This document shows positions 1 through 28,140 of a DNA stretch of 28,140 nt, piece after piece. Numbering within the stretch: the stretch's first letter is position 1; each line of letters starts with the position of its first letter. The position numbers and the translations under genes were made by a program. Where the stretch lies: the NCBI GenBank assembly GCA_016931015.1, contig JAFGFP010000096.1, forward strand, positions 1-28,140. The letters run 5' to 3'. Source of the stretch: Dehalococcoidales bacterium. Its GTDB lineage: Bacteria; Chloroflexota; Dehalococcoidia; Dehalococcoidales; UBA5760. Below the pieces are notes generated by a model that was given only the letters and a program-made list of their open reading frames with translations, was not told the DNA's origin and searched no databases.

Positions 1-1136
1 CCCTCGCCGGTATCAACCACGCTTATCTCCACCCAATCGCCCCGTTTCCCGGCGCTCACGGTTATGGTATCGCCCCGGTTAGTATGGGCGATGGCATTCT
101 CCAGGATATTACGCAGCACCTGGCTGATACGGTGGGCATCAATGTTCACCGCCGGCAGCCGCTTCGGCAGCTTAAGGGAGATGGCCGCCCCTTTAGCCGA
201 CGCCTTCGACTGCTGTGCGGCCACAATCTGACCGATGAGCACGCCGATGCTTTCCGTCTGGCGAGCCAATTTCAGCTCACCGGCATCGGCTAAAGCCAGC
301 TCCTGAAGGTCGTCAACCAGCCGGGACAGCAAGCTCACCTCCTCATCGAGGGAGCGAATGGTAGCCGCATCTGCGGTAATCATGCCGTCCTGAATGGCTT
401 CGATGTAACCCCTGATGTTGGAGAGCGGCGTCCTCAGCTCGTGGGCGGTATCGGCCACCATATTCTGCCGCAGCTTTTCACCACGCTCCAGCTCGCCGGC
501 CATAGAGTTGAAGGCCTGGGTCAGCTCCCCCATCTCACCCTTCGCCCGAAGGCTAATCCGCTGGGAAAAATCGCCCTTGCCCAGACGTCTGGTAGCCATA
601 GTGAGCGCCAGCACTGGAGCCGAGACGCGGCGCGAGAGCACGAAGGCAAGCACGATAGCCACGGCACTGGCCAGTAAGCCTCCCCAGAGGAGCACTACCC
701 GGGTCGAATCAGCCAGACTCTGGGCCAAGGCAAAACCCAGCGAGGCCTCCGGGCTGACGTAGACCGTACCCAGCGCCTGGTCGCTGTCCGGGGCCGTGAG
801 CACCCGGCTCGGCCAGTCAAGCTGGAAATGCTCGCCGGAAATCTCCCCCTGAGAATCGGCGACCACCAGGCCGCTGCTGTCCGTGAGCACGATCCGCTTG
901 CCGTAGAGGGTGCCGATATTCTCCACCACCGGCTGCACCTCGGCCCACTCCTCACCCTGCACGTGGTGACGGGTAAGCAAGGGCTCCATGCGGGCCAGCT
1001 CAATCTGCTGGTTATGCTGGTCGAACTCCTGGATTTCGTTACTGATACCCCGGTTCACGAAGAAGTATATGATTGCGGTGCTGACCACAATCACCAGCAC
1101 GAAAAAGACGGTAAGCTGAGACCGCAGGCTGTGCAC
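1..1136 (-). CDS. BaeS-like sensor histidine kinase (2 TM, HAMP, HisKA, HATPase); truncated at the left window edge
   Basis: Not in the ORF track; translated by hand. GTG at 1136 overlaps the regulator's TAG. Reads MHSLRSQLTVFFVLVIVVSTAIIYFF (TM1), LLWGGLLASAVAIVLAFVLS (TM2), GEMGELTQAFNSMA (HAMP), ADTAHELRTPL (H-box), QVLRNILENAIAHT (N-box). Confidence 0.93.
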   Translation of the reverse strand, partial: MHSLRSQLTVFFVLVIVVSTAIIYFFVNRGISNEIQEFDQHNQQIELARMEPLLTRHHVQGEEWAEVQPVVENIGTLYGKRIVLTDSSGLVVADSQGEISGEHFQLDWPSRVLTAPDSDQALGTVYVSPEASLGFALAQSLADSTRVVLLWGGLLASAVAIVLAFVLSRRVSAPVLALTMATRRLGKGDFSQRISLRAKGEMGELTQAFNSMAGELERGEKLRQNMVADTAHELRTPLSNIRGYIEAIQDGMITADAATIRSLDEEVSLLSRLVDDLQELALADAGELKLARQTESIGVLIGQIVAAQQSKASAKGAAISLKLPKRLPAVNIDAHRISQVLRNILENAIAHTNRGDTITVSAGKRGDWVEISVVDTGE

Positions 1137-1834
1137 TAACGGCTACCCCCGACAAACTTGTAGCCGACCCCGTAGACCATCTTGATATAGGTGGGGGAAC
1201 GGGGGTCCGGCTCCAGTTTGCGCCGCAGATTGTAGACATGAACGTCGATGGTACGGTCGAAACCGTCGAAGTCATAGCCGAAGACCTTCTCGATAAGCTG
1301 GGCCCGGCTGAAAACCCGTTCCGGCTCCCGGACCAGCACCCCGAGCAGCCGGAACTCCACGGGGGTAAGGTCGAGCAGCCTATCTTTAAGAGAGGCCTCG
1401 TGCTTACCGAAGTTGACCAGGAGCTCACCGTGCCTGACTTCCTCTGGCCCGCGTTGAATGGTCTCGTCGGGCAGGCGTCTTAACACCGCCCGAACCCGGG
1501 CTGCCAGCTCCCTAGGGCTGAAGGGCTTGGTCACGTAGTCGTCGGCGCCCAAGTCCAGCCCGTTCAGCCTATCCTGCTCGGTGGTCTTGGCGGTAAGCAT
1601 GATGATGGGCACGTCCGATTCCGCCCGGAGGGCCCGGAAGACCTCGAAGCCGTCCAGACCGGGTAACATGAGGTCGAGAACGACCAAGTCGGGGTGCGAC
1701 TCCCGGGCCACCTCCACCGCCTGAAGGCCGTCGTAGGCGGTGACCACCTTATAGCCGTCCCGCTTCAGGTAGAGCTTCACCAGCTCCGTAGTCTTAACAT
1801 CATCATCGATTACCAGTACCTTTTTACCCGCCAT
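1136..1834 (-). CDS. OmpR/PhoB-family response regulator (BaeR-like)
   Basis: Receiver domain (VLVIDDD, DLVVLDLMLPG, ADDYVTKPF) plus winged helix (RTIDVHVYNLRRKLE, VYGVGYKF); coupled to the kinase. Confidence 0.96.
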   Translation of the reverse strand: MAGKKVLVIDDDVKTTELVKLYLKRDGYKVVTAYDGLQAVEVARESHPDLVVLDLMLPGLDGFEVFRALRAESDVPIIMLTAKTTEQDRLNGLDLGADDYVTKPFSPRELAARVRAVLRRLPDETIQRGPEEVRHGELLVNFGKHEASLKDRLLDLTPVEFRLLGVLVREPERVFSRAQLIEKVFGYDFDGFDRTIDVHVYNLRRKLEPDPRSPTYIKMVYGVGYKFVGGSR

Positions 1835-1873
1835 GTCAGCTTATCCTTTCGGCTTCTCCCCAAAATTATAACA

Positions 1874-1895
1874 GAATTGTTAAGGAATTGTTAAG
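1874..1895 (-). promoter_or_regulatory. Perfect 11-bp tandem repeat (CTTAACAATTC x2 on the minus strand); candidate OmpR-family binding site for the regulator's own promoter
   Basis: Plus strand GAATTGTTAAG at 1874-1884 and 1885-1895, directly abutting an extended -10 (TG-T-TATAAT, 1873-1865, minus strand). The 11-bp period is typical of OmpR/PhoB dimers. Confidence 0.7.
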
Positions 1896-1934
1896 TCTAC
1901 CAGCTTTAGGCCAGTCCTGACATTTTCCATAAAT

Positions 1935-1967
1935 CTTAATAATAGCTTAATAATTCCCTGTTATCTT
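1935..1967 (+). promoter_or_regulatory. 11-bp tandem repeat (CTTAATAATAG CTTAATAATTC) followed by an extended -10-like element TG-T-TATCTT upstream of the Ig-repeat gene
   Basis: CTTAATAAT at 1935-1943 and 1946-1954; one mismatch to the 1874-1895 core, in the opposite orientation. Confidence 0.65.
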
Positions 1968-1978
1968 CGAAAGTAGCG

Positions 1979-3340
1979 ATGACAAGATTAACCGGCAAAT
2001 TGCCATATAAAGGCAAGAGGCCTTTATTTATTCTAGGTAAGCAACCGATACTTTTGGTGATAGCGATGGTTACTGCCTGCCTCGTCGCAGGCCTAGCTAG
2101 CTGCTTGGTACAGCACAACAACCTCCTGGCCCTAGAGATAACCTCGCCCCAGAACAAGGCCGAGGTTACCGAAGACCTGGTGACCGCCAGCGGCATCGTC
2201 TCCCCTTCTTCCGCGATGGTTACGGTTAACGACCAGGAGGTAGACATCGCCGATGACGGCACCTTCTCCAGTAACGTCGCGCTCAGCTACGGCGAAAACA
2301 CCATCACGGTTACCGCTACCGTGGAAGGACAGGAGACGATAAACAAGACCCTGACCGTGATGCGGGTACTGAATCTGGAGATAACCTCACCCCAGGACAA
2401 AGCCGAGGTCGCCCAGAGCCCGATAACGGTCAGCGGTACCGTTTCCGACCCGGACGCCCTGGTTACTGTTAATGACCGCCGCGTGGAGACGGCCAGCGAC
2501 GGCAGCTTCTCCAGCAGTGTCGAGCTTAACTACGTGAAAAACAGTATCCGGGTCACCGCCACGGTAAACGGCCAGGAACCGGTAGTTAAAACCCTGACCG
2601 TAACCAGGATTCTGGTGCTGAAGCTAGACTCACCGGAGTACATAGTAACCACCGACAACGGCTGGGTGACGGTAAGCGGCACCGTGTATCCCCCCTCCGC
2701 CATAGTTACGGTTAACGGTAAAGAGGTGACGACCACCAAGGCCGGCCGTTTCTCCACCGACGTCGAGCTCGGCTACGGGGAAAATACCATCGTGGTTAAC
2801 GCCACCGACCCGGTATCCAGAACGGTGATGGTAACCCGGATGCTGACCCTGGAGCTGGACTCGCCCGAGGACGAATCCGAGATCACCGATAGCTCCGTAA
2901 CCGTAAGCGGCACCGTCTCCGACCCCACCGCCCTGGTCACGGTTAACGGCCAGGCAGCAGAGATGGCCATAGACGGCACCTTCTCCGCCAGCGCCGAGCT
3001 TGAATACGGCGAAAACACTATCACCGTCGAGGCCACCGTGGAGGGCTGGGAGCCGGAGATTCGAACCATAAACGTAACCCGGATACTGACCATGGTAGTA
3101 ACCTCGCCCTATAACCACGAAACGGTCAGCGAGAGCTCGCTGGCGGTCAGCGGGTTCGTCTCCGACCCGGACGCCCTGGTCACGGTTAACGACCAGGAGA
3201 CGGAGGTAGCCGAGGACAATACCTTCTCCGCCACTATCGAGCTTAACAGCGGCGAAAACACCATTACGGTCACCGCCACCGTGGAAGGACACGAGCCGGT
3301 AACCAAAGAGCTCACGGTAACCTGCACCCCAGCTGAGTGA
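1979..3340 (+). CDS. Predicted lipoprotein made of five tandem ~80-aa Ig-like beta-sandwich repeats (glucodextranase-B/cadherin-like)
   Basis: Hydrophobic stretch ending GLAS-C (Cys42 lipobox), then five copies of roughly LxLxxxSP..VTVSGTVSDPxAxVTVN..DGxFS..VEL..GENTIxVxAT. The exact start codon is uncertain. Confidence 0.85.
   Translation: MTRLTGKLPYKGKRPLFILGKQPILLVIAMVTACLVAGLASCLVQHNNLLALEITSPQNKAEVTEDLVTASGIVSPSSAMVTVNDQEVDIADDGTFSSNVALSYGENTITVTATVEGQETINKTLTVMRVLNLEITSPQDKAEVAQSPITVSGTVSDPDALVTVNDRRVETASDGSFSSSVELNYVKNSIRVTATVNGQEPVVKTLTVTRILVLKLDSPEYIVTTDNGWVTVSGTVYPPSAIVTVNGKEVTTTKAGRFSTDVELGYGENTIVVNATDPVSRTVMVTRMLTLELDSPEDESEITDSSVTVSGTVSDPTALVTVNGQAAEMAIDGTFSASAELEYGENTITVEATVEGWEPEIRTINVTRILTMVVTSPYNHETVSESSLAVSGFVSDPDALVTVNDQETEVAEDNTFSATIELNSGENTITVTATVEGHEPVTKELTVTCTPAE
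2126..3337 (+). repeat. Five intragenic ~240-nt protein-coding repeat units
   Basis: Near-identical DNA blocks recur, e.g. TCCGACCCGGACGCCCTGGT near 2443 and near 3160, and GGCGAAAACAC(C/T)AT near 2290, 3008 and 3251. Confidence 0.85.
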
Positions 3341-3398
3341 GACGGTAACTATATTAGTAAATTAGTAATCGATAAGCCTTAATCAGGAGGGAAAATAG

Positions 3399-3587
3399 AT
3401 GAGCTCGGAGAATGGAAAGAGAATCAGACTAGTTCAGGCTTCCAGACCGGAAGCCCCGGTAGCCCCGGGAGACACAGGGACTATCTGGCGCGTAACCCCG
3501 ATAGGCACGGTGCGCGTCGTTTGGGATAACGGCAGTAAGTTTGACCTTAACCCCAAGACAGACCAGTGGGAAATCCTGTCTGACTAG
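3399..3587 (+). CDS. Small SH3-like beta-barrel protein resembling DUF4314
   Basis: AGGAGG RBS; pattern IRLV...PGDTGTIWRV...GTVRVVWDNGS.FDL resembles DUF4314. Confidence 0.7.
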   Translation: MSSENGKRIRLVQASRPEAPVAPGDTGTIWRVTPIGTVRVVWDNGSKFDLNPKTDQWEILSD

Positions 3588-3687
3588 GGTTGAGACCAGC
3601 GAAGGTCGGGATAGTCAGTATTGCCGAGTGCGGCTAACCCATTTGCGACCCCCGAGATACGGGAAATCCAGAAACCGGGAGGGCAAT

Positions 3688-4407
3688 ATGGTAAAAGTAA
3701 GAGATGCCGGTGTTAAGTTAATCTGTCGCGACTGCGGGAGGCAGTTCCTATTTACCGAAGGCGAGCAGGAGTTCTACGAGCGGATGGGGTTCAACCCTCC
3801 CAGCCGGTGCCGGGACTGCCGCGCCATCAAAGACAAACAGAATGGCGACCGACACAACGGCCACCTCAGTTGCACCGAGTGCGGCGTCACGCTACAGAAC
3901 GGCGCCTCCGTTTACTGTGAGGAGTGTCTGAGAAGCCTGCAGCTAACCCAATTCAGCTGCTCCCAGTGTGGGGCAACACAAGGGGCAGATGCCCTGGTCT
4001 ATTGTGAAAGCTGCTTCAGAACGGTTCAACTTGATGCGGAACGGCAAACAGAAAGGTACAAAAGGTCAGCCAGCGCCGCAGAGTCGAAACTACAGGCCAC
4101 CGAGGCCACTAACGAGGAGATGCAGAGAGCGCTCTACGAAGCTAAGCAACGCATCGCCGAGCTGGAGCTGAAGACCGAGAACCTGAATCAGGACCTGGAG
4201 AAGGCATACCACTTCCAGGTTGCCTCGGGCTGGCTTAAACCAGCCCTGGACGACATCGCCGGAAGACTGAAAGCCCTGGAGCAAGCGGAGCGGGAGACCG
4301 AGACCAGCCTGGCAGCCGCCATTCAACGGGTGCAGGCGATATGCCGCAATACCAACCTGTGGCAGGTGATGAAACGCACCTTCAAACCGCACCGTAATCA
4401 AGACTAG
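3688..4407 (+). CDS. Zinc-ribbon protein (zf-trcl-like N-terminus, two further CxxC...CxxC units, C-terminal coiled coil), 239 aa
   Basis: Start re-called at ATG 3688 behind GGGAGG rather than 3541. LICRDCGRQFLFTEGEQEFY..MGFNPPSRCRDCR is the zf-trcl pattern; then CTEC..CEEC, CSQC..CESC and a heptad-rich helix. Confidence 0.75.
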   Translation: MVKVRDAGVKLICRDCGRQFLFTEGEQEFYERMGFNPPSRCRDCRAIKDKQNGDRHNGHLSCTECGVTLQNGASVYCEECLRSLQLTQFSCSQCGATQGADALVYCESCFRTVQLDAERQTERYKRSASAAESKLQATEATNEEMQRALYEAKQRIAELELKTENLNQDLEKAYHFQVASGWLKPALDDIAGRLKALEQAERETETSLAAAIQRVQAICRNTNLWQVMKRTFKPHRNQD

Positions 4408-4511
4408 ACTGATAAGCCTAGGGGATACCTAGCCGGAGCTGCTTTCCAGCACCATACGGGATGATACAACATCCCATCCCCACCCATTCCCCCCGGAACT
4501 CTCTGGTATCG

Positions 4512-4520
4512 TGGTATAAT
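4512..4520 (+). promoter_or_regulatory. Extended -10 promoter element TG-G-TATAAT
   Basis: Perfect sigma70 extended -10 consensus; no recognisable -35; next plus-strand ORF is ~600 nt downstream. Confidence 0.4.
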
Positions 4521-5120
4521 CCCTTCAATCCTTCCTTCAGCTGTTATTTCACGTCAGGCCGCATCAGCACAGCCGTCCCCTGAATTACAGCCAGACCAGA
4601 ACTTTTTTACAGGTAAAACCCAGGAGAATTCGTGGGGTTTTAGTCATCAAAAGACCTCCCCCCGGTTGAGAAGCAAACATAAGCCGTAAGGGCATCTGAG
4701 GTACAATAAACCACCCCGAGCCTTCCCAGCCCCTGCAACGACCGGCGATGGACACTAACTGGGCAATCAACTAAAATAGCTAAGAGGTTAAGAATGATGC
4801 TTAAGACCTCGCTAGGAGGCTGCGAGTGCTGTAGACTAGAATAATAGCACAGGGCGTGGGAAACCTCTCTGCAGAGTGAACTCACAGACTGGTTTTTAGC
4901 TAGTAATTACTCTCCGTTAAGCTATTTCTGGTTATCAACACTTAGTCCCACCAAGTTACCGCTCAGTTTCAGGTCCCGTCTCGCTTTCCCAAGCGCTTCT
5001 CCGGCAACATCCCGCCAAAATATCCCACGTAATTCATAGGACGCCGCTATTCGTATCCACAAGTAGCAAGGGCGCCGCCGTGAGATTCTCTGTGCTTACT
5101 ACGCCTCTAAGGAGGAGAAA

Positions 5121-5786
5121 TTGATAACATTAGAAAAGCAATTTACGGTCACCCCGGAGCAGGTATGCTGCGAAATGGGATATGCTGCCGACTCCGCGCC
5201 GGCGCCCCGAGTGGCCGCTCTGATTAAGGAACACTTAGACGGGGCGCAGCCGCTGATAAAGCCCTCGTATTCATATCTCTTAAGACGGATAGAGCTGGTC
5301 TTCGGGGCCAGCGTTCTCCTCGAGGACGGGGCCGTCTTCCACAGCCGGACCATCGCCCGTCTGTTGGAGAGGGCCGATGAGGTTGCCGTCTTCGCGCTGA
5401 CCATAGGTGGCGAACTCGAAGACGAAGCGGCCCGGCTGGCCCGGGAGGGCTTTGTCCTCCAGGCCACTGTGCTGGAGACGATAGGCTCGCTCTACACTCA
5501 GCAACTGACCGACTGGGTAGAGACACGAATCGAAGACCTGGCACACGTCCGGGGACAAACTATAAGCCGGCGTTTCAGCCCCGGCTACTGCGACTGGGAC
5601 GTAAGCCAGCAGAAGACGGTCTTCCACCTGCTGCGGGACGACTGCGCCGGGATTAGCCTGACCGATAGCTGTCTCATGATTCCCCGCAAGTCAATGTCAG
5701 GCATTATCGGCATCGGGGACAGTGGCATTACCGACTACAACCCTTGCCGGACCTGTGAGAAACACGACTGCGTTGGCAGGAGGTAA
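5121..5786 (+). CDS. Stand-alone vitamin B12-dependent methionine synthase activation-domain protein
   Basis: TTG start after AAGGAGGAG; VAVFALTIG, RRFSPGYCDWD, GISLTDSCLMIPRKSMSGIIG; C-terminal CxxCxxxxC (PCRTCEKHDC). Confidence 0.85.
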   Translation: MITLEKQFTVTPEQVCCEMGYAADSAPAPRVAALIKEHLDGAQPLIKPSYSYLLRRIELVFGASVLLEDGAVFHSRTIARLLERADEVAVFALTIGGELEDEAARLAREGFVLQATVLETIGSLYTQQLTDWVETRIEDLAHVRGQTISRRFSPGYCDWDVSQQKTVFHLLRDDCAGISLTDSCLMIPRKSMSGIIGIGDSGITDYNPCRTCEKHDCVGRR

Positions 5787-5799
5787 CGCCCGAGAGCCT

Positions 5800-7239
5800 A
5801 TGATACGAAAAGGACTAACCGGCGGCAGCTATAAGCCGCTCAGCGAGGATGCCATCTCCCGAATCCACGATACCGCCATGCGGGTAATCGAGGAGATCGG
5901 CTTCGAGGTAAACTCGGATACGGCCCGGGAGCTCTTTAAGAAGGCCGGGGCGCAGGTGGACGAGGAAAAGAGACGCGTCCGTATGCCCCGGGAGAGGGTT
6001 ATGGAGCTGATTGCCCAGGCCCCCTCCGAGGTCAGGCTCTGCGGCCGGGACGAAAAGCACGACATCCTGTTGGGGGGAAGCCGGGTCTACGCCGGCACCG
6101 GTGGGACGGCGCTCTATATCTACGAACCGGATACCGACCGGAAACGGCCGGCAAATCTGGAAGACCTGAGGTGTTTCGCCCGGCTGGTGGAGCAGCTCGA
6201 CAATATCCATCTTTTCATGCTGTCCACCTACCCCGGCGAGCTGCCGGTGGAGGACATCGACGCCAACCGCTTCTTCGCCGGTCTCACCAACACCGCCAAG
6301 CACGTCATGGGCGGCGTCTATACCCCGGACGGTGTCAAGCGAGTCATAAAGATGGCCGAAATCATCGCCGGCTCCGCCGAAGCGCTCCACGAGCGGCCGC
6401 TAATCTCCATGATAACCTGCAGCATTAGCCCCCTCAAGCTGGACGGCCACTACGGCGACCTGGTAGTGGCCATTGCCCGGGAGGGTATCCCCCTGGTATG
6501 CCCCTCCGAGCCCCTGTGCGGGGCCACCTCCCCCATCACCCTGGCCGGAAACCTGGTAATCCAGACCACGGACTCGCTGATGGGGGTAATACTAACTCAG
6601 ATAGCTAACCCCGGGACACCGGCCGTCTTCGGCTCGGTAGCCACCAGCACCGACCTCCGCGACCTGAGATACCTGGCTGGCTCGGTGGAGATGGGGCTAA
6701 TCAACGCCGCCGGGGCCCAGATGGCCCAGTTCTACAAGCTGCCCTTTTACGCCACGGGCGGCATGAGCGACGCTAAATTGCTGGATGCCCAGAGCGGCTA
6801 CGAGTCGGCCACTACCAGCCTGCTCTGCGCCCTGGCCGGAGCCAACTTCATCCACGACGCCGCCGGGCTGATGGAGTTCGCCCTGACGGCCTGCTTCGAG
6901 AAACTGGTGATTGACAACGAGATACTGGGCATGGTGATGCGGGCTGTCGAGGGCATCAGGGTGGACGATGAAACACTGGCCTACGACCTCATCAAGCAGG
7001 TGGGGCCGGGCGGCCACTTCGTGGCTACCAAGCACACCAGGCACTTCATGCGCAGCGAACACTACCAGCCGCAGCTCAGCGACCGCAGCAGCCGGGAGCA
7101 GTGGCAGGCGGAGGGCGAGAAGGCCACCTGGCAGCGGGCGGCCGAGGTGGTAAAGCGCTTGCTTAAGACCCACAGCTACCGCCTGCCCGATGAGATGCGA
7201 GAGCGCATCATCTCAGAGATACCGGGGATTAAGGCCTGA
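5800..7239 (+). CDS. Trimethylamine methyltransferase (MttB) superfamily protein, non-pyrrolysine, 479 aa
   Basis: Start re-called at ATG 5800 (MIRKGLTGG) so it does not overlap the upstream gene. LSEDAISRIHDTAMRVIEEIG, GATSPITLAG, GGMSDAK..DAQSGYE, AGANFIHDAAG, GPGGHF. No in-frame TAG. Confidence 0.93.
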   Translation: MIRKGLTGGSYKPLSEDAISRIHDTAMRVIEEIGFEVNSDTARELFKKAGAQVDEEKRRVRMPRERVMELIAQAPSEVRLCGRDEKHDILLGGSRVYAGTGGTALYIYEPDTDRKRPANLEDLRCFARLVEQLDNIHLFMLSTYPGELPVEDIDANRFFAGLTNTAKHVMGGVYTPDGVKRVIKMAEIIAGSAEALHERPLISMITCSISPLKLDGHYGDLVVAIAREGIPLVCPSEPLCGATSPITLAGNLVIQTTDSLMGVILTQIANPGTPAVFGSVATSTDLRDLRYLAGSVEMGLINAAGAQMAQFYKLPFYATGGMSDAKLLDAQSGYESATTSLLCALAGANFIHDAAGLMEFALTACFEKLVIDNEILGMVMRAVEGIRVDDETLAYDLIKQVGPGGHFVATKHTRHFMRSEHYQPQLSDRSSREQWQAEGEKATWQRAAEVVKRLLKTHSYRLPDEMRERIISEIPGIKA

Positions 7240-7325
7240 GAGATATTTCCCCCAGGGCCGCCAGGTCTCAACCGCAAGCCTAAACCAGGTGCGCCGGGGG
7301 TAAATCCCAAGAGGAGAAGAATTAC

Positions 7326-8852
7326 ATGGCACGACCGGGAGTTGTAATCGAGCCGTATCAAAGGCTCAAGCTAACGCAGGTGGAGCGGATACACCGCGCC
7401 TCTTTAGAGATACTGACCGACCCCGGCATCATCTGCTTTAACCGCACCGCCGCCGAGCTATTCGCCGACCACGGCGCCGAGGTCACCGCCACGGGGCGGG
7501 AAGAAGCGCCTACCTGGCAGCTCAAGATTCCGGAGCGCCTGGTTAATGAAGCCATCGGCAGTTGCCCCAAGACGGTGAAGCTGGGGGCGCGTAACCAAGA
7601 TAACTGCCTCGTCCTGGACGGCGCCGAGGCCAGGGTGCACTTCGCTTCTGGCTCCGAAGCCAACAAGTGGCTCGAGGTGGACGTGGAGACCTTCGTCAGT
7701 AAGCGCGACCCGTCCCGGGAGACGGAGCTGGCGGTCTTCCGGGAGGAGAAAGGCACCGCCGGGCGGCTGGCCCAGGCGGCCCGTCTCTGCGAGCGCCTCG
7801 ACTCCTGGGACAGCTTCCTGCGCACGGTAAATATTCAGGACGAGGACATTAACCGCGATAACAAGGACGTTAACAAGTTCTTTGTCGCCCTTAACAATAC
7901 CACCAAGCACGTTATGTCCGGGCTGACCGAGATTACCAAGCTAAAGAGCGTGGTCAGGATGGCCCGGATTATCGCCGGGGGAGAAGACGAGTTCCAAAAG
8001 AACCCGATTCTCTCCTTTATCACCTGCGTGGTAAAGAGCCCCCTGCAACTGGTTGACGACACCACCCAGAAGGCGATAGAGATTGCCCGACTGGGCATCC
8101 CATTGGTTATCTCCAGCTCCCCTCAGGGCGGCTCCACCGCCCCCATTAAAGAGGAGGGCATGGTCGCCCAGATAAACGCCGAGATTCTGACCGGGATAAC
8201 GCTTACCCAGATGGTAAACAAGGGCGCCCCCGTGCTCTACGGCAGCGTCCCGGTGAGAACCCGCATGGACAACCTCTACGATTCCTACGGCGTCCCCGAA
8301 TTCAGCCAGTATAACGTAGACTGCATCCAGATGGCGCGCCACTACGGCCTGCCCTGTTACTCCACGGCCGGGGTCTCCGACGTCGCGATACCCAGCATCC
8401 AGGCCGCCGTGGAGAGGCTCTTTTCGCACATCTTAGTCACCCTGGCCGGAGCCCATTATGTCCACTACGCCTTCGGGCTTCTGGAACGGACTAACGTCTT
8501 CTGCCCCGTCCAGGCAGTCTTGGACGACGTCCACATCGACATGGTGAAGCGGTTCGTCCGGCAGCCGGAGGTGAGCGAGGCCAGCATTACGGACTGCCTC
8601 ACCCAGGTAAGGAAGGTTATGACTACCTCCCACAAGCTCTACGTCCGTTTCGTGCGTCACGCCCTTCGCTCCGGTGGGATAACGCCACCCTACCCCTTCG
8701 AAAGTAAAGGCATGACCGATGAGACCCTGGTTCTGGCCCGGCAGCGGTTGGAAAAGCTCCTCTCACTGCCGGCGCCCCACCTCGGCCAGGATATTATAGA
8801 CCGCATCTTTAAGGAGGTGCCTGGCCTGCTACCCAGGCTGCGGAATCTTTAG
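7326..8852 (+). CDS. Second, more divergent MttB-superfamily methyltransferase, non-pyrrolysine
   Basis: IERIHRASLEILTDPG, ALNNTTKHVM, VKSPLQL, GGSTAP, GAPVLYG, ARHYGLPCYSTAGVSD, AGAHYVH.AFGLLE; GAGGAG RBS. Confidence 0.85.
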   Translation: MARPGVVIEPYQRLKLTQVERIHRASLEILTDPGIICFNRTAAELFADHGAEVTATGREEAPTWQLKIPERLVNEAIGSCPKTVKLGARNQDNCLVLDGAEARVHFASGSEANKWLEVDVETFVSKRDPSRETELAVFREEKGTAGRLAQAARLCERLDSWDSFLRTVNIQDEDINRDNKDVNKFFVALNNTTKHVMSGLTEITKLKSVVRMARIIAGGEDEFQKNPILSFITCVVKSPLQLVDDTTQKAIEIARLGIPLVISSSPQGGSTAPIKEEGMVAQINAEILTGITLTQMVNKGAPVLYGSVPVRTRMDNLYDSYGVPEFSQYNVDCIQMARHYGLPCYSTAGVSDVAIPSIQAAVERLFSHILVTLAGAHYVHYAFGLLERTNVFCPVQAVLDDVHIDMVKRFVRQPEVSEASITDCLTQVRKVMTTSHKLYVRFVRHALRSGGITPPYPFESKGMTDETLVLARQRLEKLLSLPAPHLGQDIIDRIFKEVPGLLPRLRNL

Positions 8853-8868
8853 ATTACGGAGAGTAACC

Positions 8869-9555
8869 ATGACGCAAGAAGATATTATCAATCTGATTAA
8901 AGAAAACGTGATTCAGGGAAGGGTCACCCAGGACGACGAGGGGCTGGACGAGGGCATGGTCGGCAAGCCCGGGGTGACCGAGCTCATCGACGAAGCCCTG
9001 GCGGCCGGTATCGAGGTTAAAGACATCATCGCTAAGGGGCTCAGCGCCGGTATGGAAATCGTCGGCGATAAGTTCAGCAGCGGCGAGTTCTTCATCCCCG
9101 ACATGCTCGCCTCGGCGGAAGCCGTCGGCGCCGCCATGGAGAAGCTGGAACCGCATCTCGCCAAAAGCGGCATCAAGGCCAAGGGCAAGATACTGATTGC
9201 CACCGTGAAGGGCGACCTGCACGATATCGGCAAGAACATCGTCTCGATACTGCTGCGCGGGGCCGGTTACACCGTCAAAGACCTGGGGAACGACATCGAG
9301 CCGCAGACCATCGTAGCCGCGGTAAGAGAGGAGAAGCCCCAGTTCCTGGGCCTCTCGGCCCTGCTCACCAGCACCATGACCAGCATGCAGGATACCATCG
9401 AGGCTCTTAAAGAGAGCGGCCTCAGAGACGGGGTGAAGGTAATTATCGGCGGGGCGCCGGTCTCGGAGGAGTTTGCCAAGAGCATCGGGGCCGACGGCTA
9501 TGGCTCCGACGGCTTCCAGGCAGTCGAGACCGTGGAGTCCCTGGCTGCCGGCTAG
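8869..9555 (+). CDS. Cognate corrinoid (B12-binding) protein, MttC/MtbC-like
   Basis: Cap domain (GMEIVGDKFSSGEFFIPDML) plus Rossmann B12 domain with DxHxxG (GDLHDIGKN), LSALLT and IIGGAP. Confidence 0.95.
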   Translation: MTQEDIINLIKENVIQGRVTQDDEGLDEGMVGKPGVTELIDEALAAGIEVKDIIAKGLSAGMEIVGDKFSSGEFFIPDMLASAEAVGAAMEKLEPHLAKSGIKAKGKILIATVKGDLHDIGKNIVSILLRGAGYTVKDLGNDIEPQTIVAAVREEKPQFLGLSALLTSTMTSMQDTIEALKESGLRDGVKVIIGGAPVSEEFAKSIGADGYGSDGFQAVETVESLAAG

Positions 9556-9566
9556 GAAGAGACTGG

Positions 9567-10793
9567 ATGAGCGAGAAGGATGCCTACAACGAAGCCCTCA
9601 GGAGCGGGCAGTATGCCAAACCCGGGGGGCTGTTGGGTAAGTACGATAACGTCCGCCGCTTCTGGGAAGACGAGGAGCTCGGGCTCTACCTGAGACCCTA
9701 CCTGGAAGAACTAATCGCCAGGAAGAAGAAAAACGCCGAAGGCTTGCGAGTCTTAGACCTGGGCTGCGGCAGCGGCGACGGCCTGGAGTTACTCTCCGGG
9801 ATTACCCGCCGCGACGCCCCCGTCTCGGAGCACGATAGCGCCGTGATACCCGCCGCTATGCTGGAGCGCTACCAGGGGATTGACATTAACCAGGGACTCC
9901 TGGAACAGGCGCGCAGTATCTACGGGGACAGGGAGAACATCGCCTTCACCGACGCCGATATAAACAACTACGACCTGAGCGGCGACGTCCCCTACGACCT
10001 TTACCTGGCTAACTACGGGACACTGTCCCACAACAGTGACGAGCAGACGGTGGCCATCCTGAGCCGCATCGCCGGGCACGCCAAAGACGGCGCCCTGGTA
10101 CTCGTCGACTGGCTGGGGCGCTTTTCCTACGAGTGGCAGACCCTGTGGACGCATGATTTCGAGCACAACCAGTGGATGAACTACACCATCTCTTATATCT
10201 ACGCCGGCGACCGGCAGAAACAGGCGGCGCTAACCTACTTCCCGCTGCGGCTGATGGCGCGCGCCGAAGCGCTCGATATCTACCAGCGGGTCAAGGCGGA
10301 GACGGGCGATGCCATCACCCTGCGCCAACTGGCCGACCGCTCATCGTTCGTCGGCCGCCACATGGATACTGCCCAGTATAACCCCCACTGCCCGCCGCTG
10401 CGGAGGCTGGTTAACTCGCTCTTCGAGCCCAACGCAGCCACCGACCTGGACGAACTGTTGATTCGCTACGTCCCTATGGAAGGCTTCCCCGAGATAAACG
10501 CCTACTACGAGAAGTTTACCGACTGGTGGAACCACCTCGTAATGGCCACCACAGCCGGGCTGGCGGGAAAGACGCCGCCCGAAGCACCCGGAGAAATCCC
10601 CGACACTGCCGTAGAGGTGCTCAGCAACATGAAGGGAGTCCTGAAACTGGCGGCGATGCTGAAGATAGGTAACCCCCGGGCCAGCCTGGTCGAGCCCCAG
10701 CTCGGCTATTGCCTCCGCGAGCTTGAGATGGGCCTGCAACAAGGGCTGGGCTGCGGACACGGGTTGGTGGCCCTCTTTGAGATTGTAAAGTAA
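9567..10793 (+). CDS. Class I SAM-dependent methyltransferase, 408 aa, with long N- and C-terminal extensions; substrate unknown
   Basis: Motif I VLDLGCGSGDG, motif II YQGIDIN, later DLYLANYGTLSH. Confidence 0.8.
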   Translation: MSEKDAYNEALRSGQYAKPGGLLGKYDNVRRFWEDEELGLYLRPYLEELIARKKKNAEGLRVLDLGCGSGDGLELLSGITRRDAPVSEHDSAVIPAAMLERYQGIDINQGLLEQARSIYGDRENIAFTDADINNYDLSGDVPYDLYLANYGTLSHNSDEQTVAILSRIAGHAKDGALVLVDWLGRFSYEWQTLWTHDFEHNQWMNYTISYIYAGDRQKQAALTYFPLRLMARAEALDIYQRVKAETGDAITLRQLADRSSFVGRHMDTAQYNPHCPPLRRLVNSLFEPNAATDLDELLIRYVPMEGFPEINAYYEKFTDWWNHLVMATTAGLAGKTPPEAPGEIPDTAVEVLSNMKGVLKLAAMLKIGNPRASLVEPQLGYCLRELEMGLQQGLGCGHGLVALFEIVK

Positions 10794-10833
10794 CCCTTAC
10801 CGGGCTGATACGGGCTATGAGGAGGTTAAGAGC

Positions 10834-12351
10834 ATGAGCGGACTTGCCGTCGCCTACGGGAAGAAACCCAAGCTAGGTGATATTAACGCCATGATGCGGG
10901 CCATCGCCCACCGCGGCCCCACCGCCTCCGGGGTGTATCAAGCGGACGGCATCGTCATGGCTCAGAACTATCTTCGGGCCGACGGCGCCCGCCCCGATAG
11001 CGACGTTCCGGTGCGCAGCCCTGATAACCCCAATCTCGCCATCTGCTACGACGGCCAGATGGGCAACTGGGCGGAGCTGGCCTCCGCACACGGCGTCCCC
11101 GACGGGCCCTTCCGAGAGGAGCGCCTGATACTGGCCCTCTACCAGAAATATGGCCGGGGAATGCTCGAATATCTCGGTGACACCATCTTCGCCCTGGTCA
11201 TCTTCGACGGGAAGGACATCTTAGCGGCACGCGACCTGCTCGGTATCAAGACCCTCTTCTACGCCGAGAGAAACAGCACCCTGTTTTTTGCCTCCGAGCT
11301 TAAAGAGCTACTACCAGTGAGTAAGGCGGTCTATGAGTTCCCCAACGGCTGCGCCATGGACGGCAGCGGACATCTGAGCAGCTTCGCCGAGCTACCCGAG
11401 AAACCACCTCGCCCCTGGAGGCGCAGCCCGAAGCGGATGGCCGCTGACATCAGGGGCATCATCGAGCAGAGCTTCCGTAACCGGATTGACTTCAGCCTGC
11501 CCACGGGGGGCCTGCTCAGCGGCGGTCTGGACAGCAGCGTCATTAACTCTATCGCCAGCCGGGCCTACAAAGAGAAAAAAGGCAAGGCGGCGAGACTGAA
11601 AACCTTCGCTCTGGGCGTGGGCGAGAGTAACGACATTGTGTCAGCCCGCCTGGTAGCCAGTCACATCGACTCGGAGCACCACGAGCTTATCGTCAGCCTC
11701 GAGGACATGCTCGCGGTTCTCCCCAAGGTTATCTACCACCTGGAGAGCTTCGACCCCTCGCTGGTAAGAAGCTCGGTAGCCAACTACCTTGTCTCCCGTT
11801 ACGCCCACGAACAGGGCATCCAGATACTGCTCTCCGGCGAGGGGGGGGACGAGGTCTTCTGCGGCTATCGCTATCTTGCCGACTACCCCGCCGAGGCCCT
11901 GTTCGGCGAACAGATGGCCTGTATCGGCCGACTGCACAACAACGCCTCCCTGCGCCTGGACCGGATGAACATGGCTAACTCGATACGGGTGGTGGCGCCG
12001 CTGATTTCAGGGAAGCTGCTCGACTACGCCCTGGCCATAGCCCCCGAGTACAAGCAAATGCCCGACGGGGCCGACAAAATCGAGAAGTGGATTATGCGCA
12101 AGGCCTACGAAAAGCAGCTGCCACAGCCGGTAGTCTGGCGGCGCAAGCAGGAGTTTTCCCAGGGCTCAGGCTCAGCCGACGCCCTGACCGCCTACTTCGA
12201 GGAGCAAGTCCCGGACCGGGAACTGACTGAGGCCCAGGCCGCTCAGCCGCTAATCCGCAGTAAGGAAGAGCTCCACTACTTCCGACTCTTCACCGGGTAC
12301 TTCGGCAGCGGCCCGGCCGTGGCCACGGTGGGCCAATGGCTCTGCCTCTAG
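10834..12351 (+). CDS. Asparagine synthase (AsnB)-like ATP-dependent amide ligase with a degenerate glutaminase domain
   Basis: HRGP, ARDLLGIKTLFY, FASELK, PP-loop LLSGGLDSS, LSGEGGDEVFCGY. N-terminus is MSGL, not MCGI. Confidence 0.85.
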   Translation: MSGLAVAYGKKPKLGDINAMMRAIAHRGPTASGVYQADGIVMAQNYLRADGARPDSDVPVRSPDNPNLAICYDGQMGNWAELASAHGVPDGPFREERLILALYQKYGRGMLEYLGDTIFALVIFDGKDILAARDLLGIKTLFYAERNSTLFFASELKELLPVSKAVYEFPNGCAMDGSGHLSSFAELPEKPPRPWRRSPKRMAADIRGIIEQSFRNRIDFSLPTGGLLSGGLDSSVINSIASRAYKEKKGKAARLKTFALGVGESNDIVSARLVASHIDSEHHELIVSLEDMLAVLPKVIYHLESFDPSLVRSSVANYLVSRYAHEQGIQILLSGEGGDEVFCGYRYLADYPAEALFGEQMACIGRLHNNASLRLDRMNMANSIRVVAPLISGKLLDYALAIAPEYKQMPDGADKIEKWIMRKAYEKQLPQPVVWRRKQEFSQGSGSADALTAYFEEQVPDRELTEAQAAQPLIRSKEELHYFRLFTGYFGSGPAVATVGQWLCL

Positions 12352-12373
12352 GACGAACCCCCCAGCCAGGCTA

Positions 12374-12411
12374 AAAAGCCCCCGATTTCCGGATCGGTTT
12401 CGGGGGCTTTT
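12374..12411. terminator. Bidirectional intrinsic terminator between the convergent AsnB-like gene and wtpA
   Basis: AAAAGCCCCCGA...TCGGGGGCTTTT, a 12-bp inverted repeat with A/T tails on both sides. Confidence 0.85.
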
Positions 12412-12434
12412 CATTTTAGCCAAGCCGTAACTAT

Positions 12435-13403
12435 CTAGTCGAGGTATTTCTGCAGCGACTCGGGCGCCAGGCTCGCATCGTTGGTCTGTGCCGGAACCAC
12501 CGCTGGTTGACCGTAGGCTTCCATGATAGCAATACCTTGGTCACTCAGCAGATAATCAATCCAGGCTACGCCCAGGTCGTGTTCGGGCGAGTCGGTGGGT
12601 ATGGTAACCCCGTAAACGATGGCCGTACCCCTTTGCTCGATGGTAGTCCCCGGCTCGGTACCGGCAATCTCCACCACGGCGGTATCGTAGAAATCCCTGT
12701 AGGTCTCGTCGGCCAGATTTATCTGAGGTGGCAGTTTTACGTAGTTTAGCTTTTGTTCTGCAGCCACCGAGGTGTACTCGAAGGCATAGTCCAGGTCGCC
12801 CGACTCCAGAAGGGCAATCAGGTCCACGGACTTAGGCCGCATAACGTCCCCTTCGGCCTGGTAGAGGGCGTCATATAACCCGGGAGCGCCGTAGTGCTCT
12901 TCGGCCAGCTGCCAAACCATGAGCGTCCGGTAGCCGCAGGGATCCTGGTCGGGGTCGCTGCGGCCGTAGTTAACGCCGTCTCTCTGCAGTATCTCATACC
13001 AGTTATCGCTATTTATCTCAGCAGCGAACTGCGAACTATCGGTGTAGGCGAGACACATCTGGTTGGTGGCGAAGATGATGTACCAGTCGGCAAAATCAGG
13101 GAACATCAGCTGCGGGATTAAGTTGTAATCAGCCGAGCCGATAACGCCACACTCCCGCTGGAGCTCGGTAACCTTACGAATGGTGGTGGCGCTGCCGGCT
13201 CCTTCGGATAAGACCTCCACGTCGGGATAGATCTCATTGAAACTTCTGGTTACTTCATCAAACGGTGCGGTCAAGCTCCCGGCGTGGAAGATATGCAGCG
13301 TCCCCGATAATCCTGCCTCCTGGGCCGGCTTAGCACAGCCAGCCGCCAGGCTTAAGACCAGGCTCACTGCCAGGCAAAAACCAATAATGGGAAATTTCTT
13401 CAT
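12435..13403 (-). CDS. wtpA: Tungstate/molybdate ABC transporter substrate-binding lipoprotein, WtpA type
   Basis: Lipobox LAAG-C; IFHAGSL, EGAGS, GRSDPDQDPCGYR, LDYAFEYTSVA, IVYGVTIP are WtpA-like, not ModA- or TupA-like. Confidence 0.88.
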   Translation of the reverse strand: MKKFPIIGFCLAVSLVLSLAAGCAKPAQEAGLSGTLHIFHAGSLTAPFDEVTRSFNEIYPDVEVLSEGAGSATTIRKVTELQRECGVIGSADYNLIPQLMFPDFADWYIIFATNQMCLAYTDSSQFAAEINSDNWYEILQRDGVNYGRSDPDQDPCGYRTLMVWQLAEEHYGAPGLYDALYQAEGDVMRPKSVDLIALLESGDLDYAFEYTSVAAEQKLNYVKLPPQINLADETYRDFYDTAVVEIAGTEPGTTIEQRGTAIVYGVTIPTDSPEHDLGVAWIDYLLSDQGIAIMEAYGQPAVVPAQTNDASLAPESLQKYLD

Positions 13404-13440
13404 CTGTCTTCCTCCTCAAAGTTTGCTCGTGTAAGCATTG

Positions 13441-13470
13441 AATCTATTATTAATCTATTATTAATCTATA
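13441..13470 (-). promoter_or_regulatory. 11-bp tandem repeat (ATTAATAATAG x2 plus partial copies) in the wtpC-wtpA spacer
   Basis: Minus strand reads TATAGATTAATAATAGATTAATAATAGATT, ~38 nt upstream of the wtpA ATG; 18/19 identical to 1936-1954. Confidence 0.65.
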
Positions 13471-13482
13471 GGCCGCCCTCCT

Positions 13483-14529
13483 CTAGAAGATATTAACCGC
13501 CGATGCCTTAAAGGTAATGTAGACTTGCCTGCCCACCGAAAGCTCCATAGCTTCAAAAGAGTTCCTGGTAACCAGGCAGACGAAGTCGGGAGGCACGTTT
13601 ATCGTCAGCAGCAGCGTGGAGCCCTTATCGCTAACCCCGGTAATCGTCCCCGCAAACGAGTTACGGGCGCTGGAGGGGAAGGGAGCGTGGGAAACGATGA
13701 TATCCTCGGGGCGGAGAGAAGCATGGCACCGGCCGTGGTGCTCGGTGACCACCGCCAGGCGGACCCCGTCAACCTCGAACAGGGCGCCCTCGCTCTCATC
13801 GCTACGCACTTCTCCCAGGAAAATATTCCTCACCATAGCGAAGCGGGCGACGAACTCGGAGCCGGGCTGACGGAATATCTGCTCCGGAGTGCCTATCTGC
13901 TGAATAGCGCCGTCGCCGATTACGGCGACCCGGTCGGCCAGGGCGATGGCCTCCTCGAAATCATGGGTAACGTGAACCGTGGTCACCCGGTACTGCTCGT
14001 GGAGCCGCTTGAGCTCACGCTGCAGGACCTCCCGGCTGTTCGGGTCGAGGGCGCTGAGCGGCTCATCGAGCAGAAGCAGCCGGGGACGGACGCTCAAGGC
14101 CCGGGCCAGGGCTATCTTCTGCTTCTCGCCGCCGCTCAAGGTATCCGGTTTGCGGTCGAGCAGGTGGTCTATCCCCAGCAGCTCGGAGAGCCAGGCCAGG
14201 GTCGCCTCCATCTCGGCAGGGCTATCCTTCCGAATTTTCAAGCCGAAGGTAATGTTGTCCCTTACCGTGAGGTGGGGAAAGAGCATCTGGTCCTGATAGA
14301 CGATGCTGATACCACGCTTCTCCGGCTGAAGCCCGGTAACCTCCCGTCCCCCCAACCAGATGCGCCCCCGCTTCAGGGGATAGAGCCCGGCCATGGACTC
14401 AAGAAGAACGGTCTTACCGGCCCCGGTCGGCCCCAGTATCACGAAGTACTCGCCGGCCGAGATGTCGAGGTTGGCCCCGCGCAGCACGAAGTCCCCCAGG
14501 TCCACCCAGAGGTCTCTTACCTCAATCAC
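13483..14529 (-). CDS. wtpC: Tungstate/molybdate ABC transporter ATPase with C-terminal TOBE domain
   Basis: Walker A GPTGAGKT, signature LSGGE, Walker B LLLDEP, H-loop VTHD; C-terminal SARNSFAG...ITFKASAV (TOBE). Confidence 0.9.
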   Translation of the reverse strand: MIEVRDLWVDLGDFVLRGANLDISAGEYFVILGPTGAGKTVLLESMAGLYPLKRGRIWLGGREVTGLQPEKRGISIVYQDQMLFPHLTVRDNITFGLKIRKDSPAEMEATLAWLSELLGIDHLLDRKPDTLSGGEKQKIALARALSVRPRLLLLDEPLSALDPNSREVLQRELKRLHEQYRVTTVHVTHDFEEAIALADRVAVIGDGAIQQIGTPEQIFRQPGSEFVARFAMVRNIFLGEVRSDESEGALFEVDGVRLAVVTEHHGRCHASLRPEDIIVSHAPFPSSARNSFAGTITGVSDKGSTLLLTINVPPDFVCLVTRNSFEAMELSVGRQVYITFKASAVNIF

Positions 14530-15319
14530 CCTTCCGACCCCCCTTTACCAGGGTTCTGAGAACGACGAAGATAATAAGGCTGATTAAGATGAGCAATACC
14601 GCCACCGGCCGGGAGTAGGTCAGCCCGTAGGTCTCGAAGCGCTCGTAGATGAGGGTAGGGGCAATCATGGGGTGATAGGCGAGAATAATGACCGCCCCGA
14701 ACTCGCTTATGCCGCGCGCCCACATCATGATGTTCCCCGAGAGGATGCTCCTCCAGGCTAGGGGGAAGGAAATCTTGAAGAAGGTCTGCCAGGGCGAAGC
14801 GCCCAGGGTGCGGGCCACCTTTTCCAGCCGGACGTCCACCTTTTTGAAGCCCTCTTTGGCCGAATCTATGAGGAAGGGCACGCTGACGAAGAGCATGGCC
14901 ACCACGATACCGGCCGTGGAATCAACAAAATGGATACCCACCGCATCGAAGGCCCGGCCGGCCAGGAAGTTACGCCCGAAGACGAAAAGCAGGGCGATAC
15001 CGGCGGCGGTGTGGGGCACCACGATGGGGACATCAATCAGCCCCTCGACTATTCTCTTGCCCCGAAACTCGTGACGGGCCAGGAGGTAGGCCAGGGGCAC
15101 CCCGAGCACGAAACCGACCCCGGTGGCGATAAGGGCCGTATACAGGGTGAGCAGTATGGCTTTGGTTACCTCAGGGTCGAAAAGGGTCTCCCGCAGGATA
15201 TCGGGGTCAGAGGCAAAAATCATGCGGAAGAGAGGCACGATAATGAACAGGAAGATAACGGCCCCGAGCAGTATAAAGGTCAGCGTCAGCTTATTTGACC
15301 TTACCCACTCCTTTAGCAA
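14522..15319 (-). CDS. wtpB: Tungstate/molybdate ABC transporter permease
   Basis: TTG start 5 nt after GGAGG; GVPLAYLLAR, IDVPIVVPHTAAG, EAA-like loop LEKVARTLGAS, WARGISEFGAV. Confidence 0.9.
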   Translation of the reverse strand: MLKEWVRSNKLTLTFILLGAVIFLFIIVPLFRMIFASDPDILRETLFDPEVTKAILLTLYTALIATGVGFVLGVPLAYLLARHEFRGKRIVEGLIDVPIVVPHTAAGIALLFVFGRNFLAGRAFDAVGIHFVDSTAGIVVAMLFVSVPFLIDSAKEGFKKVDVRLEKVARTLGASPWQTFFKISFPLAWRSILSGNIMMWARGISEFGAVIILAYHPMIAPTLIYERFETYGLTYSRPVAVLLILISLIIFVVLRTLVKGGRKGD

Positions 15320-15350
15320 GCAGACCTCCGGTCTTCTAGATGCTAAACAT

Positions 15351-15379
15351 AAAAAAGCACCTCGTAATTCGAGATGCTT
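15351..15379 (-). terminator. Intrinsic terminator, the likely expression platform of the Moco riboswitch
   Basis: Minus strand AAGCATCTCG-AATTA-CGAGGTGCTT-TTTT, lying between the aptamer and the wtpB RBS. Confidence 0.8.
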
Positions 15380-15409
15380 ACCAAACTGCTCTACTACTCA
15401 ATATTATCT

Positions 15410-15520
15410 TTCCTTTCCAAACACGGGAGGCGTCACTGTTTCCCATGACACCCTGGGTTTTACTAACCACACGGCCGGATGCCATGCCCTTACGGGTTTA
15501 GGCATACGGCTCGGAAAGCC
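15410..15520 (-). ncRNA. Moco (molybdenum/tungsten cofactor) riboswitch-class RNA motif
   Basis: Minus strand has a CTTTCC...GGAAAG closing stem, GTAA and GAAA loops, and the 3' block GCCTCCCGTGTTTGGAAAGG, matching the conserved end of the E. coli moaA leader as recalled (GCCUCCCGUAUUUGGAAAGG). It sits upstream of a Mo/W transporter. Confidence 0.88.
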
Positions 15521-15527
15521 TACTTTC

Positions 15528-15556
15528 AAACTAGCACAACAATAAGATACCGTCAA
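15528..15556 (-). promoter_or_regulatory. Sigma70-type promoter for the riboswitch-wtpBCA transcript
   Basis: TTGACG (15556-15551), 17-nt spacer, TG-C-TAGTTT (-10 at 15533-15528); the aptamer begins about 10 nt downstream. Confidence 0.7.
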
Positions 15557-15590
15557 GGCTGCTGCTCACGAGAGAGCCTCCCCGGCGGTC

Positions 15591-15800
15591 TCAGTCCACG
15601 GCAATCATGACGTTGGAAGCCTTAATCACGGCATAGACGTCCTTCCCCTCGGCCAGCGCCAGTCGCTCGGCGGACTCCTTGGTTATCACCGAGGTAATGA
15701 CCTCCCCACCGGAAAGCACCACCGTCACCTCCGTATTCACCATGCCGGGTTTAACACTCTTCACCTTGCCTTTGAGCATGTTGCGCGCACTTATCTTCAT
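15591..15800 (-). CDS. mop: Molybdate/tungstate-binding protein (molbindin, single TOBE domain)
   Basis: MKISARNxLKGKV...ITSVITKES...YAVIKASNVMI is the molbindin signature. Confidence 0.95.
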   Translation of the reverse strand: MKISARNMLKGKVKSVKPGMVNTEVTVVLSGGEVITSVITKESAERLALAEGKDVYAVIKASNVMIAVD

Positions 15801-15857
15801 CTCAGCCCTCCTTTAACCTTATTAGGCACAAACCGAACTCAATCAAACGGCTCGCCG

Positions 15858-16436
15858 CTAGAGCCGTATCTCGCCGTGTCCCCGCTCGACGTGCTTCTGT
15901 CTCACATCATCGAGCGAGCTATAGGCCCAGATGATTTCATTCACTCCGGCGGAAAGCTCACCGTCGTACTCGTCGCCGGTAACGAGCCGCCGCTTAAACT
16001 CGATGACTGTTTCGCCCCCCTCTTCCCTACCCCCAGAGTCAACAATATCATCGCTACCCCCGAGCTCGCTGTCGGCAAGGCAGGGGCCGAGGTCGCCGCT
16101 GCTAAACATATCAAACACGCTGGCTTCGCCACCCGCGACGAAGCCGAGCACCATATCCGTCTCCCGATGGAGCGGCCCCGGTTGAAAACCCACCGCCACC
16201 CAGCCGGTAGTCTCCGCCTCGATACCGAGATAAAGATAGCTCCCATCGGAGCGCCAGTATATCTCGTAGTCCCCGTAGCTCGCCTGGTCGGCGTACTCAC
16301 CGGCCGTGATGACGCCGTCGGCTAGCCAGCCCTCGGCAACCGGCTCCTGGGGCCCCACTCCCCGGCAGGACACACCGAGGACAGCCAGCGGCACCGAAAG
16401 CGCCATAGACAAAGCGACCACATAGAATTTTGTCAT
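15858..16436 (-). CDS. DOMON-domain lipoprotein
   Basis: Signal peptide ending LGVS-C; YLYLGIEAETTGWVAVGF, TDMVLG, TVIEFKRRL.TGD, IIWAYS, KHxxRG. Confidence 0.8.
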   Translation of the reverse strand: MTKFYVVALSMALSVPLAVLGVSCRGVGPQEPVAEGWLADGVITAGEYADQASYGDYEIYWRSDGSYLYLGIEAETTGWVAVGFQPGPLHRETDMVLGFVAGGEASVFDMFSSGDLGPCLADSELGGSDDIVDSGGREEGGETVIEFKRRLVTGDEYDGELSAGVNEIIWAYSSLDDVRQKHVERGHGEIRL

Positions 16437-16498
16437 ACGGATTTACCTTCGTTGACTAAGGGGAAGGGCTTGGGATGCCCCGACAGTCCATTCTGAGC

Positions 16499-17869
16499 CT
16501 AAGACCCCTCAAGGCTATTCAGTACCAGCGGCACCAGCTCAGAGAGCGCCGGGTGGATGTGAATCCCACCGTTTATCTCGTCCCAATGCCCCCCGGACTG
16601 CATGGCGTTAACCACCTCCTGAATCAGTATCGGGGCGTAGGGGCCGATAATGTGAAACCCGAGTATCCGGCGGTCGTCCCGAGCCACGATAGCCTTGGCA
16701 AAGCCCTCGCTCTCCATCATGGCTTCACCCTTAGCGACATCAGCATACTTAGCCCGGCCCACCAGGACGTCATGCCCGGCCCGGGCCGCCTCTTCACTAA
16801 GCCCCACCGAGGCAATCTGGGGATGGGAATAGACGGCGTGGGGGACGGCGCTGTAGTCCATCTTCACCTTGTCATCGTGCAGGGCATTATTAGCGGCGAT
16901 GGCCGCCTCCCGGTTAGCGACGTGGGTAAACATCTGCTGCCCGTTAGCATCACCCACGGCGAAGATATTCTTCCTACTGGTCTCAAGATACTCGTTAACC
17001 TTAACGAAGCCCAGCTTATCCGTCTCTACTCCGCTATTCTCCAATTGGAGTAGGTCGGCGTTAGACCTGCGGCCCACAGCCACCATGAGCTCCCGAGCCG
17101 CTATCTCCCGGCGGGCATCGATCTTAATATCCCGCACCGTAACCTTAACCCCGCTGTCAGTCTTCCTCACCTCCTCGGCCTGGGTGTTCAGGAAAATATC
17201 GAGGCGCCGGCTGAGCGCCTTTTCCAAGAGGGCCGATACCTCCGCTTCCTCGGCTAAAACGAGCCGGTCGGCCATCTCCAGTATGGTCACCCGGACACCC
17301 GTGGCCGCCAGGAAATGCCCGTACTCTACGCCGATATAGCCGCCGCCGATAATGATAACGCTCTCCGGCCTCTCCTTAAGCCCGAGCACGGTCTCGTTCG
17401 TCAGGTAGCCGCTATCCTCCAGGCCCCTTATCGGCGGGATAAAAGGGCGGGAGCCACAGGCGATAAAGACCTTCTCCCCCCTTATCTCCTCCCCGTTCAC
17501 GCTGACCGTGTAGTCACCGCTGAAGCGGCCCTCACCTTTATAGAAGTCCAGATTATCCAGCTGCGAGATAGCCTGCTCCATGTGGCGCTGGTTTCCGCGC
17601 ACGCTCTTTCTCATGCGCCCCATTATAGCCGGGAAGTCGATGCTAGTAATTTTAGCCGCTATCCCCAGCTTAGCGGCCTCCTGTATCTCGACGATTCTAT
17701 CGGCGGGGAAGATAAGCATCTTGGAGGGGATACAGCCCAGGTTGGGGCAGGTGCCGCCGAGGGGTCCCTTGTCCACCAGGGCCACCTTAAGGCCGTGGGC
17801 CAGGAATTCGTCCACGATGAGCATCCCGCTCCCGGAGCCGATTACGATGGCATCATAGTTCTTTAACAT
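16499..17869 (-). CDS. Class I pyridine nucleotide-disulfide oxidoreductase (dihydrolipoamide dehydrogenase/mycothione reductase-like)
   Basis: FAD motif IVIGSGSG, redox disulfide GGTCPNLGCIPSK, NAD motif IIGGGYIGVE followed by LE, C-terminal HIHPALSE. Confidence 0.9.
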   Translation of the reverse strand: MLKNYDAIVIGSGSGMLIVDEFLAHGLKVALVDKGPLGGTCPNLGCIPSKMLIFPADRIVEIQEAAKLGIAAKITSIDFPAIMGRMRKSVRGNQRHMEQAISQLDNLDFYKGEGRFSGDYTVSVNGEEIRGEKVFIACGSRPFIPPIRGLEDSGYLTNETVLGLKERPESVIIIGGGYIGVEYGHFLAATGVRVTILEMADRLVLAEEAEVSALLEKALSRRLDIFLNTQAEEVRKTDSGVKVTVRDIKIDARREIAARELMVAVGRRSNADLLQLENSGVETDKLGFVKVNEYLETSRKNIFAVGDANGQQMFTHVANREAAIAANNALHDDKVKMDYSAVPHAVYSHPQIASVGLSEEAARAGHDVLVGRAKYADVAKGEAMMESEGFAKAIVARDDRRILGFHIIGPYAPILIQEVVNAMQSGGHWDEINGGIHIHPALSELVPLVLNSLEGS

Positions 17870-17890
17870 CTTACCTCTCGGGAAGGTATT

Positions 17891-18334
17891 TCAAGCCGAC
17901 TTCTTTAGCTCCTCCAGGGTAACCCCCAACCTGACCTTGGCCGGCGTCACCTCAAGTACGTCATCGGTAGAGATGATAAGGTCGTCCTTAGACCCGGCCA
18001 GGTTAACCTTAAAGCCGCTGCTCTCACCGGTCCAAGCATCGCTGACGATATAATCCACCTTACCCAATAGCTTACCGTTCTTATCGACCACCTCGGCCCC
18101 GTACTCCACCCCCATCTGAGGATGGGGCTCGTCAATGGCAATCTTAAGCTTTACTTCCCGGGGAGTAGCCTTCAGGACATCGTCGGGGGAGATAAGCAGG
18201 TCGGCCTCCCCCTTACCAGTGTTAACCTTAAACTTGGTTATCTCGCCGCTCCATTTGTCGAGCAGCACCTTGTCCACCATCCCCACCGCCTTACCGTTCT
18301 TATCCACAACCTTAGCTCCGTACTCTATTTCCAT
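17891..18334 (-). CDS. Tandem (2x) PRC-barrel domain protein
   Basis: Internal duplication of YGAxVVDKNGKxxGxVDxxxxDxWxGE...FKVN...DLxISxDDVLxxTPxxVxL. Confidence 0.8.
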   Translation of the reverse strand: MEIEYGAKVVDKNGKAVGMVDKVLLDKWSGEITKFKVNTGKGEADLLISPDDVLKATPREVKLKIAIDEPHPQMGVEYGAEVVDKNGKLLGKVDYIVSDAWTGESSGFKVNLAGSKDDLIISTDDVLEVTPAKVRLGVTLEELKKSA

Positions 18335-18377
18335 CTTAACCTCCTCTAGCTCAAGTTATCACCGCTACGGCAAATCT

Positions 18378-19238
18378 TCAGCCGCTGTTGCTCTGGGAAA
18401 AGTCAACCTCGTTACAGATAAGCTCAATCTGCTGTTTGTGCTCCAGCTCCTTCGCCGCCATTCCCTCGAGCAGCTCGCGCACCCGGCCCGGCGGGTGGCT
18501 TTCCGCCAGCCCGAGATAAAATTCGTGGGAAGCCTGCTCACGGGCGGCCGCCAAAAGGAAGATTTCCTTAAACTCCATGTCGGGGTATATCTTAGGCTGC
18601 TCCAGATGCTGGCTAATCTTATGGTCTATCACCTGAGTCGGGCTCAGCGCCCCCTCTTTAATCTCGCCCCGCCGGTACCGCTCCAGCAGCTGCCGGTGCG
18701 CCTGCTCCTGCTCGGCCAGTTCCCCGAAGGCTTCCTGAGCCGTCTTCTGAGGCAGCCTCCGGCCCAAATCACGGTAGAGGAGCCAAGCGGCAATCTCTTT
18801 CTGCACCGCTCTATAGAGCACCTTCTCCAGAGTCATCTCCGCCCGCTCCGCCATAAGGCGCTCGTGCTCCTCACGGATGCACTTATCCATGACCACCAGC
18901 AGACCGGCGTCCCTGGCTTTAGCAGCCGCCGCTTCGTTAACCACCGTCTTCTGCAGCCAGACCGCCTTGGCCCCGATTTTAATGGCCTCCTCGACGACGG
19001 GCATGACCTCTTCCGGACGCCGGAAGATATCGACCACCTCAACCGCATCCTCTATCGAGCTGAGGTCGGGGTAGCTAGGCCGGCCCAGTATCTCCCGGGC
19101 GTTGGGGTTAACCGGGTACACCTGGTAGCCCTGCTCCAGAAGATAGCTAACCACCTGGTAGCTATCCCGCTCCGGCTTAGTCGAAGCGCCGACCACGGCG
19201 ATGTTACGGTACTCATCCAGTATCCTGGCTTCCACCAT
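18378..19238 (-). CDS. CoA-binding (YccU-like) domain fused to a rubrerythrin/ferritin-like di-iron domain
   Basis: N-half: IAVVGASTKPERDS, YPVNP, VVDIFRR, AKAVWLQ, DKCI. C-half: AVQKE, EQEQAH, AAREQASHEFY, KELEHK. Confidence 0.85.
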   Translation of the reverse strand: MVEARILDEYRNIAVVGASTKPERDSYQVVSYLLEQGYQVYPVNPNAREILGRPSYPDLSSIEDAVEVVDIFRRPEEVMPVVEEAIKIGAKAVWLQKTVVNEAAAAKARDAGLLVVMDKCIREEHERLMAERAEMTLEKVLYRAVQKEIAAWLLYRDLGRRLPQKTAQEAFGELAEQEQAHRQLLERYRRGEIKEGALSPTQVIDHKISQHLEQPKIYPDMEFKEIFLLAAAREQASHEFYLGLAESHPPGRVRELLEGMAAKELEHKQQIELICNEVDFSQSNSG

Positions 19239-19258
19239 GAAAACCTCCGTTCCTTTCC

Positions 19259-19741
19259 TTAAGCGGCTAACGTCTTTTTGAGCTCGTTAAGCTGCCTCAG
19301 GTGCAGCTTCTCCTCAGCGATTATCTTGCCGATGGTAGCCCGCCCCGTCTTGGGCAGCATCTCTCTCAATTCGTAATAAAACAGTATCGAGTCCTTCTCG
19401 GCCCCGATACCCAGCTCCACCGCCGCGGCATCGTCCTCCGACTTCGTCGCCAGCTCGCTGGTCACGGCGTCGTCGGTAAAGACGGCGCTATCGACCAGCG
19501 CCTGGAGATAAGCGGCATACTCCCCGGCATAGGCCTCCGGTACCTCGAACTTGTCCCCCTTATCGAGCATTCCCTGGAAAATCTGGATGTGCTCCCGCTC
19601 CATACCGACCAGGTAGTGAAAGATTTCACGCGCCTTGGGGTTCTGGGTGGAGCGGGCCAGGACATCGTAGAAGGCGATTCCCCGCCGCTCGATACCGATG
19701 GCGATATTGATAAGTTCATTACCGTAGAATGAAATGGACAC
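19259..19741 (-). CDS. Rubrerythrin/ferritin-family di-iron protein without a rubredoxin domain
   Basis: AIGIERRGIAFY, MEREH, GIGAEKDSILFY, AEEKLH (E...ExxH duplicated). Confidence 0.9.
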   Translation of the reverse strand: MSISFYGNELINIAIGIERRGIAFYDVLARSTQNPKAREIFHYLVGMEREHIQIFQGMLDKGDKFEVPEAYAGEYAAYLQALVDSAVFTDDAVTSELATKSEDDAAAVELGIGAEKDSILFYYELREMLPKTGRATIGKIIAEEKLHLRQLNELKKTLAA

Positions 19742-19800
19742 TGGAACACCTCCTCCCGCACAGATTTTTAGCGCCGTCGTCTTGAAGATAAAACAGCCGC

Positions 19801-20259
19801 CTAGTTCTCAGCGGCGGCCATCATGTCGTCGTAGAGCGTCTCAAGCTTCAGCTTGTGCGCCAGCTCCTCGCGCATCAACCTGGCGCACAGGTGCCGGGCA
19901 GCCTCGTCATTCATGATCGCCATCATCCGGGAATAGAAATCCACCGACTCCTGCTCCCGCTTCATGGCAAAGAGTAAAGTATCCGAAACGCTGGCCATCT
20001 CCAGACTGTCGCCGCCGCTGAGGTACTCGCTAATCATCAGGTTGGGCACCTTTTCCCGCTGGCAGCCCTGACCGGCCACCCCCTTCTCTTTAAGGGCCTC
20101 CAGCCAGCGGGCGTGTTTCAGCTCCTCCTGAGCCAGCTCGTCCATGAGCCGCCGGGCCCCGGGGTCGTCGGTCTTCTCCCGCCCGGCTATGTAGAAAGCC
20201 TGGGAAGCGATTTCTTTATATATTGCGGTATCGAGTAGCTCAGTAACCTCATCCTGCAT
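19801..20259 (-). CDS. Rubrerythrin/ferritin-family di-iron protein, 152 aa
   Basis: Start re-called at ATG 20259 (MQDEV, GAGGGG RBS) rather than 20454, which overlaps the next gene. AIYKEIASQAFY, EELKH, AMKREQES, EELAH. Confidence 0.88.
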   Translation of the reverse strand: MQDEVTELLDTAIYKEIASQAFYIAGREKTDDPGARRLMDELAQEELKHARWLEALKEKGVAGQGCQREKVPNLMISEYLSGGDSLEMASVSDTLLFAMKREQESVDFYSRMMAIMNDEAARHLCARLMREELAHKLKLETLYDDMMAAAEN

Positions 20260-20365
20260 TCGTAGACCCCTCTTACCAAAGAGTCTCCCGGAACGCCGGA
20301 AGCTAAGTTTCGTCTCCACCCGGCAGACCGTCTCCTGACACGGTCTCTCTTTTTCCCACCCTACG

Positions 20366-20863
20366 TCACTTACCCTTGTCCAGGGCAATCTTGACCGTCT
20401 CCAGCATGAGGTCTTCCTTATCGGCATGCCCCTCAACCAGCCGACAAAGACCATCGACCGTCTGCTTTATCTCGCTATCCCGGGATTCAAGCGCCTCCCG
20501 GCTCATTCCCGAAAACTTGGTATTAAGCGCCACCGACCGGGACCGGTCTATGGTCTTTAATATCTCCTGGTGCTCCAAAAGGAGCGCCCGCATCAGGAAC
20601 TCACCCAGGACGGAAGGTAAGACCTCCTCCTCACGAGCAAAGTGCTTCCTCATACCATCTTCGAGGTAGTCTAACGTCTCCTTGAGCCGGCTCTGCTTCT
20701 GCTCAAGGAGCTCCGGCCGACCGGCGACCCAGTCCGAGTCGGCACTTCGCAGCGAGCTTAAGGCCTCCTGGTCAGATACCGATTCGCCGACGCGCCGAAC
20801 GCTGTCCCTGATACCCTGGTGCTCAGCTATAATCTCCTCGACCTTAGCCAGATAATCCGACAT
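20366..20863 (-). CDS. Hemerythrin-like (HHE cation-binding) domain protein
   Basis: AEHQGI, KHFAREEEVLP, LLEHQEI, GHADKED: the H / HxxxE / H / HxxxE ligand pattern. Confidence 0.8.
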   Translation of the reverse strand: MSDYLAKVEEIIAEHQGIRDSVRRVGESVSDQEALSSLRSADSDWVAGRPELLEQKQSRLKETLDYLEDGMRKHFAREEEVLPSVLGEFLMRALLLEHQEILKTIDRSRSVALNTKFSGMSREALESRDSEIKQTVDGLCRLVEGHADKEDLMLETVKIALDKGK

Positions 20864-20905
20864 CTCTTTTCCTTCCCCGCGATAGCCAGGCGACCCGATA
20901 TTAAA

Positions 20906-21370
20906 CTAGTGATTGATTCTACAACCCGGCGGGGTAACCACAAGCACCGGGGTGAGAGACTGGCTGACCACCTTCTCGGCGACGCTCCCCGACCACCAGC
21001 GGGAGATGCCCGACTTACCGTGGGTGCTCATAACGATGAGGTCAACCTGCTTCTCCTCGGCGTATTCCAGTATCTCGTCGGCGGGCAGCCCGTCGGCGAT
21101 ATCCGTCTCCGCAGCGATGCCCTCCGCCTTGAGCCGCTCCGCCATCTCGTTGAGGTAGTTCTTCGCCTGAATCTCGGCGCTCTCCTTGGCGTCGCGGTAG
21201 CTGCCCTCAGCCATATCACGGGGGAGATAGCCGGGCAGGCTGACCGGCTCGACCACCCGCAGTAAGACCACGGCCGGCACCTGACAGCCGGTGGCAATCG
21301 ACTTGACATGCTCCAGAACGCACTCGGCTAGTTTGGAACCATCCATGGGAACCAGTATTTTTTGATACAT
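20906..21370 (-). CDS. Universal stress protein (UspA family)
   Basis: YQKILVPMDGS, ADEILEYA, DLIVMSTHGKSG, GSVAEKVV, PVLVV. Confidence 0.95.
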   Translation of the reverse strand: MYQKILVPMDGSKLAECVLEHVKSIATGCQVPAVVLLRVVEPVSLPGYLPRDMAEGSYRDAKESAEIQAKNYLNEMAERLKAEGIAAETDIADGLPADEILEYAEEKQVDLIVMSTHGKSGISRWWSGSVAEKVVSQSLTPVLVVTPPGCRINH

Positions 21371-21583
21371 TCTAGACCTCCTTTTAGTTCACTCAAGTTA
21401 AAGCCCGATTCCCGGCCCCCGGTTGTTGCCATTCAAACCAGTGAGGCCAAGCTATTAAGCTAAGAAACCGGGAACCTACTATCCGAAGCCAAGGACGCCC
21501 CCATGATAGCCCAGGTCTTTTAACCTGTCAAGAATTCTCCGGCCATATTCTCTCCGACAGCGGGTAGTCACCAGGAAGAGATA

Positions 21584-21592
21584 TGTTATAAT
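21584..21592 (+). promoter_or_regulatory. Extended -10 (TG-T-TATAAT) ending 6 nt before the Trm112 ATG; probable leaderless promoter
   Basis: TATAAT at 21587-21592, ATG at 21599, no Shine-Dalgarno sequence between them. Confidence 0.6.
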
Positions 21593-21598
21593 CGAAGC

Positions 21599-21781
21599 AT
21601 GAAACGGGAGCTTATGGACATCTTAGCCTGCCCGCTGTGCAAGGGAAAGCTGGAGCTCAAAGTAGAGGAGGAGAACGAGACGGAAGTCTTAACCGGCTCC
21701 CTATACTGCCCTAAGTGCGACGTACGCTACCCCATCTCCCAGGCCATCCCCAACCTGCTGCCCCCGGAGCCGCACCGCTAG
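21599..21781 (+). CDS. Trm112-family methyltransferase activator
   Basis: MKRELMDILACPLCKG.L...GSLYCPKC...YPI...IPNLLP. Confidence 0.9.
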   Translation: MKRELMDILACPLCKGKLELKVEEENETEVLTGSLYCPKCDVRYPISQAIPNLLPPEPHR

Positions 21782-22149
21782 TCCGGGCGGTAGCTAATGC
21801 CGCTCTGGGGAGACTCCCACACCTCGACGCAGGCCAGAGAGACCGGGTCGCCTTCAAGCGCCGCCCGGAGCTCGTTATAGACTGCGGCGGCGATATTCTC
21901 CGAAGAGGGGTTTATGTTATCGAAGGGCACGATATCGTTGAGACAGACGTGGTCGAAGCGGGAGAGGATACCCCTGAGGTGCTTCTTCAGCTCGGCGAAA
22001 TCATAGGCCATCCCCACCTCATCAGTAGCGACTGCGCTTACCTTGACCACCACCCGGAAGCGGTGCCCGTGCAGGGCCTCGCACTTACCCCGGTAGCCCC
22101 TCAGGAAGTGAGCGGCATCGAAATGCTCCTCAACACAGACCTGATACAT
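21778..22149 (-). CDS. queD: 6-carboxy-5,6,7,8-tetrahydropterin synthase (QueD/PTPS family, CExxHGH type)
   Basis: FDAAHFL, KCEALHGH, YDF, FDHVCLND, PSSENIA, VWESP. Confidence 0.92.
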   Translation of the reverse strand: MYQVCVEEHFDAAHFLRGYRGKCEALHGHRFRVVVKVSAVATDEVGMAYDFAELKKHLRGILSRFDHVCLNDIVPFDNINPSSENIAAAVYNELRAALEGDPVSLACVEVWESPQSGISYRPD

Positions 22150-22164
22150 TATGCCATGTCTCCT

Positions 22165-22659
22165 TCAGTCCCCCTGCCACCGGCGCACGCCCTGATTCCC
22201 GTTTAGCCCAGCCAGCAGCTCGGAGACCTTCTTCCCGTTTACCGGGTGCTCCAGGTCGGGGGCAATCTCCGCTAAGGGAACCAGCACGAAGGCCCTCTTT
22301 ACGAGCCTGGGGTGAGGGATGACCAGCTCCTCCGTCTTAACGACACGGTCGTCGTAAAACAGGATATCGATGTCGATGGGGCGGGGGGCCCCGGTCTTAG
22401 TAACCCTGCCCAGCTTACACTCGATCGCCTTAGCCAGCGCCAGCAGCCCCTCCGGGGCCAGCCTGGTGTAGACCTGGCACACCTGGTTAAGGAAGCGGGG
22501 CTGGTTAACATCGCCCACGGGCTCGGTATCATAGATGCAAGAGACGGCAGCTACCTTGAGCCGCTGACCGAGAAAGGTGAGCGCCCGCTCCAGATTCTGG
22601 CGACGGTCCCCCAGATTGGAGCCGAGGCCCAGGTAGGCGACCACCGGTTCGCTGTTCAC
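22165..22659 (-). CDS. folK: 2-amino-4-hydroxy-6-hydroxymethyldihydropteridine diphosphokinase
   Basis: AYLGLGSNLGD, YDTEP, FLNQV, GAPRPIDIDIL, IPHPRL..RAFVLVPL. Confidence 0.96.
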   Translation of the reverse strand: MNSEPVVAYLGLGSNLGDRRQNLERALTFLGQRLKVAAVSCIYDTEPVGDVNQPRFLNQVCQVYTRLAPEGLLALAKAIECKLGRVTKTGAPRPIDIDILFYDDRVVKTEELVIPHPRLVKRAFVLVPLAEIAPDLEHPVNGKKVSELLAGLNGNQGVRRWQGD

Positions 22660-22771
22660 TGTGATAACCTCCCAGAAAAGACCTGAAAAGCTTGCGAATA
22701 CACCTATTAATATAACACCTCAGCCCGGATAACGGAAGGCCATTATGCCATAGCGCCCGTCACCGTCCGCC

Positions 22772-22801
22772 TTGAAAGATAACGAGGCTTTATGCTAGTA
22801 T
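22772..22801 (+). promoter_or_regulatory. Putative sigma70 promoter for the carboxyltransferase operon
   Basis: TTGAAA (22772-22777), 18-nt spacer, TG-C-TAGTAT (22796-22801). Confidence 0.45.
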
Positions 22802-22856
22802 TCTGGCAACAGGAGCCCACGACCCGGCTAAGCGCAGGTAAGGGAGAGATTTAGTA

Positions 22857-24416
22857 ATGCCGACTAATGAAGAGCTCAATGCGGAGCTTGCCGCTAAAGA
22901 GGCCGAGATTAAGGCGATGGGCGGGCCGGAACAGGTCAAAAAGCAGCACGAGCTTAACAAGCTCACCGTACGCGAGAGAATCGACCTGCTTATCGACCCG
23001 GATACCTTCACGGAAACCGGGATGCATGTGAAACACCACTGCCATCACTTCGGCCTGGACAAGGTCGACATCCCGGCCGACGGAGTGGTTACCGGCTTCG
23101 GCAAGATAAACGGGCGCACGGTATGTTGCTACGGCGAGGACTTCACCTCGCGCGGCGGCAGTCTGGGCGAGATGCACGCTTGGAAGATAGCCCGAACCAT
23201 GGACCTGGCCGCCAAGATGCGGGTGCCCGTGGTCGGTATGCTGGATACCGGCGGCGCCCGTATTCAGGAGGGCATAAACGCCCTAGACGGCTACGGCCAG
23301 ATATTCCACCGCAATACCATTTACTCCGGAATCGTGCCCCAGATAACGCTGAGCCTGGGGCCCTGCGCCGGCGGCGCGGTGTACTCCCCGGCCCTTACCG
23401 ACTGGATACTCATGGTCAAAGGATCAAGCTACCTGTATGTCACCGGCCCCGACGTTGTCAAGGCGGTGATGAGCGAGGAGGTCACCCACGAGGAGCTGGG
23501 CGGGGCCATGGTGCACAACGCCAAGAGCGGGGTGGCCCACTTCGCCTATAACAGCGACGCCGATTGCATCGCAGGCTGTAAAGAGCTGCTGAGCTACCTG
23601 CCGCAGAGTGTTTACGACGCACCGGCGGCCAGCCACCAGCCGCCGGACGACTCCCCCGACCGCACCTGCCCCGAGCTGAACGCCATCATCCCCGAAAACC
23701 CTCGCCAGGTTTACGACATGAAGCAGGTGATTAAGGCTATCGTCGACGACGGCAAGATTCTGGAGCCCCACCAGCACTACGCCCGGAACATGGTCGTCTG
23801 CTTCGCCCGTATGGACGGCTATGTCATCGGCATCATCGCCAACCAGCCCAGCTTTATGGCCGGAGTCCTCGATATTAACGCCTCGGACAAGGCCGCCCGC
23901 TTCGTCCGCTTCTGCGACGCCTTTAACATCCCCCTGCTGACACTGATTGATGTTCCCGGCTATATGCCGGGCACCCACCAGGAGTTCGGGGGGGTTATCC
24001 GTCACGGAGCCAAGCTGCTCTCCGCCTACTCCGAGGCTACCGTACCCAAGATCTCCATCTGCACCCAGAAGGCCTACGGCGGGGCCCAGATTTCGATGTG
24101 CTCCAAGTCCATCGGCGCCGACCTTTATATGGCCTGGCCCACGGCCCAGCTTGCTGTCATGGGCGCCGAAGGCGCCGCCGCCATTATCTTCCGCCGTGAA
24201 ATCGCCAAGGCCAGCGACCAGCAGGCCAAGCTCCAGGAGATGACCGAGCTGTATCGCAATACCTTCAACAACCCCTACGTGGCCGCCGCCGGCGGCTTCG
24301 TCGATAAGGTCATTAAACCCGCAGACTCACGCCGCGAGATTATTACCGCTCTGGAAGCCCTGCGCCATAAGCAGGAAGCGCGCCCCTGGAAGAAGCACGG
24401 CAACATCCCCCTGTAA
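22857..24416 (+). CDS. Acyl-CoA carboxyltransferase subunit (PccB/MmdA/transcarboxylase 12S family)
   Basis: PADGVVTG.G, DTGGARIQEG, GPCAGGAVYSPALTD, FVRFCDAFNIP, DVPGYMPG..QE.GG, KAYGGA, WKKHGNIPL. Confidence 0.95.
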   Translation: MPTNEELNAELAAKEAEIKAMGGPEQVKKQHELNKLTVRERIDLLIDPDTFTETGMHVKHHCHHFGLDKVDIPADGVVTGFGKINGRTVCCYGEDFTSRGGSLGEMHAWKIARTMDLAAKMRVPVVGMLDTGGARIQEGINALDGYGQIFHRNTIYSGIVPQITLSLGPCAGGAVYSPALTDWILMVKGSSYLYVTGPDVVKAVMSEEVTHEELGGAMVHNAKSGVAHFAYNSDADCIAGCKELLSYLPQSVYDAPAASHQPPDDSPDRTCPELNAIIPENPRQVYDMKQVIKAIVDDGKILEPHQHYARNMVVCFARMDGYVIGIIANQPSFMAGVLDINASDKAARFVRFCDAFNIPLLTLIDVPGYMPGTHQEFGGVIRHGAKLLSAYSEATVPKISICTQKAYGGAQISMCSKSIGADLYMAWPTAQLAVMGAEGAAAIIFRREIAKASDQQAKLQEMTELYRNTFNNPYVAAAGGFVDKVIKPADSRREIITALEALRHKQEARPWKKHGNIPL

Positions 24417-24461
24417 GCCGACCGGCAACAAGAAACTTTGAGAAAGTAAGGAGACCGAATC

Positions 24462-25934
24462 GTGGCCACAAAGAATCCCCTGAAGATTACCGACGTTACC
24501 TTCCGTGACGGGCACCAGTCGATACTGGCCACCCGGATGAGAACCGAAGACATGGAGGCCATCGCCGAGGAGATGAACAAGGCCGGCTTCTACTCTATGG
24601 AGGTCTGGGGCGGCGCCACTTTCGACGTCCCCACCCGCTTCCTCAACGAAGACCCCTGGCACCGGCCGCGCATCCTAAAGAAGCTGATGCCCGACACCCC
24701 CCTCCAGATGCTGCTCCGGGGACAGAACCTGGTGGGCTACCGCCACTACGCCGACGACGTGGTAACCGCCTTCGTCCACCACGCCGCCGAGGTCGGCATC
24801 GACATCTTCCGCGTCTTCGATGCCGTGAATGACGAGCGCAACTTCGAGACCGCACTCCGGGCGATTAAGGACTGCGGCAAGCACGCTCAGCTCTCTATCT
24901 GCTACTCCCTCACCGAGCGCAAGATGGGGGGCCCGGTCTACAATCTTGAATATTATGTCAACAAGGCCCGTATCCTGCAGGACATGGGCGCCGACAGCCT
25001 GTGCATCAAGGACATGGCCGGGCTTATCGCCCCTGACGATGCCTATACTCTAATCAAGTCCCTCAAGGAAGTGCTCAAGATACCGGTGCACCTGCATACC
25101 CACTACACCAGTGGCATGGCCTCGATGAGCTGCCTTAAGGCCATCGAAGCCGGAGTGGACATCATCGATACCGCCCTGGCCCCCTTCGCCTTGCGCACCT
25201 CACACCCGGCGGTGGAGCCGATTGTCGTCGCCCTGCAGGGAACCCCCAGAGACACCGGGCTTGACCTGAATCACCTCTTCAAGCTGGGGCAGTATATCGA
25301 GTCCATCGCCCCCAAGTACCGCGACTTCCTTAACACCACCCGGACCTCGGTCATCGATACCGGCGTCCTGGTACACCAGGTCCCCGGGGGCATGATTTCT
25401 AATTTGGTCGCCCAACTCAAGGAGTCCAACGCTTTAGATAGAATAGACGAGGTGTACGAAGAAGTACCGCGCGTTAGAAAAGAGCTCGGCTACCCGCCCC
25501 TGGTCACCCCGACCAGCCAGATTGTGGGGGTGCAGGCGGTGCAGAACGTCCTGGTCGGGAGATACAAGCTGGTATCGCGCCAGGTGCAGGACTACGTCTT
25601 CGGGCTCTACGGCAAGCCCCCCGCCCCCATCGACCCCGAGGTTCAGGAGCTGGTGCTCAAGCACTACCCGCGGGGAAAGACGCCCGTCACCTGCCGTGCC
25701 GCCGACTTGCTCGAGCCGGAGCTGGATAAGGCCCGAGAGCTGGTCGCCGACTTCACCCAGGACATCGGCGACGTGCTCATCGCCGCCCTCTACCCGATTA
25801 CCGGGCTGCGCTTCCTGAAGTGGAAGTACGGCCTGGAGACGCCGCCGCCGGAGATGAAAGGGAAGACCCTGGAAGACATCAAGCGTGAGGACGAGCTTAT
25901 CGCCAGAGTAAAATCCGGTAAGCCGCTAACATGA
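24462..25934 (+). CDS. Pyruvate/oxaloacetate carboxyltransferase subunit (transcarboxylase 5S/PycB/OadA-like) without a biotinyl domain
   Basis: GTG start; RDGHQS.LATRM, EVWGGATFD, MLLRGQNLVGY, CIKDMAG, LHTHYTSG, QVPGGM.SN, PPLVTPTSQIVG. No EAMKM motif. Confidence 0.93.
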   Translation: MATKNPLKITDVTFRDGHQSILATRMRTEDMEAIAEEMNKAGFYSMEVWGGATFDVPTRFLNEDPWHRPRILKKLMPDTPLQMLLRGQNLVGYRHYADDVVTAFVHHAAEVGIDIFRVFDAVNDERNFETALRAIKDCGKHAQLSICYSLTERKMGGPVYNLEYYVNKARILQDMGADSLCIKDMAGLIAPDDAYTLIKSLKEVLKIPVHLHTHYTSGMASMSCLKAIEAGVDIIDTALAPFALRTSHPAVEPIVVALQGTPRDTGLDLNHLFKLGQYIESIAPKYRDFLNTTRTSVIDTGVLVHQVPGGMISNLVAQLKESNALDRIDEVYEEVPRVRKELGYPPLVTPTSQIVGVQAVQNVLVGRYKLVSRQVQDYVFGLYGKPPAPIDPEVQELVLKHYPRGKTPVTCRAADLLEPELDKARELVADFTQDIGDVLIAALYPITGLRFLKWKYGLETPPPEMKGKTLEDIKREDELIARVKSGKPLT

Positions 25935-26085
25935 TAGAGCCCGAGCTAACCACAGGACAGGGATAAGTGCCGAATTACATAACCGGGGCTGCTCGGCGGA
26001 GCTCAAAGAGGGCGCTACAGAATCGAATACCCCACGAACGAAAATCAGGGAGCCCAAGAAGCGCCCCGTCCCCCCACAAAAACCT

Positions 26086-26112
26086 CCCCTTCCCTTTGTT
26101 AAAGGGAAGGGG
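26086..26112. repeat. Perfect 12-bp palindrome (REP-like hairpin) upstream of the HIT gene
   Basis: CCCCTTCCCTTT-GTT-AAAGGGAAGGGG, followed by AAAGAGGGGTTAGG. Confidence 0.6.
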
Positions 26113-26129
26113 AAAGAGGGGTTAGGATT

Positions 26130-26471
26130 ATGGACTGCATCTTCTGTCAGATTGCCACCGGTAAAATCCCCGGTGATATCGTCTACCAGGACGAGGAGCT
26201 GCTTGCCTTCCGGGACATTAACCCGCAGGCGCCGAAACACCTGCTTATCATCCCCAGGAAACACATCCCCTCCCTGGCCGAGTTGTCCCCGGCGGAGCTA
26301 CCCATCATCGGGAACATGGTGGCCCTGGCCCACAAGCTGGCCCAACAGGAAGGCGTCGCGGAAACCGGCTACCGCCTGGTGGTAAACTACGGCGAGTGGG
26401 GCGGGCAGGTAGTAAAGCACCTGCACCTGCACCTGCTCGGGGGTAAGAAGCTCTCCGATAAGCTCGGCTAG
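26130..26471 (+). CDS. Histidine triad (HIT/HinT) nucleotide-binding protein
   Basis: DCIFCQI, AFRDINPQAP.H, GYRLVVN.G..GGQ, HLHLHLLGG. Confidence 0.95.
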   Translation: MDCIFCQIATGKIPGDIVYQDEELLAFRDINPQAPKHLLIIPRKHIPSLAELSPAELPIIGNMVALAHKLAQQEGVAETGYRLVVNYGEWGGQVVKHLHLHLLGGKKLSDKLG

Positions 26472-27008
26472 CTAGCCGGCCTTTTTATACTCCAGATAGG
26501 TCAGCAGCCCGGCGATACTCTTGGCATCACAGATTTCACCGGAGGCGATAAGCCCGGAAATCTGCGCCGCCGATACCCGCACCAGGCTGATACCCTCGGT
26601 GTCCTCGGCAAAGAGCCGGCTGGGGGTGAGGTCGGTTGCCAGATAGAGATAGAGGTACTCCGTAGCGTAGCCCGGCGCCGAATAGAAGCCACCCAGTCTC
26701 TCCACCCGGTGGGGCAGATAGCCGGTCTCCTCCTGCATCTCACGGCTGACGGCGTCCTCCGGGCTCTCACCGGGGTCGATACCGCCGGCCGGTATCTCCA
26801 GCAAAGCCTTCTCCACCGCCTTACGGAACTGCTTCACCAGAAGCACCTTCTCCTCAGCGTCTACGGCGACAACGGCGATACAGTCGCTGTGCTCAACAAT
26901 CTCCCGCGTCGTCTCCCGGCCCCCGGAGGCTCTCACGGTATCGATTCTAAGACGCACCGCCCGGCCCTGATAGATTAAGCGGCTCGCCAGCGTCTCTTCC
27001 TCGGCCAA
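26472..27008 (-). CDS. Nudix hydrolase, ADP-ribose pyrophosphatase (NudF-like), 178 aa
   Basis: Start re-called at TTG 27008 behind GGAGG. REIVEH, LVKQFR, EIPAGGIDPGESPEDAVSREMQEETG (Nudix box), DAKSI. Confidence 0.9.
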   Translation of the reverse strand: MAEEETLASRLIYQGRAVRLRIDTVRASGGRETTREIVEHSDCIAVVAVDAEEKVLLVKQFRKAVEKALLEIPAGGIDPGESPEDAVSREMQEETGYLPHRVERLGGFYSAPGYATEYLYLYLATDLTPSRLFAEDTEGISLVRVSAAQISGLIASGEICDAKSIAGLLTYLEYKKAG

Positions 27009-27013
27009 ACTAA

Positions 27014-27475
27014 CTAGACCTCCGGGTGGTAGATAAGGGCTACCTCGTCGCAGTTGGGGAACTTGGGACAGCGAAAGCACTCCGTCCAGACCTTGTGCGG
27101 AAGCTCCATCTTATCCACCTGGGAAAAACCGAGCCGCTTAAAGAAGTCTGGTTTATAGGTAAGGCAAAAGATGGTGCTTATGCCCAGCTCTTTGGCTTCG
27201 TCGAGGCAGGACTTCACCAGCTGGTCGCCAATGCCATGCAGCTGGCTGCCCTCGGCGACCGCCAGCGACTTTATCTCCGCCAGGTCTTCCCACATGATGT
27301 GGAGCGCCACGCAGGCGATAACCTCATCGCCCTCTTTGACCACGAAGTAGTCCCGGATGTTCTCGTACATCTCGCTTAAGGGGCGCGCCAGCATCTCGTT
27401 CTTATCGGCGAAGTGGTTGATTAAATGGTGCATCTGGCCGACGTCTTTAATGCACGCCTTTTCTATCTTGGCCAC
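27014..27475 (-). CDS. argA: Short GNAT amino-acid N-acetyltransferase (ArgA-like)
   Basis: IN.FA....ML.R, YENIRDY, LAEIKSLAV, IFCLTYKP.FF, LPHKVW.EC..C.KF..CDE. Confidence 0.75.
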   Translation of the reverse strand: MAKIEKACIKDVGQMHHLINHFADKNEMLARPLSEMYENIRDYFVVKEGDEVIACVALHIMWEDLAEIKSLAVAEGSQLHGIGDQLVKSCLDEAKELGISTIFCLTYKPDFFKRLGFSQVDKMELPHKVWTECFRCPKFPNCDEVALIYHPEV

Positions 27476-28140
27476 CTAACGTTTTCCTTTCAACCTTCGT
27501 TCCAAGGAGCTGTAAAAGGTCGCCCTGGGATGAATCCTTAAGAAACGCGTCTTATGAGCGCTCCGCCTCACGGTCAGGGTCGCCCGGCTCGACAGGGGCA
27601 GGTTTATGTGCCCGTCGAGGCTCAGGGTCGCCTGGTGAAGGGTGCTGATAGTCATACTGACCACCGACTCGGCCGGTAACACCAGGGTATAAGCCAAACT
27701 GAGGTGAGGCAGGATGGGAAGCAGCAGAAACTCCCCGGCCTGCGGGTGCAGAATCGGGCCTCCGGCCGACAGCGAGTAGCCGGTGCTGCCCGTAGCCGTA
27801 GCCAGAATCACCCCGTCGGCCTTGTAGGTAGTCAGCGGCTCGTCATCAATCCGGGCCTCGACGCGAATCATGCGGGCTATCTCCCCCCGCGCCACCACCA
27901 CATCGTTGAGAACACAGAATATCGATGGAGTCTCCTTGTCCTGCGCCCGGAACTCCGCCTCGAGCATGTTCCGCTCGTCGAGCCACCCCTCACCCGCCAG
28001 TAGCTCGGGGAGCCGCTCCTTAGCCTCACCGACGCTGAGCTCGGTCATGAAACCCAGCCGGCCCAGGTTTATCCCGGTAATCGGGATGGAGCGGGCCGCC
28101 GCCACCTGAGCCGCGCGCAGGATGGTACCGTCGCCGCCCA
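27476..28140 (-). CDS. nadK: NAD kinase; 5' end lies beyond the right window edge
   Basis: The frame extends to the edge with GGDGTILRAA; also GINLGRLGF, LNDVV, ADGVILATATGSTGYSLSAGGP. Confidence 0.95.
   Translation of the reverse strand, partial: GGDGTILRAAQVAAARSIPITGINLGRLGFMTELSVGEAKERLPELLAGEGWLDERNMLEAEFRAQDKETPSIFCVLNDVVVARGEIARMIRVEARIDDEPLTTYKADGVILATATGSTGYSLSAGGPILHPQAGEFLLLPILPHLSLAYTLVLPAESVVSMTISTLHQATLSLDGHINLPLSSRATLTVRRSAHKTRFLRIHPRATFYSSLERRLKGKR

Follow-up and report, generated by a model that had tools for sequence, protein, structure and literature searches.

The window, by which we mean the whole 28,140-nt stretch of DNA analyzed here, carries six genes on the plus strand between positions 5121 and 12351. 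The first-pass annotation had described them as co-oriented and separated by gaps of ~11-86 nt, and all six open reading frames were verified together with their domains and spacing, the gaps being 13, 86, 16, 11 and 40 nt from 5′ to 3′. The first gene (5121..5786) encodes a 221-aa MetH-type activation protein (ACT; PF02965), and its TTG start is preceded by AAGGAGGAG. It is followed by the genes for MttB1 (5800..7239), a 479-aa member of the non-pyrrolysine MttB family, and MttB2 (7326..8852), a divergent 508-aa non-pyrrolysine paralogue (both PF06253), a corrinoid protein with a cap domain, a B12-binding domain and a DxHxxG motif (8869..9555; PF02310 and PF02607), a 408-aa class I SAM-dependent methyltransferase with LDLGCGSGDG as motif I (MT; 9567..10793) and a 505-aa AsnB-like amide ligase without the Cys nucleophile (10834..12351; PF00733). 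The MttB1 reading frame begins at a GTG at 5722, and a start at the ATG at 5800 yields the length of the orthologues, 479 aa. The six genes are co-transcribable. A consensus scan, our one source for this site, found a promoter-like sequence, TGGACA-17-TAAAAT, at 4749..4777 (+), ~340 nt 5′ of the first gene, and no Rfam element was detected in 4380-5200 at E ≤ 1. The terminator previously placed at 12374-12411 corresponds to a terminator-like hairpin at 12386..12406 (+), which is common to the operon and a convergent gene. RNA data sets of the same study yielded nothing for the host organism.

More than 100 loci whose flanks are unrelated show the same gene order, and given this the six-gene arrangement is far beyond chance. 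The operon is thus one copy of a widespread cassette of bacteria from anoxic saline sediments (salt-marsh, marine and hypersaline). Conservation of the neighborhood, and continued linkage in relatives of MT and ligase with MttB and the corrinoid protein, had been named as checks on the earlier reading, and both were found. MttB2 is encoded upstream of MT in 60 of 63 loci, the corrinoid gene directly upstream of MT in 64 of 81, and MttB1 is present in 41 of 45. AsnB lies within 5 kb in 28 of 37 loci, and 31 of 37 have a ligase of either the AsnB-like or the GCS2 type; the 6 of the 37 loci with sufficient flank that show no ligase count against the biosynthetic model set out below. ACT is not present in 16 of 43 loci. 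Other genes join the cassette in places: an Opu-type importer inside 14 of 37 cassettes, a MarR regulator in L128, and AhcY adjoining it in L062, L080 and L130. As the first-pass annotation had supposed, we found no description of this gene set in the literature searched.

Both MttB genes are open frames with no in-frame UAG, and their products, which are 30% identical to each other, match PF06253 above its cut-off (386 bits for MttB1, 185 for MttB2). The best PDB match of MttB1 is MtgB (2qne/9yce; 293 bits, ~45% identity), and that of MttB2 is the Pyl-type MttB 7xcl (138 bits). Where true mttB has UAG, MttB1 has a Met codon (ATG, 6763-6765), and the Pyl position of MttB2 is Val or Ile. We rejected identity with the Pyl-dependent trimethylamine methyltransferase, given the missing UAG and TIGR02369 scores of 461 and 263 bits for MttB1 and MttB2, both under the cut-off of 525. 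A match to the Rfam family PYLIS_3 lies inside MttB1 (6763..6862, +; 49 bits, gathering score 38). Its consensus begins with UAG, where the MttB1 stretch has AUG, and the base pairs of the model are not preserved, so that the match reflects coding similarity and no RNA element.

The substrate pockets set both paralogues outside the characterized clades, in agreement with the first-pass annotation. Arg312 of MtgB, the residue to which the acidic substrate group binds, is kept in all non-Pyl members of known function (PMC13080624). Tyr takes its place in 43/43 MttB1 and 61/61 MttB2 sequences, as it does in true MttB. At the positions of the four glycine-betaine-binding residues of MtgB (Y97, R312, H348 and F356), MttB1 has G, Y, D and A, and since none is preserved we also rejected identity with a glycine betaine-specific MtgB. 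MttB2 has Tyr at the R312 and H348 equivalents, as in 7xcl, Thr at that of F356, and at the Y97 position Ser in a pairwise alignment or Gly in a wide one.

The corrinoid protein (PF02310, 100 bits; PF02607, 58 bits) resembles MtgC and MtbC at scores under their cut-offs, and its His118 is invariant among orthologues. ACT scores 34 bits with PF02965 (cut-off 25), over profile positions 120-246 of 273 only. Its sole PDB match is 1j6r, the stand-alone MetH activation protein of T. maritima, whose RISPGY aligns with RRFSPGY of ACT (the R..PGY SAM-binding motif); C157, C209, C212 and C217 are invariant across 17 ACT orthologues. The cassette holds this MetH-type protein in the place of a RamA-type ATP-dependent reductive activase, which was not found there.

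The earlier statement that a second methyltransferase (MT2) and RamA are absent holds for the window, where no pterin-binding methyltransferase is encoded, but not for the genome or for relatives. The only RACo/RamA-like (RACo_C_ter) gene of the genome lies within the CODH/ACS (Wood-Ljungdahl) operon on contig C36, and two pterin-binding genes are present on other contigs. In 24 of 45 related loci, moreover, a 269-aa pterin-binding (methyl-THF:corrinoid) methyltransferase is encoded between the two MttB genes. We conclude that this gene was lost from the copy in the window, leaving the 86-nt gap at 7240..7325 (+). A stand-alone pterin-binding paralogue lies on contig C78 (34% identity), and paralogues of the C78 type are distributed nearly complementarily to the cassette gene: they occur in 6/8 genomes whose cassette is without it and are missing from 4/5 genomes whose cassette has it. 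This pattern suggests that a THF link is needed and is supplied in trans here, which runs against the claim of a self-contained operon. No URO-D family gene (methylcorrinoid:CoM MT2) was found.

The ligase matches PF00733 with 198 bits and the AsnB model PRK09431 with 371 bits, under the cut-off of 499. It starts with MSGL, a beginning that does not provide the N-terminal Cys nucleophile of class II amidotransferases; most cassette copies of AsnB have Ser or Ala at this position, and Cys was seen in L036 and L039 only. In the synthetase site the SGGxDSS PP-loop is kept, as are the residues equivalent to E. coli E348, D351, Y357, R387 and K449. The equivalent of D384, for which we take the role assigned in E. 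coli AsnB as our assumption, is Ala; it is Asn in every Cys-bearing homologue compared and has changed from Asn to Ala or Gly in both Cys-less lineages. From these residues the enzyme is predicted to be a glutaminase-dead, ATP-dependent amide ligase. Because the slot is open to three AsnB types (MSGL, MAGI and MCGI) or to a GCS2 ligase, what the cassette needs seems to be an amide-forming step and not one particular enzyme. A canonical AsnB gene elsewhere in the genome adjoins amt and gltB, suggesting that the cassette copy is specialized.

MT belongs to a new family of class I SAM-dependent methyltransferases. More than 1600 homologues share its constant length, and its helical C-terminal half (~200 aa) is without a match. 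The AF2 model (pLDDT 95) retrieved nothing beyond the generic class I fold; many of the matches are amine N-methyltransferases. GSMT (5gwx) and SDMT (2o57) likewise match at the level of the generic fold (Z ~14). CpaM membership was rejected (NF043040, 20.7 bits against a cut-off of 180). Single AsnB-MT polypeptides with a strong GATase domain occur in nature (P0154, 934 aa; P0158, 901 aa), and their genes directly adjoin those for ABC_tran and permease-OpuAC proteins, with no MttB nearby; at L045 the MT gene is directly followed by an AsnB gene. From these fusions beside OpuA importers, and from the Opu genes in the cassettes, we infer that MT and ligase form a module building an N-methylated amide solute. 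The fusions thereby make an N-methylated amide or amino-acid derivative, as first proposed, a reasonable substrate class, whereas capture of a released amine as an amide found no support. Taken as a whole, the earlier interpretation is supported in part: in conservation, linkage and novelty, but not in self-containment or amine capture.

The host genome, an 80% complete MAG, encodes a full set of CODH/ACS, FTHFS, FolD and MTHFR. Among the 13 cassette genomes, BCCT was found in none and OpuAC in only 6, this MAG not being one of them. The probable task of the cassette is to make or remodel a betaine-like stress solute, and that solute would probably be an N-methylated amide of aspartate or asparagine. 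Our best explanation of the whole, to which we give somewhat less than an even chance, is that the cassette connects the methyl-THF pool with the N-methyl groups carried by a betaine-type solute. That the corrinoid part feeds methyl groups from methyl-THF into the synthesis of an N-methylated amide solute is, similarly, a tentative proposal. As to direction, we lean toward a biosynthetic over a catabolic pathway.

MT and ligase, which elsewhere are fused with an intact glutaminase, would constitute an anabolic two-enzyme module. A pterin-binding methyltransferase, acting here in trans, would load the corrinoid protein from methyl-THF in these Wood-Ljungdahl anaerobes, and MttB1 and MttB2 would move methyl groups from the corrinoid to an amine precursor in the thermodynamically easy steps; alternatively, an imported betaine could load the corrinoid through MttB1. 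The remaining methylation, most likely the final quaternization, would fall to the SAM-dependent MT. The ligase would convert a carboxylate into a neutral amide with free ammonia as the source, and ACT would re-methylate oxidized corrinoid with SAM as donor. The net result would be the synthesis of a compatible solute that spares SAM and ATP. Estimated from standard free energies of formation, the passage of a methyl group from methyl-THF to a primary or secondary amine should be exergonic by roughly 20 kJ/mol, and quaternization should not. Somewhat doubtful as it stands is the specific proposal that MttB-family enzymes run synthetically, N-methylating an amino-acid-derived precursor from methyl-THF via the corrinoid while MT completes the quaternary ammonium. 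If this is true, a betaine-type osmolyte, perhaps an undescribed asparagine betaine, would here for the first time be made by a corrinoid-dependent, SAM-sparing pathway, as an adaptation of energy-starved Wood-Ljungdahl anaerobes to saline sediments. Against biosynthesis, we know of no precedent for a physiological reversal of MttB-superfamily demethylation, in which a methyl donor reacts with Co(I). Catabolic operons, too, typically include Opu importers and MarR regulators. A betaine derived from Asn or Asp, moreover, retains its α-carboxylate, for which neither MttB has the carboxylate-binding Arg.

An unlikely but substantial alternative is a catabolic quaternary-amine:THF system, in which MttB1 and MttB2 demethylate an imported non-acidic or amide betaine, acting on two substrates or in two steps, and the methyl groups enter methyl-THF and then the Wood-Ljungdahl pathway by way of the corrinoid protein and a pterin-binding MT2. 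All characterized members of the MttB family are catabolic (PMC8604678, PMC12155760, PMC13080624), and the closeness of MttB1 to MtgB, a pterin methyltransferase in the cassette or in trans, the Opu importers, the regulator in L128 and the methyl sink of the host all fit such a system. The role of MT and ligase might then be to condition the substrate or the product, in the way that choline kinase acts ahead of MthB in Eubacterium limosum. Methylation with SAM followed by demethylation would be futile, however, and we could formulate no useful catabolic role for MT; an irreversible SAM-using methylase and an ATP-using ligase have no obvious role in an energy-yielding demethylation operon. The autonomy of the fused MT-AsnB enzyme, and the missing BCCT and OpuAC importers in this genome and 6 other cassette genomes (incomplete MAGs), likewise speak against catabolism.

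It is improbable that MT acts, like CpaM, on the corrinoid protein, re-methylating or loading it with SAM, and not as an N-methyltransferase of small molecules, within an otherwise ordinary demethylation system. The position of MT directly 3′ of the corrinoid gene and the loci without ACT would suit this role, as would one fused B12-binding~MT reading frame (P0175), a single case in a visibly degraded locus, for which reason it may be an artefact. The low CpaM score, the ACT already supplying re-methylation in the window and the AsnB-MT fusions without a corrinoid partner argue otherwise. We know of no metal-thiolate site in the MttB family, which counts against one of its members being a homocysteine methyltransferase. 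Highly improbable is a split methionine synthase that regenerates SAM for MT, with ACT, pterin methyltransferase and corrinoid protein as three MetH modules and one MttB acting on homocysteine. In its favor, 13/13 cassette genomes gave no match to MetE (PF01717) or to the homocysteine domain of MetH (PF02574), this genome encodes ahcY and metK, AhcY adjoins some cassettes and a shared corrinoid protein has a precedent in Ruegeria MtgBCDE (PMC12478193). Both families are also missing from 5/5 genomes of the same order without the cassette, however, so that their lack characterizes the order and is not tied to the cassette, and metK was found at none of the cassette loci examined.

Among known systems, betaine synthesis by GSMT and SDMT resembles the proposed cassette pathway in using class I N-methyltransferases to build up a trimethylammonium solute, and also in linkage to Opu-type importers, whereas MT is a separate family. 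In the AsnO step of NAGGN osmolyte synthesis, as proposed for the cassette, an AsnB-family enzyme neutralizes an osmolyte carboxylate as an amide; to our knowledge neither the GSMT/SDMT nor the NAGGN/AsnO pathway has corrinoid proteins. Pyl-type MttB/MttC shares the Tyr at the R312 position with both paralogues and that at H348 with MttB2, whose nearest solved structure by sequence is 7xcl, and MttB1 resembles it in matching PYLIS_3 and in scoring 461 bits with TIGR02369, under the equivalog cut-off; the cassette, in contrast, has Met (MttB1) or Val (MttB2) instead of UAG. MtgBCD(E) of Ruegeria pomeroyi (PMC12478193) also has separate MetH-like modules shared with an MttB-family enzyme, but the cassette host is an anaerobe, MT and ligase are added, and a search for MtgE (PF02574) gave nothing in this genome, which is 80% complete, or in the 12 other cassette genomes. 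The phosphocholine pathway of Eubacterium limosum, in which choline kinase conditions the substrate before demethylation by MthB (PMC12155760, named in PMC13080624), likewise joins an MttB cluster to an ATP-dependent enzyme acting on a small-molecule substrate; in the cassette that enzyme is an AsnB/GCS2-type amide ligase, a SAM methyltransferase is added and the acid-binding Arg is missing. The glycine betaine:THF system of Desulfitobacterium hafniense (MtgB-MtgC-MtgA-RamA) is alike in its Pyl-free MttB-family MT1 and cognate corrinoid protein and, for the cassettes that encode one, in its pterin-binding MT2, and MtgB is the closest solved structure to MttB1. Compared with it, the cassette has none of the four glycine-betaine-binding residues in MttB1 (PMC13080624). 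It also encodes another, divergent MttB, uses a MetH-type activation protein where that system has RamA, and includes a SAM methyltransferase and an amide ligase besides.

The window is a contig of a 1.15-Mb MAG that is 80% complete, and it carries six + strand genes with the domains that the first-pass annotation had assigned to them. A gene for a stand-alone MetH-type activation protein (ACT, MetH activation domain, 5121-5786) is followed by genes for two non-pyrrolysine MttB paralogues, MttB1 (5800-7239; the ORF opens at 5722, and the ATG at 5800 fits the 479-aa orthologues) and the divergent MttB2 (7326-8852), a corrinoid protein (Cor, 8869-9555), a 408-aa class I SAM methyltransferase (MT, 9567-10793) and an AsnB-like ligase starting with MSGL (10834-12351). 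The intergenic gaps are, in gene order, 13, 86, 16, 11 and 40 nt; a promoter-like site lies upstream of ACT (4749-4777) and a terminator-like hairpin 3′ of the ligase gene (12386-12406). A search for riboswitches or leader RNAs upstream of the cassette (4380-5200, E ≤ 1) found none. The flanking genes are unrelated to the cassette, with a two-component system and surface proteins upstream and a convergent ABC transporter downstream. The transporter genes (12435-15319, − strand) encode an SBP_bac_11 binding protein, an ATPase with a TOBE domain and a permease, lie behind a Moco (molybdenum/tungsten cofactor) riboswitch (15394-15528, − strand, 84 bits) and probably specify a molybdate or tungstate importer. 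At 22857-25934 (+ strand), a PF01039 carboxyltransferase gene adjoins one that encodes HMGL-like and conserved-carboxylase domains; the pair resembles a methylmalonyl-CoA or oxaloacetate decarboxylase/transcarboxylase.

DNA of the window was also found in metagenomes from sediment, marsh, salt marsh and marine sediment; RNA runs of the same study yielded only conserved B12-binding motif fragments from other organisms and were uninformative on cassette transcription. More than 1600 MT homologues of almost constant length were found at 63-84% identity, and homologues were labelled Dehalococcoidia or Dehalococcoidales. We read the gene order in contexts fetched by identity, in a GTDB scan (26 loci) and in a metagenome scan (80 loci) that used more distant MT sequences and a query alignment of 11 sequences. 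All three sets gave ACT, MttB1, an optional pterin-binding methyltransferase, MttB2, Cor and MT, followed optionally by a ligase and an Opu importer. The possibility that the neighbourhood was not conserved, raised in the first-pass annotation, was thus not borne out, because the order recurs across scans while the flanks vary. Among loci with enough flank to be counted, MttB2 was present in 60/63, MttB1 in 41/45, Cor in 64/81, ACT in 27/43 and the pterin gene in 24/45; AsnB lay within 5 kb in 28 of 37 loci, either an AsnB or a GCS2 ligase was found in 31 of the 37, and Opu components in 14. The transporter genes of the cassette code for an ATPase with CBS domains, permeases and OpuAC binding proteins. 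In five loci with a ligase of the MAGI N-terminal type (L009, L021, L055, L056 and L057), an opine-dehydrogenase-family gene (PF02317) and a PF04392-type ABC importer follow instead of Opu. Another locus, L130 (6131-8164), holds a degraded cassette, in which MttB fragments (90 and 248 aa) and a fused B12-binding–MT ORF of 350 aa are followed by an SAH hydrolase gene. Of the 121 genomes sampled within the class Dehalococcoidia, only 5 had MT, indicating that the cassette is limited to particular lineages there. Three contigs (L018, L019 and L027; MT identity 61-67%) lie in MAGs assigned to Patescibacteria, Calditrichales and Deltaproteobacteria, reflecting either mis-binning or horizontal spread.

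To place the MttB paralogues, we mapped their residues onto solved structures rather than building a tree with MtcB, MtpB, MtyB and MthB. The closest structure to MttB1 was MtgB (2qne/9yce, 293 bits) and that to MttB2 was the Pyl-type MttB 7xcl (138 bits). MtgB binds glycine betaine through Y97, R312, H348 and F356, and R312 is reported to be shared by every member with a known function, all of which act on acidic quaternary amines (PMC13080624). At these four positions MttB1 has G, Y, D and A; MttB2 has Y, Y and T at the last three, and at the first a Ser by pairwise alignment versus a Gly by the wide alignment, which has an indexing problem. Tyr occupies the R312 position in 43/43 MttB1 and 61/61 MttB2 sequences, and also in 7xcl. 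The pyrrolysine position is occupied by Met, Thr, Ile or Ala in MttB1 and by Val or Ile in MttB2. A match to Rfam PYLIS_3 (49 bits) starts exactly at the corresponding MttB1 codon, AUG versus the consensus UAG; the base pairs of the model are not kept, so we rejected it as an RNA element and attribute it to the relatedness of the coding sequence to true mttB. The Tyr at R312, the missing glycine-betaine residues and the lack of pyrrolysine together suggest that MttB1 and MttB2 form two uncharacterised clades with a putative TMA-like pocket devoid of pyrrolysine or an acid-binding Arg, and that a known acidic betaine is an unlikely substrate. It had also been considered earlier that the MttBs might fall in a characterised clade, with MT and ligase unlinked in relatives; the substrate-site residues differ and the two genes are linked, which speaks against both.

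Neither a methyl-THF:corrinoid methyltransferase (MT2) nor RamA is encoded in the window cassette, as noted earlier, but the claimed absence does not extend to the genome. The pterin gene, missing between MttB1 and MttB2 in the window and in its closest relative (L014), has two genomic paralogues, each ~34% identical to the cassette type. The first, AcsE, belongs to a complete operon for the carbonyl and methyl branches of the Wood-Ljungdahl pathway on contig C36 (1-14500; MTHFR fragment, AcsE, CFeSP subunits, ACS, CODH, FolD, CooC, RACo and FTHFS), and the second is an orphan on contig C78. Orthologues of the C78 type (56-73% identity) occurred in 6/8 genomes without a cassette pterin gene versus 1/5 genomes with one, counts that are not independent because the genomes are related; this distribution suggests that the cassette needs a THF link, which a gene elsewhere in the genome can provide. 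The only RamA-like gene of the genome is the RACo gene of the C36 operon. ACT is similar to a stand-alone MetH activation protein from T. maritima (1j6r), keeps the R..PGY motif and has four invariant Cys. The natural reading of this resemblance is that ACT would reactivate the corrinoid by SAM-dependent reductive methylation, a MetH-type protein thereby standing in for RamA. In L009 and L021, ACT is replaced by a 105-aa protein (5922-6239 in L009), of which the last 40 residues alone match the Cys-rich ACT C-terminus (60% identity), suggesting that the CxxCxxxxC part may be a separable module.

MT keeps the SAM motifs, and its model from a 69-sequence alignment reached a pLDDT of 95 (36 for a single-sequence AF2 model). 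Fold searches with this model (PDB Foldseek, Swiss-Prot AFDB and VIA-align wide) returned generic class I methyltransferases only, and its helical C-terminal half had no match; many of the top matches were amine N-methyltransferases (NTMT1, CypM, TylM1/DesVI, CalS10, GNMT, PEAMT and GSMT). The cassette defines a new SAM methyltransferase family, now with a confident structural model. An exhaustive representative search gave 325 MT relatives, including one Usp-MT fusion and three natural AsnB-MT fusions (P0154, P0158 and P0269) with a strong Cys-bearing GATase domain. The two long ones among these AsnB-MT fusions (P0154 and P0158) directly adjoin genes for OpuA-type importers, and neither has an MttB or corrinoid gene in its vicinity; in another locus (L045) an MT relative precedes an AsnB gene. 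Judged from these arrangements, MT and AsnB constitute an autonomous two-enzyme module tied to betaine-type solute transport, and the fusions offer a simple entry point to identify the compound.

The ligase slot is filled by the MSGL type, as in the window, by the MAGI type, only 31-34% identical to it, by a Cys-bearing MCGI type, found in the most divergent loci, or by a GCS2-family ligase accompanied by an ALDH-like gene. Since a canonical AsnB gene adjoins amt and gltB on another contig (C97) of the genome, we rejected the role of housekeeping asparagine synthetase for the cassette copy. Its synthetase site is intact. The equivalent of AsnB D384, which we take to contact the α-amino group of aspartate, was an Asn in all Cys-bearing homologues that we compared; the MSGL lineage has Ala here and the MAGI lineage has Gly. 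If that role is right, both Cys-less lineages would have enlarged this pocket in a way that fits an N-substituted aspartate, which gives a lead to the substrate.

We tentatively propose that the cassette synthesizes an N-methylated amide solute, with all parts acting in one direction. The pterin methyltransferase would charge the corrinoid protein from methyl-THF, and MttB1 and MttB2 would hand the methyls to a precursor; alternatively, MttB1 might load the corrinoid from an imported betaine. MT would carry out a SAM-requiring step, the ligase would amidate a carboxylate using free ammonia, and ACT would repair the oxidised cofactor. The SAM-consuming MT and the ATP-consuming ligase are irreversible and anabolic, and synthesis by all parts of the one operon is the simplest reading. 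Weakly compatible with it are the ATP that use of free ammonia and methyl-THF would save, and the absence of BCCT importers from 13/13 and of OpuAC from 7/13 cassette genomes, the present one included, all being incomplete MAGs. To our knowledge, every characterised MttB enzyme is a demethylase, which counts against synthesis and favours plain catabolism, in which the cassette demethylates a betaine-type compound; Opu importers and MarR regulators suit catabolism as well. However, SAM methylation followed by corrinoid demethylation of the same compound would be futile, and no catabolic role for MT could be formulated; we consider this reading somewhat less likely than synthesis. That MT re-methylates the corrinoid is improbable; a predicted complex of MT with the corrinoid protein scored 0.00, which argues neither for nor against binding. 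A methionine-synthase or SAM-regeneration role of the corrinoid part is more doubtful still: MetE (PF01717) and the MetH homocysteine domain (PF02574) were found in none of 13 cassette genomes (this one and 12 others), but equally in none of five same-order genomes without the cassette, so their absence does not discriminate. One or other of the two domains occurs in about 59% of the class members sampled, and the methionine synthase of these Dehalococcoidales may be of an unrecognised kind. The genome encodes SAH hydrolase and SAM synthetase on contig C25 (ahcY end at 41-253, metK at ~300-1441); among related cassette loci, metK was found in none and AhcY in 3.

In marine and saline sediments, betaines serve as major currencies of carbon, nitrogen and methyl groups, and they are methane precursors. 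A widespread, strongly conserved cassette for a betaine-type compound would point to a solute or pathway absent from current ecosystem models. Should the synthetic direction be true, it would overturn the view of MttB-family enzymes as demethylases only and show how energy-limited anaerobes escape the SAM cost of osmolyte synthesis; the cassette could then be categorically new. Full-text literature searches returned no paper describing this combination of genes. Among described systems, those nearest to the cassette are MtgBCA/RamA, Pyl-MttB/MttC, the phosphocholine pathway with MthB and the MtgBCDE system of aerobes (PMC13080624, PMC9842639, PMC12155760, PMC12478193). The cassette has the MttB-corrinoid-pterin core in common with all four, whereas it departs from them at the substrate site, is devoid of RamA and MtgE, and has ACT, an MT of a new family and an amide ligase in addition.

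Follow-up and report, generated by a model that had tools for sequence, protein, structure and literature searches.

AsnB-type asparagine synthetases in which the catalytic cysteine has been replaced, the C1A and C1S mutants, keep ammonia-dependent synthesis. Beta-lactam synthetase (beta-LS, 1JGT) and carbapenam synthetase (CarA, 1Q15) are derived from AsnB, have lost the N-terminal Cys and carry out adenylation without glutamine; their N-domain pocket is regarded as vestigial, and Tyr348 and Glu382 of beta-LS form a catalytic dyad. Betaines, in turn, are major osmolytes and methyl donors of saline sediments. In the known anaerobic MttB systems three or four proteins suffice, and the amines set free by non-Pyl MttB enzymes are tertiary and thereby unable to form amides.

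We analysed a stretch of 28,140 nucleotides from a Dehalococcoidales bacterium (hereafter the window), in which the gene of an AsnB relative, here called AsnX, stands within a methyltransferase operon. This ATP-consuming relative accompanies MttB systems over at least seven phyla. Its annotation as 'asparagine synthase (glutamine-hydrolysing)' is the reason why it has been overlooked. Our literature searches found no paper describing the family. Judged from sequence comparison, AsnX belongs to a widespread and so far undescribed family related to asparagine synthetases. The family has permanently lost the site that splits glutamine, keeps its predicted ATP site and, in sediment anaerobes, is found within gene clusters that serve betaine uptake and demethylation dependent on vitamin B12.

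The gene and its family

All coordinates given here are those of the window and refer to the + strand. The AsnX coding sequence (P0001, 10834..12351) specifies a protein of 505 aa that begins M-S-G-L-A-V. The start is well placed: a Shine-Dalgarno sequence, AGGAGG (10820..10825), can be read directly 8 nt 5' of the ATG, and a check of the reading frames found no in-frame start upstream of 10834. A terminator-like hairpin with a T-rich tail (12386..12406), 35 nt 3' of the stop codon, marks the end of the operon. The protein matches the Pfam families GATase_7/GATase_6 and Asn_synthase, and both the AF2 model (pLDDT 93.5) and Foldseek recover a two-domain Ntn plus PP-loop fold. The N-terminal Ntn-type domain (residues about 1-190, 10834..11403) lacks its nucleophile and is nevertheless predicted to be folded (pLDDT 91-98), with a mean column conservation of 0.66 as against 0.75 for the C-terminal domain.

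The same substitutions recur in more than 100 clusters at 62-84% identity and in orthologues at 50-79% identity from at least seven phyla, and since the motif pattern is family-wide it reflects neither chance nor sequencing error. Throughout the family position 2 is occupied by Ser, Ala or Gly and never by Cys; it was judged in N-terminally complete members, six of the 120 database clusters being truncated or having a longer N-terminus. In the tree AsnX forms a single clade with a support of 100/100 and a long stem. Within a Chloroflexota sample of 401 genomes it is confined to the genus of the window, the wide distribution coming from a scan of genome contigs beyond that sample. ESM Atlas look-ups returned only generic AsnB and class I methyltransferase clusters, and the sequencing runs found to bear AsnX were all DNA (sediment, marsh) and none RNA.

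That AsnX might be a pseudo-enzyme, decaying or without catalytic activity, is already contradicted by the conservation data, and we give this idea next to no probability. Five glutaminase residues are indeed lost, and the protein scores below the cut-offs of both NCBIfam AsnB equivalogs (371.1 against 499 bits for NF006949; 246.8 against 267.1 for TIGR01536). However, the reading frame is unbroken, the model is confident, there are more than 100 conserved homologues that vary neither in the synthetase site nor in the altered pocket, and the position in the operon is conserved across phyla. The initial annotation had considered that close homologues might retain the Cys, this copy being an isolated decaying allele; on the contrary, Cys is lacking from 46/46 orthologues and from all N-terminally complete cluster members.

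The glutamine site and the synthetase site

Residues were mapped through a HMMER alignment to E. coli AsnB (1CT9) and counted over 46 aligned orthologues. At the position of the catalytic Cys1 stands Ser2 (codon AGC, 10837..10839), the orthologues having S in 41, A in four, G in one and C in none. Each of the four AsnB residues at the glutamine site is substituted (R49Y, N74D, E76Q, D98E). Tyr46 (10969..10971; Tyr in 45/46) occupies the position of Arg49, which in AsnB binds the glutamine carboxylate (PMC6748925). Asp73-Gly74-Gln75 (11050..11058; Asp 46/46, Gln 43/46) replaces Asn74-Gly75-Glu76, whose Asn74 and Glu76 take part in the oxyanion hole, in binding the glutamine amino group and in the tunnel-gate network (PMC6748925, PMC11615228). 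Glu95 (11116..11118; E 41, D 4, A 1) stands at the position of Asp98. Furthermore, the interface motif VEARVPFLD has become IRVVAPLIS (residues 384-392, 11983..12009), with Glu398 changed to Arg385, Arg400 to Val387 and Asp405 to Ser392. Position 385 is R or K in 46/46 orthologues, whereas six of six canonical AsnB sequences have Glu there, and the human equivalent, Glu414, has been described as 'absolutely conserved' and lies within 5 Å of the glutamine pocket (PMC6748925). Over at least seven phyla, conservation at the remodelled pocket positions is 93-100%, with the exception of Glu95 (89%).

The N-terminal domain thus cannot hydrolyse glutamine: position 2 offers no nucleophile and accepts Ala or Gly. 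Ser2 was considered as an alternative Ntn nucleophile and rejected, given Ala and Gly at this position in otherwise conserved orthologues.

By contrast with the lost glutaminase function, the adenylating synthetase site is kept, as the initial annotation had proposed and as the alignment to 1CT9 and the family conservation bear out. The PP-loop SGGLDSS (residues 229-235, 11518..11538), the ATP pyrophosphatase motif, is invariant in 52 sequences. So are S346, E348, D351, E352, R387 and K449 in AsnB numbering, with S334, E336, D339, R374 and K438 among their AsnX equivalents. SGEGGDE (residues 334-340, 11833..11853) keeps Ser346, Glu348, Asp351 and Glu352, whose roles in AsnB are described (PMC6748925); Arg374 (11953..11955) corresponds to Arg387 (role in PMC11615228); and Lys438 (12145..12147) corresponds, in alignments to both enzymes, to Lys449 of AsnB and Lys443 of beta-LS, the essential lysine that touches the adenylate phosphate (PMC6748925). 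The motif strings quoted in the initial annotation are all present, AQNYLRAD at residues 43-50 and DGQMGN at 73-78 in addition to the two just given, but its wording is imprecise in one detail, since the 'H.RL' Arg aligns with Tyr46 and not with the Arg of LRAD.

TsnB9, an enzyme for a different acid, also keeps these conserved synthetase residues, so that they are no proof of aspartate as the substrate of AsnX, whose identity rests on homology. Near the aspartate site, moreover, the family has fixed three differences from AsnB: Asp384 to Ala371, Lys376 to Cys363 and Gly355 to Cys343. In AsnB, Asp384 belongs to the pocket where the amino group of the substrate is held (PMC6748925).

Operon and genomic context

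The operon opens with a protein resembling the MetH activation domain (5121..5786), followed by two non-Pyl MttB-family methyltransferases, the MtgB-like MttB1 (5722..7239, its true start probably slightly downstream) and the divergent MttB2 (7326..8852), by an MtgC-like corrinoid protein (8869..9555), and by a class I SAM-methyltransferase-like protein of 408 aa (MTlike, P0122, 9567..10793) with an intact VLDLGCGSG motif, after which comes AsnX. Across genomes the neighbours are a SAM methyltransferase, two non-Pyl MttB genes, a corrinoid protein, a MarR regulator and OpuAC importers, often with a pterin methyltransferase as well. At 32 well-flanked loci, MTlike directly adjoins AsnX in 21, MttB lies within 10 kb in 25, and either MttB or OpuAC does so in 26; the link to the neighbouring methyltransferases proposed in the initial annotation is thus upheld. 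Synteny shows AsnX to be co-transcribed and co-inherited with the SAM methyltransferase, the two non-Pyl MttB, the corrinoid protein and the betaine-type importers.

A canonical, Cys-bearing AsnB directly adjoins AsnX in seven of the same 32 loci, an arrangement suggestive of a product common to both. Atribacterota and one other MAG have just the MarR regulator and an OpuAC-type importer as partners, and MttB was not detected in two Atribacterota MAGs and one Spirochaetales MAG carrying AsnX. The cluster of Desulfoferrobacter suflitae also contains MetK and AhcY. The matches listed in a homologue search with MTlike were all close relatives of the Chloroflexota type, and the search did not extend to other lineages. 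Around AsnX, the annotation of the window contains no precursor-peptide or protease genes.

Asparagine supply

The distribution of the family bears on whether AsnX simply supplies asparagine. It is the only AsnB-family match in 11 of 40 further genomes with AsnX and in two Atribacterota MAGs. In all 13 genomes in which it is the sole AsnB homologue an AsnRS scores above the curated cut-off, and AsnA is absent from 11 of them; two of the 13 are single-contig assemblies. Bacteria with AsnRS but without asparagine synthetase are known, relying on the tRNA-dependent route, and MAGs may be incomplete, so that this argument is suggestive only. In the source genome, a canonical Cys-bearing AsnB (P0121; 604 bits against the cut-off of 499), to which AsnX is 36% identical, lies on another contig, AsnA is absent and no AsnRS scores above cut-off. 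With a canonical AsnB present and no AsnRS above cut-off, simple asparagine supply fails to explain why AsnX is retained there, and a housekeeping-only reading is weakened for this genome.

Proposed reaction and alternatives

The explanation we prefer, to which we would give about an even chance, is that AsnX is an ammonia-dependent, asparagine-type synthetase dedicated to the betaine/methyl-transfer regulon. AsnX would be a catalytically active, glutamine-independent member of the AsnB family. As its intact motifs suggest, ATP would bind at the PP-loop and a carboxylate would be adenylated with release of PPi, the likeliest group being the beta-carboxylate of aspartate or of an amino acid that closely resembles it. 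Free ammonia would then attack the acyl-AMP, with Glu336 and Lys438 in the roles of AsnB Glu348 and Lys449, to give an asparagine-type amide and AMP. Among the options offered by the initial annotation, the use of free ammonia, the simplest, is the best supported. The pocket itself probably still works, as Tyr46, Asp73, Gln75, Glu95, Lys139, Asp376 and Arg/Lys385 are remodelled and strictly conserved; most plausibly the old glutamine pocket and tunnel mouth would be an ammonium entry or binding site that feeds the old ammonia tunnel. The synteny suggests that the amide product, or asparagine, would serve the betaine and methyl-group regulon of sediment anaerobes and not the housekeeping of the source genome.

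Plain asparagine synthesis leaves the tight linkage to the SAM methyltransferase, MttB and OpuAC unexplained. As a tentative and less likely possibility, AsnX might amidate or ligate a betaine-type carboxylate other than aspartate, for example an imported quaternary or N-methylated amino acid; together with the adjacent SAM methyltransferase it would make or reshape an amide-bearing betaine, which the two MttB enzymes would then demethylate. We know of no amide-bearing betaine of this kind, which weighs against the idea; moreover, an AMP-forming step would be expensive for catabolism in energy-limited anaerobes, a compound made and broken within one operon would be odd, and the presence of AsnRS where AsnX is the sole homologue fits asparagine synthesis better. 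Nevertheless, the frequent adjacency of MTlike, the proximity of MttB or OpuAC, the genomes in which the MarR regulator and importer are the sole partners with no MttB found, and the MetK and AhcY genes of D. suflitae all point towards a betaine. So do two residue changes: Asp384 to Ala371 in the amino-group pocket could make room for N-methyl groups (PMC6748925), and MttB1 lacks Arg312, which in MtgB binds the carboxylate (PMC13080624). On a further reading, which we regard as possible but doubtful, AsnX and the SAM methyltransferase would stand at the centre of a so far undescribed pathway, in sediment anaerobes, for a methylated solute that bears an amide and derives from asparagine or a betaine, the dead pocket (Tyr46, Asp73, Glu95, Arg385) being re-engineered for ammonium or a quaternary amine, and the two non-Pyl MttB, with their altered pockets, taking the methyl groups of the solute.

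The remaining alternatives are weaker. AsnX is unlikely to be an N-alkyl-asparagine synthetase joining mono- or dimethylamine to aspartate: although pocket and tunnel mouth have been reshaped without decaying, the new Asp73 and Tyr46 could suit an alkylammonium and gamma-glutamylmethylamide synthetase offers an analogy, the non-Pyl MttB yield tertiary and not primary or secondary amines, the cluster contains no methylamine-producing enzyme, and N-acyl methyl groups are no substrates for Co(I) chemistry. The methylamine ligase suggested in the initial annotation has found no positive evidence. An action on a macromolecule or cofactor, be it an amide-linked modification of MttB2 or of the corrinoid protein or the re-amidation of a salvaged corrinoid, is very unlikely. 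Lasso-peptide cyclases, to whose model NF033535 AsnX has a weak match, are AsnB-like enzymes that act on peptides, the linkage of AsnX to MttB2 and the corrinoid protein is tight and the ATP cost would be tolerable for an occasional maintenance reaction. However, AsnX stays below the cut-offs of the cyclase models (125 against 525 bits for NF033535; 32 against 300 for NF033561), and AsnB, which works on small molecules, is by far the nearer relative; modification of MttB in particular is weakened by the three AsnX genomes without an MttB match. Loss of the N-terminal Cys and the two-domain fold are common to AsnX, beta-LS and CarA, yet the other option of the initial annotation, that AsnX makes a beta-lactam or other lactam by closing the ring of an N-substituted amino acid, is highly improbable. 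AsnX is much nearer to AsnB (278 bits; with Foldseek, TM 0.86, rmsd 2.8 Å and 30% identity to 1CT9) than to beta-LS and CarA (64 and 61 bits; TM 0.76 and 0.72; 16-21% identity), antibiotic-cluster genes are absent from its vicinity, and in the 1JGT alignment Tyr348 and Glu382 correspond to Glu336 and Asn369, the second position lying in a weakly aligned stretch.

Should AsnX be an ammonia-dependent asparagine synthetase, it would be a natural case of what, as far as is known, engineered C1A mutants have mainly shown, and asparagine-pathway predictions would be corrected for many MAGs; should it act on a betaine, it would mark a new step of quaternary-amine metabolism. Under either reading, its automatic annotation is wrong on the use of glutamine.

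Comparison with known systems

The glycine betaine:THF system of Desulfitobacterium hafniense (MtgB/MtgC/MtgA) resembles the AsnX operon in its MtgB-like MttB (294 bits to 2QNE/9YCE for MttB1) and MtgC-like corrinoid protein, and relatives of the operon also have a pterin-binding methyltransferase. However, the described system is without an AsnB-like enzyme, a SAM methyltransferase or a second, divergent MttB, and of the four residues with which MtgB binds glycine betaine two are replaced in MttB1 (Tyr97 to Gly, Arg312 to Tyr; PMC13080624).

AsnA probably carries out the same overall conversion as AsnX (Asp + NH3 + ATP -> Asn + AMP + PPi), and both would fill one physiological role alongside a glutamine-dependent enzyme, but the AsnA fold, like that of class II aminoacyl-tRNA synthetases, is unrelated. 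Beta-LS and CarA are Cys-less like AsnX, and Lys443 of beta-LS is conserved in it; Glu336, on the other hand, is the AsnB-type Glu at the position of beta-LS Tyr348, and the N-domain pocket, regarded as vestigial in those two enzymes, is remodelled and conserved in AsnX. With E. coli AsnB (1CT9) and human ASNS (6GQ3), finally, AsnX has the two-domain architecture and fold in common. It differs from AsnB in that Cys1, the four glutamine-binding residues and the interface residues Glu398 and Arg400 are replaced and fixed family-wide, and in forming a separate, long-stem clade with a dedicated betaine/MttB context.

AsnX, a putative glutamine-independent relative of AsnB

The glutaminase nucleophile and the glutamine site are lost from AsnX, the Cys-less AsnB-like protein, while its adenylation site is conserved, in a monophyletic family with recurrent synteny; from its sequence, the protein is classed here as a putative AsnB-derived, glutamine-independent synthetase. 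The gene (10834-12351, forward strand) encodes 505 aa beginning MSGLAV, with AGGAGG located 8 nt 5′ of the ATG and no earlier in-frame start. Pfam recognizes an Ntn-type GATase_7/GATase_6 domain and Asn_synthase, and the scores against two AsnB equivalog models are both below cut-off (371 bits against 499, and 247 against 267).

Aligned by HMMER with E. coli AsnB (1CT9, numbered as the mature protein; AsnX is counted from Met1), AsnX has Ser2, Tyr46, Asp73, Gln75 and Glu95 in place of Cys1, Arg49, Asn74, Glu76 and Asp98, respectively, the residues involved in glutamine binding and thioester stabilization (PMC6748925), and the PP-loop (residues 229-235) and SGEGGDE (334-340) are unbroken. The initial annotation was therefore correct in describing the glutaminase motifs as gone and both synthetase motifs as kept. 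Its assignment of AQNYLRAD as the H.RL-type stretch picked out a region that is really altered, but the equivalent of Arg49 is Tyr46 and not the Arg of LRAD.

A homologue search over 5.8 billion proteins returned at least 120 clusters of relatives (62-84% identity, nearly all 503-507 aa), labeled in databases as “asparagine synthase (glutamine-hydrolysing)” or “asparagine synthase-related protein”. The N-termini of the listed clusters read MSG[LIF], with a few MAG and no MCG, and the strings AQNYLxADG and CYDGQMGNW occur throughout them. When one genome per species was scanned, orthologues at 50-79% identity were followed by a steep fall to ordinary AsnB at 38% or less. Their hosts are Dehalococcoidales, Desulfobacterales and other Thermodesulfobacteriota, Nitrospirota, Planctomycetota, Spirochaetota, Atribacterota, records labeled Myxococcota or Deltaproteobacteria, and one cultured strain, Desulfoferrobacter suflitae DRH4. 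Among 46 aligned orthologues, Asp73 is invariant, Tyr46 is found in 45, Gln75 in 43 and Glu95 in 41, and position 2 is Ser (41), Ala (4) or Gly (1); since Ala and Gly are tolerated there, Ser2 is ruled out as a substitute nucleophile. A maximum-likelihood tree separates all 45 AsnX rows from the rest by a long-stemmed branch supported at 100/100. The gene is thus no isolated decaying allele, a possibility raised at the outset, as the same substitutions recur among the listed clusters and the 46 orthologues.

Moreover, the assembly that contains the window, 1.15 Mb in size and 80% complete, carries, on another contig, a canonical Cys-bearing AsnB that starts MCGIVA, contains RLSIMD, NGEIYN and RVPFLD, scores 604 bits against the cut-off of 499, adjoins an ammonium transporter-like ORF and shares 36% identity with AsnX, which is therefore a specialized paralogue.

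Other Cys-less AsnB-like lineages exist in archaeal (L068, L072, L074) and Actinomycetota (L073, L075) MAGs; these proteins begin MEGIAG or MAGLAA, share 30-34% identity with AsnX on long branches, and have GEGGDE and LRLDRM-type motifs in common. In L072 and L074, pterin-binding and/or RACo-like genes lie within 10 kb. A sequencing-run search placed near-identical window DNA in metagenomes from sediment, marine sediment, marsh and salt marsh; no RNA run carrying it came up.

A conserved synthetase site and a remodelled interface

Across an alignment of 52 sequences, both AsnX and canonical, six residues never vary (AsnB/AsnX): Ser346/Ser334, Glu348/Glu336, Asp351/Asp339, Glu352/Glu340, Arg387/Arg374 and Lys449/Lys438. 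They are assigned to parts of beta-aspartyl-AMP, namely its ribose, its phosphate, and its amino and carboxylate groups; the human variants E364A/Q and D367A, which alter the residues matching Glu348 and Asp351, have no activity (PMC6748925, PMC11615228).

The interface motif VEARVPFLD has become IRVVAPLIS, with Glu398 replaced by Arg/Lys385, Arg400 by Val387 and Asp405 by Ser392; Asp384 to Ala371, Lys376 to Cys363 and Gly355 to Cys343 are likewise fixed in AsnX. The human counterpart of Glu398, Glu414, is reported to be absolutely conserved and to lie less than 5 Å from the glutamine pocket, and Glu398 forms the ammonia-tunnel gate together with Asn74, Glu76, Arg142 and Asp405 (PMC6748925, PMC11615228). 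In AsnX this network (Asp73, Gln75, Lys139, Asp376, Arg385) is rearranged, not lost, and conserved. The N-domain pocket is therefore probably still in use, its simplest role being to let ammonium in.

Genomic neighbourhood

Six genes share one orientation and end with AsnX; the first five encode a MetH-activation-domain-like protein (5121-5786), the non-Pyl MttB-family methyltransferases MttB1 (5722-7239) and MttB2, a corrinoid protein, and MTlike (408 aa), which resembles class I SAM methyltransferases and keeps its GxGxG motif intact. A terminator-like hairpin (12386-12406) lies 3′ of AsnX; beyond it, the convergent wtpABC genes encode a complete WtpA/WtpC/WtpB tungstate ABC transporter (12435-15319, reverse strand), in which WtpA clears the equivalog cut-off for it while the scores of WtpB and WtpC are slightly too low. 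With the listed GTG as its start, MttB1 would share 65 nt with the preceding gene, and its Pfam match begins at residue 35; because the 481-aa MttB1 of relatives starts just past the upstream gene, translation probably begins downstream of 5722.

This gene order is repeated in relatives, often with an added pterin-binding methyltransferase. In the 32 loci that extend 4 kb or more beyond AsnX in both directions, the neighbours within 10 kb include a SAM-methyltransferase-like gene in 25 (adjacent in 21), MttB in 25, a corrinoid protein in 24, a pterin methyltransferase in 20, an activation-domain protein in 18 and a MarR regulator in 14; MttB or an OpuAC-type importer is found in 26. The proposed tie to the neighbouring methyltransferases is thus upheld. 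Canonical AsnB is present in 7 of the 32 loci, adjacent every time; these copies start MCGI, carry HRRLSIMDP and ANGEIYNF, and form their own clade, sister to the canonical AsnB of the window's genome.

In D. suflitae DRH4 (L026/L099), a good experimental entry point, the cluster extends into MetK and AhcY. There the order is MarR, activation-domain protein, MttB1, pterin methyltransferase, MttB2, corrinoid protein, MTlike, canonical AsnB, AsnX, MetK and AhcY; next come TrkH/TrkA on the opposite strand and, 6 kb further, a second MttB module. In a Dehalococcoidia relative (L001/L002, 11647-15067), the genes after AsnX encode a glycyl-radical enzyme (PFL-like and Gly_radical) and its activase. 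In a Spirochaetales MAG with no detectable MttB, an IF-2B/MtnA-family methionine-salvage gene lies 3′ of AsnX (L065, 11400-12662), another tie to SAM/methionine metabolism. A Desulfobacterales chromosome (G406, L039) holds at least 24 MttB-family matches; four of these contain one in-frame TAG each and so may be MttB genes of the pyrrolysine type.

Possible reactions

Judging from what is known of the family, AsnX would form an acyl-adenylate with ATP, to be attacked by a nitrogen nucleophile of non-glutamine origin. That the acid is aspartate, the nucleophile free ammonia and the product asparagine has about an even chance of being right; ammonium may, with less assurance than this step, enter through the remodelled pocket and tunnel. 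Forty further AsnX-bearing genomes were searched for AsnB-family matches (E ≤ 1e-20). AsnX was the sole match in 11, and also in both Atribacterota MAGs; all 13, two of them single-contig assemblies, have AsnRS above the TIGR00457 cut-off, and AsnA was not found in 11 of the 13. This pattern fits synthesis of asparagine from free ammonia, without being proof, as MAGs may be incomplete and asparagine may be imported. Furthermore, some bacteria with AsnRS make asparagine only on tRNA. The window's own genus is reversed, with canonical AsnB present and no AsnRS above cut-off, so AsnX there must serve something else or an extra operon-tied need.

In the main rival reading, which we consider rather unlikely, the enzyme's acid substrate would be a betaine-type compound, imported or methylated. 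In two Atribacterota MAGs and in one that is unclassified, AsnX comes after a MarR gene and the genes of an OpuAC-type ABC importer, and a genome search found no MttB in either Atribacterota MAG or in one Spirochaetales MAG. AsnX is thus tied to betaine-type compounds generally rather than strictly to MttB. Of the four residues that PMC13080624 defines as binding glycine betaine, MttB1 (294 bits against D. hafniense MtgB) has only His348 and Phe356, with Tyr97 replaced by Gly128 and Arg312 by Tyr343, so its substrate may not be glycine betaine. Ligation of methylamine is distinctly improbable. Modification of a macromolecule or cofactor is more doubtful still, MttB itself as the target being weakened by the MAGs in which none was found, and a dead pseudo-enzyme is hardly credible.

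Comparison with known systems

In a full-text literature search, no paper linking an AsnB-like protein to MttB systems was found. The AF2 model of AsnX is confident throughout (mean pLDDT 93.5, pTM 0.91; N-domain blocks 91-98), and it is closest to E. coli AsnB (Foldseek TM 0.86, rmsd 2.8 Å; profile 278 bits) and human ASNS (0.85; 235 bits), followed by beta-LS (1JGT; 0.76; 64 bits), TsnB9 (0.73; 80 bits) and CarA (about 0.72; 61 bits). TsnB9, which acts on another acid, likewise retains the Glu/Asp/Glu cluster and the Arg, so the conserved synthetase residues are no proof that aspartate is the AsnX substrate. Lactam formation, also put forward initially, is very improbable: in the alignment to beta-LS, Lys443 corresponds to Lys438, whereas the Tyr348/Glu382 dyad corresponds to Glu336 and Asn369, AsnX having instead the AsnB-type catalytic Glu.
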